Source: Bacilli bacterium (GTDB lineage: Bacteria; Bacillota_I; Bacilli_A; RFN20; CAG-826). From it: a DNA stretch of 64,000 nucleotides. Below are positions 1-64,000 of this stretch, one piece after another. Where the stretch lies: the NCBI GenBank assembly GCA_017468925.1, contig JAFUHI010000009.1, forward strand, positions 274,162-338,161, given 5' to 3'. Made by a program: the position numbers and the translations under genes. Each line of letters opens with the position of its first letter. Position 1 is the first letter of the stretch. The notes under the pieces were generated by a model. The model did not search any database, was not told the origin of the DNA, and was given only the letters and a program-made list of their open reading frames with translations.

Positions 1-193
1 GTCCGTGACTATACCAAATTTCACGCAGTCGGCCATTTCAACATCGACTCTAGAAGAGAAATATTTGGTGAGCCACCTAATGCCCATTCCAATCAATCCG
101 AAAACAATGAAGAATAGGAGGACAAAGACGAGCAAGACAATTAACAATTTCTTGTCGTTATCGCTCATTGTAACGTTCACAAACGAAATGAAA

Positions 194-775
194 TCACCCA
201 TTATTTTCTCCTAAATCATCGTCATCTAATTCGACCGTATTGTTTTCTAATAATGTGCTTGAGTGCGGCAACCCTGGAGTGGGTTGAACATTTGTGTTGT
301 TTTCCAAAAACGGATTGGCTTCCTCTAATTTTTGCTGTCCTACCCATTGGCCCTGTGCCTCAAAAGCGCCCGACTGGAATTGGTTGTTGTTTGGAAGAGG
401 AGTGGCTTCTGCCTGGTTATTGTTAAGCTGTGGAGGAGGTGTTGTTGTCTGATTCTGATTCTGATAATAATTCTGCTGCACGTATACTGTAGAATTCGTC
501 GTATTGCTTGAATTTGTTTGAGGAGCTTGGGCTGGTTGAGCAGAAGCATTTGCGAGCATATCTATTTGAGCTTTTCTGATTCTTTCTACTTGGATATCCT
601 CATTAAATGGAGGAAATATTTCTTTGGCTTTGAAGAATGATATAACAGCCTTTACCCCGGTCACAAACCACATGATAATTCCATAAATCATGAAGAAAGC
701 GACCGCGACCAAAAACAACGGCAAAAGGAGCATATAAACAACACCTAACCCGAAGTTTTTAAGGAATTTAATCAT
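194..775 (-). CDS. Hypothetical membrane-anchored protein with N/Q/P/T-rich low-complexity domain
   Basis: 193 aa ORF with one N-terminal hydrophobic helix (LLLPLFLVAVAFFMIYGIIMWFV). The C-terminal half is strongly biased to N, Q, T and P (QQNYYQNQNQTTTPPPQLNNNQ). No recognisable catalytic motif. Confidence 0.45.
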   Translation of the reverse strand: MIKFLKNFGLGVVYMLLLPLFLVAVAFFMIYGIIMWFVTGVKAVISFFKAKEIFPPFNEDIQVERIRKAQIDMLANASAQPAQAPQTNSSNTTNSTVYVQQNYYQNQNQTTTPPPQLNNNQAEATPLPNNNQFQSGAFEAQGQWVGQQKLEEANPFLENNTNVQPTPGLPHSSTLLENNTVELDDDDLGENNG

Positions 776-1766
776 TCTTCGCCTTTCTCTCTTTCAATAT
801 TAATAATATTCTTCCCAAAAGGGAAGGAAAGGCAACTGAAAAAGAATAGAAGCCTATCAATAATAGTTTACCACCTTCTGGATAATATTTATTTAATATC
901 GCATTCAACATGAATGAGATTATGCATAGGGCGGCCACCATTAAATATAGCCACCAAGTTTTAGCCCTTATCAAAGGAACAAGGGAAAGGAAAGAAAAAT
1001 AGACCGAGAATAGCAAGAAAATCGCCCCAGTTGCTAAATTAACGAACCCCAATCCCAAAGCAAAGGCGGCTGAAACAATAGCCATGCAAGGATAAATGAA
1101 CCACGATATTGCCAAATCAATACGTGAAATATTTAGTTTTTTAAATTCTAATTGGATCACTAAATTGGAAAGCGACGTTTCCACTAAAGACAAAACAAAG
1201 ATGAAGCAGGGGACAATCTCATAGATATGCGGTCTATCGGATAAGCCAATTAGGGTTATCGCACTTTCAATGAAATCAATCCCGTAGATAGCTTTTAGAA
1301 TCGGCAAAGTCAGGTAATTAAGGCCTATGTTTAAAAGCGACACAAGTAATATCAATATTCCAAGCGGTATCCTGAATGATGAAAGAAGTCCATAGAGAGT
1401 TCCACTGATTATTGCAGGAATGATGTAGAAAATGACATTGCTTAAGTCGTACATTCCGGATAAGAGAGAGATGGCGATTGAGGCCAATAAATATATTGGT
1501 ATGTAGATTTTCTTTAGCAAACTGCTGGCAAATGCGCTTACTAATGGAAGAAAAATAACCACAAAAAGAGACGAAAGCGGGACAAAAGAACTTAGTAAAG
1601 AAGCCAAAGCGTTAATCGCAACCATGATGGCGGAAAAGGCGATATTCTGCACTGGTGTTTCTTTTTTCTCAAACAAACGCATGGATATATTATCTATTTT
1701 TTTGCCTTCATTTTGAATGAAAATGAAAACTTTGAAACATAATTTTGTTTCATTCGCCAAAAACAT
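768..1766 (-). CDS. Polytopic integral membrane protein of unknown function
   Basis: 332 aa ORF that is hydrophobic throughout, with about 8-10 predicted TM helices. It overlaps the downstream ORF by 8 nt, so the two probably form an operon. No family assigned from sequence alone. Confidence 0.45.
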   Translation of the reverse strand: MFLANETKLCFKVFIFIQNEGKKIDNISMRLFEKKETPVQNIAFSAIMVAINALASLLSSFVPLSSLFVVIFLPLVSAFASSLLKKIYIPIYLLASIAISLLSGMYDLSNVIFYIIPAIISGTLYGLLSSFRIPLGILILLVSLLNIGLNYLTLPILKAIYGIDFIESAITLIGLSDRPHIYEIVPCFIFVLSLVETSLSNLVIQLEFKKLNISRIDLAISWFIYPCMAIVSAAFALGLGFVNLATGAIFLLFSVYFSFLSLVPLIRAKTWWLYLMVAALCIISFMLNAILNKYYPEGGKLLLIGFYSFSVAFPSLLGRILLILKERKAKND

Positions 1767-1840
1767 TCACTTTTTTGTCATTTATTGCATTAATCTTTAT
1801 TTAGTCTTCAAAAAAGTATATCCTTAACATAGTTAAGATT

Positions 1841-6147
<4,307 letters not shown>

Positions 6148-6166
6148 TAATGTGATAATCTTTTAG

Positions 6167-6472
6167 GTGGAAAATATGAAAGAAGTCAACAAAGAAGTAC
6201 TGGTAGACGCTGCATCTCGCCTCTTATTCTCCATGGAGGAAAGAGAGTACGATACCTTGTTAGAAGAATTCAAAATTCTAAAAATTCAAATGGAGAAGAT
6301 TGGGAAAATTGAAGGGTTGGACGAATATCCGCCGATGACTTTCCCTTTCCCTTGTGAGGTCGATTTTCTTAGGGAAGACGTTCCATCCAAGCCATTGAGC
6401 AGGGATGAGGCTTTAAGAAACGCCGGCAGCAAGCAAGACAATCAAATAAAATTGCCAAAGGTGGTGAAATAA
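6167..6472 (+). CDS. gatC: Glu-tRNA(Gln)/Asp-tRNA(Asn) amidotransferase subunit C (GatC-like)
   Basis: 101 aa small acidic protein lying immediately upstream of gatA and gatB. Its size and position match GatC. Sequence similarity alone is weak. Confidence 0.65.
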   Translation: MENMKEVNKEVLVDAASRLLFSMEEREYDTLLEEFKILKIQMEKIGKIEGLDEYPPMTFPFPCEVDFLREDVPSKPLSRDEALRNAGSKQDNQIKLPKVVK

Positions 6473-6473
6473 G

Positions 6474-7943
6474 ATGGATTATTTAGATTTGCCTTTATTA
6501 GAATTGCATAAGGCTTTGGTGAATAAAGAAGTCACCCCATTTGATTTGGCCAAAGAAGCGCTAAATAGAGCTCATCGTGATGAAAATAACGCCTTTGAAT
6601 ATTTATGTGATGAAGAGGCTCTTAGCTTTGCTAAAACACTTACCGAGCCAGAAGAAGATAATGTCCTTTGGGGCATTCCATATTTCGCAAAAGACAATTT
6701 CTCCACCAAAGACATACCTACCTGTGCCTCCAGCGACATTCTTTCTGGATATGTACCGGTTTATGATGCGACAGTCATAGAATTGCTACGTGATAAAAAA
6801 GCGGTTTTATTAGGAAAAACCACATTAGACGAATTGGCTATGGGTGGGACTGGTATGACAGGGCATCTAGGCATAACTTATAACCCTTTTGATCCTTCAA
6901 AAGAGAGAATGGTGGGTGGCTCTAGCTGTGGCAGTGCCGCTTCAGTCGCCGCTTCAATAGTACCTTTCGCCTTAGGCTCAGATACCGGGGATTCGGTAAG
7001 AAAACCAGCATCTTTAGCGGGTCTAGTCGGCTTCAAGCCAACTTGGGGAAGGATATCTAGATATGGTTTATTCCCCTTTGCCCCATCCTTAGACCATGTT
7101 GCTTATTTCTCTAGAGACGTCATTTCTTCTGCACTTATCCTTGATGTTTTGGCGGGAAGAGATGAAAAAGATGCGACTTCATCTTTTGTTCCTGTTGAGA
7201 AATACGAGGAAAACATAGGAAAACCGATAAAAGGAATGAAGGTTGGAATCATCAAAGAAGTATATGATTCTTTATCGAACCAGGCGACTAAGAAACATTT
7301 TGATTCGGCGATAGAGGCTTTGAAAAATAGTGGAGTAGAAATAAAAGAGATTTCTCTAGGCCACGACTTGATGGAAAGTCTGTACGCCACATATTTCGTG
7401 ATAAGCTGTGCTGAAGCAACAAGCAACAATGCCAATTTAGATGGCATCAAATTCGGGCCTTATAGAGCAGGAAATTCCTACGAGGAAGTGATGAATAAAG
7501 CCAGAACCCAAGGGTTCTCTGAGCTCATAAAACGCCGCTTTGTCATCGGATCCTACTGTCTAATGAAAGAAAATCAGGATGAACTATTCCTTAGAGCCCA
7601 GAAAAATAGGGCGAAGATTGTTGATGAGGTCAACAAGGCTTTGAAAGAAGTTGACTTCCTCATCGCCATGGCTGCGCCAGGCATCGCTCCTAAATTCACT
7701 CAGAAAAGCGATAAATTAAGTAGGGAGTATCTTATCGCAGACAATCACCTATGCATCGGCAACTTTGCAGGTCTCCCTTCAATCACCATCCCTCTATATT
7801 TAGAGAACGATATGCCTGTAGGAATCAATTTCACCGGCAGGGCATTTGAGGAGAAAGAACTGTTCCAAATCGCTGCCGCATTAGAAAAAGAAACGGGTTT
7901 GGCGGGGTTATCCGCTAAAAACAAGAAGGAGGGGAACTTATGA
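6474..7943 (+). CDS. gatA: Glutamyl-tRNA(Gln) amidotransferase subunit A (amidase signature family)
   Basis: 489 aa protein. Has the amidase-signature Gly/Ser-rich block (GGSSCGSAASVAASIVPFALGSDTGDSVR) and the catalytic Ser-cisSer-Lys context. Confidence 0.9.
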   Translation: MDYLDLPLLELHKALVNKEVTPFDLAKEALNRAHRDENNAFEYLCDEEALSFAKTLTEPEEDNVLWGIPYFAKDNFSTKDIPTCASSDILSGYVPVYDATVIELLRDKKAVLLGKTTLDELAMGGTGMTGHLGITYNPFDPSKERMVGGSSCGSAASVAASIVPFALGSDTGDSVRKPASLAGLVGFKPTWGRISRYGLFPFAPSLDHVAYFSRDVISSALILDVLAGRDEKDATSSFVPVEKYEENIGKPIKGMKVGIIKEVYDSLSNQATKKHFDSAIEALKNSGVEIKEISLGHDLMESLYATYFVISCAEATSNNANLDGIKFGPYRAGNSYEEVMNKARTQGFSELIKRRFVIGSYCLMKENQDELFLRAQKNRAKIVDEVNKALKEVDFLIAMAAPGIAPKFTQKSDKLSREYLIADNHLCIGNFAGLPSITIPLYLENDMPVGINFTGRAFEEKELFQIAAALEKETGLAGLSAKNKKEGNL

Positions 7944-9367
7944 ATTTTGAAGCCATAATTGGATTAGAGATCCACGTTGAGCAGAAAACCGCATCAAAGA
8001 TGTTTTCCTCAGCCCCAAATTCCTTCTCAAGGGAACCAAACACCCAGGTCATGCCTCTTGATATGGCTTTCCCAGGAACTATGCCCACCGTTAATAAGCA
8101 AGCGGTCATTAATGCGATTAGAGTCGCTAACGCCTTGCATATGGAAATAGACCATGTTTTGACGTTTGACCGCAAAAACTATTTCTATAGCGATCTTCCA
8201 AAAGGATTCCAAATAACGCAGCAATTCCACCCAATTGGGAGAAATGGCTATGTTGAAGTTGACACCTCTTTAGGGAAGAAAAGAATCGGCATCGAAAGAA
8301 TCCATATGGAGGAAGATACATGCAAACAAGAGCATTTCCTCGACTATACGCTATTAGACTATAACCGCGCTGGCGTCCCACTTATCGAAATAGTCTCTTT
8401 GCCAGAAATGTCATCTGGACTAGAAGCTAGAGAATACGCTGAAGCGATTAGAAATATTGTCGTTTACACCAACACAAGCGATGGAAAAATGGAAGAAGGA
8501 TCCCTTAGATGCGATTGCAATATCTCGATTCGCCCTATAGGACAAAAAGAATTCGGCACGAAAGTCGAAGTCAAGAACATCAATTCCTTCAAAAACATCG
8601 AGTTAGCGGTCGATTATGAGATAAAAAGACAAAGCAAACTCATATTGTCTGGCTCAAAAGTCGAGCAAGAGACAAGAAGATGGGATGAATCTAGCTCCCG
8701 CACAATTCTTATGAGAAAGAAAACAGATGCGGTCGATTACAAATATTTCTGTGAGCCAAATATCGCCCCAATTAGACTAAGCGATGAATTTGTTAACCAC
8801 GCAATTGAGACTTGCCCGGAATTATATGATTCCAAGAAAGAAAGATATCTTTCTCTAGGATTAACGGTCTCGGATGCTGAGATAATTCTTTCTTCCAAAA
8901 GCTTGGCATCCTATTTCGAAAGTGGGCTATCTAGTGTCAAAAATGCCAAATCTTTGGCGAATTTCCTCATTGTCGAAATCAATGCATATTTGAACAAAAA
9001 TGGCAAAAAGATCGAGGATTTGCAGATGAAATGCCCAACTTTATCTGAAATAGTCAATATGGGAGAAGAAGATAAATTAACCCATAAGCAATGCGTCGAT
9101 ATTTTAAATAGGGTATTAGAGACAAATGTCTCGCCGAAACTTGCCAAAGAGCAACTCAACATCGTTTCCCAAGCTTCTGACGATGCGACGATTCTAGAAT
9201 TCGTAACCAAGGTATTGGACGCCAATCCGCAGTCTATCATCGACTTCAAGGCCGGAAAGGATAGAGCCTTAGGGTTCTTAGTCGGACAAATAATGAAAGA
9301 GAGCAAAGGCAAGGTCAACCCCGCCGCAGCCTCCAAATTATTGAAGGAAGAAATCGCCAAACGATAA
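7940..9367 (+). CDS. gatB: Glutamyl-tRNA(Gln) amidotransferase subunit B
   Basis: 475 aa protein. N-terminal MNFEAIIGLEIHVEQ and the IHMEEDT motif are GatB hallmarks. Has a C-terminal YqeY-like domain. Overlaps gatA by 4 nt. Confidence 0.9.
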   Translation: MNFEAIIGLEIHVEQKTASKMFSSAPNSFSREPNTQVMPLDMAFPGTMPTVNKQAVINAIRVANALHMEIDHVLTFDRKNYFYSDLPKGFQITQQFHPIGRNGYVEVDTSLGKKRIGIERIHMEEDTCKQEHFLDYTLLDYNRAGVPLIEIVSLPEMSSGLEAREYAEAIRNIVVYTNTSDGKMEEGSLRCDCNISIRPIGQKEFGTKVEVKNINSFKNIELAVDYEIKRQSKLILSGSKVEQETRRWDESSSRTILMRKKTDAVDYKYFCEPNIAPIRLSDEFVNHAIETCPELYDSKKERYLSLGLTVSDAEIILSSKSLASYFESGLSSVKNAKSLANFLIVEINAYLNKNGKKIEDLQMKCPTLSEIVNMGEEDKLTHKQCVDILNRVLETNVSPKLAKEQLNIVSQASDDATILEFVTKVLDANPQSIIDFKAGKDRALGFLVGQIMKESKGKVNPAAASKLLKEEIAKR

Positions 9368-9399
9368 ATGTAATGTTATAATGTAGTTGAGGAAACTAC

Positions 9400-10176
9400 A
9401 TGGACTACAAGAAAGAACTAGATGAACTGACTGAATGGCTAAAAAATGCCTTGTCTTTTAAACTGCCTTCCTATAAGGAATTGCCTCCTGTTCCTTTGTA
9501 CATGGAGCAGGTTGTCACTTATATAAACACCATTATGGCGCCTCTATCCAGCGGTGAGAAAAAGAATCTCACATCCTTCATGGTAAATAACTATGTGAAG
9601 GCAAAGATAATAGATGAGCCAGTCAAAAAGAAATATGATTCAAATCAGCTCGGCTATCTTTTGGCGATTTATAGCCTTAAAGAAGTTCTTAATATGTCAG
9701 ATATATCTCTTCTCATCGAAATGGACGAGGATGTTTCGACCGATAAATCAACCTTATATAGATTCTATAGCCGTATGAGCGAAGACATCATCTCCACAAG
9801 AGTTGGACAAGCCAAAGACAAAGTTGAGATGTACAAACAATCTTATGAAAGGCAAAAGAAAGCGGGTAACCCAAAAGCCGAGCAATATCTAAATGATGAA
9901 CTGGCTTTGATGGCCTTGCGTCTATCAATCAAATCATCCATAGACAAGATTTTAGCGGAGGCGCTTCTCGCCACGATCGCAAAAACCACAAATAAGAAAG
10001 AACTTGCTTCAACAAAGACCTTGCATGAGAGCAAATTTGTTGAAAAAGCAGCGCTTGAAGAATCCAAGAGAGTTGCCGAAGCGAAAGCGAAAATAAGTAG
10101 AAAAAAGAAGAAAGAGATTGAATCTCTTGAAGTAAGTTCAAAACCGAAAAAACAGAAAAAAGAGAAGAAGAAATAA
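9400..10176 (+). CDS. DUF1836-like protein with Lys-rich C-terminal tail
   Basis: 258 aa protein. The N-terminal 110 aa resemble the DUF1836 family that commonly follows gatB in Firmicutes. The C-terminus is a K/E-rich charged tail (KKKKEIESLEVSSKPKKQKKEKKK). Confidence 0.45.
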   Translation: MDYKKELDELTEWLKNALSFKLPSYKELPPVPLYMEQVVTYINTIMAPLSSGEKKNLTSFMVNNYVKAKIIDEPVKKKYDSNQLGYLLAIYSLKEVLNMSDISLLIEMDEDVSTDKSTLYRFYSRMSEDIISTRVGQAKDKVEMYKQSYERQKKAGNPKAEQYLNDELALMALRLSIKSSIDKILAEALLATIAKTTNKKELASTKTLHESKFVEKAALEESKRVAEAKAKISRKKKKEIESLEVSSKPKKQKKEKKK

Positions 10177-10204
10177 TAGCAATTATCGAGTTTTTCGATA
10201 TAGT

Positions 10205-10295
10205 TTTCAAACTTCAAAAATTAATTTATTTTAATAACTTCAATGTGACTTTGAAGTAACTTTGAAGTGGACATTGAAGTAACTATGAAGCAAAT
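10205..10295. repeat. Cluster of TTGAAGT / ACTTCAA motifs (direct and inverted copies, period about 11-12 bp) in the intergenic region
   Basis: Seen directly. ACTTCAA occurs at about 10212 and 10238. TTGAAGT occurs at 10251, 10262 and 10274, and a TATGAAG variant at 10284. The cluster lies between the DUF1836 gene and the acyltransferase gene. Confidence 0.4.
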
Positions 10296-10374
10296 GATGG
10301 CGGTGCACATTTTCGTTTTTGCGATTTTGGTATTAATATTTATTCATTAAAGAAAGACAAAGCAGGCGGATGAT

Positions 10375-11676
10375 ATGAAAAAGAAAATGACTTTAGAACA
10401 AAAAATAGCCAAAAGGAAATATAAAATACCCAACCCCATTTTATGGTGGTTCTTAATGAGAGTTATTTTAAAACCATTCCTTTCTCCGAAATTCAATCCA
10501 CACATAAAAGTGGTTGATGATATAAACAAGGAAAAGGGCCCTGCCTTCCTCATATATAACCATCAAAGCCGTTGCGATTATATCTATATTACTCAAGCAG
10601 TGTATCCCAAGAGAATCAATTTCGTAGTTGGATATAACGAATTCTTTAGAAGCCATCTTCATCTGATTCTTAAGATGCTAAATGCCATCCCGAAGAAGAA
10701 TTTCACCATCGATATGGTTTCCATAAAAGCTATGTCAAGCATCATAAAGCAAGGCGGCGTGGTCTGTTTGGCGCCTGAAGGAATGTCTTCAATCACCGGC
10801 CATAACCAGCCTGTTGGTGAAGGGACTGGAAAATTATTTAAACACTACGGAATCCCTGTTTACTTGGTCAAATTAAATGGTGCATTCTTATCAAACACCA
10901 AAGTTTGTTTGGATGAAAGAAAAGGAAGAGTGGACGCTACCTTGACGAAATTATTTGATCCAGAAGACTTGAAGAACATGAGTGCAGAAGAGATTCAGTT
11001 AAAGACCGATGAAGCTTTGTGGCACGATGATTATGAATGGAATAAGAAAGAGCATGTCAAATTCGATGGACATGGCAATATGGGAAGCCATCTCCATGAT
11101 TTGCTATACCGTTGTCCAAAATGTGGCCACGAATTAGAGATGATAGGCGAAAAGGACTATATCAAGTGCAAACATTGTGGAAACGGGGCGACAATAAACG
11201 ATTACTATGAATTCGTTCCGTTTGATGAGACCTGCGTTTTGCCTGAATCTCCATCAAAATGGGTCGATGAAGAAAGACAAATCGTAATCAAAGAGATAAG
11301 AAATAACCCTTCTTATAGCTTCAAAGAGCATGTGAAAATAGGAAAACTCTCAGATTACAAGCTTCTCAAGGATATGAAGACCTCGGAGATATGCGGAGAG
11401 GGAGATATCACCATCGACCACCAAGGCGTTCATTATGTTGGCACAAAGGATGGCGAACCTTGGTCGTTTGATCTTTCATACAACATGATACCGACACCCG
11501 GGATGGTCACCGATGTGAGTTTCTTCGCTACATACGTGAATGGAAAATATTACGATTTCTTCCCTGAGCGACCTTCAGTCGGTAAAATATTGTTGACGAT
11601 AGAGGAAATGCATCGACTCCATGTGAATAGCTGGAAGAACTTCCCATGGATGGATTATATGTATAAGGAGCAATAA
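10375..11676 (+). CDS. Lysophospholipid (1-acyl-sn-glycerol-3-phosphate) acyltransferase family protein with internal zinc ribbon and extra C-terminal domain
   Basis: 433 aa protein. Has the HX4D acyltransferase motif (NHQSRCDY) and a PEG-like block (APEGMSS). Carries a C2-C2 zinc ribbon (CPKCGHELEM...CKHCGN) and an extra C-terminal domain of about 180 aa. Confidence 0.6.
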   Translation: MKKKMTLEQKIAKRKYKIPNPILWWFLMRVILKPFLSPKFNPHIKVVDDINKEKGPAFLIYNHQSRCDYIYITQAVYPKRINFVVGYNEFFRSHLHLILKMLNAIPKKNFTIDMVSIKAMSSIIKQGGVVCLAPEGMSSITGHNQPVGEGTGKLFKHYGIPVYLVKLNGAFLSNTKVCLDERKGRVDATLTKLFDPEDLKNMSAEEIQLKTDEALWHDDYEWNKKEHVKFDGHGNMGSHLHDLLYRCPKCGHELEMIGEKDYIKCKHCGNGATINDYYEFVPFDETCVLPESPSKWVDEERQIVIKEIRNNPSYSFKEHVKIGKLSDYKLLKDMKTSEICGEGDITIDHQGVHYVGTKDGEPWSFDLSYNMIPTPGMVTDVSFFATYVNGKYYDFFPERPSVGKILLTIEEMHRLHVNSWKNFPWMDYMYKEQ

Positions 11677-11677
11677 T

Positions 11678-12055
11678 ATGAAAAAAGCGGCGATTATTTT
11701 GTATTCAGTAGGTATAGCTATATGGCTTACGATCCTAATTTTTGGCATCGTCTTTGGTTTCTCTTCCCAGCAAGGAATTGACCAAGGAGGTGAGCAAGTT
11801 GATTCAGGAGGTGAAGCAATTGGCTTTGTTTTTGCAGCGATTTTCCTCGCTTTGTTCTCAGTGATGGGATATGGTGCTGCCATAATATCAGGATTGTTTT
11901 TGGCCTTCTGCGTTTTCGGAATCATAGTCTTGGCCAAAAGCAAGAAAAAAGGATTTGTGGTTCTTTCTGGAGTATTGGGTTTATTTGGCTCGTTGCCCGC
12001 AGGAATCATTACTCTTGTCTATTCGAAAAGTCTTACAAAAGGCGCGGCTGAATGA
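11678..12055 (+). CDS. Small membrane protein (3-4 TM) of unknown function
   Basis: 125 aa ORF that is hydrophobic and Gly-rich. Its start codon is 2 nt after the acyltransferase stop, and its TGA stop overlaps the ATG of the next gene. Confidence 0.4.
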   Translation: MKKAAIILYSVGIAIWLTILIFGIVFGFSSQQGIDQGGEQVDSGGEAIGFVFAAIFLALFSVMGYGAAIISGLFLAFCVFGIIVLAKSKKKGFVVLSGVLGLFGSLPAGIITLVYSKSLTKGAAE

Positions 12056-12660
12056 AGATTAATTTTCTAGGCGATAGCATCACCGAAGGTGTTGGTGCTT
12101 CAATCCACGAAGAAACATACACTTATTTGGTGTGTAAATATTTTGGCGCTGAAGAATGCAATTTCGGCATCTCTGGGACTAGGATTGCCGCTCAAAGAGG
12201 CCCATCATTACAAGAAGATTGGGATGAACAATTCATCGTCAGAGCGAAAAGGATGGGCGAAGCGGATTTCACTTTTGTTTTTGGTGGTACCAATGATTTT
12301 GGACATGGGGACGCTATATTGGGTAAGTGTGGCGATAAAAGCCAATATACTTTCTATGGCGCTTTCTTGTATTTAGCAAATTATCTAAAAGAAAAATTCG
12401 GAAAGAAGCTTTGCTTTATTTTGCCTATCCCACGCTTTGACCAGAATGACGCGCACAAGGAAATACCAGGCGAACCGCTAGAAAAATACATCGAATCGGA
12501 AAAGATAATATTAAATGGCCTGCATATTGAATATCTCGATTTGAAAGATGCATTTCCTAAAGAAATATTTTCTTGGACTGTTGATGGGGTTCACCCGAGC
12601 CCATACGGATATAAGATTTTAGCTAATAACGTTATTGAGTATTTGAAGAAACGATTGTAG
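12052..12660 (+). CDS. SGNH/GDSL-family hydrolase (lipase/acylesterase)
   Basis: 202 aa protein. Has the N-terminal GDSIT motif (INFLGDSITEG), the GGTND block (FGGTNDF) and a C-terminal DGVHP catalytic His block. Confidence 0.65.
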   Translation: MKINFLGDSITEGVGASIHEETYTYLVCKYFGAEECNFGISGTRIAAQRGPSLQEDWDEQFIVRAKRMGEADFTFVFGGTNDFGHGDAILGKCGDKSQYTFYGAFLYLANYLKEKFGKKLCFILPIPRFDQNDAHKEIPGEPLEKYIESEKIILNGLHIEYLDLKDAFPKEIFSWTVDGVHPSPYGYKILANNVIEYLKKRL

Positions 12661-12725
12661 AAGCAATCATATTTAATGATTTTCTATAGAAAATGAAGCA
12701 TAATTGTGGAGAAGAGGTTTTTGTT

Positions 12726-13742
12726 ATGAAAAATATTTTGGTCACAGGAGGCTTAGGTTTCATCGGAAGCGAGACTGTTGTTTGCTTAATCGAAGAAGGA
12801 TACACTCCGATAATCATCGACAATTTGTATAATTCCAAGAAAGCCGTGTTGCCTCGCATTAAAGAAATAACTGGCGTTTTGCCAAAATTCTATGAGAATG
12901 ACGTAACCGATGAAGACGCTCTTAGAAAGATTTTTAAAGAGAATAAAATCGATGGAGTAATCCATTTTGCTGGATATAAAGCAGTCGGCGAATCGGTCCA
13001 AAAACCGCTTGAATATTATTCAAATAACCTCATTTCCACATTGAAATTGGTCAAGGTGATGAAGGAATTTGGCGTCAAAAACCTCATCTTTTCTTCATCC
13101 GCGACCGTTTATGGGCTTCCAAAAAGAGTCCCAGTCACCGAAGAAGATGAACTAAATGAAGCGACAAATCCTTATGGAGAAACCAAATTCATGATTGAGA
13201 GGATTCTTGGTGATATTTCCAAAGCCGATCCATCATTTAACGTCGCGTTGCTTAGGTATTTCAATCCAATTGGAGGTCATCCTTCTGGCCTTTTGGGCGA
13301 GGATCCAAACGGCATTCCAAATAACTTATTGCCATATATTTCTCAAGTCGCAATAGGCAAATTAGACCATTTGAATATCTTTGGAGATGATTATGACACA
13401 CCAGATGGCACGGGAGTTAGAGATTACATTCACGTCGTTGACTTGGCTTCTGGCCACGTAGCTACCCTTAAGAAATTAGAAACCAATCCAGGCTTGGTCA
13501 TCTATAATCTTGGCACCGGCAAAGGAACATCGGTATTAGAGATGGTTAAGGCATACGAAAAGGCAAATAACGTCAAAATCCCGTATGAGATAAAACCAAG
13601 GAGAGCGGGCGACATCGCCGCCAATTATGCGAATGTGGATAAAGCCAAAAGAGAGCTTGGCTGGGTTGCCAAATATGACATCGTCCAAGCTTGCTTAGAC
13701 GCGTATAACTTCCAAAAGAAAAATCCAGATGGGATTAAATAG
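12726..13742 (+). CDS. galE: UDP-glucose 4-epimerase
   Basis: Rossmann GxxGxxG motif (VTGGLGFIGS) and YxxxK (YGETK) fit GalE. The start was moved to the internal Met (MKNILVTGG) that is preceded by a GGAGAAG ribosome-binding site. The computed ORF began 33 nt upstream of that. Confidence 0.8.
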   Translation: MKNILVTGGLGFIGSETVVCLIEEGYTPIIIDNLYNSKKAVLPRIKEITGVLPKFYENDVTDEDALRKIFKENKIDGVIHFAGYKAVGESVQKPLEYYSNNLISTLKLVKVMKEFGVKNLIFSSSATVYGLPKRVPVTEEDELNEATNPYGETKFMIERILGDISKADPSFNVALLRYFNPIGGHPSGLLGEDPNGIPNNLLPYISQVAIGKLDHLNIFGDDYDTPDGTGVRDYIHVVDLASGHVATLKKLETNPGLVIYNLGTGKGTSVLEMVKAYEKANNVKIPYEIKPRRAGDIAANYANVDKAKRELGWVAKYDIVQACLDAYNFQKKNPDGIK

Positions 13743-13751
13743 GAGAACAAA

Positions 13752-14255
13752 ATGATCACACTTAAAATCAAAGATTATGGCGATATCAAGATTATTCTTG
13801 ATTACAAAAACGCCCCAAATACATGCAAAAACTTTGCAAAACTGGCCTCAAATGGTTTTTATGATGGTTTGACATTTCATAGAATCATCAAGAAATTCAT
13901 GATTCAAGGCGGTGACCCAAAGGGGATTGGCATTGGGGGGCCTGGCTATTCTATAAAAGGGGAATTCTTATCGAACGGTTTCCCAAATAACCTTTCGCAT
14001 CTGCGTGGAACAATCTCCATGGCTAGAGCCCAAGACCCAGACTCTGCTGGCTCACAATTCTTCATCTGCGACAATGATGACACCTTCTTAGACGGGCAAT
14101 ATGCAGCGTTCGGAAAAGTTATTGAAGGCATGGATGTTGTGGACGCTATCGCAAAGGAGCCAAAGGATTTTAGAGATAAGCCGTTAAAACCAATCGTGAT
14201 TGAAAAAGCGATTGTCGAAGATGAGCCATTAGACGAACCTGAGATAATCAGATAG
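13752..14255 (+). CDS. ppiB: Peptidyl-prolyl cis-trans isomerase, cyclophilin type
   Basis: 167 aa protein. Has the cyclophilin signature FHRIIKKFMIQGGD and the SMARAQDPDSAGSQFFI block. Confidence 0.85.
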   Translation: MITLKIKDYGDIKIILDYKNAPNTCKNFAKLASNGFYDGLTFHRIIKKFMIQGGDPKGIGIGGPGYSIKGEFLSNGFPNNLSHLRGTISMARAQDPDSAGSQFFICDNDDTFLDGQYAAFGKVIEGMDVVDAIAKEPKDFRDKPLKPIVIEKAIVEDEPLDEPEIIR

Positions 14256-14311
14256 TTTCAAAATGTTTATATAATAAAGCACTAAAATATCTGTTGTGTT
14301 AGAATAAGACC

Positions 14312-15751
14312 ATGAAAGTACTTTCAATTGATATATCCGCTTCAAGCGGAAGACTAATCGTCGTAGACCATACGAAAAACAATTTTGAATTTGAAGAAAT
14401 TTTTCGCTTCAAAAACGAGATGAAAATGGAGAATGGCCATTATAGATGGGACCAAGACTATATTCTTGAAAACATAAAAAAAGGCCTGGTAGAAGCTCTA
14501 AAAAAACATCCAGATATCGCTTCAATCGGAATAGATACCTGGGGAGTTGATTATGTTTTAATTGATGAGAATGGCAAGTCAATCGATAAAACCATCGCTT
14601 ATAGAGATCCTAGAAATGCCGAAGCGGCTGAAAGGCTCTTCAAAAAGCATTCATATTGGGAGATTTACAAGGAAAGCGGGATTCAATATTGCCCATTCAA
14701 TACGATATTCCAGCTTTTCGATGACATCCATAACAGGAAAATGGAATTCTCCAAATTCCTTTTGATGCCAGATTATCTTTCTTATGGATTAACGGGCGAA
14801 AAGAGACTAGAAGTCACAAATCTTTCAACTGGGGCGATATATGATCCCGTAAAGAAAGAAGTCTCTCCTTCTTTGCTTGATATGATTGGCTGCTCAAAAG
14901 ATAAGTTATGCAGAATAATTAGGCCCGGCGAAACGATTGGGATGGTTGATGTCGAAGGCAAGAAAATACCTCTAATCGCAGTTGCTAGCCACGACACCGC
15001 CTCAGCGGTCGGCTCATTATTCTTAGATGAAGACACCGCTTATATCAGCTCTGGCACTTGGTCTTTGTTGGGCTGCGAAGAAAAATCTCCAATAATCACC
15101 AAAGAAGGATATAAAGCCAACTTCACCAATGAAATCGGAATTAATGACAATGTCTGTTATTTAAAAAACATCATGGGTTTATTCATGATTCAGGAACTCA
15201 AGAAAGAATATGAGGTCACTAGACCTGGATTGAGTTTCCAAAACATTCTTGATGAAGCTACGGCGGTACAAAACGAAGAAAGATATGTCGATGTCGATTA
15301 TCCCCCATTCTCATATCCTGAACATATGAAAGATAAAGTTATCGAATATCTTGAAAAGACAAACCAATCAGTGGAAAATCTTTCCTTAGGAAACATCGCT
15401 AGAATCATATATCAATCCTTGGCGGTCAAATACGCGGAGGAATTGAAGAATCTAGAAACACTCCGTGGCAAGAGATTCAAGAGATTGGTATTAGTTGGCG
15501 GTGCGACCAATGTGCCATTATTGGAGCAAGCGATGGCGGATCTAATGGGCATAGAAATATTGATTGGCGAGAAAGAGGCGACCGTAGCGGGTAACGCCCT
15601 ATGCCAATTCATCGCCAATAAAGAATTCTCTTCTTTGGAAGGGGCAAGAAAAGCGTTATGGGATAGAGCAAAACATCAAATATTCATCCCTAACAAAGAC
15701 TTTGATTCTAAAAAGGTTATTGAGGCCTATAAGGCTGCAACAAATATATAA
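14312..15751 (+). CDS. rhaB: Rhamnulokinase (FGGY carbohydrate kinase family)
   Basis: 479 aa protein. Has the FGGY N-terminal phosphate-1 loop ([14 protein letters not shown]) and a C-terminal GGATN-like block (VGGATNV). The rhaB call, as opposed to another FGGY kinase, rests on adjacency to rhaA. Confidence 0.7.
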
Positions 15752-15765
15752 ATGAAAGGAAAATT

Positions 15766-17013
15766 ATGAGCACAAAGCAAGCTTACGAACTAGCCAAAGC
15801 GGAATACGCGAAATATGGCGTTGACACCGACAAGGCTTTAGAAGCGATGGAGAAAGTCGTTATTTCGCTTCACTGCTGGCAAGGAGACGATGTCAGAGGA
15901 TTTTTATTTAATGACGAGTTGTCTGGCGGCATCCAAACCACTGGAAATTACCCAGGCAGAGCGAGAACCATACAGGAACTAAGAAATGATTTGGAGAAAG
16001 TTCTTTCTTTGCTCCCCGGTCACTTCAAAGTCAATCTCCACGCGATTTACGCGGACACCAAAGAAAAGATTGATTTGGATCAATTAGAGCCAAAGCATTT
16101 CGCTTCTTGGGTCGAATGGGCCAAAAAGAACCATGTTGGACTTGATTTCAATCCAACTTGCTTCTCCCATCCAAAAGCCTCCAGCGGCTTCACTTTATCA
16201 AGCAATGACCCAGAAATCAGGAAATTCTGGATTGAGCACTGCAAAAGAAGCAGAAAGATCGGTGAATATTTCGGCCGTGAATTAGGCGAGCCATGCGTCA
16301 CCAACATTTGGGTGCCAGACGGCATGAAAGATACTCCAATCGATAGATTAGCCCCGAGAAAGAGACTCATGGAATCTCTTGATGAAATCTTGGAAGAGAA
16401 GATTGATCCAAAATACAATATTGATTCAGTCGAATCAAAATTATTCGGAATCGGCGTAGAATCCTACACTACTGGAAGCAATGAATTCTATATGGGATAT
16501 GCCACATCAAGACAAATCTCTTTGACGCTTGATTCTGGCCATTTCCATCCGACCGAAGTCATTTCCGATAAGATTCCTACAGTCTTGCTATACGTCCCAC
16601 ATTTGCTTCTCCACGTCTCTAGACCAGTGAGGTGGGATAGCGATCACGTTGTCGTCTTGGATGATGAATTAAACGAGATTGCTAGAAGCTTAGTGAGAAA
16701 CAACCTTATCGAGAAAACTTCGATTGGCCTTGATTATTTCGATGCCTCAATCAATAGAATCGCTGCATGGGTCATCGGTGTCAGAGCAACATTGACCGCT
16801 ATATTGAAAGCCTATTTGGATCCAATCGATTATTTGATGAAGGTCGAAAACGAAGGCAATTACACCGACAGATTGTTCTTGCAGGAAAGATTGAAGCAAC
16901 TCCCATATGGTGTTGTCTTTGATTATTATTGCGAGAAGCACGGCGTTAAGATTGGCCAAGATGCGCTCGATGAAATTCATAAATACGAGAAAGAAGTAAC
17001 TTCAAGGAGATAA
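15766..17013 (+). CDS. rhaA: L-rhamnose isomerase
   Basis: 415 aa protein. Length and the N-terminal region ([20 protein letters not shown]...LHCWQGDDV) match RhaA, which is about 419 aa. Lies directly downstream of the kinase. Confidence 0.85.
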
Positions 17014-17034
17014 AAACAATCCATAACCAACAAG

Positions 17035-17066
17035 AAGGCATCCTCGGGTGCCTTTTTTGTTTTTGC
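17035..17066 (+). terminator. Rho-independent terminator after rhaA
   Basis: A GC-rich hairpin (AAGGCATCC-TCG-GGTGCCTT) followed by TTTTTTGTTTTT, located 22 nt after the rhaA stop. Confidence 0.55.
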
Positions 17067-17280
17067 TCAGTTGAGTAATAACACAACGCAGCAAGTTTAT
17101 CGATGTCTATCAAAATTATAGAGAAAGTATTTCATTCCTTTAAGCGTGTTTATAAAGCACATACGGCTAGTTTGTTAAACCAAAAAAAGAATGAAGATGT
17201 ATTAGCGAGACTTCAATAGAACCCCACACCAAGAAGAATGCAAACACGTTAGTTGTGTTGATGAAAAATAATTTTTGATG

Positions 17281-17571
17281 ATTTATTTGAAAATGTTGTT
17301 TTTATTGGTTTTATATTCAATCCAACATAAAACAAATATCAACAAAAATTATGTAAAAATTATACATAATTTTTATAGTAAAACTCATCTCTATAATTAA
17401 ATAAATAATGTATATAAAAACCACATAAAACAACATACTAATACAACATAAATTTGCTTAAAAATGTTGGTTTTTGTGGGTTTTATGTTGGTTTTCTTTG
17501 TTTTTGTTGTTTTTTTGTGTTTGCTTTGTTTGTTTGTGTGTGTTATATTAGGCGCAGTAGGAAGAATCGAG
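17281..17571. promoter_or_regulatory. AT-rich promoter/operator region upstream of the GRE gene, with repeated ATGTTG(G/T)TTTT motifs and a GT-rich leader
   Basis: Seen directly. Copies of ATGTTGKTTTT occur at about 17284, 17464 and 17488. Reverse-complement copies (AACATAAAAC / AAAACAACAT) occur at about 17323 and 17425-17445. A roughly 100 nt stretch made only of G and T (17464-17545) precedes the RBS-ATG at 17572. Confidence 0.35.
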
Positions 17572-20100
17572 ATGCAAAAGTTTTACACAGAAAAAATCCA
17601 AAAGAGCGATCGTATAACGAGACTTGTAGATAACCTTTTCAAGAAAATGCCAGAGGTAGAAGCGGCTAGGGCTGTTTTGCTTACTGAATCATATAAGCAA
17701 ACAGAAAATGAACCAATCATTACTCGCCGCGGAAAAGCCTTTGCTCATATTCTTGATAACATTCCAATCATCATCCGCGATGAGGAATTGATTGTCGGTT
17801 CGACTACGTTAGCGCCAAGAGGTTGTCAAACATATCCAGAATTCTCCTATGAGTGGCTTGAAGCGGAATTCGACACCTTATCAACTAGGGTTGCCGACCC
17901 ATTCTATATTTCCGAAGAGACGAAGAAGACCCTCAAGGAAGTCAATAAATATTGGAAAGGCAAAACGACATCGGAACTCGCCATCTCTTACATGGATCCT
18001 AGAGCCTATACCGCTTTCTTGCATGAGATGTATACGACTGGCAATTATTTCTTCAACGGCGTTGGCCATATAACCGTCAATTATCCGAAAGTCATCAAAT
18101 ATGGATATCGCAGCATCATAAATGAGGCTTTGGAGGCCAAATCAAAATTGACTTTCTCCGATGCAGATTATCCAACTAGAATTGCTTTCTTGGATGCGGT
18201 CATAACATCGCTCAAGGCTGTTATTAGATACGCTAATAGATACAGCGAATTGGCCAAAAAGATGGCGGATGAGACAAATGATTCCAAACGCAGAGCCGAA
18301 TTATTGGAGATATCAAGAATCACCGCGAAAGTTCCTGAATATGGCGCGGAATCATTCTATGAGGCTTGCCAATCATTCTGGTTTGTCCAGCAATTATTGC
18401 AGCTTGAATCTTCAGGACATTCAATTTCCCCAGGCAGATTCGACCAATACATGTATCCATATTTCAAGAATGATTTTGATAAAGGCTTAATAACCAGAGA
18501 ATACGCTCAAGAATTATTGGATTGCATCTGGGTTAAACTCAACGATTTGAATAAATGCCGCGACTGCGTAAGCGCCGAAGGATTCGCGGGATATTCCTTA
18601 TTCCAAAACCTTATTGTCGGCGGTCAAGACGTAAACGGAGTTGATGCCACGAACGATTTGTCCTTCATGTGCATCACTGCTACAGAGCATGTCTTCTTGC
18701 CACAGCCAAGCTTCTCAATCCGCGTATGGAACGGATCGCCTCATTCATTGCTTATTAGAGCCGCTGATCTTACTAGAACCGGAATCGGCTTCCCAGCGTA
18801 TTACAACGATGAAGTCATTATTCCTCAATTAATATCACGCGGATTAAGCGTGCAAGATGCTAGAGACTATAACATCATCGGCTGCGTTGAACCTCAGAAG
18901 GCATTCAAGACCGAAGGATGGCACGATGCCGCATTCTTCAATATGTGCCGTCCACTAGAACTTGTCTTCTCCAACGGCGTTGATAAAGGCGTTCAAATCG
19001 GACCAAAGACAGGAGATGTCAGCACGTTTGATACATACGAGAAATTCGAGAACGCTTATAGAACCCAGATCAATTTCTTCATTCAATGCCTTGTCAATTC
19101 AATTAATTCAATTGATTACGCGCATAGAACCAGATGCCCATTGCCATTCGAATCATCGATGGTAGAGGATTGCATCGGTAGGGGCAAAGCCTTGCAAGAA
19201 GGTGGAGCCATCTACAATTTCTCCGGTCCTCAAGGATTTGGTGTCGCCAATATGGCGGATGCCATGTGGGCGATAAAGACACTCGTCTACGAGCAAAAGA
19301 AATACACCATCGAATTCTACAAAGAAGCGCTTGAAAACAATTATGGCGAAATGATGGATGAGCACCACGCCGAGAAATTGACCAAGGAAATTGTCAAAAA
19401 GCTCGCCGAAACTGGCAAAAACGTTAATAGAGAAGACATCATAAACATCTTCAATATGGTCAGAGAAAACAAATGCTCGCCAGAAAAGAAAGAAGCCTAT
19501 AGACGTCTAAAAGAAGACATCGAGGCTCTACCAAAATATGGAAACGACATCGAGGAGATAGACAACTTCGCACGCGAAATAACCTATTGTTATACGCGCC
19601 CGATGGAGCAATATAGAAACCCACGTGGAGGTATCTTCCAAGCGGGATTGTATCCTGTTAGTGCCAACGTGTTACTAGGTTCGCAAACCGGCCCAACACC
19701 GGATGCAAGACTTGGCTATACTCCTGTTGCCGATGGGGTCTCCCCAGCCGCCGGAAGAGATGTAAATGGACCAACTGCAGCATGTAATTCCGTCTCGCAT
19801 TTAGACCATTTCATCGCCTCAAACGGCACATTATTCAACATGAAATTCCACCCAACCGCGCTTGCGGGCACCCAGGGTTTAGAGAATTTCGTCTCTTTGG
19901 TCAGGGGTTACTTTGACCGCAAAGGCACGCACATGCAATTCAATGTCGTGTCCAGAGAGACGTTAAGGGATGCGCAAAAGCACCCAGAAAAATACAAGGG
20001 CTTAGTGGTCAGAGTTGCTGGCTATAGTGCCCTATTCACCACGTTATCCCGCGCCTTGCAGGATGATATCATAAGCCGCACCGAACAAGGAGAATTCTGA
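17572..20100 (+). CDS. Glycyl radical enzyme, probably B12-independent 1,2-propanediol dehydratase (PFL-like family)
   Basis: Has the C-terminal glycyl-radical motif RVAGYSALF and a PFL-like fold of about 842 aa. The computed ORF started at 17464 inside a G/T-only tract. The start was moved to the Met (MQKFYTEK) that is preceded by an AGGAAG ribosome-binding site. The substrate assignment is inferred from the neighbouring rhaBA genes, aldolase, PduP/PduL and BMC shell genes (GRM5-like). A choline TMA-lyase cannot be fully excluded from sequence alone. Confidence 0.85.
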   Translation: MQKFYTEKIQKSDRITRLVDNLFKKMPEVEAARAVLLTESYKQTENEPIITRRGKAFAHILDNIPIIIRDEELIVGSTTLAPRGCQTYPEFSYEWLEAEFDTLSTRVADPFYISEETKKTLKEVNKYWKGKTTSELAISYMDPRAYTAFLHEMYTTGNYFFNGVGHITVNYPKVIKYGYRSIINEALEAKSKLTFSDADYPTRIAFLDAVITSLKAVIRYANRYSELAKKMADETNDSKRRAELLEISRITAKVPEYGAESFYEACQSFWFVQQLLQLESSGHSISPGRFDQYMYPYFKNDFDKGLITREYAQELLDCIWVKLNDLNKCRDCVSAEGFAGYSLFQNLIVGGQDVNGVDATNDLSFMCITATEHVFLPQPSFSIRVWNGSPHSLLIRAADLTRTGIGFPAYYNDEVIIPQLISRGLSVQDARDYNIIGCVEPQKAFKTEGWHDAAFFNMCRPLELVFSNGVDKGVQIGPKTGDVSTFDTYEKFENAYRTQINFFIQCLVNSINSIDYAHRTRCPLPFESSMVEDCIGRGKALQEGGAIYNFSGPQGFGVANMADAMWAIKTLVYEQKKYTIEFYKEALENNYGEMMDEHHAEKLTKEIVKKLAETGKNVNREDIINIFNMVRENKCSPEKKEAYRRLKEDIEALPKYGNDIEEIDNFAREITYCYTRPMEQYRNPRGGIFQAGLYPVSANVLLGSQTGPTPDARLGYTPVADGVSPAAGRDVNGPTAACNSVSHLDHFIASNGTLFNMKFHPTALAGTQGLENFVSLVRGYFDRKGTHMQFNVVSRETLRDAQKHPEKYKGLVVRVAGYSALFTTLSRALQDDIISRTEQGEF

Positions 20101-20885
20101 TGGACGATTATCTTAAAACATCAGGAAGGATATTCGATATTCAACGATTCTCCGTCCACGATGGCCCTGGCATCAGAACGATAGTCTTCTTCAAAGGATG
20201 CTATCTAAGATGCAGATGGTGCTGCAACCCAGAAGGTCAGGAATTCTTCCCCCAGGAGCTGACGATGAATGGCAAAACCAAAACAGTCGGCAGAGACATT
20301 ACGGTGGAAGAAATCCTAGACATCGTTGAGAAAGACCGCATCTATTACAAAAGAAGCGGCGGCGGGCTCACGATATCCGGGGGCGAATGTCTAGGACAGG
20401 CTGACTTCGCTAGAGACCTTCTAAGAGGGGCTAAAGAAAGAGGCATTAACACAGCGATCGAATCAACTGGATTCGCTCCATGGGAGAAGATTGAGCCTCT
20501 AATCCCATATCTAGATGTCTATTTGATGGACATCAAACATATGGATTCCGCCAAACACAAAAGCTTCACCTCCCAACCAAACGAATTGATTCTTGAAAAC
20601 GCGAGGAAAATCGCCAAGAACTTCAAGAAATTGATCGTGAGAACGCCTGTCATCCCAACCTTCAATGACACAGAGGATGAGATAAGGGCTATAGCGAGAT
20701 ACGCCAAATCAATCGGGGTGGAGGAGATGCATTTGCTCCCATACCACAGACTAGGCAAAGACAAATATTATGGCCTTGGCAGAACATATTCCTTGGAGGA
20801 GATAGAACCTCCATCTAAAGAAAAGATGAACGCATTGCTCGACGTCGTTCTGCAAGAAGGGTTAAAAGGGCAGAAAGGAGGTTAA
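20100..20885 (+). CDS. Glycyl radical enzyme activating enzyme (radical SAM)
   Basis: 261 aa protein. Has the CX3CX2C radical-SAM motif (CYLRCRWCCNPEG) and a glycine-rich SAM site (GGGLTISGGE). Its start overlaps the GRE stop. Confidence 0.85.
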   Translation: MDDYLKTSGRIFDIQRFSVHDGPGIRTIVFFKGCYLRCRWCCNPEGQEFFPQELTMNGKTKTVGRDITVEEILDIVEKDRIYYKRSGGGLTISGGECLGQADFARDLLRGAKERGINTAIESTGFAPWEKIEPLIPYLDVYLMDIKHMDSAKHKSFTSQPNELILENARKIAKNFKKLIVRTPVIPTFNDTEDEIRAIARYAKSIGVEEMHLLPYHRLGKDKYYGLGRTYSLEEIEPPSKEKMNALLDVVLQEGLKGQKGG

Positions 20886-21265
20886 TGATGGAATTCGATA
20901 AACTTCAATCAAACGAGACGAAGACAAGGATTATTCAGGAAAGCGTTCCTGGAAAGCAAATAACGCTCGCTCATATCATCGCCAATCCAGATGAATTGCT
21001 CTATCGCAAGCTTGGGCTCGATCCGAATGTCGAATACGCATCAAAAGCAATCGGCATCATGACATTATGCCCATCAGAGACAGCGATAATCGCCGCCGAC
21101 ATATGCATGAAAGCAAGTGGTGCGAGAATGGGATTCGTCGATAGATTCTCAGGCACCGTCATCATCACCGGCACGGTATCCGAGGTCGAGGCATCGCTTA
21201 AAGCGGTCATGGAATTCTGCACTTACACATTGCGCTTCACCGTTTGCGACATAACGAAGACATAA
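20885..21265 (+). CDS. BMC shell protein, circularly permuted BMC domain (EutS/PduU type)
   Basis: 126 aa protein. The N-terminus (RIIQESVPGKQITLAHIIANPDELLYRKLGL) closely resembles the EutS/PduU N-terminal region. Confidence 0.7.
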   Translation: MMEFDKLQSNETKTRIIQESVPGKQITLAHIIANPDELLYRKLGLDPNVEYASKAIGIMTLCPSETAIIAADICMKASGARMGFVDRFSGTVIITGTVSEVEASLKAVMEFCTYTLRFTVCDITKT

Positions 21266-21711
21266 TGAGAAAAATCATATTCATAGGTCGAAGCGGCGTA
21301 GGCAAAACAACCCTCAAGCAGGCCTTGCGAAAGGAAAAAATAGAATATAAGAAAACACAATATATCGATTGGCAAGATTGGATCATAGACACCCCTGGGG
21401 AATATTGCGAAAACAAAAACCTCGGATGCGCCTTAGGTCTATACGCCTATGAGTCCGATGTCGTTGGACTCCTAGTGGCCGCCAACGAATGGTATTCCCT
21501 CTTCTCCCCGAATATGGTGGGGATGGTGAGCAGGGAATGCGTAGGGATCGTCACCAAGTGCGACTTGGCCGATCCATCTAGGGCAGAACAGTGGCTTAGG
21601 CTAACTGGATGCAAAAAAATATTCCACGTCAATTCGTTGACGGGAGAAGGAGTAGAAGAATTAATCGAATACCTCAAAATCGATAAACCTCGATATTACG
21701 ATTACGAATAA
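21265..21711 (+). CDS. EutP/PduV-family small GTPase
   Basis: Has a P-loop (GRSGVGKTTL) and a DTPGE switch. Its size and the BMC context are typical of EutP/PduV. The start was moved to the Met that overlaps the upstream stop (MRKIIFIG). Confidence 0.7.
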   Translation: MRKIIFIGRSGVGKTTLKQALRKEKIEYKKTQYIDWQDWIIDTPGEYCENKNLGCALGLYAYESDVVGLLVAANEWYSLFSPNMVGMVSRECVGIVTKCDLADPSRAEQWLRLTGCKKIFHVNSLTGEGVEELIEYLKIDKPRYYDYE

Positions 21712-21722
21712 GGAGAAAAATT

Positions 21723-22532
21723 ATGGTTATCAAAAACGAGTACGAAATCAAGAAAGAGATCTGTGAAATCGGAAAAAGGATCTACAACCGCGGTATGGTT
21801 GCCGCAAACGATGGAAACATCTCAGTCAAATTGAATGATCACGAATTCCTTTGCACCCCAACCGGTGTCTCAAAAGGATTCATGACCCCAGAAATGATCT
21901 GCAAGGTCAATGAGAAAGGCGAAGTCATCGAGGCCCGTGCCCCCTATAAGCCAAGCAGCGAAATCAAGATGCATATGCGCGTCTATGAAAGAAGAAAAGA
22001 TGTAGGCGCAGTCGTTCACGCTCACCCACTATATGCGACAACATTCGCTATCGCTGGCCAAGCTTTGACTCAGCCAATCATGCCAGAGGCCGTTATCTCT
22101 TTAGGATGTGTCCCTCTAGCAAAATATGGCAGACCATCCACTGAAGAAATTCCAGACTCCATCGAAGAATACTTGCCATATTTCGACGCAGTTCTTTTGG
22201 CACAGCATGGTGCGCTGACCTGGTCTGATACATTGCTCAATGCCTATATGAAAATGGAATCGGTCGATTTCTACGCCCAGCTTCTATATCAAACAAAGCA
22301 GATTGGCGGGCCAAAGGAATTCACCCCAGAGCAAGTCGAGGAACTTTACGAAATAAGACGCAAATTCGGCATGAAAGGAAAGCATCCTGCCAATGTCTGT
22401 TTGCGTGTCAAAGAAGGTAAGCCTTCTTGCCATGGATGTGGTGGAACATGCAAGAGCCACCCAAATACTTCAAGCTCTGATAGCGAGTTGGTTGAAGAGA
22501 TCACCAAGCGCGTCATGGCCGCACTTAAATAA
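21723..22532 (+). CDS. Class II aldolase (L-fuculose-/L-rhamnulose-1-phosphate aldolase family) with Cys-rich linker and C-terminal encapsulation-peptide-like helix
   Basis: 269 aa protein. The class II aldolase/adducin fold shows the zinc-binding His cluster (VVHAHPLYAT). About 50 extra C-terminal residues contain CHGCGGTC followed by the amphipathic SELVEEITKRVMAALK. Confidence 0.8.
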   Translation: MVIKNEYEIKKEICEIGKRIYNRGMVAANDGNISVKLNDHEFLCTPTGVSKGFMTPEMICKVNEKGEVIEARAPYKPSSEIKMHMRVYERRKDVGAVVHAHPLYATTFAIAGQALTQPIMPEAVISLGCVPLAKYGRPSTEEIPDSIEEYLPYFDAVLLAQHGALTWSDTLLNAYMKMESVDFYAQLLYQTKQIGGPKEFTPEQVEELYEIRRKFGMKGKHPANVCLRVKEGKPSCHGCGGTCKSHPNTSSSDSELVEEITKRVMAALK

Positions 22533-22543
22533 AGAAGGATTTT

Positions 22544-23023
22544 ATGAATCAGGCGGATATCAAAGAGAATGTAAGGAAGGTTGTCGAAGAATATTTTCGT
22601 CCAACCGAAGATATGACTCTTTTTTCCGCCATCCAATTAGCGAGAAAAGTCAAAGAAAAAGCGCTAGAGATGGGAGTTAACGCCGTCATCGCAATCGCCA
22701 ATAAAGGCGGAAATCCGGTATTGGTCGAATGCATGGATAATTCCTATATCGCAAGCTATGACATCGCCTTCAACAAGGCGTATACCGTAGTCGCATTAAA
22801 GATGTCGACCAAGAAACTCGCTAAATTAGCATCACCAAACGGCTCCTTATATGGCATCCAATTCACAAACGGTGGAAGGATTGTCATATTCGGTGGCGGA
22901 GAGCCTTTAGAGAATAAAAAAGGACAAATCATCGGCGGAGTCGGCATAAGCGGAGGAAGCGAAGAGCAAGATACCGCTTTAGCAGCATTCGCAAAAGAAA
23001 CATTTGAGAAAGGAGTGAATTGA
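22544..23023 (+). CDS. GlcG/DUF336 (PduO C-terminal domain-like, possible heme-binding) protein
   Basis: 159 aa protein. The DUF336 pattern includes the conserved GG...G(I/V)SG segment (IIGGVGISGGSEEQD). Such proteins are common in pdu/eut-type loci. Confidence 0.6.
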   Translation: MNQADIKENVRKVVEEYFRPTEDMTLFSAIQLARKVKEKALEMGVNAVIAIANKGGNPVLVECMDNSYIASYDIAFNKAYTVVALKMSTKKLAKLASPNGSLYGIQFTNGGRIVIFGGGEPLENKKGQIIGGVGISGGSEEQDTALAAFAKETFEKGVN

Positions 23024-23024
23024 A

Positions 23025-24233
23025 ATGGACGTCAATTCATACGAAATCGAAGAGCTTGTCAAGAAAGTACTAGGCGAGCTTAGCGGGGTAAAATCCCCAA
23101 ATAGAAGCGTCTCAAACCAAGCGATACCAACCAAAGCCCATGTCGCTTATTTGACCGCTTTGGAGAAATTCGAGGTTAAAGAGGTCGATGTTCCTCCAGT
23201 CGGCGATGACGATATTTTAGTCAAAGTTGAAGGCTGTGGAATATGCGGCACCGACGCACACGAATTCAGGAAAGATCCCTTTGGTCTTATTCCAGTTGTT
23301 TTAGGTCATGAAGGAACTGGCGAAATCATCAAAATGGGCAAGAACGTCAAGCTCGATAGCGCTGGCAAACCATTAAATATCGGCGATAAAGTCGTCACTT
23401 GCATGATCTTCAAAGATAACCCAGACATCACGATGTTTGACCTCAATAAACAGAATGTCGGAGGCGCTGATGTCTATGGTTTATTGAAGGATGACGATCC
23501 AAATAACCACCTTAAAGGCTGGTTCTCGGATTATATCCTTATAAAAGGTGGCTCCACCGTCTTCAATGTGTCGGATTTAGATTTAGAAAGCCGCATATTG
23601 ATTGAGCCATGCGCCGTTTTGATCCACGCGGTTGAAAGAGCTAAAACCACAGGAATTCTAAGATTCAATTCACGCGTTGTCGTCCAAGGCGTAGGCCCAA
23701 TTGGACTTATCTGCGTTGCGGTTTTAAGAACATTAGGCATCGAAAACATCTGCGCGGTCGATGGCAATAATAAGCGCCTTGAATTCGCTAAAAAGATGGG
23801 TGCGACCAAGACCGTCAATTTCACCGAATACAAAGGAATCGAAGCTTTATCCGGAGCAGTCAAAGACGCATTCGATGGGCATTTAGCGGATTTTGCTTTC
23901 CAATGCACCGGTGCGCCAGGAGGCCATAGCAATATCTATAAATTCATCCGCAATGGCGGAGGCTTATGCGAATTAGGCTTCTTCATCAATGGGGGAGACG
24001 CCACGATCAATCCGCATTTCGATATCTGCTCTAAAGAAATCACAATCGTCGGTAGCTGGGTCTATACCTTAAGAGACTACGCCACGACATTTGATTTCTT
24101 GAAGAGGAGCCAAGCCATCGGTTTACCGATGAAAGAGCTCATCACCCACAAATTCCCATTGGCGGAAATCAATGAAGCAATGCAGGTGAATCTACGTCAA
24201 GAAGGATTCAAGATTGCTATCGTTAACAAATAA
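23025..24233 (+). CDS. Zinc-dependent alcohol dehydrogenase (MDR superfamily) with N-terminal encapsulation-peptide-like extension
   Basis: 402 aa protein. Has the catalytic-Zn motif GHEGTGEI, the structural-Zn/CxxC region (CGICGTDAHE) and a Rossmann GxGxxG (VQGVGPIGL). About 45 extra N-terminal residues begin with the amphipathic SYEIEELVKKVLGEL, followed by a Ser/Pro linker. Confidence 0.8.
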   Translation: MDVNSYEIEELVKKVLGELSGVKSPNRSVSNQAIPTKAHVAYLTALEKFEVKEVDVPPVGDDDILVKVEGCGICGTDAHEFRKDPFGLIPVVLGHEGTGEIIKMGKNVKLDSAGKPLNIGDKVVTCMIFKDNPDITMFDLNKQNVGGADVYGLLKDDDPNNHLKGWFSDYILIKGGSTVFNVSDLDLESRILIEPCAVLIHAVERAKTTGILRFNSRVVVQGVGPIGLICVAVLRTLGIENICAVDGNNKRLEFAKKMGATKTVNFTEYKGIEALSGAVKDAFDGHLADFAFQCTGAPGGHSNIYKFIRNGGGLCELGFFINGGDATINPHFDICSKEITIVGSWVYTLRDYATTFDFLKRSQAIGLPMKELITHKFPLAEINEAMQVNLRQEGFKIAIVNK

Positions 24234-24236
24234 GGA

Positions 24237-24557
24237 ATGAATATGCATCAAGCAGTAGGAATGGTTGAAGTTTATGGACTTGTCGCAGCCTTCGCCGCAT
24301 GCGATGCCGGATGCAAAGCTGGCAACGTCACGGTAGAGAGGTTCGACAAGAACAAGCCGGCAAATGCCGATTCTTTGCCTGTCCCTCTTCTTGTATGCGT
24401 TAAATTCAGAGGTCGCGTAAGTGACGTCGAAGCCGCAGTAGAAGCCGCTTTAGATGCCGCTAAACGCGTCAGCGGGATCGTTACTTACCACATCATCCCG
24501 CAGGCTGAGGAAGATACGGAGAAGATGCTGAAATTATCAGCATTTGACGTTGATTAG
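24237..24557 (+). CDS. Divergent BMC-H (single BMC domain) shell protein with an inserted loop
   Basis: 106 aa protein. The BMC-domain core (VGMVEVYGLVAAFAACDAGCKAGNV) aligns to the canonical [25 protein letters not shown]. The canonical GSG pore motif is replaced by an insertion of about 14 aa (FDKNKPANADSLPVP). Two Cys residues (ACDAGC) are present. Confidence 0.6.
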   Translation: MNMHQAVGMVEVYGLVAAFAACDAGCKAGNVTVERFDKNKPANADSLPVPLLVCVKFRGRVSDVEAAVEAALDAAKRVSGIVTYHIIPQAEEDTEKMLKLSAFDVD

Positions 24558-24565
24558 GAGCGAAT

Positions 24566-24901
24566 ATGAGCAGGAATGCATTGGGATTCATAGAAACCTC
24601 AGGTGTAGTGGCTGCCATAGACGCTCTCGACATCATGGTCAAAAGCGCCAATGTGCGCTTCGTAACTTGGGAGAGGAAATTAGGTGGCAGACTAGTCACA
24701 ATCATCGTTGAAGGTGAAGTGGCTGCAGTCAATTCAGCGGTTGAAAACGCCTGCAATAGGTCGATAAAAAAACCGGCTGCCCACCTGGTCTTAGCTTCGC
24801 CCCACGAAGAGACATGGCGCATGGTTGAGATTAGCGCTTCTAGGCTCAAGAAGAAAGAAAAAGCTCAGCAAGAAGAAGGTTATCAAGACGTTCACTTCTG
24901 A
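24566..24901 (+). CDS. BMC-H shell protein with basic C-terminal tail
   Basis: 111 aa protein. Has a BMC domain ([25 protein letters not shown]) with an RKLGGRLV pore region. Carries a Lys-rich C-terminal extension of about 20 aa ([19 protein letters not shown]). Confidence 0.7.
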
Positions 24902-24912
24902 TAAAGGAAGGA

Positions 24913-25415
24913 AAGGAGGAGAGACAAATGGCACAACTCGAAGCATTAGGCATGGTTGAGACCAGAGGACTCGTCGCGGCTATCGAGGCCGCCGATGCCA
25001 TGGTCAAGGCTGCCAACGTGACCCTCATCGGCACCGAGAAAATCGGTAGCGGATTGGTGTCGGTCATGGTCCGCGGAGATGTCGGAGCAGTTCAAGCTGC
25101 GACAGAAGCGGGAGGCGCTAGAGCGCAAAAGCTTGGCGAAGTGATTGCGATTCACGTAATCCCACGCCCACATTCAGATGTCGAGAGGATCTTACCGACC
25201 CTCAAGCATAAAGAAGACTAAATAGGAGGAGAGACAAATGGCACAACTCGAAGCATTAGGCATGGTTGAGACCAGAGGACTCGTCGCGGCTATCGAGGCC
25301 GCCGATGCCATGGTCAAGGCTGCCAACGTGACCCTCATCGGCACCGAGAAGATCGGTAGCGGATTGGTGTCGGTCATGGTCCGCGGAGATGTCGGCGCGG
25401 TCAATGCAGCGACCG
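24913..25415 (+). repeat. Tandem direct duplication spanning the RBS and 5' ~175 nt of two pduA-like genes
   Basis: Seen directly. A block of about 190 nt including the ribosome-binding site (GGAGGAGAGACAAATGGCACAACTCGAAGC...GGTCCGCGGAGATGTCGG) occurs at 24913-25102 and again at 25223-25412. The two copies differ by a single A/G. Sequence downstream of the block has diverged. Confidence 0.9.
24928..25221 (+). CDS. pduA: BMC-H shell protein, PduA/PduJ type (copy 1)
   Basis: 97 aa protein. Canonical throughout: [55 protein letters not shown]...[14 protein letters not shown]. Confidence 0.88.
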
Positions 25416-25519
25416 AGGCTGGCGGAAACGCGGCTAGGAAGCTTGGCGAAGTGATCGCAGTCCACGTGATCCCACGCCCACACTCAGATGTCGAGAAGAT
25501 CTTACCGAAATTAGGTTAA
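25238..25519 (+). CDS. pduA: BMC-H shell protein, PduA/PduJ type (copy 2, tandem paralog)
   Basis: 93 aa protein. Its first 58 residues are identical to copy 1. The C-terminal third has diverged. Confidence 0.88.
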
Positions 25520-25589
25520 TCTTCACCTTGAAATCCCCGCCGCGACGCTTTGTTGCGGTGGGGTTATGGACACAGAAAGGAAGAAGCAA

Positions 25590-25871
25590 ATGATCGTAGG
25601 GAAAGTTATTGGTAGCGTAGTGTCTACCCGTAAAATGAACTCTTTGGTCGGAAGTAAACTTATGGTCGTTGAGCCTTTATCCGCGACCGAGGGTCCGAAA
25701 GAGAAAATCATCGCAATCGATAATATCGGTGCTGGCATCGGCGAGACAGTTTTGCTCGCTACCGGAAGCGCCGCTAGAATCGGTTCAAATATGCCTGATT
25801 CGCCAATCGATGCCGCAATAGTCGGTATCATCGACGATGAGATAGGCCTTAAAGGAGCCAATCTGTATTGA
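25590..25871 (+). CDS. BMC vertex pentamer protein (BMC-P; EutN/PduN/CcmL family)
   Basis: Has the N-terminal MIVGKVIGSVVST pattern of EutN/PduN, and is about 93 aa. The start was moved to the internal Met that is preceded by an AGGAAG ribosome-binding site. Confidence 0.75.
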   Translation: MIVGKVIGSVVSTRKMNSLVGSKLMVVEPLSATEGPKEKIIAIDNIGAGIGETVLLATGSAARIGSNMPDSPIDAAIVGIIDDEIGLKGANLY

Positions 25872-27196
25872 TGGATTTTGACGGTCTTAAACAATTGATG
25901 CGCGATAATGGCATCGTCGGTTGCGGCGGTGCTGGGTTTCCAAGTTATGCGAAACTCAATGACAAGGCAGATACCTTGATCATCAATTGCGCCGAATGCG
26001 AGCCGCTTTTGCGCTTGCATCGCCAGCTTATTGAAGTTAGGGCAAAAGAGATTGTCGAGACCGCCTCATTCATCGCAAAAACGATTGGCGCCAAAGAGGT
26101 CGTAATAGGCATCAAGGCCGCCTATAAAAAAGCGGTCGCCGCCTTAAGGAATCAAATAGGCGACTCAAATTTTGTTAGAATCCATCTTTTGCCTGAAGTT
26201 TATCCAGCAGGAGATGAATTGGTTCTAATCTATGAGACGACAAAAAGGGTGATTAGGCCAGGCCAATTGCCCGCAAGCGTCAACGTGCTCGTGTATAACG
26301 TTGAGACAATATATAACGTCTATCGCGCTTTGCATGGGCACCCTGTCACCCATAAATTCGTGACGGTCACAGGAGAAGTAAACCAGCCAGAAACATTCTA
26401 CGCCCCAATAGGAAGCAAGATATTCGGTTTGGTGAAACGCTCCGGAGGGCAGAAGATCGATGACCCAGCCTTCCTGATCGGTGGACCGATGATGGGATTC
26501 CTTGGAAGCGATCAAGACGTCGTTACCAAGACCACAAACGCCATCATTGTTTTGCCTAAGGACCACCCAGTGGTTTTAAGGAAGAAAATGAAGCCGAGAA
26601 TCGACCTAAAAAGAGCGATGGCCGCTTGCTCACAATGCAGTTATTGCACCGACATGTGCCCAAGGCATATGTTAGGCCATCCTATCGATCCAGCGGCCTT
26701 CATGAGAGTGGTCTCCAATCAAGATGCGCATAACGTAGGCCCATACCTCAACGCGAGATATTGTTCATCATGCGGGGTGTGTGAAGCTTATGCTTGCCAT
26801 CAGGGGTTATCGCCACGCATATTGCTAGGATTTGTTAAAAACAACATCCGGGCAAGCGGGATTAAATATCCAGATTATGATGGACCAGTCGTTCCAGATG
26901 AAGAAATGGATTTTAGGCGAGTTCCATTAAAAAGGCTCGTCGCCAGGCTTGATTTGGAGAAATACGCTGACCCAGCACCGATTTACGAAGAGCCAATCAA
27001 CGCGAAAGAAGTGGATATCAAATTACTTCAGCACGTTGGCAAAAAAGCAATACCAGTCGTCAAAATCAATGATCATGTTAAAGAGGGCGATATAATCGCC
27101 CATTACGATGATACATCGTTATCTGTCAATATACATGCATCGATCGATGGAACAGTGAGTGAAATCACAAGCACATACATAAGGATAAGAAAATAA
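25868..27196 (+). CDS. pduS: PduS-like RnfC-family Fe-S flavoprotein
   Basis: 442 aa protein. Has an RnfC/NqrA-like N-terminal region (GCGGAGFPSYAKL) and two Cys clusters (CSQCSYCTDMCP; CSSCGVCEAYAC) as in PduS. Lies in the BMC operon. Confidence 0.7.
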   Translation: MMDFDGLKQLMRDNGIVGCGGAGFPSYAKLNDKADTLIINCAECEPLLRLHRQLIEVRAKEIVETASFIAKTIGAKEVVIGIKAAYKKAVAALRNQIGDSNFVRIHLLPEVYPAGDELVLIYETTKRVIRPGQLPASVNVLVYNVETIYNVYRALHGHPVTHKFVTVTGEVNQPETFYAPIGSKIFGLVKRSGGQKIDDPAFLIGGPMMGFLGSDQDVVTKTTNAIIVLPKDHPVVLRKKMKPRIDLKRAMAACSQCSYCTDMCPRHMLGHPIDPAAFMRVVSNQDAHNVGPYLNARYCSSCGVCEAYACHQGLSPRILLGFVKNNIRASGIKYPDYDGPVVPDEEMDFRRVPLKRLVARLDLEKYADPAPIYEEPINAKEVDIKLLQHVGKKAIPVVKINDHVKEGDIIAHYDDTSLSVNIHASIDGTVSEITSTYIRIRK

Positions 27197-27204
27197 TAAG
27201 CAAA

Positions 27205-27756
27205 ATGGCAAAGGCAATTGGACTAATAGAATATAAGACCGTATCTAGCGGTATGACCGCCACCGATATAATGGCAAAGTCCGCGGATATCGAGATATTG
27301 CAAGCCGAGACGGTGTGTCCAGGCAAATATTTCGCATTGGTCGAAGGCGAAGTCGCCGCAGTCCAATCTGCCGTTAATGCCGCCAAAAAAGCCATCCCCG
27401 AGAAATTAATCGATGATTTTGTTTTAGGCAATCCGCATGAATCGATATTCCGCGCCATCTGGGGAACAACAGAAGTTGATCAACCTGAAGCGCTAGGGAT
27501 ATTAGAGACATATTCAATTGCCCAAGCTATTGTCGGGGCGGATATTGCCGCCAAGGCTGCAGACGTCAAACTCATCGAATTAAGGCTAGGAAGAGGGATG
27601 TGTGGAAAATCATATCTATTAATCACCGGCCAAGTGGCGGCAGTGACGATGGCTATAGAAAAGGCCAAATCCAGCGCCGGCGAATACGGTATGTATTTAG
27701 ATAGCTCCGTAATCGCTAGACCGGATATGAAGGCCTGGAGAAAATTCGTGATGTAA
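27205..27756 (+). CDS. pduT: BMC-T shell protein (tandem BMC domains), PduT type with putative Fe-S-ligating pore cysteine
   Basis: 183 aa protein with two BMC domains (IGLIEYKTVSSG...; LGILETYSIAQAIVGADIAAKAADV). Cys in CPGKYF matches the position of the 4Fe-4S ligand in PduT. Confidence 0.8.
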   Translation: MAKAIGLIEYKTVSSGMTATDIMAKSADIEILQAETVCPGKYFALVEGEVAAVQSAVNAAKKAIPEKLIDDFVLGNPHESIFRAIWGTTEVDQPEALGILETYSIAQAIVGADIAAKAADVKLIELRLGRGMCGKSYLLITGQVAAVTMAIEKAKSSAGEYGMYLDSSVIARPDMKAWRKFVM

Positions 27757-27764
27757 GGAAAATT

Positions 27765-28553
27765 ATGTTTAGTTTAGAGAGGCGAAACTTAATAATCCAA
27801 AGGCTCAATCTTGAAGGCCGCATCATCGTTTCCGATTTGTCCAAAGAATTCAATGTGACAGAAGAGACGATTAGACGCGACATCGAGAAGCTTGAGCTTG
27901 AAGGATTAGCCACCAAAACATATGGTGGTGCGGTTTCGACCAGCTCCCAAAATAGAGATTTGCCTTACAAAATAAGAAAGAAATCAAATGTAGAATCGAA
28001 ACAGAGAATCGCCGCTAGAGTCGCTCAGATGATCAACGATGGCGATCAATTGATGTTTGATGCTTCCTCGACATCTTTGTATGTCGTAAGGCAAATAAAG
28101 CATCTAAATAACATCACAATCATAACGAATTCCATCGAGATTATGTTGGAGTTAGGCGATAAAACCGGATGGAATATTCTATCGACCGGAGGATCGCTTA
28201 GAGAAGGGGCGTATTCTCTTTCTGGCTCCTCAGCCGAAAGAATGATACGCGACCACCATGTCGATTTGGCAATTTGCAGCGCCAAAGGAATAGATGGAAT
28301 TATGGGTATCACCGAAAGCAATGAGAAGGATGCTGAAATCAAAAAAGCAATCTTCTCTGCTGCGACAAAGCGAATCCTAGCGATTGACCATTCCAAATTC
28401 GATAAAATATCGTTCATCAAAGTATGCGACATCAAAGATGTCGATGTAATAGTCACAGATAAAAACCCAGGCATGGCGTGGGAGAGAAGAATCTCCGATA
28501 GCAGAGCCGAGTTGATTGTATATGGAGAAAAAAATGAGAATACTAGTAATTAA
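27765..28553 (+). CDS. DeoR/GlpR-family transcriptional regulator
   Basis: 262 aa protein. Has an N-terminal HTH (RRNLIIQRLNLEGRIIVSDLSKEFNVTEETIRRDIEKLE) and a C-terminal DeoR sugar-phosphate-binding domain. Confidence 0.8.
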   Translation: MFSLERRNLIIQRLNLEGRIIVSDLSKEFNVTEETIRRDIEKLELEGLATKTYGGAVSTSSQNRDLPYKIRKKSNVESKQRIAARVAQMINDGDQLMFDASSTSLYVVRQIKHLNNITIITNSIEIMLELGDKTGWNILSTGGSLREGAYSLSGSSAERMIRDHHVDLAICSAKGIDGIMGITESNEKDAEIKKAIFSAATKRILAIDHSKFDKISFIKVCDIKDVDVIVTDKNPGMAWERRISDSRAELIVYGEKNENTSN

Positions 28554-29733
28554 TTCAGGGTCTTCATCACTCAAATATCAATTGTTTGAGATGAATTCCG
28601 GCAAAATCCTCGCCAAAGGTTTATGTGAAAGAATCGGAACCGATGGTTTTATAACGCATAAAGTCCCAGGAAAAGAGGATTATAGCTCCTCAAAGGATTT
28701 CCCAACCCATTATGAAGCGTTAAGTGAAGTCTTCTCATTATTGGTTGATAAAGAGAAAGGTGTATTGAAATCCATCGATGAAATAGATGCGGTTGGACAC
28801 CGTGTCGCCCATGGCGGGGAAAGATTCAAAGAATCATCTATCGTCAATGAGGATATGATCTCTTATCTCGAATCAATCGTTCCAATCAACCCGCTTCATG
28901 GCCCGGCCGCCATCAAAGGTATGAAAGCCTGCCTTGAATTGCTCCCAAATACACCGCAGACAGCGACATTTGACACATCATTTTATTCTTCATTTAAGAA
29001 AAGCCGCTTTATCTATGGCTTGCCTTATGAATGCTATGAAAAAGATGGGGTTAGAAGATATGGCTTCCATGGAACTAGCCATCGTTTTGTAAGCGCCCAA
29101 GCTGCTGAATACTTAAATAAACCGATAACATCTTTAAAGATAATTACCTGCCACTTAGGAAATGGCAGTTCGATAAGTGCGGTGGAAAATGGCGTTGCCA
29201 TCGATACCACGATGGGATTCACCCCACAGGAAGGGATAATCATGGGAACAAGAAGTGGCAGTATTGACCCAACCATCATCCCTTACCTCATGAAGAAGAG
29301 AAATCTAAATCCCGATCAAATGACGGATTTATTAAATAAACAATCAGGACTTTTGGGAATAAGCGGCATTTCAAATGATCTAAGGAATTGCGTTGAAGCC
29401 GCTTCAAAAGGAAACGAGAGAGCTCAATTAGCCTTGGATATCCTAACCGACGGTGTCAAAAAATATATCGGTGGATTCGCCGCGCTTATGAATGGGCTTG
29501 ATGTATTGGTCTTCACCGCTGGAATCGGCGAGAATTCCACAATTGCTCGTGAAATGATTTGCGACAAAATGGACTACCTAGGCATAAAGATAGATAAAGA
29601 AAAGAACAATAATTTCAGAAGAGGCGTGATCGAAGATATATCTGCAGCCGATTCAAAAGTAAAAATATTAGTCATTCCTACAAATGAGGAATACATGATA
29701 GCTTTGGATACCCAAAAACTAGTCAATCGATAA
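28534..29733 (+). CDS. Acetate/propionate kinase (PduW-like)
   Basis: The MRILVINSGSSSLKYQLF N-terminus is the acetate-kinase signature. Start moved to the Met that follows a GGAGAAAAAA ribosome-binding site. Confidence 0.85.
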   Translation: MRILVINSGSSSLKYQLFEMNSGKILAKGLCERIGTDGFITHKVPGKEDYSSSKDFPTHYEALSEVFSLLVDKEKGVLKSIDEIDAVGHRVAHGGERFKESSIVNEDMISYLESIVPINPLHGPAAIKGMKACLELLPNTPQTATFDTSFYSSFKKSRFIYGLPYECYEKDGVRRYGFHGTSHRFVSAQAAEYLNKPITSLKIITCHLGNGSSISAVENGVAIDTTMGFTPQEGIIMGTRSGSIDPTIIPYLMKKRNLNPDQMTDLLNKQSGLLGISGISNDLRNCVEAASKGNERAQLALDILTDGVKKYIGGFAALMNGLDVLVFTAGIGENSTIAREMICDKMDYLGIKIDKEKNNNFRRGVIEDISAADSKVKILVIPTNEEYMIALDTQKLVNR

Positions 29734-29745
29734 GGAGGCGTTATT

Positions 29746-31197
29746 ATGGCAAACATCGATGAAAGACAAGTAAAAGAAATAATTGAACGCATTGTTAAGG
29801 AATATAAAGGGGCGGATACTACACCAAGCACCGGCTACACACCAACCTCTTACAATGGTCGTAAGTTCATCGGCATTTTTTCCGATATGAATGAAGCGAT
29901 AGAGGCAGCCAATAAAGGATATCAAGCAATCCGTTCAATGAGCGTTGAGCAAAGAGAGAAAATAATCACAGAGATTAGAAAACTTACTAGGGAAGAAGCT
30001 TGGACTTTAGCGGAGATTGGTGTTTCTGAAACCCATATGGGAAGAGTAGAGCACAAGAGGCTCAAACATATCCTTGTCGCTGATAAAACACCAGGCACCG
30101 AAGATATAGTGAGCAACGCCAAAACTGGTGATAACGGCCTCACTCTTATCGAAATGGCACCATTTGGTATTGTCGGAAGCATCACCCCATCCACAAACCC
30201 AAGCGAAACAGTCATCTGCAACTCAATCGGCATGATTGCCGCGGGGAATGGGGTCGTTTTTAATCCACATCCAAATGCGGTCTGCACATCGAACTATGCG
30301 GTTGATTTAGTCAATAGAGCTTGCAAAGCTGCAGGTGGCCCAGAGATTTTGGTCGCCTCAATGGATAAACCAACAATGGAATCGAGCGCAGTGATGATGA
30401 AACATCCTCTAATAAAATTATTGGTCTGCACAGGAGGTCCTGGAGTAGTCAAAGCCGTATTAAGCAGTGGCAAGAAAGCGATTGGGGCTGGAGCAGGAAA
30501 TCCACCTGTCATTGTGGATGATACAGCCGATATTGCTAAAGCCGCCAAAGACATAATCGATGGCTGCACATTCGATAACAACCTACCTTGCATCGCCGAA
30601 AAAGAAGTCTTCGTTTTCAACAATGTCGCTGACGATTTGATTAGAGGCATGAAAAAGGCTGGATCATATGAGATAAACCGTGCCCAAGCCGATCAATTGG
30701 CGAAAATAGTGCTTGTGTCCAAAACCGGAAAAGACGGAAAAGTAACCAAATCAGTCAATAGGGATTGCGTTGGTAGAGACGCCAAAGTCTTGCTTGAGAA
30801 AATCGGCATTCACGTTGGCGATGAGATAAGATGTATCATCGCAGAAGTTCCATTCGAGCATGATTTCGTCCAAAATGAGCTTATGATGCCAATCCTTGGA
30901 ATCGTCAGAGTCAGAAATATTGATGAAGCAATCGATCTAGCTTGCAAGGCGGAAGGAGGCAGAAGGCATTCCGCTCACATGCATTCAAAGAATATCGATA
31001 ACCTATCTAGATTCGCCAAAGCAGTAGAAACAACAATCTTTGTGAAGAATGCACCAAGTTACGCCGGCATTGGTTTTGGTGGCGAAGGCCACACGACTTT
31101 CACGATCGCTGGCCCAACTGGGGAAGGCATCACATCCGCTAAAAGCTTCACTAGACAAAGACGCTGCGTTATGGCGGATAGTTTCAGAATCATTTAA
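29746..31197 (+). CDS. pduP: CoA-acylating aldehyde dehydrogenase (PduP/EutE family) with N-terminal encapsulation peptide
   Basis: 483 aa protein. ALDH superfamily with a catalytic Cys context (FDNNLPCIAEKE). The N-terminal amphipathic ERQVKEIIERIVKEY is followed by a Thr/Pro/Ser linker. Confidence 0.85.
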   Translation: MANIDERQVKEIIERIVKEYKGADTTPSTGYTPTSYNGRKFIGIFSDMNEAIEAANKGYQAIRSMSVEQREKIITEIRKLTREEAWTLAEIGVSETHMGRVEHKRLKHILVADKTPGTEDIVSNAKTGDNGLTLIEMAPFGIVGSITPSTNPSETVICNSIGMIAAGNGVVFNPHPNAVCTSNYAVDLVNRACKAAGGPEILVASMDKPTMESSAVMMKHPLIKLLVCTGGPGVVKAVLSSGKKAIGAGAGNPPVIVDDTADIAKAAKDIIDGCTFDNNLPCIAEKEVFVFNNVADDLIRGMKKAGSYEINRAQADQLAKIVLVSKTGKDGKVTKSVNRDCVGRDAKVLLEKIGIHVGDEIRCIIAEVPFEHDFVQNELMMPILGIVRVRNIDEAIDLACKAEGGRRHSAHMHSKNIDNLSRFAKAVETTIFVKNAPSYAGIGFGGEGHTTFTIAGPTGEGITSAKSFTRQRRCVMADSFRII

Positions 31198-31221
31198 AAA
31201 GAAGGGAGTTTTGCGGGGTTT

Positions 31222-31893
31222 ATGGACCAAAAACAGATTGAAAGCATCGTTAGAGATGTTTTGAATGAATACAAAAACGGAAGCAAAATATCTACCTCTA
31301 GTGATTTTGGCGATATCCCAGTCGGCGTTTCAGCTCGCCATATCCATCTCACCCAGGAACATGTAGATATTCTTTTTGGAAAGGGATATCAGCTAACCAA
31401 ACTTAAAGATCTTTCTCAGCCAGGCCAATTCGCCTGCAAAGAACAATTGACTTTAATCGGCCCTTCCTTGAAGGCGATCGAAGGAGTGAGAGTCCTTGGG
31501 CCAGTTAGAAAAAAATCACAGGTCGAAATATCGAAAACTGACTCATTTGTCCTCAAGGTCAATCCGCCGGTCAGAGAAAGCGGCGATGTGGAGGGAAGTG
31601 CCCCAATCACCATCCTAGGGCCAAAAGGCGTAGTGGAACTTAAAGAAGGATGCATTCTCGCCAACCGTCATATTCATATGTCTCCTGCGGACGCTCAAAG
31701 ATTCGGCGTCAAAGATGGTGATTATGTAGCTACCGATACGGTTGGAAATGGAAAAAGAACAACTTTATGGGATGTCCAAATAAGGGTTTCTGACAAATTT
31801 GTGTTGGAGATGCATCTAGATACAGATGATGCAAATGCCTGTGGCATTGGAAATGGTTCCAAAGTAAAATTGATAAAGAACAAGGAGAGGTAA
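31222..31893 (+). CDS. pduL: Phosphate propanoyltransferase PduL with N-terminal encapsulation peptide
   Basis: 223 aa protein. Two PduL-repeat His blocks (GVSARHIHLTQEHVD; ANRHIHMSPADAQRFG). The N-terminus is QKQIESIVRDVLNEY followed by a Ser-rich linker. Confidence 0.8.
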   Translation: MDQKQIESIVRDVLNEYKNGSKISTSSDFGDIPVGVSARHIHLTQEHVDILFGKGYQLTKLKDLSQPGQFACKEQLTLIGPSLKAIEGVRVLGPVRKKSQVEISKTDSFVLKVNPPVRESGDVEGSAPITILGPKGVVELKEGCILANRHIHMSPADAQRFGVKDGDYVATDTVGNGKRTTLWDVQIRVSDKFVLEMHLDTDDANACGIGNGSKVKLIKNKER

Positions 31894-31898
31894 AAGCC

Positions 31899-32303
31899 AT
31901 GAATAACGAAGAAGCTAGCAAATTATTATCATTATTATCAGATCCAAATCGTTTGCTTATTGTCACTTTATTAAAAGATAAGCATAAGATGGCGGCAAAT
32001 GAATTCCTTTCCTCGCTCACATGCAAGCAAGCCACCTTATCCCACCATTTAACAGAGATGGCTGGCGCAGGACTATTAACCTTCAAGAAAAAAGGGAACA
32101 AAATCTTCTATTCCATGAATAATAGGAAATTTAACGAACTACTCAATTTCCTTGGCAAACTGAGCCAAAAAGAGAAAGAAGAGATAAAAGAAGAACCTAA
32201 AGTCGAGGTCGAAGAGGAAAAGAAAGAGGTCTATCGCGTTGTCGATAGCGACATCATCAAACCAGACCCAGTCAAAATTGAACTTCCAGTCTGGCTCTTA
32301 TAA
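31899..32303 (+). CDS. ArsR/SmtB-like winged-helix transcriptional regulator with Lys/Glu-rich tail
   Basis: 134 aa protein. HTH pattern (LLSDPNRLLIVTLLKDKHKMAANEFLSSL...LSHHLTEMAGAGLL). Starts 6 nt after the pduL stop. Confidence 0.5.
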   Translation: MNNEEASKLLSLLSDPNRLLIVTLLKDKHKMAANEFLSSLTCKQATLSHHLTEMAGAGLLTFKKKGNKIFYSMNNRKFNELLNFLGKLSQKEKEEIKEEPKVEVEEEKKEVYRVVDSDIIKPDPVKIELPVWLL

Positions 32304-32320
32304 TTTCTTAAAAGAAGATA

Positions 32321-32349
32321 AAACCGCTACAGATTGTGGCGGTTTTTTG
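32321..32349 (+). terminator. Rho-independent terminator closing the BMC operon
   Basis: Hairpin AAACCGC-tacagattgtg-GCGGTTT followed by a T-run, 18 nt after the ArsR-like stop. Confidence 0.6.
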
Positions 32350-32396
32350 TTGCCCTCTTCCAATCTTGTTCATAAAATAAAGACAAGAGGTATTAT

Positions 32397-33296
32397 ATGG
32401 AAACATTTGAGGTTGTTTTGCCATCAGGCAAATCTTTGAAAGGCACTTCCTGGGTCAAGGAAGGAAGCACAAGGAATCTAGTGATGCATACAGGCATGAA
32501 TGAATATTCGGCCCGTTATGATAGATTCGCTTTATATTTAAATGAGCAAGGAATTGACGTTCATATTCTTGACGCGGAAGGGCAGGGGAAGAATGTTTCA
32601 TCACCAGAAGAGCAGGAAAAATGGACTGTTGGTGCTTTCGATTTATCAATTGACTGCCTTGCAGAAAAGATTAAAGAATTAAGAAAACAAGGGAAACCCG
32701 TTTATTTAATGGGCCATTCAATGGGTTCATTTATGGTCCAAAGGCTATTAGAAAGATATCCTCATATTTCTGATGGAGTTGTGATATGTGGGTCGAATGG
32801 ACCTAATGCGAAAGGACTAATGTCAATCGCCGCGGTTCTATCGAATATGATTGTCCATAAGGGCAATTGGGATAAGCCATCGGGGCTTCTTTCCAATCTC
32901 GGTTTGGGCGCATATACCAAATCGGTTAAAGATAGGAAAACCGATAACGATTGGCTTTCGTACAATGAAGAGAATGTAAGGCTCTATAACGAAGATCCTT
33001 ATTGTGGGCACCGTAATACGAACGGCTTCTGGAGAGTGTTCCTCAATGGGATGAAATATGTATGGAGACCAAAGGAGATGAAGAAGGTCTCGAAAGAAGA
33101 AAGAATCTTCATCATCGCTGGAGATAGCGATCCAGTTGGCGCGAACGGCAAAGGCCCGAAAGCGTTGTATGATGCATATAAGAAACTCGGCATCAATGAT
33201 GTCACATTAAAAATATATCCTCATATGAGACACGAGATTCATAATGAGGATGATTATTTGACGGTCTATAAAGATATCGCCGAATTCTTGAAATAA
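32397..33296 (+). CDS. Alpha/beta-hydrolase (lysophospholipase/monoacylglycerol-lipase-like)
   Basis: 299 aa protein. Nucleophile elbow GHSMGS. The catalytic Asp and His lie late in the sequence (DSDPV...HEIHNE). Confidence 0.65.
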   Translation: METFEVVLPSGKSLKGTSWVKEGSTRNLVMHTGMNEYSARYDRFALYLNEQGIDVHILDAEGQGKNVSSPEEQEKWTVGAFDLSIDCLAEKIKELRKQGKPVYLMGHSMGSFMVQRLLERYPHISDGVVICGSNGPNAKGLMSIAAVLSNMIVHKGNWDKPSGLLSNLGLGAYTKSVKDRKTDNDWLSYNEENVRLYNEDPYCGHRNTNGFWRVFLNGMKYVWRPKEMKKVSKEERIFIIAGDSDPVGANGKGPKALYDAYKKLGINDVTLKIYPHMRHEIHNEDDYLTVYKDIAEFLK

Positions 33297-33297
33297 T

Positions 33298-33924
33298 TTA
33301 TCTGCCTTTATTTATTCCTAACAAAGATAAGAACGAAAGGATAAATATTTTCGTGTCCAACCCAAGGCTAAGATGGGCGACATAATACGAATCAAGCCTC
33401 GCTTTTTCGTGCGGGTCGTGGCCGCGTCTCATTTTGACTTGAGCGTATCCTCCCACCCCAGGCTTAACCAAATAGGCTGATGGCTCGTAGGAAGAACGAT
33501 CTCTAATAAGCTCGCCTTCAACGTCCTCGCCTTGAGAAGGTCTTGGTCCAATGAAACTCATAGAGCCAACGAAAATATTAAATAGCTGAGGTATTTCGTC
33601 CAAGGAAGTTTTTCTGATGAATTTGCCCCATTTGGTGGTCATATCCTTTTGGGTTGCTTCCGATATGTCGCTTGGGGCGACTTGAGCAGCGTCCACCCTC
33701 ATGGAACGGAACTTAAGAAGCGTGAACATCTTTTTGTTTTTGCCAACTCTTTTTTGCTTAAAGAAAATTGGTCCTTTGGAAGTTATTTTTGTCATGACCG
33801 CACAGAAAATAATCAAAAGAGATAGCAAAATTATTGCAAAAGCCGAGCCAAATATATCAATTGCTCTTTTTACAACTAGATAGAAACGCTGACTTTTTGA
33901 AAAAGAGAATTTCATAGACAACAA
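33298..33924 (-). CDS. Bacterial sugar transferase (initiating polyprenyl-phosphate hexose-1-phosphate transferase, WbaP/CpsE C-terminal-domain type)
   Basis: 208 aa protein with one N-terminal TM helix. Has the conserved KFRSM and PQLFNIFVGSMSFIGPRP motifs of the small phosphoglycosyltransferase family. Confidence 0.75.
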   Translation of the reverse strand: MLSMKFSFSKSQRFYLVVKRAIDIFGSAFAIILLSLLIIFCAVMTKITSKGPIFFKQKRVGKNKKMFTLLKFRSMRVDAAQVAPSDISEATQKDMTTKWGKFIRKTSLDEIPQLFNIFVGSMSFIGPRPSQGEDVEGELIRDRSSYEPSAYLVKPGVGGYAQVKMRRGHDPHEKARLDSYYVAHLSLGLDTKIFILSFLSLLGINKGR

Positions 33925-34015
33925 AGATTATATGCCAAATAGTGCGGTTTTAAAATCGTCAGTTATTTCTCGGGATATGAAAACACCTTTTTAAGGTGTA
34001 TCATATCAACATCGT

Positions 34016-35995
34016 ATGACATTTTTGAAAAGGGGCAATAATAGACATCTTATTCATCTCTTGATGTTTGTTTTATGTTTCTTGTATTTGCTTTTCATGA
34101 GCGATGGATGCTATACGATTGAAGCATTCTTTATGAGTGGGCTTGATGTCCCGACATATCTGATTTTGCTTTTTATTGGAGTGGTGTTATTTGGCTCTTA
34201 TTTCTTATTTGCATACCGTAACTTTAAAATAAAGACAAAGCCGGTATTGCTTGCGATATTCGCATCAATATTTGTTATTCAAACAATCGGTGTTCTGGCT
34301 TTTAGGGGCGTTTTTGATACGGGAGAATTGATGTATTCATTAACTCCCTTTCTTAGAGCACAATTCATTTTTGAGGGTTTTTTCCTTTCGGTAGGGTTTT
34401 ACGCTTTATTCGCCATCGCTCCCCAATGCATTAGAAGCGTGCATTTCGGCAGAATCATCGCTTATTTGATTCTGTTATTAGTTTCCGTTTTGGTGATTTA
34501 TAGTCTTATAACAGAGATGGGTTTATATGTCGAATTCCTTAAGGAAGGACCGACAAACGCTTTCGAGGCTCCGAAATCATTGACTTGGAACCGCAACACT
34601 TTTGGGTATTGGCTGCTTATGGGAACGCTATCCTGCTACTATCTTTATTACCCTTGCAAGAGGCTTTGGTGGTGGATTCCAATCGCTTTACTATCGTTTA
34701 TCCAAGTGTTCACAATGTGTAAAACATCCCTAATTATTCAGGCGATTGTTGTTTTGGCAATGGTGATTCATTTTGTTGCAACTTCGTTTAAGAAACATAA
34801 GGTGATAAGCATCCTGATGCTAGCGGTAGTTGCTTTGGGAGCCTTTTTGGTCGTGTGGAAAGCGGACGCCTTTATTTCGCTTATGAAAGGGGCGGCGACA
34901 AGCACGATCAACGATCGATTGGTCATATGGAATGATACGATGGATTTGCTTGACGATAACCCTGGATCCTGGGCGTTTGGCCTTGGTGGAATGAATTTTC
35001 CATTTGCATTAAATATCCAAAATCTTGGAGTTGATGGGGTTGGTGCTCTTGCGTCGGTGGATTCTGGATTGTTCGAAATCATAGGCCGATATGGAATAAT
35101 TGGTCTTATCATTTATTGCGCCTTCTTGACGTATATCGTTCTCTTGTTCATAAAGGCTTCTAAAAAGAAATACATTTATCTAATTCCAACTATCTTTGTT
35201 TTTGTGGCGACTTTGTTGCACGGAATCACTGAAATAACTTATCTCTTATCTTTCTCTATGAGAAATTCAATTGTCATATGTTTTATCATGATTCCCTTGT
35301 CTAATTTCCTTGAAGAACGTGAAGTTTTGCGAGAAAAGAAAGTCGAGATGGTGCCATACACCCAAAGCGACATCATAAAGACGTTTATGTTCTTCTTTAA
35401 CTTTGTGTTCGCATTTATGCTTGGGCCAATGGCTAAGAAATTTAATTTTTCTTCACCGTATTTAATGGCGTTAGCCGCAATCCTCTATGTTTATTTGCCT
35501 TTCTTAATAACAGGAGTCTTTAGAAGACTTGAAAAAAACGAGAAGTTATTAGGCATTTTCCCATTGATTTTGTTTGAAGGGTCCATTATTTGCTATTTTG
35601 TAGGAGGCTTCACTTCCTTGCCACCGCTTTATCTATTTATAGCCGGTGTTGTTCTATTCATTGCATCTTTTTTCGTTTCCTATTACCGAAACGGCAAAAT
35701 CCCCTCATTATTCGCAGATATATGGCCATATGTTGCAACATTCATTCTCGTCACATCGATAAACCTTATTTGCAACGCATTTGTTCCCATGAGTAAATTC
35801 TATCCTCTTATGATGGTGGCGTTTGATTCACTTATATTCGTTCTTGTCTTTATCGCCAGCCCATTTGCTCAATATTCTTTAGCATTTTCTAATACAGTCG
35901 ATAGAATAGAGATTAGATCATATGAGTTGATCGATAAAATCGAAGATACATTTAATCCGGTTGTTTTGGAGGCAATAGACGATGGAAGAAATTAA
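34016..35995 (+). CDS. Large polytopic membrane protein, possibly Wzy-like polysaccharide polymerase/O-antigen-ligase-like
   Basis: 659 aa protein with about 14 or more predicted TM helices. Lies in a glycan locus between the initiating transferase and the flippase. Function assigned by context only. Confidence 0.35.
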   Translation: MTFLKRGNNRHLIHLLMFVLCFLYLLFMSDGCYTIEAFFMSGLDVPTYLILLFIGVVLFGSYFLFAYRNFKIKTKPVLLAIFASIFVIQTIGVLAFRGVFDTGELMYSLTPFLRAQFIFEGFFLSVGFYALFAIAPQCIRSVHFGRIIAYLILLLVSVLVIYSLITEMGLYVEFLKEGPTNAFEAPKSLTWNRNTFGYWLLMGTLSCYYLYYPCKRLWWWIPIALLSFIQVFTMCKTSLIIQAIVVLAMVIHFVATSFKKHKVISILMLAVVALGAFLVVWKADAFISLMKGAATSTINDRLVIWNDTMDLLDDNPGSWAFGLGGMNFPFALNIQNLGVDGVGALASVDSGLFEIIGRYGIIGLIIYCAFLTYIVLLFIKASKKKYIYLIPTIFVFVATLLHGITEITYLLSFSMRNSIVICFIMIPLSNFLEEREVLREKKVEMVPYTQSDIIKTFMFFFNFVFAFMLGPMAKKFNFSSPYLMALAAILYVYLPFLITGVFRRLEKNEKLLGIFPLILFEGSIICYFVGGFTSLPPLYLFIAGVVLFIASFFVSYYRNGKIPSLFADIWPYVATFILVTSINLICNAFVPMSKFYPLMMVAFDSLIFVLVFIASPFAQYSLAFSNTVDRIEIRSYELIDKIEDTFNPVVLEAIDDGRN

Positions 35996-37847
35996 GGCGA
36001 AACAAAGGAGCGGGAAACTTTCATTCTCGTTTTTTATCGTTTTTTCAACACTTTTCGCTGTGACATTGATGTTTGCATCTAGGCTATCAAGTGAGCTTCT
36101 TTTGAATGGGAATCGTTTCTTATATTTGATAGTTGCAAGTGGAGCCAGTGTTGGGCTTTTCTTATTGTCCTTCATATGCGGAATTTCATATAGAAAAGCA
36201 GGGGAAAACAAATTCAATCAATCTGTGTCGAAATGGAAGGTGTTTATCGCCTTTGTTATTTTAACTGCATCATTTTTCGCATTGTATTTCTGTTACGGTT
36301 ACATTGAAAAGTTATTTGAATCGACGAATACGAATGAGTACACGAACATAACAATGTTTTCTTTTGTCTTTGCCGCCTCCCTCTTCATCGTTTTCATGAA
36401 CATTATTTTCTTGAGAAAAGTAAAACCAAAAGAGCCTCATATCCCAGTCCTTTCGCTTAAATATGAGCCGTATGAAAAGGCTTTGAAGGAGAAAAAACCA
36501 TTTGGTTTTGCAAAAGTCGTTAACGCATTGACACCTTATGTTCTTTGCATCTATGCCTTGATGGTCTTCATCCCTTGGGTCTGCAAGCCGTATGATGGGT
36601 TATATAACATCCTCAATGGAAAAAGCTTTTCTCTAATTTATCGTCTTATTGAAGCGGGGGTGTTCGTTGTTTGGATGCTGCTAATAATGATTTTCAACAA
36701 GAAAGCTCCCGAATTAAATAAATGGCTTTTGTTTGCTTTGATTGGCGGGATGCTCGCTTTTGTGGCGTTTACCAGTGATGTCAAATTTGTCCATGAGTCT
36801 ATGGAAGTTGTTTTGACGAAGAAGGATATAGTTGTACATTATGCGAACATATATTTCGCTTTATTCTTTGCTTTTTCGGCAATGTTCATCATCCCAATAG
36901 CGAAATGCAATGTTCATTCCAAAAACTTGATTCTCTGGCTTTTCTTGCTTATTGGTGTGGCCTCAATTGCTTTTAGTTTCTATAAAGAGTTTGATATGTA
37001 TAAAGAGACTTTGACTCATTTCTCAAGCAAATATAGCGATGAAGTCACATCCTTCTATAAGAGCAAAAATGTTTACGGCGTTATAGTGATGATTTCATTT
37101 GTCTCGTCCACCGTGCTTGCCTTCCAAAAGAAGCGGGTTTTACGCGTGATTTTGCTTGTTTATACATTCTTAGCGGTGGTTTTAACCGGAATAATTTTCT
37201 GCACGACAGCCTTCCTATCCGGCATCGCGTTGATAGCGTTTATGATAATTTGGTTCTTCGTAAAATATGTTAGAAGACACCCAATCACGCTTTCAATAAT
37301 TTATTCTTTGGTTATCTCCGCGATAATAGTGGTTGTCCTTTTCATAACCATCCCAGAACTATATGAATTGAATTCCGTTCTGACTGAATTTAACAAGATG
37401 CTATTCAGAACAAAATTCGCCGATAGGATAACGATTTGGGAACGATTATTTGAAAATTTGGGCGGAAACAAGAATTTCGCCGGAAATGGTTTGATTACTT
37501 TATATTATTTCCCGTTGATTCGTGACAACGTCGTTCAATTGAAAGCGCTGCACAATGGTTATTTGAATCTTTTCGCTTTCGGCGGGGTTGTCTATTTGTC
37601 GTTCTACATTTATATCGTTTTCGATTCATTTAGAAACATTCATCGCTTTAAGAAGTTCGGCAAAAAGCCAATGGCCTTGGCGATTGCATCAATAATTGCT
37701 GCGATGATGGTGTATTCCTTTGCCGAATCAAATGTCATTGGACTTGATTCATCTATCATCGCCCTTTTGCCTTCCCTGGTTGCTCTTACATTCCCAAAAT
37801 GGTATATGCCAGAATTCAAGAAAGAATGGTTGTCTCAGGATATATAA
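35982..37847 (+). CDS. Second large polytopic membrane protein (Wzy-like / unknown)
   Basis: 621 aa hydrophobic protein. Overlaps the previous gene by 14 nt. No soluble catalytic domain recognised. Confidence 0.3.
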   Translation: MEEIKAKQRSGKLSFSFFIVFSTLFAVTLMFASRLSSELLLNGNRFLYLIVASGASVGLFLLSFICGISYRKAGENKFNQSVSKWKVFIAFVILTASFFALYFCYGYIEKLFESTNTNEYTNITMFSFVFAASLFIVFMNIIFLRKVKPKEPHIPVLSLKYEPYEKALKEKKPFGFAKVVNALTPYVLCIYALMVFIPWVCKPYDGLYNILNGKSFSLIYRLIEAGVFVVWMLLIMIFNKKAPELNKWLLFALIGGMLAFVAFTSDVKFVHESMEVVLTKKDIVVHYANIYFALFFAFSAMFIIPIAKCNVHSKNLILWLFLLIGVASIAFSFYKEFDMYKETLTHFSSKYSDEVTSFYKSKNVYGVIVMISFVSSTVLAFQKKRVLRVILLVYTFLAVVLTGIIFCTTAFLSGIALIAFMIIWFFVKYVRRHPITLSIIYSLVISAIIVVVLFITIPELYELNSVLTEFNKMLFRTKFADRITIWERLFENLGGNKNFAGNGLITLYYFPLIRDNVVQLKALHNGYLNLFAFGGVVYLSFYIYIVFDSFRNIHRFKKFGKKPMALAIASIIAAMMVYSFAESNVIGLDSSIIALLPSLVALTFPKWYMPEFKKEWLSQDI

Positions 37848-37850
37848 AAC

Positions 37851-39494
37851 ATGGATGAAAACAACGTAAAAATAAACGAGAAAAAAGAGACAAAGAACAT
37901 CAAAATCGGTGTTGTTCTTTCTTATGTAAGGCTAATCATCCTTGTCGCCGTAAGCATTTTCTATCCTCCATTTTTGGTCGCAAGCATTGGCAAAGAATTA
38001 AATGGCTTATATCAATTTGCCGCTTCAATCCCTGGTTGGCTTGCCTTACTTTCTTTAGGCACTGAAAATGCATATGTAAGATTTGCTACGATTGCTGAAG
38101 AAAAAGGTGGTGAGGAAGAATTAAAGAAGGTCAACGGGTTCTTCTTGATCTTCTTTGGGCTTATTGCCCGTTTGGTTACGCTTGTTGGGGTTGGGGTTGC
38201 ATTTGCCTATCGGTTCGATATTTTGCATTTTGAAAGTGAATCAAGCGATCTCAATGGGCTTTTGGCCATATTAATCATCATCCTTGTTGTTTCTTGGGCG
38301 ATTGATTTTGCCACAGGCATATTTGCTAGATACATTTATTTCAGGGCTCGTTTTGCCTGGAATCAGCTGTTGAGGATATTGGCTAGAGTTATTATTGTCG
38401 GTGGCGCAGTCGCTGCATGTTTGCTTTTCAAAGATAAGCAGATAGAAGCAACGATAGGTGTTGCATTAGCAACGTTAATTGCCCAAATAGTGCTAGATTT
38501 TGGTAATGCCTTTCTTTCAATCAAAAAACTAAAGATGCGTTTTTCCTTTTCTGGCGGAGAGTATTTCAAAAAGATGCTTGGGCAAGTCATTGTCTTCTCC
38601 GTTTTCATTTTCTTGGTGATTATTTTTAATACTGTGAATCTGTATCTGGGAAGGACTGCTTTGGGAAGCCTTTATACAGTTTCCGCAGTAACGATATTTG
38701 CATATTCTATCCAGTTCTATGATTATGGGGAAATCATATCGAAATCAGTTTCTGATAATTTCGCCCCAAGGATTAATAGATACGTCGTTCAGAATAGAGA
38801 TGAAGAGATTAGGAAACTTTTCTTACGTGTTTCCGCAATTCAAATGGTCATCATGTTCCTTGTTGTCGGCGGCTTTATCGCCTGCGGTAGGGAATTTGTC
38901 TATGCATGGATGAGTAAATCTGGCATGGTGGGAGCGGATAAAGACGCTTTATTCTTCATGTCTGCGGCATTGCTAATCATCTGGCTTATACCATTCTGCC
39001 AGGCTTTGGGCGTGGAAATCCAAAGAGCATATAACAAACATAAATTTATTGCTGTATTTAATATCGGTGCTGCGATAGTGAATATCATCTTGACCGTCGT
39101 TCTGGTTAAATTTTTGCCTGATGATTTGAAGATCTATGGCCCAGTAATAGGCATGGCTGTAGCGGTCATTGCCGGAATGGTTGTTGCCTCAAACATCTAT
39201 TATTCAAAGGTTATCAAATTGCCGATAGGGAAGTTCTTTATTTATTTTGGTGTGATGCTTTTAATCACGTCATTTGCTGCAGGTATGACATATCTTTTAT
39301 ACCATTTCGTCAAACTTCCTGAAGACATGAATAAATGGTATGTCACAATCATTAGAGCAGTGACGTTTGTTGTTTTGTATATACCGCCGACCGCGATTGT
39401 TTTCAGAAAAGAAATAAAAGCCAAAATCGATGCTTTTAAGAATAGGCACAACAATAATAAAGACGATGAAGAAGCCAAAACGGAAAATAAATAG
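37851..39494 (+). CDS. Polysaccharide flippase-like MOP/Wzx-family membrane protein
   Basis: 547 aa protein with about 12-14 TM helices and a Lys-rich N-terminus, as typical for Wzx/MATE-like polysaccharide exporters. Assigned by topology and context. Confidence 0.5.
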   Translation: MDENNVKINEKKETKNIKIGVVLSYVRLIILVAVSIFYPPFLVASIGKELNGLYQFAASIPGWLALLSLGTENAYVRFATIAEEKGGEEELKKVNGFFLIFFGLIARLVTLVGVGVAFAYRFDILHFESESSDLNGLLAILIIILVVSWAIDFATGIFARYIYFRARFAWNQLLRILARVIIVGGAVAACLLFKDKQIEATIGVALATLIAQIVLDFGNAFLSIKKLKMRFSFSGGEYFKKMLGQVIVFSVFIFLVIIFNTVNLYLGRTALGSLYTVSAVTIFAYSIQFYDYGEIISKSVSDNFAPRINRYVVQNRDEEIRKLFLRVSAIQMVIMFLVVGGFIACGREFVYAWMSKSGMVGADKDALFFMSAALLIIWLIPFCQALGVEIQRAYNKHKFIAVFNIGAAIVNIILTVVLVKFLPDDLKIYGPVIGMAVAVIAGMVVASNIYYSKVIKLPIGKFFIYFGVMLLITSFAAGMTYLLYHFVKLPEDMNKWYVTIIRAVTFVVLYIPPTAIVFRKEIKAKIDAFKNRHNNNKDDEEAKTENK

Positions 39495-39540
39495 CATTAT
39501 TTATTAATAAAATATGCAATAATCGTAAGGAGGAAACCAT

Positions 39541-40566
39541 ATGAAAGACATATTCGAAGGCAAGACTCTTCTCATAACTGGAGGAACTGGATCTTTTGGT
39601 CACGCAGTTGTTGATAGATTCTTAAATACCGGCATCAAAGAGATCAGGATTCTATCCAGGGATGAAAAGAAACAGGATGACATGAGAAAGTTTTATGACA
39701 ATCCTAAACTCAAATTCTATATTGGTGATATTCGCGATTATAATGCAATAAAAGGTGCATTTTCTGGCGTGGATTTTGTTTTCTCCGCAGCTGCGTTAAA
39801 ACAAGTTCCATCCTGTGAATTCTATCCGATGGAAGCGGTAAAAACTAACATAATCGGTTCAGATAACGTCATTACCGCCTGTGTTGAAAACCATGTTAAA
39901 AAAGCGATTTTCTTATCCACTGATAAGGCGGCGTATCCAATTAATGCGATGGGGATGACAAAGGCTTTGATGGAGAAAAACGTTATCGCAAGATCGAGAC
40001 AATTAAAAGAAGGCGATACTATTTTATGTTTAACTAGATATGGCAATGTCATGGCAAGCAGAGGCAGTGTCATTCCTCTATTCTTGAACCAAATCAGCGA
40101 AGGGAAACCTCTTACTATAACGAACCCTGAAATGACAAGATTTATGATGACATTAGATGATGCCGTTTCGTTGGTTATGTTTGCGTTCGAACACGGAGAG
40201 CAAGGCGACTTGTTTGTACAAAAAGCCCCTGCAGCGACTATAGAGACACTTGCTAAATCCGTCATTGAGTTAAGTGGAAAAGACGCAAAAATTGAATACA
40301 TCGGAACTAGACACGGTGAAAAACTTTTTGAGACTTTGGTGACTCAAGAAGAAATGCTTAGAGCGGTAGATGAAGGGGACTTCTATAGGATTTGCGCAGA
40401 TAATCGCGATTTGAATTACGATAAATTCTTTACCAAAGGCGAGAGCAAATTGAATATAGGAGAATCATATACATCGCACAATACCGAAAGACTTGATGTT
40501 GAAGGCATGAAAAAGCTTTTGAAAAAATTAGAGTTGTTCGGTGGTGAGGTCAAACAACACGATTAA
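39541..40566 (+). CDS. fnlA: UDP-N-acetylglucosamine 4,6-dehydratase/5-epimerase (FnlA/Cap5E/WbjB family)
   Basis: 341 aa protein. N-terminus (LLITGGTGSFGHAVVDRFL...IRILSRDEKKQ) and the YGNVMASRGSVIPLF block are characteristic of the CapE/FnlA subgroup of the CapD/PseB extended-SDR family. Confidence 0.8.
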   Translation: MKDIFEGKTLLITGGTGSFGHAVVDRFLNTGIKEIRILSRDEKKQDDMRKFYDNPKLKFYIGDIRDYNAIKGAFSGVDFVFSAAALKQVPSCEFYPMEAVKTNIIGSDNVITACVENHVKKAIFLSTDKAAYPINAMGMTKALMEKNVIARSRQLKEGDTILCLTRYGNVMASRGSVIPLFLNQISEGKPLTITNPEMTRFMMTLDDAVSLVMFAFEHGEQGDLFVQKAPAATIETLAKSVIELSGKDAKIEYIGTRHGEKLFETLVTQEEMLRAVDEGDFYRICADNRDLNYDKFFTKGESKLNIGESYTSHNTERLDVEGMKKLLKKLELFGGEVKQHD

Positions 40567-40569
40567 TGT

Positions 40570-41688
40570 ATGAAAGTATTGGTCACTGGTTCAAAAGGAT
40601 TTATAGGAAAAAATCTATGCCTATGGCTTGAAAATGCCGGGCACGATGTTTTAGGTTTTGACATAAATGAAAGCATTGAAACGTTAAAATCCTATGTTGA
40701 ATCAGCGGATTTCATAGTTCATCTCGCTGGAGTGAATCGCCCGCTTAATGAAGAAGAATTCATAGATGGTAATGTCAATTTCACAAAGCAATTACTTGAT
40801 ATAGTCGAGGATAAAAAATCATCTGCTTCTATAATCTTTTCTTCCAGCGTGAAAGCCGAGGAAGATAGCACTTATGGAAGAAGCAAATTGCAGGCGGAGA
40901 AACTTGTTGAGGAATTCGGCAAGAAGAACGGAAACAATGTCTTCATTTATAGATTGAATAACGTTTTTGGCAAATGGTGCAGGCCAAATTACAACTCTGT
41001 TATTGCGACATTCTGCTACAACGTTGCGCACGAAATAGAGCTCCAAATTAATGAAAACGCATTGCCGATAGAGTTTATTTATATAGATGATATTTGCAGG
41101 CAATTTCTTAAAACAATCAAAGAAAACCCCGTAGAACACGCTTCAATTTTGTATATTGAGCCAAAATACAAGAGGTCATTAAAGGATATTGCTTACAGTT
41201 TGTATTCATTCAAAGAATCAAGAAAGAGTTTCATGGTTCCGAACATAGTCGATGATTTTGATAAGAAACTATATTCAACATATCTCTCTTATCTTGATGA
41301 AGATGACTTTTCCTATCCTTTGACGACGCATAGCGACTATAGAGGATCGTTTACAGAGATATTGAAAACAAATGGTGCAGGCCAATTTTCGGTTAATATC
41401 TCCAAACCAGGAATCGTTAAAGGGAATCATTATCACAACACCAAAAACGAGAAATACCTTGTTGTTGCCGGAACCTGCGAGATTAAGTTTAGAAAAATAG
41501 GTACATCAAAAATATTTACTTATGTTTGCAGTGATAAGGAATTGAAGGTTGTAGACATCCCACCAGGATATACACATTCTATAAAGAACATTGGCAAAAC
41601 AGATTCAGTCACATTCATGTGGGCGAATGAATTATATGATCCAGACAATTCGGATACATTTTATTTACCAGTAGAGGAAACAAAATGA
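40570..41688 (+). CDS. fnlB: UDP-2-acetamido-2,6-dideoxy-hexos-4-ulose reductase (FnlB/Cap5F/WbjC family; N-terminal SDR plus C-terminal cupin)
   Basis: 372 aa protein. Rossmann VTGSKGFIGKNL. The C-terminal His-rich cupin (GNHYHNTKNEKY) with this length and domain order matches Cap5F. Confidence 0.75.
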   Translation: MKVLVTGSKGFIGKNLCLWLENAGHDVLGFDINESIETLKSYVESADFIVHLAGVNRPLNEEEFIDGNVNFTKQLLDIVEDKKSSASIIFSSSVKAEEDSTYGRSKLQAEKLVEEFGKKNGNNVFIYRLNNVFGKWCRPNYNSVIATFCYNVAHEIELQINENALPIEFIYIDDICRQFLKTIKENPVEHASILYIEPKYKRSLKDIAYSLYSFKESRKSFMVPNIVDDFDKKLYSTYLSYLDEDDFSYPLTTHSDYRGSFTEILKTNGAGQFSVNISKPGIVKGNHYHNTKNEKYLVVAGTCEIKFRKIGTSKIFTYVCSDKELKVVDIPPGYTHSIKNIGKTDSVTFMWANELYDPDNSDTFYLPVEETK

Positions 41689-42812
41689 GCAAGAAATATA
41701 AAGTGATGACAATTTTGGGCACTAGACCAGAAATCATACGTCTTTCTGAAGTCATCAAAAAATGTGATAAAGAATTTGATCATATTTTGGTTCATACAGG
41801 CCAAAACTACGCATACGAATTGAATGAAATCTTTTTCAAGCAACTAGGGCTTAAATCACCTGATTATTATTTGAACGCGGTCGGGAGAGACCTGGGTGAA
41901 ACCATGGGCAATGTCATCGCGAAGTCATATGACCTAATAAAAGAAGTTAAACCAGATGCGGTTTTGATTTTAGGCGACACCAATAGCGCGCTCTCCGCCA
42001 TTTCAGCGAAAAGGCTCAAAACCCCGATATTCCATATGGAAGCGGGAAATAGATGTTGGGATTGGAATGTCGCTGAGATGACGAACCGAACCATCGTTGA
42101 TCATATTTCCGACATAAACATGCCTTATAGCCATGTCGCGTATGATAATTTGGTCAATGAAGGACTGCCAAAGAATAGAATCATCAGAACCGGTTCCCCA
42201 ATGAAGGAAGTAATTCTAGCCCATAAGGATGAAATAGAAAAAAGCGATATTTTAAATCGACTTGGATTGAAGAAGGATCATTACATAGTCGTTTCTGCAC
42301 ATAGAGAAGAGAATGTAGATATTGAATCCAAGTTCAATAGACTCTATCCATCACTAAATCGCATCGCTGATGAATATGGGATGCCAGTTGTTTTCAGCGT
42401 CCATCCACGTACCAAAAAGAGATTCGAGGACAGGGGCTTTAAACTATCGAATAATATAATCGATTCAAAGCCGTTTGGCCTTTTTGAATACGAGAAACTC
42501 CAAGAAAACGCATATGTGGTTTTGAGCGATAGCGGAACCCTGACTGAAGAATCATCATTGCTTGATTTCCCTGCAGTTCTCATTCGAACATCGACAGAAA
42601 GACAAGAAGGATGCATTCACGGTTCAATTGTTATCGGAGGTGTAGATTACGACACAATTAGACCTTCAATTGACTTAGCTAGGAAATTGCATAGAAACGG
42701 AAACAATAAGGTTGTTCCGGATTATGATACAACCGATGTTTCGGAGATTGTGGTGAATACGATCAAAGAATACACCGATGTCATAAATAAAGAAACGTGG
42801 CTTAAAGAATAA
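41685..42812 (+). CDS. fnlC: UDP-N-acetylglucosamine 2-epimerase, non-hydrolysing (FnlC/Cap5G/WbjD)
   Basis: 375 aa protein. N-terminus (KVMTILGTRPEIIRLSEVI) and the HVHTGQNY block are typical of the WecB/Cap5G family. Confidence 0.8.
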   Translation: MSKKYKVMTILGTRPEIIRLSEVIKKCDKEFDHILVHTGQNYAYELNEIFFKQLGLKSPDYYLNAVGRDLGETMGNVIAKSYDLIKEVKPDAVLILGDTNSALSAISAKRLKTPIFHMEAGNRCWDWNVAEMTNRTIVDHISDINMPYSHVAYDNLVNEGLPKNRIIRTGSPMKEVILAHKDEIEKSDILNRLGLKKDHYIVVSAHREENVDIESKFNRLYPSLNRIADEYGMPVVFSVHPRTKKRFEDRGFKLSNNIIDSKPFGLFEYEKLQENAYVVLSDSGTLTEESSLLDFPAVLIRTSTERQEGCIHGSIVIGGVDYDTIRPSIDLARKLHRNGNNKVVPDYDTTDVSEIVVNTIKEYTDVINKETWLKE

Positions 42813-42862
42813 AATTCTTTGGTTGTAAGTAAAATTAATAAAGGTAAAATTAACAAGTCTAA

Positions 42863-43921
42863 ATGGAAAATAACAAGCATCTTGTAACAATAGTCATCCC
42901 TATCTATAATTCTGAGCCTTTTATCCATAGGTTTTTCGAGGCATTAGACGCTCAGACGTTTAAGGATTTTAAAGTCATTTTTGTCTATGACCATTCAACG
43001 GATCACACCCACGCAGCCTATAAACGTGAGATGGTATATTTCAGCGATTTAGACATTAAAGTGCTTCATAAACCTGAATGTGAAGGCGTTGGAAAAGCTA
43101 GGGATTATGCAATCGAATCGGGTTTGTTAGATACAAAATACACCTTGTTTTTAGATATAGACGATATACCAAGGCCAACGCTTCTTGAGAAATTGGTAAA
43201 AAAAGCCGAAGAGGAAAACGCCGATGTTACAATATGCGGTTACCAAAGAGTGAATTTGGAGACTGGAAAAAGAATTGCGACCGAGATGGTCAACAATCCT
43301 GAAATAATCGATGACCCCCAGCACAATCTGGTAATGCCGTTTATTAACCCTGCTCCATGGAATAAATTGATTAAAACTGAGCTGATTGGTGATGCAAGAT
43401 TCATTTATAGAGGAGGCTCTGGCGAAGATGCCATGTTCTTCCTTAAAGTAATGCCTAATTGCAAAAAGCTCGTTTTCATAAATGAAGTTTTGTATACATA
43501 TTTGGTCAGGCATGGCTCGAATGCTGACAAGACGAACTTATCATCATTAGAAGAAACCAAAAAGGGATATATTGATACACTGCAGTTCTACAAAGACAAA
43601 GGTGGTGTTTTCAATGAATTCATTCCGTTGCTTGAGTCTTTTGTTGTTCTTCATATGGCAATCGGAACAACAACAAGAGTCTGCATATCTAATCCAAAAG
43701 AAAAAAGAAAGATAATCGCCTTATCTAGGAAATATATGGTTGAGAATTTCCCTCATTGGAAAAAGAACAAGTTCTTATCGTTCTGGAACTGTATAAGACT
43801 TGGATTTAAGGGCTTGATGGTCAGAAGCTGTCTCAATCTTTATAAAATGCATATGTTTGGTGTCTTTGTGTGGGCCTACAAGACATATACTGGCCTCTTC
43901 AAAAAGGATATTAAGTGGTAA
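42863..43921 (+). CDS. Family 2 glycosyltransferase
   Basis: 352 aa protein. GT-A N-terminus (VTIVIPIYNSEPFI) and a DxD-like LDIDD. Confidence 0.7.
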   Translation: MENNKHLVTIVIPIYNSEPFIHRFFEALDAQTFKDFKVIFVYDHSTDHTHAAYKREMVYFSDLDIKVLHKPECEGVGKARDYAIESGLLDTKYTLFLDIDDIPRPTLLEKLVKKAEEENADVTICGYQRVNLETGKRIATEMVNNPEIIDDPQHNLVMPFINPAPWNKLIKTELIGDARFIYRGGSGEDAMFFLKVMPNCKKLVFINEVLYTYLVRHGSNADKTNLSSLEETKKGYIDTLQFYKDKGGVFNEFIPLLESFVVLHMAIGTTTRVCISNPKEKRKIIALSRKYMVENFPHWKKNKFLSFWNCIRLGFKGLMVRSCLNLYKMHMFGVFVWAYKTYTGLFKKDIKW

Positions 43922-45435
43922 TGAATGGCCATAAAACACGTAAATTATTTGTTTATCCTTTCATTGTTTTGTTTTTGAATGCATGTCGTTTTCCAGTCGC
44001 GGAAAAAGATGTAATCTTTAAAGAAACAATTAATCTTAACGTCCTTGATCATATTGATATAAGAGAAGCAAAATTGAAGAAACATTATTCAGATGAAGGT
44101 TTCACGTTGCTATATGAAAAAGAACTCTTTGAGTCAGGCTTTGTCAAATTCAAACAGGCTGGCACAAATGGCAATAAGTATGGAGTAAAGTTTTTATACA
44201 ATGGTTTGAACACCGCCAAATACAGTTATAACAAATATGAAGTTATAATATCAAAGTGCAATGGCAACTATATAGCTTTAGCCGATGCAAATGACGAAGA
44301 AAAAATCGACATATATGATTTCGAAGGGAGAATAGTATTTCAGGGTGTTGAAAAAGACGCATCAATTAGTTTGGATACGGAGATTGTTGAACTTGAATTA
44401 AGGGAAGAAGCCTTGCTTGAAAGATGGACAATCAATGATTCTGATGAATACAAAATCGTTAATAAATATAATATTCGTTCATCAAAAATCCCTGCAAATC
44501 TGCTTTTAAAAACAAAAAACGGAGAATATTATCCTTGCGAAAGCCCACTGGATTCAATAGGTTTGAGTCATAAGACCGGTTCAATTTCTAAAGAAGGTCT
44601 ATTTTCTTGTGGAAATGCCTCGTTTGCGATACCCGCTTATGATGTGGGCGCTTTTGTTTGGAAGTCCTTCGTGTTTCAAGAGAATGAAGATGAAATGGTT
44701 ACTTCTGGTCGATTTGATATTTTAACAGGTGAGAAACATATATTTGATTTCGATAAAAAAATCGAATCCATCAGGCTAATAAAAGATATCTATGGGCAAG
44801 ACAAATATATGCTTGCGGATATTGACGATGAAAGACATTCAAGGCTTGTTCTAGATAATGAGTTTAAGGTTGTTATCGATGTGACGGATTCATCCGCAGC
44901 ATATTGCAACGATCTTGAAAAATTAACGAACTTTATATTCTTTTCAAAAGAAAAAAACGCTATTGTTGATTATCTTGCGGATGAGTCATTTAGTTTAGAA
45001 GGAAAACCGACATCGTATTCATATTCGTTAAAGACATTCGCGGTCCAAAAAGATGACGGAAATGTTTATTTGGTTGATTTGGAAAACAAACGCGGAAAAG
45101 ACCTTGGAACCCTTAGTGACGTGAATATTAAATATCCTAATTACAAGAAAGGAATTGCGAAAAACCAAGAAGGAAAATTTGTTTGCATTGATATAGAAGA
45201 AAAAACGGCAGAACTGTCTTCTTTCCAACCAGAAGAATGGTTCGATACCGACATCGGTATTATTGTTTACCAAAGCGATGATGATCTTGTATTCAACGGG
45301 TACAGCGACAACATTTTAACTTCTTTAGAAGGAGAATTAATTGAGGCCAAGTCGTTTAACACATATGCAACAAAGTATTCAGTATTTTCAGTGAATATGG
45401 GCTCATATACACAGCTGCTAAGTATTTATCTCTGA
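43915..45435 (+). CDS. Hypothetical lipoprotein embedded in the glycan locus
   Basis: 506 aa protein. N-terminal signal with a lipobox-like LNAC (KLFVYPFIVLFLNAC). The remainder is hydrophilic with no recognisable domain. Confidence 0.4.
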   Translation: MVMNGHKTRKLFVYPFIVLFLNACRFPVAEKDVIFKETINLNVLDHIDIREAKLKKHYSDEGFTLLYEKELFESGFVKFKQAGTNGNKYGVKFLYNGLNTAKYSYNKYEVIISKCNGNYIALADANDEEKIDIYDFEGRIVFQGVEKDASISLDTEIVELELREEALLERWTINDSDEYKIVNKYNIRSSKIPANLLLKTKNGEYYPCESPLDSIGLSHKTGSISKEGLFSCGNASFAIPAYDVGAFVWKSFVFQENEDEMVTSGRFDILTGEKHIFDFDKKIESIRLIKDIYGQDKYMLADIDDERHSRLVLDNEFKVVIDVTDSSAAYCNDLEKLTNFIFFSKEKNAIVDYLADESFSLEGKPTSYSYSLKTFAVQKDDGNVYLVDLENKRGKDLGTLSDVNIKYPNYKKGIAKNQEGKFVCIDIEEKTAELSSFQPEEWFDTDIGIIVYQSDDDLVFNGYSDNILTSLEGELIEAKSFNTYATKYSVFSVNMGSYTQLLSIYL

Positions 45436-45475
45436 TTCTAAGCAAATTGTATCTTTTAAAATTAAATATAAAATA

Positions 45476-46609
45476 ATGTCTATGAAATTAATTTGCGTTT
45501 TAACAACCAGACACAATTGTGATGATAACAGAATCTATCACAAAGAAGTCAAAACTCTAGCAGATGCTGGCTACTCAGTTCTCTATATTGCCCCAAACAA
45601 TACCGATAAAGGTTATCAAAATGTAACATACGAATCTATCCCTCTAGTCCCAAGAAAAAAACTGAAGCCAGTTTTTAAACATGTTTATGAGCTCATCACA
45701 AAGAAATATAAGGTTGAATCAGTTCACTTCCATGATCCAGAGATTTTGCCTTTCGCCTGCAAAATAAAGCGCAGAACCAAAATCAAAGTAATATATGACG
45801 TCCATGAAGACTATAAGTCTGAAATGCTCATAAAACTTTACCTTTCCAAAATTGAAAAGAAATTATTCTATACGGTCGTTTCTCATTATCAAAAGAAAGC
45901 CGATAAAAAATTTGATGCAATAGTGAATGCAGATAACTTTGTCGCAGAGGAATTTCACAACAAAAACAAAATCATTTTGTTTAATTATCCGGATGTATCT
46001 AACCTACCAGAAACCTATGTAAAAGATATAAGGGAGAGGAATGATTTTGATATCATTTTCCCTGGCACAATAAACCCCTTTATTTTCAAGATGATGATGG
46101 ATATGACTAGGATTTGCAGGGAAAAAGGCCATCCAATAAGGTGTTGCATCATCACTGAATATAGATACAAAAAAGACCAAGATGATAATTTGGCGTATAT
46201 GGAATCATCCGGCGTAAACAAGGATGATGTTACTTTATTGCCGCGCATACCAACCAAGGAAGTCCCTTTGTATTTGAACAGGACAAAACTTGGGGTTGCG
46301 CCATTGCCAGATAATCCTAAATTTAGAAAAAACATCGCCACAAAGATGTTTGAATACATGTATTATTACCTTCCAGTGCTGACAAGCGACTTGCCGCCTG
46401 CCAAACAGTATTTGGACGTAACAAATTCCGGTTATTTAATTAAATATGATGACGCTGAAGCCTACGCGGATAAGATTATTTATTTGTTGAACAATCCAGA
46501 TGTCGCAAATGAGATGGGCAAGACAGGGCACGACAAAGTGGCCTCAAGCTGGAATTGGTCGACAGAGAAAGAAAAACTCATCGAACTATACAAAACATTA
46601 CTAGGTTAA
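45476..46609 (+). CDS. GT-B fold glycosyltransferase (family 4-like)
   Basis: 377 aa protein. C-terminal half shows the GT4 pattern (E...FEYMYYYLPVLTSD...; EX7E-like region). Confidence 0.6.
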   Translation: MSMKLICVLTTRHNCDDNRIYHKEVKTLADAGYSVLYIAPNNTDKGYQNVTYESIPLVPRKKLKPVFKHVYELITKKYKVESVHFHDPEILPFACKIKRRTKIKVIYDVHEDYKSEMLIKLYLSKIEKKLFYTVVSHYQKKADKKFDAIVNADNFVAEEFHNKNKIILFNYPDVSNLPETYVKDIRERNDFDIIFPGTINPFIFKMMMDMTRICREKGHPIRCCIITEYRYKKDQDDNLAYMESSGVNKDDVTLLPRIPTKEVPLYLNRTKLGVAPLPDNPKFRKNIATKMFEYMYYYLPVLTSDLPPAKQYLDVTNSGYLIKYDDAEAYADKIIYLLNNPDVANEMGKTGHDKVASSWNWSTEKEKLIELYKTLLG

Positions 46610-46652
46610 AACCTGGTTTGTTGATATAAAATTTTGTAATTGTATAATTTTC

Positions 46653-47987
46653 TTGTATAACAAGAGGCTTTTTATGAATAACTACAATAATCTTATCGAA
46701 AAGAAATCTAATCTAGCTGTAATTGGGCTTGGATATGTTGGTATGCCAATCGCAGTTCAATTTGCAAAAAAAATTAACGTAATCGGATTCGACATCAACG
46801 ATTCCAAGATAAATGAATATAAAAAAGGACATGACGTCACCAAAGAAGTCGGCGATGAGGAACTAGCAAAAACAACACTGAAATTTACATCTAAAGAAAG
46901 TGAACTAAAGAACATCAATTTCTTTATTGTCGCCGTGCCAACCCCAATTAATTTGGATAAAACACCAGATTTAACCCCTGTGGTAGGCGCTTCAGAAGTT
47001 GTCGGTAGAAATATAGAAAAAGGGTCGATTGTGGTTTTCGAATCAACAGTTTATCCAGGTGTCACCGAAGATGTTTGCGTCCCAATCATTGAAAAATTAT
47101 CAGGATTAAAAGCCGGTAAGGATTGGTGGATTGGTTATTCTCCAGAAAGAATTAACCCCGCTGATAAAGTTCACCGCCTTTGGAACATCAAAAAAGTCGT
47201 ATCTGGCATGGATAAAGAAAGCTGTGACGAGATCGCAAAAGTATACGAGTTGGTTGTCGAGGTAGGCGTCCATAAAGTATCATCTATCAAAACCGCGGAG
47301 GCCGTTAAAGTTGTAGAAAACTCCCAAAGAGACATTAATATCGCTTTCATGAATGAACTTGCAATGGTGTTTGACCGCATGGGAATAGATACCAAAGAGG
47401 TCGTTGAAGGCATGAATACAAAATGGAATGCATTAGGCTTTATGCCGGGTCTTGTTGGCGGCCATTGCATAGGCGTTGATCCATATTATTTCACATACGA
47501 AGCCGAAAAACTCGGCTATCATTCGCAAATTATTCTTGCTGGACGCAAGGTTAATGATGATATGGGCAATTTCGTGGCAGAAAGAACCGTACGTCAAATG
47601 ATTAAATCAGGTGTAGATGCCTCAAAAGCCAGGGTTTTGATACTAGGCGCTACATTTAAAGAAAACTGCCCAGATATAAGAAACTCAAAAGTATTTGATA
47701 TTTACGATGGACTCAAGGGTTTTGGCATTAAACCAGATGTATTTGACGATAATGCAAACCCCGAAGAAATCGAAAAAGAGTATGGTGTCAAACCAATAAC
47801 TAAAGATAATCTTAATGGTTATGATTGCGTGATTCTTGCTGTTGCACACGAGTCATTTAAGAGCCTTCCGATCGAAAAAATATTCAATCAAAAATTAGTC
47901 AACGAAAAAAGAGTTATTATAGATGTTAAGAGCATCTTGGACAAAGATGAATATCTACGCAAAGGATATTCGTTCTGGCGCCTATAA
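46653..47987 (+). CDS. UDP-sugar (UDP-N-acetyl-hexosamine) 6-dehydrogenase, UDP-glucose/GDP-mannose dehydrogenase family
   Basis: 444 aa protein. N-terminal NAD-binding site (VIGLGYVGMPIAVQF) and a catalytic Cys region (GGHCIGVDPYY). Confidence 0.8.
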   Translation: MYNKRLFMNNYNNLIEKKSNLAVIGLGYVGMPIAVQFAKKINVIGFDINDSKINEYKKGHDVTKEVGDEELAKTTLKFTSKESELKNINFFIVAVPTPINLDKTPDLTPVVGASEVVGRNIEKGSIVVFESTVYPGVTEDVCVPIIEKLSGLKAGKDWWIGYSPERINPADKVHRLWNIKKVVSGMDKESCDEIAKVYELVVEVGVHKVSSIKTAEAVKVVENSQRDINIAFMNELAMVFDRMGIDTKEVVEGMNTKWNALGFMPGLVGGHCIGVDPYYFTYEAEKLGYHSQIILAGRKVNDDMGNFVAERTVRQMIKSGVDASKARVLILGATFKENCPDIRNSKVFDIYDGLKGFGIKPDVFDDNANPEEIEKEYGVKPITKDNLNGYDCVILAVAHESFKSLPIEKIFNQKLVNEKRVIIDVKSILDKDEYLRKGYSFWRL

Positions 47988-48045
47988 TATAACAACAAAC
48001 AGCTGAAGCAATTCCTATCATTAACGCATACACGCAAGCTATAAT

Positions 48046-48084
48046 GCGCATCATACAAGCGAAACTGTAAGATGCGCTTTTTAT
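48046..48084 (+). terminator. Rho-independent terminator after the dehydrogenase gene
   Basis: Hairpin GCGCATC-(17 nt loop)-GATGCGC followed by TTTTTATTT. Confidence 0.55.
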
Positions 48085-48280
48085 TTATTATCGAGCACAG
48101 ATTATGATCATTAACATGTTTATTTCTAAATTGAATTCACAGATTGGTTTCGACAGAAATCATGCTAAACTAAATAAACAAAATTAGTTTTTCAAGTTTA
48201 TATAAATATAAACTATATAATGAAAATAAAAATGGTTGCATAAATAAATATTTTCTAAAAATGGTTTCATATATTATAAT

Positions 48281-49111
48281 ATGCTTATGAATGAAAAATG
48301 TTACGCGTTAATATGTGATGCAGTCGGTTCTATGAAGCTTTCAAGGGATGAATGGGAACTCCTCGACGAAAGACTAAATTTGACTAAAAAAGTTATATCA
48401 GCATATTTTCAAACGGACTTATGTTCTGATGTTATTCTTTCTGGCGGTGATGGTTTGGAAGCCCTGTTTACGAATCTTAATTCCTGCGCAGAAGCCTTTT
48501 ATCTAATTTCATCAATTATGTTTCCATTTAAAATGAGGGGTGGAATTGGTGCTGGACATGTTTCTAAAAAAACAGTCAATGCCAACACTGTTGATTGCCC
48601 CGGTGCATTCTTTAAAGCGAGGTCTGCTTTGAACGCAACTAAGGAGGATGAGAAAACCCTATACTTTTATATAGATTCCTTCTCTGATGATACAAACTAT
48701 GGGGGTTTGATTAATTCCTCGTTTTCACTATTGTCTCTTCTTACCAAGCATCAAAGGGAAGTATTCAATCTGTTTTGTTTTTTGTCTCCAGTCTCAAATT
48801 CGTCTAGACCTTCGTTCCTAAAACCGCTTTTGCTTCAAAAGTTTATTGATGGTGGCATAGAGAACGGTTTAAGCAATATAGATAAACAAGTTTATGTGAA
48901 AACAATTAATGAAATTAAGAAACGCGAATTGGAGATGCTTGAATGCAAATACTCTTTTCCGCCTTTTATGAATGTGATTGTTGCCAATTTGTGCTCTAGC
49001 TCAAGACAAAATATATCTAAGGCGAAAAAATCTGGCATTTTTGATATTATTAAAACAATGCAAGTAGTTTCCTTGGATTTAATAAGCGATTATGACCATA
49101 AAAATAAGTGA
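48281..49111 (+). CDS. Nucleotide-cyclase-like (class III adenylyl-cyclase/GGDEF palm-like, possibly SatD-like) protein
   Basis: 276 aa protein. In order along the sequence: a hydrophobic strand ending in Asp (YALICDAVGS), a hydrophobic-GDG motif (VILSGGDGLEALF) and an RxGIxxGxV motif (KMRGGIGAGHVSKKTV). These match the three palm-domain signature blocks of class III cyclases. The fold assignment is inferred from motifs only. Confidence 0.4.
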   Translation: MLMNEKCYALICDAVGSMKLSRDEWELLDERLNLTKKVISAYFQTDLCSDVILSGGDGLEALFTNLNSCAEAFYLISSIMFPFKMRGGIGAGHVSKKTVNANTVDCPGAFFKARSALNATKEDEKTLYFYIDSFSDDTNYGGLINSSFSLLSLLTKHQREVFNLFCFLSPVSNSSRPSFLKPLLLQKFIDGGIENGLSNIDKQVYVKTINEIKKRELEMLECKYSFPPFMNVIVANLCSSSRQNISKAKKSGIFDIIKTMQVVSLDLISDYDHKNK

Positions 49112-50177
49112 ATTAGTTATAAAAAGTGGGTCGAAAGATCTAGGTCAAGAACCAATTACTTTTAATTTTTATAACGGCATAAACGAGCTTTCATTTAGAA
49201 AACGAGTCGCGTTTGATGTTCTTTCTTTTGGGTTTGAAGAGATAGTCTCTGGTTCTATTGATATCGGCGGAACTATCATCAATAGTGAAACCAATTCAAG
49301 GGCAAATCTATTTTTGATGCTCATCAATATTAAAAAGGTCGGAAAATTCTTTTGTTTGTTCCCTCTAGGGGAAGACCAAGAAACAAGAAAAAACGACATT
49401 ATTAATAAGATCTCTGAGCATAAATTTGAAAGAGTGGACACACACGATCAAAAAGAAGCAAAACTTAAATCTGTTATAAATGATTTGAATTCATTTGGTT
49501 GTTTGTATGTGCTCATCAATAGAAACGAATACGCTAATAAAGACAACATCGATATGCTTTATGATTGCTTTTCTGGTGTCTTGATGCCAGTTTTGTTTTT
49601 AATGCCTCCGGTGACTTCCAAGAAAGAAATACCTCAGCAGCCGAACAAAAAGGGCAAGGAAATAGAAACAAAAGCAAAATATGCAGCAAAAAGTGACAAC
49701 GATGCAAAGTATTATCAAGTTCAGTTTACAAAAGCTAACCTATCAGACATCAGATCAATGTACATCTTTTTCCTCGTGTTCCCATTGATATTCATCGTTT
49801 GTCTTGGGGTTGCGGTGAACTCCATTGAAAGTCAAAATGCAGTGAGGGCGGTAATAACAATTCTCATTTCTGTATTGTGCTTGGGGATGCATTTATATAA
49901 TTCATCCACCATCAAGCACCCTTCTAAAGACTCAATGGGACAACTGATTCTAGAGTTTACTTCATCAGCCTTTAGTCTAGTAGGATGCGGTTTATCTTGC
50001 CTTGTTATTTTCTTATTGGCGAATTCCAATATTTTATTCGCGATGGAATCATTCGATCATGTTTTGATCATATGCATTGTGGTGTTTTCTATTCTTTGTA
50101 TCATTTTGCCTTTCTTTGCAATCCATTTGAGAAAAGTATTTGCCAAAATTGCTAATATGTTCAAAAAGAAAAACTAA
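49092..50177 (+). CDS. Hypothetical protein: 210-aa soluble N-terminal domain plus four C-terminal TM helices
   Basis: 361 aa protein. Overlaps the upstream cyclase-like gene by 20 nt. The N-terminal domain has no confident family. It contains an FGFEEI...SRAN stretch faintly reminiscent of a cNMP-binding phosphate-binding cassette. The C-terminal 150 aa are hydrophobic. Confidence 0.4.
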   Translation: MTIKISELVIKSGSKDLGQEPITFNFYNGINELSFRKRVAFDVLSFGFEEIVSGSIDIGGTIINSETNSRANLFLMLINIKKVGKFFCLFPLGEDQETRKNDIINKISEHKFERVDTHDQKEAKLKSVINDLNSFGCLYVLINRNEYANKDNIDMLYDCFSGVLMPVLFLMPPVTSKKEIPQQPNKKGKEIETKAKYAAKSDNDAKYYQVQFTKANLSDIRSMYIFFLVFPLIFIVCLGVAVNSIESQNAVRAVITILISVLCLGMHLYNSSTIKHPSKDSMGQLILEFTSSAFSLVGCGLSCLVIFLLANSNILFAMESFDHVLIICIVVFSILCIILPFFAIHLRKVFAKIANMFKKKN

Positions 50178-50238
50178 TATATTCACTTATTTGCGCAATG
50201 CATCTATAATTGAAGTCGTTAAAAGGAGATATTAACCT

Positions 50239-50964
50239 ATGGTTAAATTAGTATTAATAAGACACGGACAATCGGAATGGAATTTAGAGAATAAATTCAC
50301 CGGTTGGACTGATGTCAATTTGAGTGAACAAGGAGTAAGAGAAGCCATTGAAGCCGGAGAATACCTAAAACAAGGCGGATACACATTCGATGTCGCTTTT
50401 AGTTCCATTTTGAAAAGAGCTAACAGAACAATGGATTTGGCTTTGGAGGCTCTTGGCGAATCAAATATAGAAAAGCATTACACTTGGAGACTTAATGAAA
50501 GACATTACGGCGCTCTCCAAGGGTTAAACAAGGCAGAATCCGCCGTTAAATGGGGGAATGAGCAAGTCCATTTATGGAGAAGAAGTGCTGATATCCAACC
50601 TCCAGCCTTAACAAAAGAAGATCCAAGATTCCCAGGTAACCAAGATCTTTATAAGAAACTTGTTGAATCTGGCGATATGAAAGAAGAGGAGTTGCCACTT
50701 ACTGAATGCTTAATTGACACAGTAGCCCGTGTAAAGCCATACTTCGATTCTGATATCGCTCCAGCAATCAAAGAAGGCAAAAAGGTCTTAATCGTAGCGC
50801 ATGGCAATAGTTTAAGAGCCTTGGTCATGGAGCTTGAGCACCTAAACGCTGAACAAATAATTTCTGTTGAAATCCCCACCGGAAACCCGCTCGTTTACGA
50901 ACTAGACGAGAAAACCCTAGCTGTTTTAAACAAATATTATTTGAAACCAGTCGCTGGGAAATAG
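50239..50964 (+). CDS. gpmA: 2,3-bisphosphoglycerate-dependent phosphoglycerate mutase
   Basis: 241 aa protein. Histidine phosphatase signature LIRHGQSEWN and the RLNERHYG block. Confidence 0.9.
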   Translation: MVKLVLIRHGQSEWNLENKFTGWTDVNLSEQGVREAIEAGEYLKQGGYTFDVAFSSILKRANRTMDLALEALGESNIEKHYTWRLNERHYGALQGLNKAESAVKWGNEQVHLWRRSADIQPPALTKEDPRFPGNQDLYKKLVESGDMKEEELPLTECLIDTVARVKPYFDSDIAPAIKEGKKVLIVAHGNSLRALVMELEHLNAEQIISVEIPTGNPLVYELDEKTLAVLNKYYLKPVAGK

Positions 50965-50973
50965 GAATTAAAT

Positions 50974-51010
50974 AAATCCTCAAAATTAAAACTTGAGGAT
51001 TTTTTATTTG
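50974..51010 (+). terminator. Rho-independent terminator after gpmA
   Basis: Perfect 9-bp stem AATCCTCAA/TTGAGGATT with a 9-nt loop, followed by TTTTTATTT. Confidence 0.6.
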
Positions 51011-51053
51011 GATAAAAGCGTTAAGCAAAGCTAATATATTAAAGAGGTAAATT

Positions 51054-52025
51054 ATGGCAGTAAAAGCGTATGTAACTGGGGCTGGTGGAATGATTGGCTC
51101 ACACCTTGTGGAGATGCTAGCAAAAAGAGGCTATGAGGTTGTGGGGTCTTATTACACACCGACGGTTGATCTAAAAGACATTGATAAAACAGGCGTAAGA
51201 TTATTTGAACTTGACGTTAGAAACCACGAAACAATGAAAGATTGGATCTGCAATTTCCTCCCGGATAAGATTTTCCATCTTGCCGCCCAAAGCTTTCCAG
51301 TTGTCAGCTGGAATGAGCCATATTACACATTCGATGTTAACGCTAATGGAACTGTTGGCTTGCTTGAGGCCGTCAAAGAAGCAAAAAAGCGCAATCCAGG
51401 ATACGACCCAATGGTTGTGGTTATCTCTTCTAGTGCGATATATGGCGAAGCCTTGCTTTCATATGACGTGAACAATTTGCCAAAGGAAGACTGTGCATTG
51501 TTGCCTCTCCATCCTTATGGCGTATCAAAAGTCGCAGAAGATTTGCTTTGCTTCCAATACTATAGAAATTTCGGTATAAGAACGGCAAGAGTGAGGCTAT
51601 TCAACTGCACAGGGCCAAGAAAAGTGGGGGATATCACCGCAGATTTCACAAAAAGAGCAGTGGAGCTCAAGAAGCGTGGAGACAATAAATTAGTCGTTGG
51701 AAATTTAACCGCCTTAAGAGCGATAATCGATGCTAGGGATGTATGCGAAGCACTTATCGTGTTGAGTGAAAAAGGCGCGCCAGGAGAAGCTTACAATCTT
51801 TGCTCAAGCCATATTTTCAAGATGACGCACGTGGTGGAATGCATTGAACAAATAATGGGTGTTAAATACGAATTGGTAACTGATCAAAAACTCCTTAGGC
51901 CCGCTGACGAAAGACTCTACGCTGGCAATTGCGATAAACTTAAATCACTTGGTTGGGAAGAAAAATATCAATATATCGACACTGTTAGAGACATGATTGA
52001 CTATTGGGAAAAGAAATTAGGATAA
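51054..52025 (+). CDS. NAD-dependent epimerase/dehydratase (extended SDR; GDP-sugar dehydratase/reductase-like)
   Basis: 323 aa protein. Has a Rossmann fold (VTGAGGMIGSHL) and a YxxxK motif (YGVSK). Specific substrate not assignable. Confidence 0.65.
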   Translation: MAVKAYVTGAGGMIGSHLVEMLAKRGYEVVGSYYTPTVDLKDIDKTGVRLFELDVRNHETMKDWICNFLPDKIFHLAAQSFPVVSWNEPYYTFDVNANGTVGLLEAVKEAKKRNPGYDPMVVVISSSAIYGEALLSYDVNNLPKEDCALLPLHPYGVSKVAEDLLCFQYYRNFGIRTARVRLFNCTGPRKVGDITADFTKRAVELKKRGDNKLVVGNLTALRAIIDARDVCEALIVLSEKGAPGEAYNLCSSHIFKMTHVVECIEQIMGVKYELVTDQKLLRPADERLYAGNCDKLKSLGWEEKYQYIDTVRDMIDYWEKKLG

Positions 52026-53288
52026 TTTGCCTTCTTGATCCAATACTTCTAAAAGAGATAAAACAGCTCCTGCAACGGGGTTGTTTTTCATGATTAAGCC
52101 AAGTTTTGCATAGGTTTTTGCATCAATATAATCTTTATATAATCTATAAATCATCGCTTTTTTATCAGATTCAGACACAGGCGCTGTCAGCATTAAAGTT
52201 TTATATTTTGAGGCAACTTTCTTGTTTGCTTTAAGTGACTTTATTCCCTTCAATATAATCTCAGTAAATTCATCTAGTTTATGTATGTTGTAATAGTCAT
52301 GAGAAAAATTGTCTCCAATGTATTCAAGTGTGCTTAAATAAAAATCCTTGTTACTCTTCGGGACATAGTGGCCATGAAGAGATGTGAATTTCTTTGCTAT
52401 CCCTTCGAATGATTCAAAGTACTTTTTTGATAATATTGATATGAATTTTGAAGCGTAAATTTCTGTTTTTTCATCTTTTTCAAAAGTGAACTTCACACCA
52501 TCCAATTTTCCATATGCTTTGCAAGCGTCTAAATAGCCCAATTTAAAATTATTGTTCACAACCTTATTGTCAAAATTCATCATCGTCCCAAGTGGTCTTG
52601 TCGGAATAATGGTTTTGACATTTGGAAGCCAAGTATATTCAAATTTTTGTGGAATTCTTGGGAATGCAGGCAACATAACTGCAATAACTTCATCCGCGCC
52701 CAACCTTAAAGCAAAATCTATTGCGAGATTGTTTGTCCAGCCACCATCTATATAAAGAACTCCGTCGATTTTTTCCATAGGAAAGATGGGCCAGCATGAA
52801 CTTGATGCATGAAGAAAAGGAATGATTTTCTCTACAGGTAAATCCTGGGCAACCAAATCAATTTCCTTCGTGCCAGCGTATTTTGTTGTTACGATTCCTA
52901 ATGTTATTTCGCTATTCTTGACTTTTTCTGGATCAATTGCAGTCTTAACCCACTCCTTAAATGGAGTGATATCTACACCTTTATTCTTAAAATAAATTTT
53001 TCCTAAATCTACTAATTTTCTATAGTTCTCTTTCCTGAATGTGTCGTTTCTTAAGAAGTCGCTAGGGAGATTGACACCTCCTCTAATTACCTTGTTGACA
53101 TTGACATTTTCCCATAGAGAAACCGCCTCATCATAAGCATCATATGTCATCAATGCTCCGTTGAGCGAACCGATAGAAGTGCCTACTACTATATCGTATT
53201 TTATGCCGTTTTCGCGGAGATATTTCCAGACCCCGAGCTCATAAGAGCCCATTGAACCTCCTCCACACAAAACGACAGCGCGTTTCAT
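52017..53288 (-). CDS. Patatin-like phospholipase with extra C-terminal helical domain
   Basis: 423 aa protein. Oxyanion hole GGGSMGS, nucleophile GTSIGS (GxSxG) and the catalytic Asp (DGG) block. The C-terminal extension of about 200 aa is of unknown function. Confidence 0.8.
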   Translation of the reverse strand: MKRAVVLCGGGSMGSYELGVWKYLRENGIKYDIVVGTSIGSLNGALMTYDAYDEAVSLWENVNVNKVIRGGVNLPSDFLRNDTFRKENYRKLVDLGKIYFKNKGVDITPFKEWVKTAIDPEKVKNSEITLGIVTTKYAGTKEIDLVAQDLPVEKIIPFLHASSSCWPIFPMEKIDGVLYIDGGWTNNLAIDFALRLGADEVIAVMLPAFPRIPQKFEYTWLPNVKTIIPTRPLGTMMNFDNKVVNNNFKLGYLDACKAYGKLDGVKFTFEKDEKTEIYASKFISILSKKYFESFEGIAKKFTSLHGHYVPKSNKDFYLSTLEYIGDNFSHDYYNIHKLDEFTEIILKGIKSLKANKKVASKYKTLMLTAPVSESDKKAMIYRLYKDYIDAKTYAKLGLIMKNNPVAGAVLSLLEVLDQEGKLS

Positions 53289-53663
53289 TTAAAACTCTGC
53301 CTTCCAAAGATTATGAAGGTTGCAATATGCATAAGCTACGCCATGCTCGACATCATCAAAACATACGACTGGTTTTTCACCTGGTTTTAGCTCTTTTAGC
53401 GATATCTTGCCTTCGGATACGACAGCGACAAAGGGAATGAAATGCTCTGGAGTCATAGGATGTTCAACGCCACCCACTTTGACAATAAGCTTTCCGTCTT
53501 TGTGTTCAACGACTGGGACATGTTTTTCTAAAGCTGCATCGGTTGTGTTTGCTTTCAAAAGCTTCATTTCTTCTCCGCAGCAATGTGGTGTGCAGCAAGT
53601 CTTGTTCATTCTTACTATTGTTGATCCGCATTTTTGGCATTTAAGGACTAATAATTCTTCCAT
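53289..53663 (-). CDS. dfx: Desulfoferrodoxin (2Fe superoxide reductase)
   Basis: 124 aa protein. N-terminal desulforedoxin-like Cys4 (CQKCGS...CCTPHCC). C-terminal SOR domain with His ligands and Cys (HVPVVEH...HPMTPEH...CNLH). Contiguous with and upstream of the patatin gene on the minus strand. Confidence 0.85.
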   Translation of the reverse strand: MEELLVLKCQKCGSTIVRMNKTCCTPHCCGEEMKLLKANTTDAALEKHVPVVEHKDGKLIVKVGGVEHPMTPEHFIPFVAVVSEGKISLKELKPGEKPVVCFDDVEHGVAYAYCNLHNLWKAEF

Positions 53664-53763
53664 AAAACCACCTCCGAATTAAATATAGCATATTTATCCA
53701 TCATAAATAAATAGTAAGATTGAAATTAATAACAAGTTTAACTAGTAAATAAAACTAGATGTA

Positions 53764-53793
53764 TTGACAAAAGCAACTAGATAATATTAAAAT
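53764..53793 (+). promoter_or_regulatory. Candidate sigma-70-like promoter for the hemolysin-III gene
   Basis: TTGACA at 53764-53769 with a TATTAA-like -10 about 15-17 nt downstream. Lies in the divergent AT-rich intergenic region between dfx and hlyIII. Confidence 0.25.
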
Positions 53794-53799
53794 CGTGTT

Positions 53800-54471
53800 A
53801 TGCCAGTAAAAGATATCCCATTACCAAAATACAGCCTATCGCAGGAGATATGGAACTCGATCTCACATGGTCTTGGTGCCCTTTTAAGCCTCATTTTCGG
53901 TTCTATTTTGATTATTAAAAGTGCTTATACTGGAGATGTTTGGAAGATTGTCTCATCATCAATTTTTGTTGCTGGTTTGGTTTTACTTTACACCATCTCA
54001 TGCATCTATCACTCGCTAAAAAGAAATGATGGGAAAAGAGTTATGAGAATCATGGACCACAACATGGTTTATGTTTTGATAATGGCGACTTATGTCCCTT
54101 ATTGCTTGGTAACGCTTAGGAGTTATAACCCTTGGTGGGGGTGGGGGATAATAATGGGCTGTTTTGCAACCGGTATTGTTTCCATCGTTTTGAATTCGGT
54201 AAATATACAAAAATTTAAAGTCTTTTGTAATATCGCTTATATCGCGATGGGATGGTGCATAATATTGTCTTTCTACCCCTTGGTGCAAGCGATGGGAGGA
54301 TTTTATCCTGGGCCATTCCTCTTATTGCTTGGAGGAATCCTATATTCCATCGGCGCGATTCTTTATGGAATCGGTGGAAAAGGCTCACCTTGGTGGCACA
54401 CCATCTTCCATTTCTTTGTTGTTTTTGCTTCCGCGAGCATGTTTGCTTCAATATATTTCTTCGTTATATAA
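53800..54471 (+). CDS. Hemolysin III / PAQR-family 7-TM membrane protein
   Basis: 223 aa protein. HlyIII signature N-terminus (EIWNSISHGLGALLS) and conserved His in TM7 (WHTIFHFFVV). Confidence 0.8.
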   Translation: MPVKDIPLPKYSLSQEIWNSISHGLGALLSLIFGSILIIKSAYTGDVWKIVSSSIFVAGLVLLYTISCIYHSLKRNDGKRVMRIMDHNMVYVLIMATYVPYCLVTLRSYNPWWGWGIIMGCFATGIVSIVLNSVNIQKFKVFCNIAYIAMGWCIILSFYPLVQAMGGFYPGPFLLLLGGILYSIGAILYGIGGKGSPWWHTIFHFFVVFASASMFASIYFFVI

Positions 54472-54511
54472 ATGATAAATTTGTAATTTATCGCTATAAT
54501 ATAGTGATTGT

Positions 54512-56164
54512 ATGAGATTTAAGCGTTTTTTGTTATTGACACCTCTTACTGCACTTACACTTAGCTCCTGCGCTATGAATATTTTCGATTTGTTCAGTCA
54601 AACCGACCCAGAAGAAGGAGCCTATGGTTATGTGGAACAAACGACAACATTCGCGAAATCTTCGTTGCCATCAATTACTTATAAAAATCTTCAAATTGCT
54701 AATACTGTCTCTGGCGGTGCTTGTAACGCCATCCCATCCACAGGCGATATAAACCTTTTGGTGGTGCCTATAGAATTTAGGGGATATCCGTTTACCTCCA
54801 AGACATTAAGTGATTTGAATAGATGCTTTAATGGCAATGGCTCTATTGAGACTGGATATTGGGAGAGCCTTTCCTCGTTTTATAAAAAAAGCTCATTTAA
54901 TAAATTGAATCTCGTTGCAGAAATTACACCTGTTTATTCTTTAAGTTCAACCCCAACAACGTTCCTCCCGACGAGCAGCGGTGATAGCTCTAAGATTTCT
55001 TCGCTGGTGAAAGAAGTGTCCGACTGGTATAAGACCAACAATCCAGGCGAGATTGAAAGATTCGATAACGATAAGGATGGTTTTATAGATGGCATTTATT
55101 TGATCTATTCTTGCCCTGACTATAATGCTGCAGAGAAAAATGGCATCCAGCTTAACTCCAATTATTGGGCTTTTGTAAGCTGGCTTCCAAAACAAAAATC
55201 ATCAATATCCTCGCCAAACCCCAATAATTTCATGTGGGCTTCATATGATTTTATGTACACTGGCTTGCCAGAAGAAATGGTATTAAATTCGGTTGATGCG
55301 CACACCTTCATCCATGAGACTGGGCATATGTTGGGATTCGATGATTATTACAATTATGATGCTGACCCCAATAACGACGAATATACCGATACGAATTATA
55401 AATATTACACACCAACCGGCGGATTAGACATGATGGATTACAACATCCTCGACCACAATTGCTGGAGCAAATTTGCTTTGGGCTGGGTTAACCCATATGT
55501 CATAGATTCGACGACCAGTTTGCCGCTCACTATAGAAATAAATGATAGCCAATCAAGCGGTGATTTCATCCTTATCAAAGATAAACGCACGAAATATAAC
55601 AACTCTGCCTTTGACGAATATATGATGGTCGAATTATATACGCCAACGGGATTAAATTATCTTGACTCTCACCAAAGATATGAGGGCACTTATCCACTTG
55701 GGTTCACCGTCCCAGGAGTGAAAATAACGCATATCGATGCTAGAGTTGGTGAATTCCGTAAAGTAGGTCTCGACTTCAGTGGCGATTATGTCGACTATTT
55801 GACCTTGGATCTTTTGGGCAAAGCGTCATCGACAACAAGCTTCAATATTTTAGCGTCCAATACCCCATCTTATTCTTCGGGTAATCAAGGATATCGTTTG
55901 ATACATCTTATGGAAAGTAATGGCAAAAACACTTTCCAGAACAAAGATTATGAAGAAGATAACAAATACTATTTCGCTAACGACAAGACTTTATTCGTCG
56001 GCTCTTCTGGTAGAGGCTTCTTCACGACGAAAAAATTCTCCTCGTTCTTTGAAAATAAAACAAAACTAAATAATGGTTATTCATTCCCATATTCCATCAA
56101 AGTGAATGGGATCAAAGAGACTGAAAGTGGGGCAAAAGCCTCCATCACCATCGCGGAGGTCTAA
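54512..56164 (+). CDS. Lipoprotein zinc metallopeptidase (M6 / immune-inhibitor-A-like HExxH...D motif)
   Basis: 550 aa protein. Signal peptide plus lipobox LSSC. HETGHMLGFDDYY resembles the M6 HEfGHdLGLpDeY motif. Family assignment is tentative. Confidence 0.5.
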   Translation: MRFKRFLLLTPLTALTLSSCAMNIFDLFSQTDPEEGAYGYVEQTTTFAKSSLPSITYKNLQIANTVSGGACNAIPSTGDINLLVVPIEFRGYPFTSKTLSDLNRCFNGNGSIETGYWESLSSFYKKSSFNKLNLVAEITPVYSLSSTPTTFLPTSSGDSSKISSLVKEVSDWYKTNNPGEIERFDNDKDGFIDGIYLIYSCPDYNAAEKNGIQLNSNYWAFVSWLPKQKSSISSPNPNNFMWASYDFMYTGLPEEMVLNSVDAHTFIHETGHMLGFDDYYNYDADPNNDEYTDTNYKYYTPTGGLDMMDYNILDHNCWSKFALGWVNPYVIDSTTSLPLTIEINDSQSSGDFILIKDKRTKYNNSAFDEYMMVELYTPTGLNYLDSHQRYEGTYPLGFTVPGVKITHIDARVGEFRKVGLDFSGDYVDYLTLDLLGKASSTTSFNILASNTPSYSSGNQGYRLIHLMESNGKNTFQNKDYEEDNKYYFANDKTLFVGSSGRGFFTTKKFSSFFENKTKLNNGYSFPYSIKVNGIKETESGAKASITIAEV

Positions 56165-56166
56165 TA

Positions 56167-56637
56167 ATGGGAAAGAAAGAAAAATCATCCGCGCTTCTTT
56201 TGGAAAACCGCAAAGCCAGATTTGAATATTTCCTCTCCGATTTTATTGTGGCCGGATTGGTGTTGACCGGCACAGAAATAAAATCACTCAGAAGGCATGA
56301 TGCGGGGATATCAGACGCTTATATTTATATAAAAAACAGAGAAGCTTTTGTGGCGAATATGCACATCGCCCCTTACAAAGAAGGAAATATTTTTAATGTT
56401 GACCACTTAAGGGATAGAAAACTTCTTTTAAATAAAAGAGAGATAGATAAACTTGACAAAAAATTAAAAGAAGGTGGAGTGACTTGCGTTCCCACAAAAC
56501 TGTTTTTGCAAAGAGGATATGCAAAACTAGAGATAGCCTTAGCAAAAGGAAAGAAAAATTACGACAAGAGACAAACGATAAAAGAAAGAGATTTGGCAAA
56601 GAAAGTCAAAGAGGCGAAAAACGAATTCAACTCATGA
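56167..56637 (+). CDS. smpB: SsrA-binding protein
   Basis: 156 aa protein. Conserved ENRKARFEYF...GTEIKSLR SmpB signature and a basic C-terminal tail. Confidence 0.9.
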   Translation: MGKKEKSSALLLENRKARFEYFLSDFIVAGLVLTGTEIKSLRRHDAGISDAYIYIKNREAFVANMHIAPYKEGNIFNVDHLRDRKLLLNKREIDKLDKKLKEGGVTCVPTKLFLQRGYAKLEIALAKGKKNYDKRQTIKERDLAKKVKEAKNEFNS

Positions 56638-56646
56638 GGAAATGAT

Positions 56647-57885
56647 ATGAATTACAACGAGATGCTAGATTACCTAAAAGAAAAAGATTTGACGATGCAA
56701 CGTTATGAAAGAGAAGGATTTGACGATTTCATAAGCAAAATCAAATTTAAAATCAATTTTCCCTTCATCCATGTCGCTGGGTCAAACGGCAAGGGATCAA
56801 CAGTTCATTTCCTCGAAAACATTTATTTAGCTGCAGGCTATAAAGTCGCCTCTTATAAATCCCCATACGGTTATCTGCCTAATGAAATGATTAGGTATAA
56901 CGGCAGTGAAATATCCGACGAAGATTTCGTCTCGATATTTAACGAATATAAGAATTACTTTGATAAATATGATTTATCGTCATTCGAGATTGAGACATTT
57001 ATCGCTTTTAAATATTTTTCGACGAAAGAAGTGGATGTCGCCATTATTGAATGTGGGATGGGTGGCGAGATAGATGCGACAAATATTTTAGATGCTACTC
57101 CCTTGCTTTCCATTATCACGACAATATCGCTAGAACACACCGCTTTTCTAGGCACGACCACCAGTGAGATAGCATCAAGCGTTTCAGGTATCATCAAAGA
57201 TAAACATCCTGTTCTTGTTGGAAAATTGGATGAGAGCGCTTTGTCTTTATTAAGAAACGTCACGAATAAGCGCGGTGGTAAATTCTATTTAGTCGATGAT
57301 TTCCATAATAACCACTATGCCTCGCCCTATTTCAGGTTTGACTATAGGCCGTATGCTGATTTGGCGTTATTGACTTCAGCTTCGTATCAGTTACTTAATG
57401 CTTCAATTGCAGTTGAAGCAACAAAAATCCTCGCAGAAACCTTGCCGATCAACGAAGATGCGGTAAGAAGAGGATTGATGTGCAAGCCATTGCCTGTCAG
57501 ATTGGAAAAACACCGCAACGTCATAATCGATGGTGCGCATAACTACGAAGCCGTAGACGCCTTGATGAAAAACATTTGGAATATTGGACTTGGGAAACCT
57601 GTTCACTGTGTTTTTGCTTGCTATAGAGATAAAAATATATCCGCCATTCTTCCTAAGATAGCCAACTATGTTTCAGATATTGCTCTCACCACATTCCCAG
57701 ATGAAAGAGCAAGGAATGAAATGGACTATTTCCTCTACATTGATGATTATAGGTATGTCGAAGATTATAGATTTGCCATTCAGGACATTTTAGCCAAGTA
57801 TCCTGATGACATTATTTTGGTAACTGGGTCGCTTGCCTTTGCTTATTTAGTCAAACGTTTTGTAGAGGAGGAATTAAAGATTTGA
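56647..57885 (+). CDS. folC: Folylpolyglutamate synthase / dihydrofolate synthase (Mur ligase family)
   Basis: 412 aa protein. P-loop HVAGSNGKGST, Mur-ligase middle domain and DGAHN motif. Confidence 0.8.
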   Translation: MNYNEMLDYLKEKDLTMQRYEREGFDDFISKIKFKINFPFIHVAGSNGKGSTVHFLENIYLAAGYKVASYKSPYGYLPNEMIRYNGSEISDEDFVSIFNEYKNYFDKYDLSSFEIETFIAFKYFSTKEVDVAIIECGMGGEIDATNILDATPLLSIITTISLEHTAFLGTTTSEIASSVSGIIKDKHPVLVGKLDESALSLLRNVTNKRGGKFYLVDDFHNNHYASPYFRFDYRPYADLALLTSASYQLLNASIAVEATKILAETLPINEDAVRRGLMCKPLPVRLEKHRNVIIDGAHNYEAVDALMKNIWNIGLGKPVHCVFACYRDKNISAILPKIANYVSDIALTTFPDERARNEMDYFLYIDDYRYVEDYRFAIQDILAKYPDDIILVTGSLAFAYLVKRFVEEELKI

Positions 57886-58688
57886 GATTTAAGTTCCCAA
57901 TTATTCAAAAAATAACGATTGCGGCAATGCTGGTGGTTCTAGACACATTTTTCATTGCACTATCTAAGTTTTCTATTTTGCCGGGAATTAGCTACGTAAG
58001 ACTTAACGTCGGTCCGATGATTGTGATTTTTTCTTCAATTCTACTAGGACCACTATACGGTGGGATTGTTGGTGCGCTTGGCGATTTGCTAGGGATGCTC
58101 ATCGCCCCGATTGGCATATACAACCCATTCATGACTGTAATTAGCATTCTTTATGGGGTTTTGCCTTGGCTATTGATGTTACTAACACGTAAGTTTAGAA
58201 CAAAGCTAAAGATATCTCTTCCTGTTATTGCCTCTTTGGTATCAATCTTGATTGCAAGCGTTCTTCTTTTTTACTTAACCGACCTCTTTGATAAAAATTA
58301 TGGTGACCAATCATATTGGATAAAGCCTGTAATCATATCCGCTTTATCGATCTCCATTGCTATAACGATATTCGGCATTATTTTGGTTAATAAAAAGTTT
58401 CAAAAAAACATATTGGAAATGCCCTCTTTACCATCTCCAAACGAGATTGGTTTAATATGCATTTTCGTTGAGGTTTTGCTGGGGGTTTTTGCTAATTCTG
58501 CAGCGATTTTGTTTTATTTCCATGTTTTGGCACCGAACCCTGATTTATCTAGAAGCATAGGTGTTATTTTGCCATTTTATTTATGCACATGCCCATTCGA
58601 GATATTGATCGAGACGCTTGGTGTCTCCTGGCTATCGTTAATTTCCACCAAACTGTTGAAAAGATATATTTCTAAGGATGAGGATTAA
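57882..58688 (+). CDS. Membrane protein, possibly an extended ECF-transporter S (substrate-capture) component (folate?)
   Basis: 268 aa protein with 6-7 TM helices. It is translationally coupled to folC, and a folC-folT arrangement is common in Firmicutes. However, it is longer than typical S components (about 180 aa). Confidence 0.3.
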   Translation: MRFKFPIIQKITIAAMLVVLDTFFIALSKFSILPGISYVRLNVGPMIVIFSSILLGPLYGGIVGALGDLLGMLIAPIGIYNPFMTVISILYGVLPWLLMLLTRKFRTKLKISLPVIASLVSILIASVLLFYLTDLFDKNYGDQSYWIKPVIISALSISIAITIFGIILVNKKFQKNILEMPSLPSPNEIGLICIFVEVLLGVFANSAAILFYFHVLAPNPDLSRSIGVILPFYLCTCPFEILIETLGVSWLSLISTKLLKRYISKDED

Positions 58689-58690
58689 TT

Positions 58691-58870
58691 ATGGAAGAGG
58701 AAGAGTTTGAGAAAAAAGACGAAGAAGTAGAAAAATATATGGATGAGATTCTTGTTGAAGGAGATCCAAAAGAAGACAAAAAAGCCAAAATTGGGTGGAT
58801 TGTTTTCTTCTCGATTCTGGTCGCTTTGATGGCCGCTTGCATAATCGTGATTGTCCATTTTTCACAATAA
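58691..58870 (+). CDS. Small acidic protein with a C-terminal TM helix (below the 60-aa cut-off of the ORF track)
   Basis: Open frame ATG 58691 to TAA 58870 (59 aa), read from the sequence. The product is MEEEEFEKKDEEVEKYMDEILVEGDPKEDKKAKIGWIVFFSILVALMAACIIVIVHFSQ. Starts 3 nt after the upstream stop. Confidence 0.25.
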   Translation: MEEEEFEKKDEEVEKYMDEILVEGDPKEDKKAKIGWIVFFSILVALMAACIIVIVHFSQ

Positions 58871-58965
58871 TTAGTCCAATAAAAGTAATTTTTATCGTTT
58901 AAATGTTTGTTTTTTATTAATAAAGTTCTAAAGTAATAAATGAAAAGGGATTTATTTAAGCGAGG

Positions 58966-59295
58966 TTGATTATGGCAGTAATAGATATACCCAGAGCTGA
59001 TGGCAGCAAAGTAAAATGTGACACTGAAGCAAGAACGCTTTCTTATTACAGATACCATGTTAGATTCACGCCGTTGGAGTGGAAAATATTAGTTTATCTT
59101 TATGATCATCGCCCGAATCCAGTGAGCCGCAATGATCTTATTAAGCTAATCTGGGGTCAATCAAAGGTTTTCCCAACTAGAACTATCGACGTTCATATTT
59201 CTTCCATAAGAAAAAAAGTCGCCTATATCAAAGGCGCCCGTATTGAATCGATATACGGTAAAGGCTATCGCCTTATAATGCTCAATAGAATATAA
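58966..59295 (+). CDS. Stand-alone OmpR/PhoB-type winged-helix DNA-binding domain protein (no receiver domain)
   Basis: 109 aa protein. Trans_reg_C pattern: RYHVRFTPLEWKILVYLYDHRPNPVSRNDLIKLIWG...TRTIDVHISSIRKK...GKGYRL. Confidence 0.55.
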   Translation: MIMAVIDIPRADGSKVKCDTEARTLSYYRYHVRFTPLEWKILVYLYDHRPNPVSRNDLIKLIWGQSKVFPTRTIDVHISSIRKKVAYIKGARIESIYGKGYRLIMLNRI

Positions 59296-59369
59296 TTTTG
59301 ATATTTTATTTTGAAAAAGATTAATCTTTTTAATTTTTCTTATTTGCCCTCTAGTGTATACTAGTTTCA

Positions 59370-59864
59370 TTGGAGCAAATTATGGAAGAGCATAGAAAAG
59401 ATTACTTAAGCTGGGACGAATATTTTATGGGCATCGCGATGCTTTCTGCTTTAAGAAGCAAAGATCCTTCGACCCAAGTAGGCGCCTGTGTCGTTGATAA
59501 AGACAACAAAGTTGTTTCTATTGGCTACAACGGAATGCCACGCGGAGTCGATGATGAGCAGATTCCATGGGGACATGGAGAAGGGCTTGAAAGCAAATAT
59601 CTCTATGTTTGTCACGCAGAATTCAACGCAATATTGAATACCAGAGATGGCTCTAGGCTCAACGGATGCAAGATTTATGTGACTTTATTCCCATGCAATG
59701 AATGTGCCAAAGCCATCGTCCAGACTGGAATCAAAGAAATAATCTATCTCGATGATAAATACCATGACCACGTCAGTGAACAAGCTTCAAGGAAAATTCT
59801 TGATATGGCCGGAGTCAAATACACCCAATATCAAGGAAAGAGTATGGAGTTCAGCATTAAATGA
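59370..59864 (+). CDS. dCMP deaminase (ComEB-like)
   Basis: 164 aa protein. Zinc-ligand motifs HAEFNA and PCNECAK of the cytidine/deoxycytidylate deaminase family. Confidence 0.8.
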   Translation: MEQIMEEHRKDYLSWDEYFMGIAMLSALRSKDPSTQVGACVVDKDNKVVSIGYNGMPRGVDDEQIPWGHGEGLESKYLYVCHAEFNAILNTRDGSRLNGCKIYVTLFPCNECAKAIVQTGIKEIIYLDDKYHDHVSEQASRKILDMAGVKYTQYQGKSMEFSIK

Positions 59865-60094
59865 AAATTAAACACAATTTCATATATAGGTTTTTAGTTT
59901 TATTACTAGCATACACAATTTTCGCTGTGGCGGTTGATCTTTCCCTGGTCCAAGGCTTCAAAGACAACCCTGTGGCAGTCTGGATAATGGTAGGCGTCAC
60001 AATAGGCTTATTTGTTGTGATTGAAGTGGCAAACGAAATCATAATCCATATCCGAAAGAAGAAGGGGGAAGCGAAAGATAATGAAGGCGATTGA
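59861..60094 (+). CDS. Small two-TM membrane protein
   Basis: 77 aa hydrophobic ORF. It overlaps the upstream stop and the downstream start, so it appears translationally coupled on both sides. Confidence 0.3.
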   Translation: MKIKHNFIYRFLVLLLAYTIFAVAVDLSLVQGFKDNPVAVWIMVGVTIGLFVVIEVANEIIIHIRKKKGEAKDNEGD

Positions 60095-60899
60095 AGCGTC
60101 CTCTCTAACTTTCTCTTATGATGAAGAAATGGAGGCCTTGCACGGTCTCTCTTTTTCGCTAGACAAGGGCGAATATCTTGCGGTGATTGGACATAACGGT
60201 TCTGGCAAAAGCACCCTTGCCAAAATATTGGTTGGGCTGCTTATGGATTTCGACGGGGAGATAAAAATCTTTGATTTGCCGTTAAATAAGAAAAATCTTG
60301 GCAAAATCCGCAGCAAAGTCGCCATCGTTTTCCAAAATCAAGATAATCAATTCGTTGGTTCCACCGTTGCAGATGATATCGCTTTTGGATTAGAAAACAA
60401 AAACGTTCCGCACGATAAAATGCAATCCATAATCGATGAATACGCATTAAAGGTGGGAATGGATAAATACCTAGATAAGGCACCAGAGAATTTATCCGGG
60501 GGGCAGAAACAAAGAGTCGCTATTGCAGGCGTTTTGGCCATGCATCCAGACTTGTTTTTCTTAGATGAAGCGACATCTATGCTCGATCCAGTTGGCAAAA
60601 GAGAGATTTTGGAACTTGTCGGGAAGATGAGAAAAGAAAATCCAGACCTAACCGTTGTTTCAATCACGCATGATGTAGAAGAAGCTGCCTTAGCGGATAA
60701 AGTAATGGTGTTAGATAAAGGCAATATGGTCCTTTTTGGCTCGCCAAAGGAAGTTTTCGCCAATAAGGAAATACTCAAATCCGTAAATCTTGAGCAGCCA
60801 TATTTCATGAGGCTAATCGAAGCGTTAAAAGAAAACGGAATCTATGTGCCAGATAACATCAATAACATCTCTGAGCTGGAGGATTTCCTATGCCGATAG
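60081..60899 (+). CDS. ecfA1: ECF transporter ATPase subunit EcfA1
   Basis: 272 aa protein. Walker A GHNGSGKST, ABC signature LSGGQKQR and Walker B LFFLDEATS. The tandem ATPase pair followed by ecfT is the canonical ECF module. Confidence 0.85.
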   Translation: MKAIEASSLTFSYDEEMEALHGLSFSLDKGEYLAVIGHNGSGKSTLAKILVGLLMDFDGEIKIFDLPLNKKNLGKIRSKVAIVFQNQDNQFVGSTVADDIAFGLENKNVPHDKMQSIIDEYALKVGMDKYLDKAPENLSGGQKQRVAIAGVLAMHPDLFFLDEATSMLDPVGKREILELVGKMRKENPDLTVVSITHDVEEAALADKVMVLDKGNMVLFGSPKEVFANKEILKSVNLEQPYFMRLIEALKENGIYVPDNINNISELEDFLCR

Positions 60900-61744
60900 A
60901 TTTTAGGAACCTCGGTTACGTATATGATAAAAAGAGCCCTTTTTCTCATGAGGCGATTAGAGATATTTCTTTGCATCTCGATGAAGGGAAATTCATCGCG
61001 ATAGTTGGAAAAACAGGATGTGGCAAAAGCACGCTTATCCAGCAGTTAAACGCATTGCTCACTCCGACATCTGGAGAGGTTCAGATCAACGAATTCTGCA
61101 ATTCATCCGAAAAGAAAAAGAGAACGAAAAAATACAAAGAATTAAGAAAGCTCGTCGGTTTGGTGTTTCAATTCCCGGAATATCAATTATTTGATGATAC
61201 GGTTGAAAAGGACGTCTCGTTTGGACCAAAGAATTTCGGCTTGAAAAAAGAACAGGCAATAGAGGAAGCTCATAAGGCTCTAAATAAAGTCGGTTTGGAT
61301 GAATCATTCTATGACAGGTCGCCATTTGAATTATCTGGTGGTGAGAAAAGAAAAGTGGCTATTGCAGGGATTTTGGCTATTCATCCTTCATATTTGGTCG
61401 TGGATGAGCCTACGGCAGGATTAGATCCTAGAGCATCGAAAGACATGATGCAGATGTTCCAATCAATCAATAAAGAAGGAACAACAATCATCCTGGTTAC
61501 GCATGATATGAATCTTGTGCAGGAATTCGCCACGGACGTCATTGTGATGGATGAAGGCAGAGTTGCAGAGGTTACTACCCCAGTTGAATTATTCTCAAAG
61601 GACTTGGAGCATTATTCATTAGAAAAGCCATTGATTTTCAAAACCGCTTCAAAGCTAAATGCTTCAAAGAAATACAACATAGACGAGAGCAAATTAAGAA
61701 ACGTAGATGATTTGGCAAAAGCCATCGCGGAGGGCGGAAAATGA
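60890..61744 (+). CDS. ecfA2: ECF transporter ATPase subunit EcfA2
   Basis: 284 aa protein. Walker A GKTGCGKST, signature LSGGEKRK and Walker B LVVDEPTAGLD. Confidence 0.85.
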   Translation: MPIDFRNLGYVYDKKSPFSHEAIRDISLHLDEGKFIAIVGKTGCGKSTLIQQLNALLTPTSGEVQINEFCNSSEKKKRTKKYKELRKLVGLVFQFPEYQLFDDTVEKDVSFGPKNFGLKKEQAIEEAHKALNKVGLDESFYDRSPFELSGGEKRKVAIAGILAIHPSYLVVDEPTAGLDPRASKDMMQMFQSINKEGTTIILVTHDMNLVQEFATDVIVMDEGRVAEVTTPVELFSKDLEHYSLEKPLIFKTASKLNASKKYNIDESKLRNVDDLAKAIAEGGK

Positions 61745-62613
61745 AAAACCTCGCGATGGGCCGTTACGTGGCGTATGGCTCCTTTATCCACAAATTAGAT
61801 CCTCGAAACAAGATACTTTTAACGATTTTAGCAATCGTCTGCGTTTTCCTTCCGTTTAGTGGCTATGCCATGACTTTCACTATGGCGGGGATAATCCTTG
61901 CAATCACTATAATTGCTCTAGCGATTACCCATACATCTTTTCTTTCCTTTTTGAAGTCGTTATCCAGTCTGTGGTTCACTGCTTTGTTTTTATTGATCAT
62001 TTATGTCTTCATCCCAAAAATGGGCAGTGTTGATGTTTCCTCTTTGCACGAAGCATTCTCAATAAACGGATATGTCGTCTATTGGGAAAGTTTCATGGAT
62101 GCGGGAAAAATAATGCTTAGATTGATTAATATGATTGCGATCACCATGGTTTTGACCGCTTCGACAACACCACTTGAACTGACATATGCATTAGAATGGT
62201 ATATGTATCCTTTGAAAAAGATAGGTTTTCCTTCTTCTGAACTTGCCATGATTCTTTCCATCGCCCTACGTTTCATTCCTACGATTCTTGAAGATGTCCA
62301 AAGAATCATGAAAGCCCAGGCTTCTAGGGGTGTTGATTTTGAGCACGGAGGACTAATTACAAAAACCAAGGCCATTATTTCATTAATAATCCCTCTATTC
62401 GCCTCCAGCATCATGAGAAGCGAAGAACTCGCAGACGCGATGGAATGCCGTTGTTATGACCCAAAGGCTAAAAGAAGCAGATATAGAAAACTTAAATTCG
62501 GTTGGGGAGACTTATTATCATTCTTGATTATTGGGGTTGTCACATCCGGTTTCCTTTATTGCTGCATAACTAATTTCAATGTTTATGCGTTTTTCGGAGT
62601 CGTTGTGATATGA
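61741..62613 (+). CDS. ecfT: ECF transporter transmembrane subunit EcfT
   Basis: 290 aa polytopic protein. Conserved ARG motifs of CbiQ/EcfT (AMILSIALRFIPTI; MKAQASRG). Confidence 0.8.
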   Translation: MKNLAMGRYVAYGSFIHKLDPRNKILLTILAIVCVFLPFSGYAMTFTMAGIILAITIIALAITHTSFLSFLKSLSSLWFTALFLLIIYVFIPKMGSVDVSSLHEAFSINGYVVYWESFMDAGKIMLRLINMIAITMVLTASTTPLELTYALEWYMYPLKKIGFPSSELAMILSIALRFIPTILEDVQRIMKAQASRGVDFEHGGLITKTKAIISLIIPLFASSIMRSEELADAMECRCYDPKAKRSRYRKLKFGWGDLLSFLIIGVVTSGFLYCCITNFNVYAFFGVVVI

Positions 62614-63350
62614 GATATTTAGGGACTGTTGCATATTTAGGAACCGCATATCACGGATTCGAAAGACAAAAAGGTTTTAGAACCATCCAAGGAGAATTGG
62701 ATAGGGCGGCTTCGATTGTTTTAAATAAAGAAACAAAGGTGCATGGTGCCGGAAGGACTGATGCGGGGGTGCATGCAAAAGGACAGCGATTTGCCTTCGA
62801 TTCTGGAAGGATTTTGGATCTTTCCAAGACAATAAACGGGATTAATAAAGCTTTGGAAAAAGATATTAGAGTCACCAACTTAATCCAGGTTAACGATGAT
62901 TTTGATGTCAGAAGGGATGCGGTGGCAAAAAGGTATTCATACACATTCCACGTAGGCACAAGCAACCCGCTTGAACTACCTCTAGTTAGCCAAATTGAAT
63001 GCAAATCATTCGACATGGATAAATTCATTTTGTGCATCGAAAAATTCAAAGGAAAACATAACTTCAACGCTTTCACTTCTAAAGAAAGCGATCCTTTTGA
63101 TTATGTAAGAACGATATACGATATCAAAGTGGAAAAAGGCAACAATACCAAAGTTGTTTTTGTCGGTGATGGCTTTATGCGTTATCAGGTTAGATTCATG
63201 ATCGGTGCTTCTTTCAAAGTTGCACAAGGAAGCTTATCCCTAGGAGAAGTTGATGCGTTATTAGATGGAGGTAAAAGGCCAAAGACGTTGTTCGCGGCTC
63301 CCCCAAATGGATTAGTGTTGGAGGAGGTCTATTATGAAAAGATTTATTGA
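62610..63350 (+). CDS. truA: tRNA pseudouridine(38-40) synthase
   Basis: 246 aa protein. N-terminus (MRYLGTVAYLGTAYHGFERQ) and catalytic Asp context (GAGRTDAGVHA) are typical of TruA. The ecfAAT-truA order is conserved in Firmicutes. Confidence 0.9.
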   Translation: MRYLGTVAYLGTAYHGFERQKGFRTIQGELDRAASIVLNKETKVHGAGRTDAGVHAKGQRFAFDSGRILDLSKTINGINKALEKDIRVTNLIQVNDDFDVRRDAVAKRYSYTFHVGTSNPLELPLVSQIECKSFDMDKFILCIEKFKGKHNFNAFTSKESDPFDYVRTIYDIKVEKGNNTKVVFVGDGFMRYQVRFMIGASFKVAQGSLSLGEVDALLDGGKRPKTLFAAPPNGLVLEEVYYEKIY

Positions 63351-64000
63351 CGCTAATTATCATAGTCACACCTATCGTTGCGGTCATGCGCAAGGAAGCG
63401 ATGAAGAATACGTTGTTGCCGCCATAGAAAATGGATTTAAAATCCTTGGAGTCACAGACCATATTTTCTTGCCAAACATTTCTCAACCAGGCATGAGAGG
63501 GGATTTCAGTGAACTGAAAGGCTATGTCGTTTCGCTTGAGAAATTAAGAGAAAAATACAAAGACAAAATAGAATTACATATTGGTTTTGAAGCCGAATGG
63601 TATGGGGAAAGATACAAAGACTATTATGAATGGCTTTTGAAAACTGGAGTGGTGGAATATCTGATATTAGGCAACCACATGACAATCATCAATAAAAGCG
63701 AAGACGATGATACGCCTGTCGCTTTGAATTATGGGGCGATGAAAGACGAGAAATTGGCCACAAAGATGTATGTTGACTCTTTGATAGAAGGAATGGAATC
63801 AGGATTATTTACCTATGTAGCTCATCCAGATTTCTTCCATTATTGGTATAGAGAATGGGATGAATATATCGAAAAAGAATCCAAAAGAATAATCGATGCA
63901 GCGATTAGGCTTGATATCCCCCTAGAAATCAATATGGGACCATCAAGATTTTTGAAAAATGGAATCAAAGAGGATGAACTAGTATATCCCTGGAATAAAT
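63334..64000 (+). CDS. PHP-family phosphoesterase (histidinol-phosphatase HisK-like), 5' partial, continues beyond window
   Basis: ATG at 63334 preceded by GGAGGAGG. Translation MKRFIDANYHSHTYRCGHAQGS...GVTDHIF...HIGFEAEW shows the PHP-domain His clusters. No stop before the window end. Confidence 0.6.
   Translation, partial: MKRFIDANYHSHTYRCGHAQGSDEEYVVAAIENGFKILGVTDHIFLPNISQPGMRGDFSELKGYVVSLEKLREKYKDKIELHIGFEAEWYGERYKDYYEWLLKTGVVEYLILGNHMTIINKSEDDDTPVALNYGAMKDEKLATKMYVDSLIEGMESGLFTYVAHPDFFHYWYREWDEYIEKESKRIIDAAIRLDIPLEINMGPSRFLKNGIKEDELVYPWNK

Follow-up and report, generated by a model that had tools for sequence, protein, structure and literature searches.

A two-gene operon pairing a divergent SatD-family protein with an orphan membrane protein behind a SatD-type operator

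SatD (PF16264) and SatE (PF11750, DUF3307), reportedly named in 2001, are encoded by the two genes that close the Streptococcus mutans sat operon. Both are annotated in the genomes of many gut, oral and environmental anaerobes and are still without an assigned function, and the searchable literature holds no structural or mechanistic statement on either protein. Although satD belongs to the accessory genes of Streptococcus pyogenes, it is essential to the strains that carry it (PMC11323703), a toxin-antitoxin-like pattern that matches the behaviour described for the mCpol protein and its 2TM-beta effector (PMC12657230). Our survey of family loci outlined a recurrent arrangement, with a DUF3307 (SatE) gene downstream of satD in 42 of the 43 canonical loci and a gap of -25 to +17 nt between satD and the membrane-partner gene in 42/43. 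Aligned SatE proteins present about 7 transmembrane (TM) helices in about 245 aa, with conserved His, Asp and Gln residues within the helices. Deviations include solo satD genes lacking a partner (loci L008 and L058), an IS element between satD and satE in one Clostridium genome, and a PemK toxin gene adjoining satDE in L060. Apart from SatD and SatE themselves, no neighbour of the satD homologues recurs. A preliminary description of the locus studied here had proposed examining these neighbourhoods for defence-island enrichment or for uniform linkage to ffh/ylxM, and they present neither.

The survey also revealed a previously undescribed regulatory signature. Upstream of satD genes in four phyla we identified arrays of a palindrome, GCAACC-N6-GGTTGC, repeated with a 29-bp period. 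Of the 77 matches to this pattern, 62 fall in the roughly 260 nt that precede satD, distributed over 33 of the 43 loci, and about 6 matches would be expected in the whole 384 kb surveyed. The SatD operator array is a new finding, defined in the present analysis.

The 64-kb window, that is, the whole stretch of DNA analysed, contains a variant of this poorly understood, already known SatD module, and the pair of genes that composes it is a genuine, conserved two-gene operon. Protein 1 (48281-49111, 276 aa) and protein 2 (49092-50177, 361 aa) are encoded on the plus strand, as are all sites and domains described below unless stated, and their reading frames share 20 nt; both frames and their overlap had been correctly described before. 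Sister strains carry a mutated version of the first ATG of protein 1 (48281), which puts the conserved start at 48287 and yields a protein of 274 aa (48287..49111). The 5' boundary of the transcription unit is set by the intrinsic terminator (48046..48089) that ends the UDP-sugar dehydrogenase gene upstream, comprising a hairpin at 48046-48077 (-15.4 kcal/mol, z -2.77 against shuffled sequences) and the U-run UUUUUAUUUAUU behind it. The pair had been depicted as sitting in an AT-rich pocket between two terminators, of which the upstream one stands and the one before gpmA does not: the 61-nt spacer between protein 2 and gpmA contains no terminator and folds no better than its shuffles (z 0.11). 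A promoter-like site for gpmA (TTCACT-17-TATAAT, 50182..50210) was detected by promoter scanning. The AT-richness is mild, with 35% GC in the pair against a window gene mean of 40.3 +/- 3.1%, and this value resembles that of the adjoining polysaccharide genes. An Rfam search of positions 47800-50400 returned sub-threshold noise only.

A weight matrix built solely from the operator arrays of other genomes attained its top score in the whole 64-kb window at 48216-48245 (21.7 bits, with a runner-up at 12.8), directly upstream of protein 1. This first operator unit (ATTTATGCAACCATTTTTATTTTCATTATA, 48216..48245, minus strand) presents a perfect GCAACC half-site and a degenerate second half. A tandem 29-nt direct repeat (TAAAAATGGTTGCATA... 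/ TAAAAATGGTTTCATA..., 48227..48284; repeat family D1) corresponds to two operator units at the 29-bp period, the second of which is degenerate (-2.7 bits with the matrix) and extends over both the -10 box and the protein 1 start codon. The repeat is kept in sister strains and is recognisable upstream of a 59%-identical allele of protein 1 in L049. The -10-like box, TATAAT (48275..48280), was read from the sequence, is kept in L050 and L053 and ends 6 nt before the conserved ATG. No Shine-Dalgarno sequence was found upstream of 48287, and the protein 1 mRNA may be leaderless. Neither the promoter scan nor inspection of the sequence revealed a promoter or ribosome-binding site dedicated to protein 2, which would be co-transcribed, and is probably translationally coupled, with protein 1.

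We place protein 1 in the SatD family (PF16264) as a divergent member, an assignment that the preliminary description had entertained as an alternative. It matches the Pfam SatD model with 26.2 bits (E 7e-6, residues 9-146 only), below the gathering threshold of 29 bits, and its precomputed annotation reads SatD or 'SatD (weak)'. An exhaustive HMMER search returned 178 distant relatives at E < 1e-3, mostly full-length proteins of 270-300 aa, and all 65 aligned relatives (65/65) match Pfam SatD, with a best E of 2e-24. Four of the same 65 also match the mCpol Pfam model weakly, and protein 1 itself does not match it. JGI metagenome scans, viral-contig scans and tblastn searches against phages and plasmids yielded no closer relatives of the protein 1 subfamily, and PDB sequence searches with full proteins or profiles returned nothing significant. 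Protein 1 shares with SatD the overall architecture and the motifs D-x-x-x-S, GGD, R-x-G-I-G-x-G, A-R and C-terminal SRQNI, the last within a helix-turn-helix (HTH) domain, as well as a GCAACC operator of 29-bp period and an overlap between its 3' end and the gene for a membrane protein. Residues D13, S17, G56, D57, R86, G88, G90, G92, A113, R114, R242 and Q243 are kept. Altered, in contrast, are 17 of the 39 strongly conserved family positions, including R25W, Q29D, N40S, E58G, Q60E and Y110F, and the ligand or activity of protein 1 may therefore differ from that of canonical SatD. The locus further departs from SatD/SatE loci in lacking ffh/ylxM linkage and in its partner, an orphan with a large, putatively cytoplasmic domain and four TM helices in place of DUF3307.

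The N-terminal part of protein 1 (48293..48673, residues about 5-131) adopts the palm fold of class III cyclases and GGDEF enzymes in a confident AlphaFold model (pLDDT 86.8, pTM 0.87). The model gave 31 Foldseek matches against the PDB at E < 1e-3, comprising 30 class III adenylyl cyclases and one Cas10-containing type III CRISPR effector, in agreement with the palm or cyclase fold that had been proposed. Among the PDB matches, class III cyclases range from E 4e-5 to 1e-3, with bPAC as the best (E 4.4e-5), and Cas10, mCpol and GGDEF structures also appear, among them the solved structure of Panoptes mCpol (9pd0, E 1.3e-3). Alignments with Ma1120 and Rv1900c have a TM-score of 0.5 (target-normalised) and an rmsd of 3.0-3.7 A over 122-133 alignment columns, and searches of the viral library BFVD matched guanylate cyclase and GGDEF proteins. 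The three palm signatures noted earlier are all present: YALICD (residue 8), VILSGGDGLEALF (residue 51) and RGGIGAGHVSKKTV (residue 86). A family profile searched against the PDB reached Rv1900c at E 1.5 only, aligning SAGD and IRxGIGxG with its TAGD and VRIGIHAG in consistent register, and Pfam Guanylate_cyc did not match protein 1 at E <= 1.

Conservation of the putative nucleotide site was evaluated across the family. D13, D57 and R86 show little or no variation and are present in protein 1; the motifs containing D57 and R86 align with TAGD and VRIGIH of Rv1900c, and the equivalence of D13 is given by its position on strand beta1 in the model only. D13 and D57 are the presumed metal-binding Asp residues, and R86 and R114 the presumed beta4 and alpha4 Arg, all of them retained. 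By motif mapping only, the cyclase transition-state Asn corresponds to a Tyr in the family, replaced by Phe in protein 1, with R114 present, and the substrate-specifying Lys corresponds to a Phe in the family, replaced by Leu in protein 1; obvious counterparts of the transition-state Asn and of the substrate-specifying Lys/Asp are hence not evident from the sequence. Protein 1 thus resembles class III cyclases such as Rv1900c, Ma1120, bPAC and CyaC in its predicted palm fold and order of secondary structure elements, and in the presumed equivalents of the metal Asp pair and of the beta4 and alpha4 Arg. It differs from them in lacking a Pfam Guanylate_cyc match, in the fusion of the palm domain to a short HTH and in that its activity is putative. 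Cyclase-HTH fusions exist, as in mycobacterial Rv0386-type proteins.

The C-terminal region of protein 1 (residues about 228-276, 48962..49108, SSRQNISKAKKSG...) is HTH-like in the AlphaFold model, with helices at 230-237, 242-251 and 254-275, and contains a family-conserved S/T-R-Q-N-I block. HTH matches for this domain in relatives are weak but repeated, with Sigma70_r4 in 4 (best 4.6e-4) and HTH_17 in 6, and a profile of the domain produced only weak matches in the PDB, sequence-level homology to HTH domains being weak. This putative DNA-binding domain, taken with the operator conserved in front of the gene, points to a role of protein 1 as a transcriptional regulator. Both features had been missed in the preliminary description. 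Operator half-sites and recognition helices co-vary in a pattern that would fit such a role, but this co-variation is confounded by phylogeny and is for that reason not counted as evidence.

Given that the top match of the matrix lies directly upstream of its gene, protein 1 is most likely a nucleotide-binding or nucleotide-converting autoregulator. The fuller reading, to which we assign roughly even chances, is that protein 1 is a SatD-family one-component regulator of its own bicistron and protein 2 its regulated membrane partner. The palm domain is connected through a helical linker to the C-terminal HTH, which would most likely bind the family operator (GCAACC/GGTTGC half-sites every 29 bp) over its own -10 box and start codon, probably as a dimer, as the palindromic half-sites suggest, and thereby autoregulate the bicistron. 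The nucleotide bound or turned over in the palm domain would set the DNA-binding state, and protein 2 might feed back on protein 1. That protein 2 is the regulated membrane partner is suggested by its location in the slot that DUF3307/SatE occupies in >90% of family loci. BlaI/BlaR1, a repressor and membrane-sensor pair, and sigma/anti-sigma pairs offer an analogy, and not a homology, in that a DNA-binding protein and a membrane partner are produced from an autoregulated bicistron; here, however, the DNA-binding protein has a nucleotide-cyclase-like domain. Were the palm domain catalytic, the pair would represent a new nucleotide-signalling module; were it non-catalytic, a new class of nucleotide-sensing one-component regulator.

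Protein 2 (49092..50177) is a lineage-specific membrane protein. Hydropathy and AlphaFold helices agree on four TM helices (residues 218-242, 248-272, 282-311 and 321-360; 49743..50171), preceded by an N-terminal domain (about 215 aa; 49092..49742) that has a Lys-rich linker and that the positive-inside rule places in the cytoplasm, an organisation in keeping with the soluble N-domain and four helices reported initially. A word-indexed search among 5.8 billion proteins returned self-matches only, and no relatives were found in viral, JGI metagenome, phage or plasmid collections; these word-indexed and pattern-based searches thus detected no homologue of protein 2 beyond the lineage to which it belongs. 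The N-terminal domain matches no family in Pfam, NCBIfam, PADLOC or PHROG, as anticipated from the earlier remark that it had no confident family, and the single-sequence AlphaFold model (pLDDT 50.6) is too poor to use, its best Foldseek match having an E of 0.25. The proposal that this domain contains a nucleotide sensor, based on a resemblance of its FGFEEI (residue 46) and SRAN (residue 69) stretches to a cNMP-binding cassette, found no support: the cassette spans roughly 8-10 residues from FGE to R-[ST]-A, the gap here is ~20 residues, neither the whole protein nor the N-domain has a Pfam cNMP-binding match at E <= 1, and no other sensor domain was matched.

Protein 2 is not a divergent SatE either. 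It scores 0.3 bits against the SatE profile (hhalign probability 0.2%) and contains none of the SatE motifs HxLADFxFQ, SHxxID, DQxxH, GxLER and TAKSIARFKQLEDKxFAEKYLVGTL, and SatE is encoded nowhere in the 64-kb window. The suggestion of a SatD/SatE-type module was accordingly half right, since protein 1 belongs to SatD and protein 2 is no SatE. Two further candidates were discarded. A degenerate ABC ATPase in the N-domain, suggested by eye, scored -0.2 bits against a small profile of 4 sequences from fetched ORFs, a score equalled or exceeded in 49 shuffles, with Pfam blank; and a weak match between residues 85-145 and an ORF resembling P-loop kinases that precedes the solo satD of L008 (11.6 bits, E 0.01 among 1645 ORFs) was too marginal. 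The link of protein 2 to protein 1 consists only of the 20-nt overlap, their co-occurrence in two alleles and the position of the gene, and functional coupling of the two proteins is a conjecture from these features.

The SatD family has now a testable anatomy, encompassing a palm domain with a conserved presumed metal site, an HTH, a 29-bp operator array and a coupled membrane partner. The window pair is an informative outlier within it: regulator and operator are kept, the partner has been exchanged for an orphan, and the regulator is altered at many otherwise invariant surface or active-site-adjacent residues. The partner exchange and the altered residues provide a natural experiment on which parts of SatD contact the partner.

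The organisation of the locus would also accommodate a toxin-antitoxin-like pair operating without a second messenger, in which protein 1 would be a repressor or direct antagonist of a toxic protein 2 (SatE in canonical loci) and the palm domain a non-catalytic sensor or dimerisation module. The promoter overlapped by an operator, the tight coupling of the two genes, the accessory yet essential nature of satD in S. pyogenes (PMC11323703), the separation of satD and satE by an IS element and the PemK gene beside satDE in L060 are all compatible with this possibility. We nevertheless consider it unlikely, because the presumed metal Asp pair and the Arg and Gly motifs are strictly conserved in the family, which favours a functional nucleotide site over a simple scaffold, because the His, Asp and Gln residues in the SatE helices look like those of an enzyme or transporter and not of a simple pore-forming toxin, and because solo SatD genes occur without any partner.

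The preliminary description had raised a Pycsar-like, abortive-infection reading of the pair, which our searches of defence models, phages, plasmids and neighbourhoods do not support. No PADLOC model matched either window protein or canonical SatD/SatE above noise, PHROGs gave no meaningful match, and no phage or plasmid relatives of the pair were found. In a nucleotide second-messenger immunity system, protein 1 would be an active cyclase or oligonucleotide synthase and protein 2 a membrane-disrupting effector whose cytoplasmic domain senses the product; the signal would activate the effector on infection, as in Pycsar and CBASS, or hold it off constitutively, as in Panoptes, and the replacement of SatE by protein 2 would be an effector exchange, as in such systems. 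A small palm-domain protein with retained, presumably metal-binding Asp residues is indeed encoded beside a TM protein, in a self-contained module of variable context; mCpol is among its fold matches and is weakly matched by four of its relatives, one SatD faintly matches PycC (E 0.0099), and the S. pyogenes data parallel those for mCpol. Protein 1, however, matches neither the PycC nor the mCpol model and carries an HTH and an operator, features not known from the signalling cyclases of these systems, and its transition-state Asn and specificity Lys/Asp are not evident. Protein 2, in turn, gives no cNMP-binding, SAVED, CARF or beta-barrel signal in the Pfam and fold searches, and its soluble N-domain and C-terminal TM helices are the opposite of the Panoptes effector, with its N-terminal TM and C-terminal beta-barrel/CARF. 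Pycsar effectors fuse a cNMP-binding domain to TM or TIR. The neighbours are housekeeping and polysaccharide genes rather than a defence island, and non-polar satD mutants of S. mutans are said to have been viable in the work of Kremer et al. in 2001. We therefore deem an immunity function quite unlikely; the pair appears to be a module that regulates itself, without resemblance to a recognisable phage-defence system.

A broader proposition, drawn by analogy with Panoptes, is that SatD proteins are at once active nucleotide-signal synthases and their own transcription factors, with a product that would gate the membrane partner in a guard- or toxin-antitoxin-type arrangement. On this view the window pair would represent a branch whose effector has been swapped, a new sensor-plus-4TM effector having replaced DUF3307. 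This seems to us rather improbable. If true, it would establish a signalling or immunity family that is widespread and so far uncatalogued, spanning the Bacillota, Fusobacteriota, Actinomycetota and Spirochaetota.

Strain variation at the locus bears on a different possibility, namely that protein 1 regulates the adjoining polysaccharide-biosynthesis locus and that protein 2 is unrelated to it and merely downstream. Protein 1 lies at the 3' edge of this ~14 kb locus, and the divergent allele of protein 1 in L049, which is followed by the same protein 2 start peptide, co-occurs with a different, TagD-like upstream gene. A sliding-window comparison of L049 with the window locates a recombination breakpoint at 48990..49020, with DNA identity of 55-65% to its left and 90-100% to its right, and the two versions of protein 1 are 55% identical over residues 1-245 and 94% over 246-276. 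A breakpoint inside the 3' end of its gene would imply that protein 1 travels with the variable locus and protein 2 with the conserved flank. We judge regulation of the polysaccharide genes very unlikely, as the single strong operator-matrix site in 64 kb precedes protein 1 itself, a terminator separates it from the polysaccharide genes and SatD relatives elsewhere have no linkage to polysaccharide loci; the 20-nt overlap, together with the lack of a protein 2 promoter or ribosome-binding site, argues instead for coupling of the two genes. In comparisons of strains that share 97.5% identity, protein 1 has a pN/pS of 0.03/0.01, protein 2 of 0.12/0.17 and gpmA of 0.05/0.03, and the genes for proteins 1 and 2 are hence real and under purifying selection between strains.

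The two open reading frames lie on the forward strand and overlap by 20 nt, as the preliminary description had reported, with the longest form of protein 1 spanning positions 48281-49111 (276 aa) and protein 2 spanning positions 49092-50177 (361 aa). All the motifs quoted in that description were located, in the same order and positions. In sister strains presenting ~97.5% DNA identity to the window, protein 1 had pN/pS values of 0.03 and 0.01, and protein 2 of 0.12 and 0.17, with gpmA (0.05 and 0.03) as the comparison. Both are hence real genes under purifying selection, and several assemblies of a single 'Bacilli bacterium' MAG lineage carry the locus in identical form. The first ATG of protein 1 (48281) is mutated to AGA or AGG in the sister strains, and the conserved start is therefore at 48287, yielding a protein of 274 aa. 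This start lies 6 nt past a TATAAT box (48275-48280) and lacks a Shine-Dalgarno sequence; given both features, the protein 1 mRNA may be leaderless.

The pair had been placed in an AT-rich pocket between two terminators. An intrinsic terminator (hairpin at 48046-48077, -15.4 kcal/mol, z -2.8, followed by a U-run) does mark the end of the upstream gene, but the 61-nt spacer before gpmA contains a promoter-like site and folds no better than shuffled sequences, leaving the pair with no 3' terminator. Its GC content (35%, versus 40.3 +/- 3.1% for genes in the window) is indeed low, but the deviation is mild, since it resembles that of the neighboring polysaccharide genes. A terminator-like hairpin with a T-run was also observed within the protein 2 coding region (49573-49600, forward strand); such sites occur in the region at chance level (1 found, 1.3 expected).

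Protein 1 scored 26.2 bits against the Pfam SatD profile (PF16264), slightly below the 29-bit cut-off. NCBIfam and PADLOC searches with this protein returned no match, and a word-indexed search recovered only the protein itself and a 57%-identical fragment. An exhaustive search against 1.84 billion representatives identified 178 relatives at E < 1e-3 (18 of them at E < 1e-10), mostly of 270-300 aa and with 24-32% identity across their full length. Pfam SatD was matched by all 65 aligned relatives (best E 2e-24), four of which also weakly matched mCpol, the Panoptes enzyme. Protein 1 is thus a divergent member of the SatD family, an assignment previously raised as an alternative. The family alignment revealed four conserved blocks, D-I-x-x-S-R, S-(A/G)-G-D-(E/S)-x-Q-G-L-F, I-R-x-G-I-G-x-G and D-G-x-A-Y-H-x-A-R, together with a conserved S/T-R-Q-N-I block near the C-terminus.

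The AlphaFold model of protein 1, obtained with 75 homologues, is confident (pLDDT 86.8, pTM 0.87). Residues 5-131 adopt a beta-alpha-beta-beta-alpha-beta arrangement followed by a hairpin, a helix and a strand, and the rest of the protein is all-helical. Foldseek searches against the PDB returned 31 matches at E < 1e-3, encompassing 30 class III adenylyl cyclases (including bPAC at 4.4e-5, Ma1120, Rv1900c with a TM-score of ~0.5 on the target, OaPAC and CyaC) and one Cas10-containing type III CRISPR effector (9l7c). Just above this threshold were further cyclases, the guanylyl cyclase Cya2, the Cas10 proteins Cmr2 and Csm1, Panoptes mCpol (9pd0, 1.3e-3) and a GGDEF enzyme, and in a viral structure library only guanylate cyclase and GGDEF proteins were matched. 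Aligning the family profile with Rv1900c placed the SAGD and IRxGIGxG blocks on TAGD, which contains the second metal-binding Asp, and on VRIGIHAG; the sequence score is weak, and the register is the one implied by the fold match. Fold matches and register together indicate that the palm-domain signatures attributed to protein 1 are real. The transition-state Asn and specificity-determining Lys of class III cyclases, in contrast, have no evident counterpart in the SatD family or in protein 1, where the equivalent positions are occupied by Tyr/Phe and Phe/Leu, respectively. The palm domain is a candidate catalytic domain.

Two further features had escaped the preliminary description: a putative DNA-binding tail and a conserved operator. 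The last ~50 residues of protein 1, which include the SRQNI block, form three helices in the model. When the C-terminal domains of its relatives were scanned alone, weak but repeated HTH matches were obtained, with Sigma70_r4 detected in four (best 4.6e-4) and HTH_17 in six. The window itself carries a 29-nt tandem repeat (TAAAAATGGTTGCATA... / TAAAAATGGTTTCATA..., 48227-48284) that spans the TATAAT box and the start codon. We surveyed 43 loci with a SatD ORF, comprising 41 of 42 from a genome scan and two fetched earlier, from the Bacillota, Fusobacterium, Coriobacteriia and Spirochaetes. The best direct repeat upstream of satD repeatedly presented a spacing of exactly 29 nt and a GCAAC/GTTGC core. 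The pattern GCAAY-N23-25-GCAAY and its complement matched 77 times in 384 kb, versus 5.9 in total in shuffled loci, and 62 of these matches fell within ~260 nt upstream of satD, spread over 33 of the 43 loci. The operator unit is a palindrome, AAAAA-GCAACC-N6-GGTTGC-TTTTT, present in 2-5 copies with a 29-bp period, and arrays of this kind occur across four phyla (e.g. loci L025:101-230, L042:1-105, L023:870-945 and L047:4877-4975, plus 29 others). A weight matrix derived exclusively from the other genomes identified 48216-48245 as the best site on either strand of the window (21.7 bits, versus 12.8 for the runner-up), and the repeat is likewise kept in front of a second allele of protein 1, which is 59% identical. 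No description of palindrome arrays upstream of satD was found in the searchable literature.

The simplest reading is that SatD would bind the array and autoregulate, because satD and satE alone are conserved next to the array, and the latter encodes a polytopic membrane protein. Polysaccharide-biosynthesis genes lie upstream of the pair, but a role for protein 1 in regulating that locus is improbable. Co-variation between half-sites and the recognition helix fits autoregulation, yet it tracks phylogeny and was not counted as evidence. The anatomy of the SatD family, with its cyclase fold, putative HTH and operator array, is of more interest than the pair itself, and is directly testable.

Downstream of satD, 42 of the 43 surveyed loci encode a polytopic membrane protein (242-266 aa) that maps to Pfam DUF3307 (PF11750, SatE). 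The gap between the two genes measures -25 to +17 nt at 33 of these loci, and DUF3307 also lies downstream of another two close relatives of protein 1. Conserved SatE motifs comprise HxLADFxFQ, SHxxID, DQxxH, GxLER and TAKSIARFKQLEDKxFAEKYLVGTL. Residues H10, D14, Q18, H36, H68, D95-Q96 and H99 of the transmembrane helices are near-invariant in the SatE alignment (e.g. L043:5836-6564), and the C-terminal segment TAKSIARFKQLEDKxFAEKYLVGTL is extremely conserved. Such a pattern suggests that SatE is an enzyme or transporter embedded in the membrane, with a docking helix on the cytoplasmic side. In one of the 42 loci with SatE, an IS element with an rve-family transposase splits the otherwise tightly coupled satD and satE genes (Clostridium sp., L005:6001-8814 and L006). 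Solo SatDs, with no SatE downstream, were identified in L008:4307-5864 and L058:256-2371; a P-loop-kinase-like ORF lies upstream of the first and an iron alcohol dehydrogenase downstream of the second, and the L008 gene keeps the operator motif upstream.

Protein 2 is not SatE: it contains none of the SatE motifs, scores 0.3 bits against the SatE profile and reaches 0.2% probability with hhalign; nor was SatE found elsewhere in the 64-kb window. In line with the first proposal, a hydrophilic N-terminal region (~215 residues) precedes four hydrophobic helices, placed by AlphaFold at residues 218-242, 248-272, 282-311 and 321-360. Its Lys-rich linker and Lys-rich C-terminus suggest, by the positive-inside rule, that both ends are cytoplasmic. 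No match was obtained in Pfam, NCBIfam, PADLOC, PHROGs or PDB sequences, no relative in viral contigs, JGI metagenomes, phage genomes or plasmids, and nothing but itself in a word-indexed search of 5.8 billion proteins; exhaustive HMMER searching covered protein 1 only, and the orphan status of protein 2 is thus established at less than full sensitivity. A fold search with its poor single-sequence model (pLDDT 50.6) likewise returned no match. Neither the cNMP-binding sensor fold formerly suggested for it nor any other sensor fold finds support in this search or in domain databases, and these searches gave no alternative assignment. A resemblance to a degenerate ABC ATPase that we had suspected did not survive comparison with shuffled sequences.

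Overall, the model with the best support, to which we give roughly even chances, is that the pair forms an autoregulated bicistron in which protein 1 would act as a SatD-type one-component regulator, coupling a palm-domain nucleotide site to an HTH, and protein 2 would take the place of SatE as a lineage-specific membrane partner. The pair is a variation on a known yet uncharacterized module; the searchable literature yielded no work on the function of SatD or DUF3307. In S. pyogenes, satD is accessory (71% of genomes) yet scored as essential in all transposon screens (PMC11323703). Antitoxins and repressors of toxic genes behave comparably, as does mCpol in Panoptes (PMC12657230). This likeness favors both a plain repressor/toxin pair, which we consider unlikely, and Pycsar-like or Panoptes-like signaling, which appears quite improbable given that every testable feature defining those families is missing. 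Kremer and colleagues reportedly obtained viable S. mutans strains with non-polar satD mutations in 2001, which speaks against generalizing the essentiality seen in S. pyogenes. The Pycsar-like hypothesis initially put forward retains the palm fold of protein 1, but neither a sensor fold in protein 2 nor a defense context.

Downstream of the pair are gpmA, an epimerase, a patatin, desulfoferrodoxin, HlyIII and SmpB, and no mobile-element or defense genes were found around it. Across the surveyed SatD loci only SatD and SatE recur, with no linkage to defense islands and no uniform association with ffh/ylxM. PADLOC has no counterpart of canonical SatD or SatE, bar a 13.5-bit echo of PycC, the Pycsar cyclase, for one SatD. 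A PemK-family toxin gene adjoins the satD-satE pair in L060:2514-2855, a single case that does not recur.

Protein 1 retains 22 of the 39 family positions conserved at 85% or above, including D13, S17, G56, D57, R86, G88, G90, G92, A113, R114, R242 and Q243, and departs at 17, among them R25W, Q29D, N40S, E58G, Q60E, G61A, R74Y, W94V, Y110F, E166C and R258K. Most of these substitutions are common to the second allele, which argues that the two form a distinct, constrained SatD subfamily rather than products of decay; solo SatDs retain the canonical residues, so the substitutions are not simply due to the absence of SatE. The second allele lies on a 1.4-kb contig of a related strain (L049:1-1421). 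Compared with window positions 48000-49143, it presents 55-65% DNA identity over almost the whole gene and 90-100% from ~49010 on, a stretch that reaches into protein 2 and takes in its first 17 codons. The gene upstream encodes a TagD-like cytidylyltransferase in this contig and a UDP-sugar dehydrogenase in the window. The jump in identity and the different upstream gene place protein 1 on the variable, polysaccharide side of a recombination boundary and protein 2 on the conserved flank; the variable locus thus seems to stop within the 3' end of the protein 1 gene. On the forward strand, positions 34016-47987 hold ~14 kb of epimerase, glycosyltransferase and UDP-sugar dehydrogenase genes with a GC content of 34-39%, lower than elsewhere in the window, as would fit a surface-polysaccharide locus of the variable kind.
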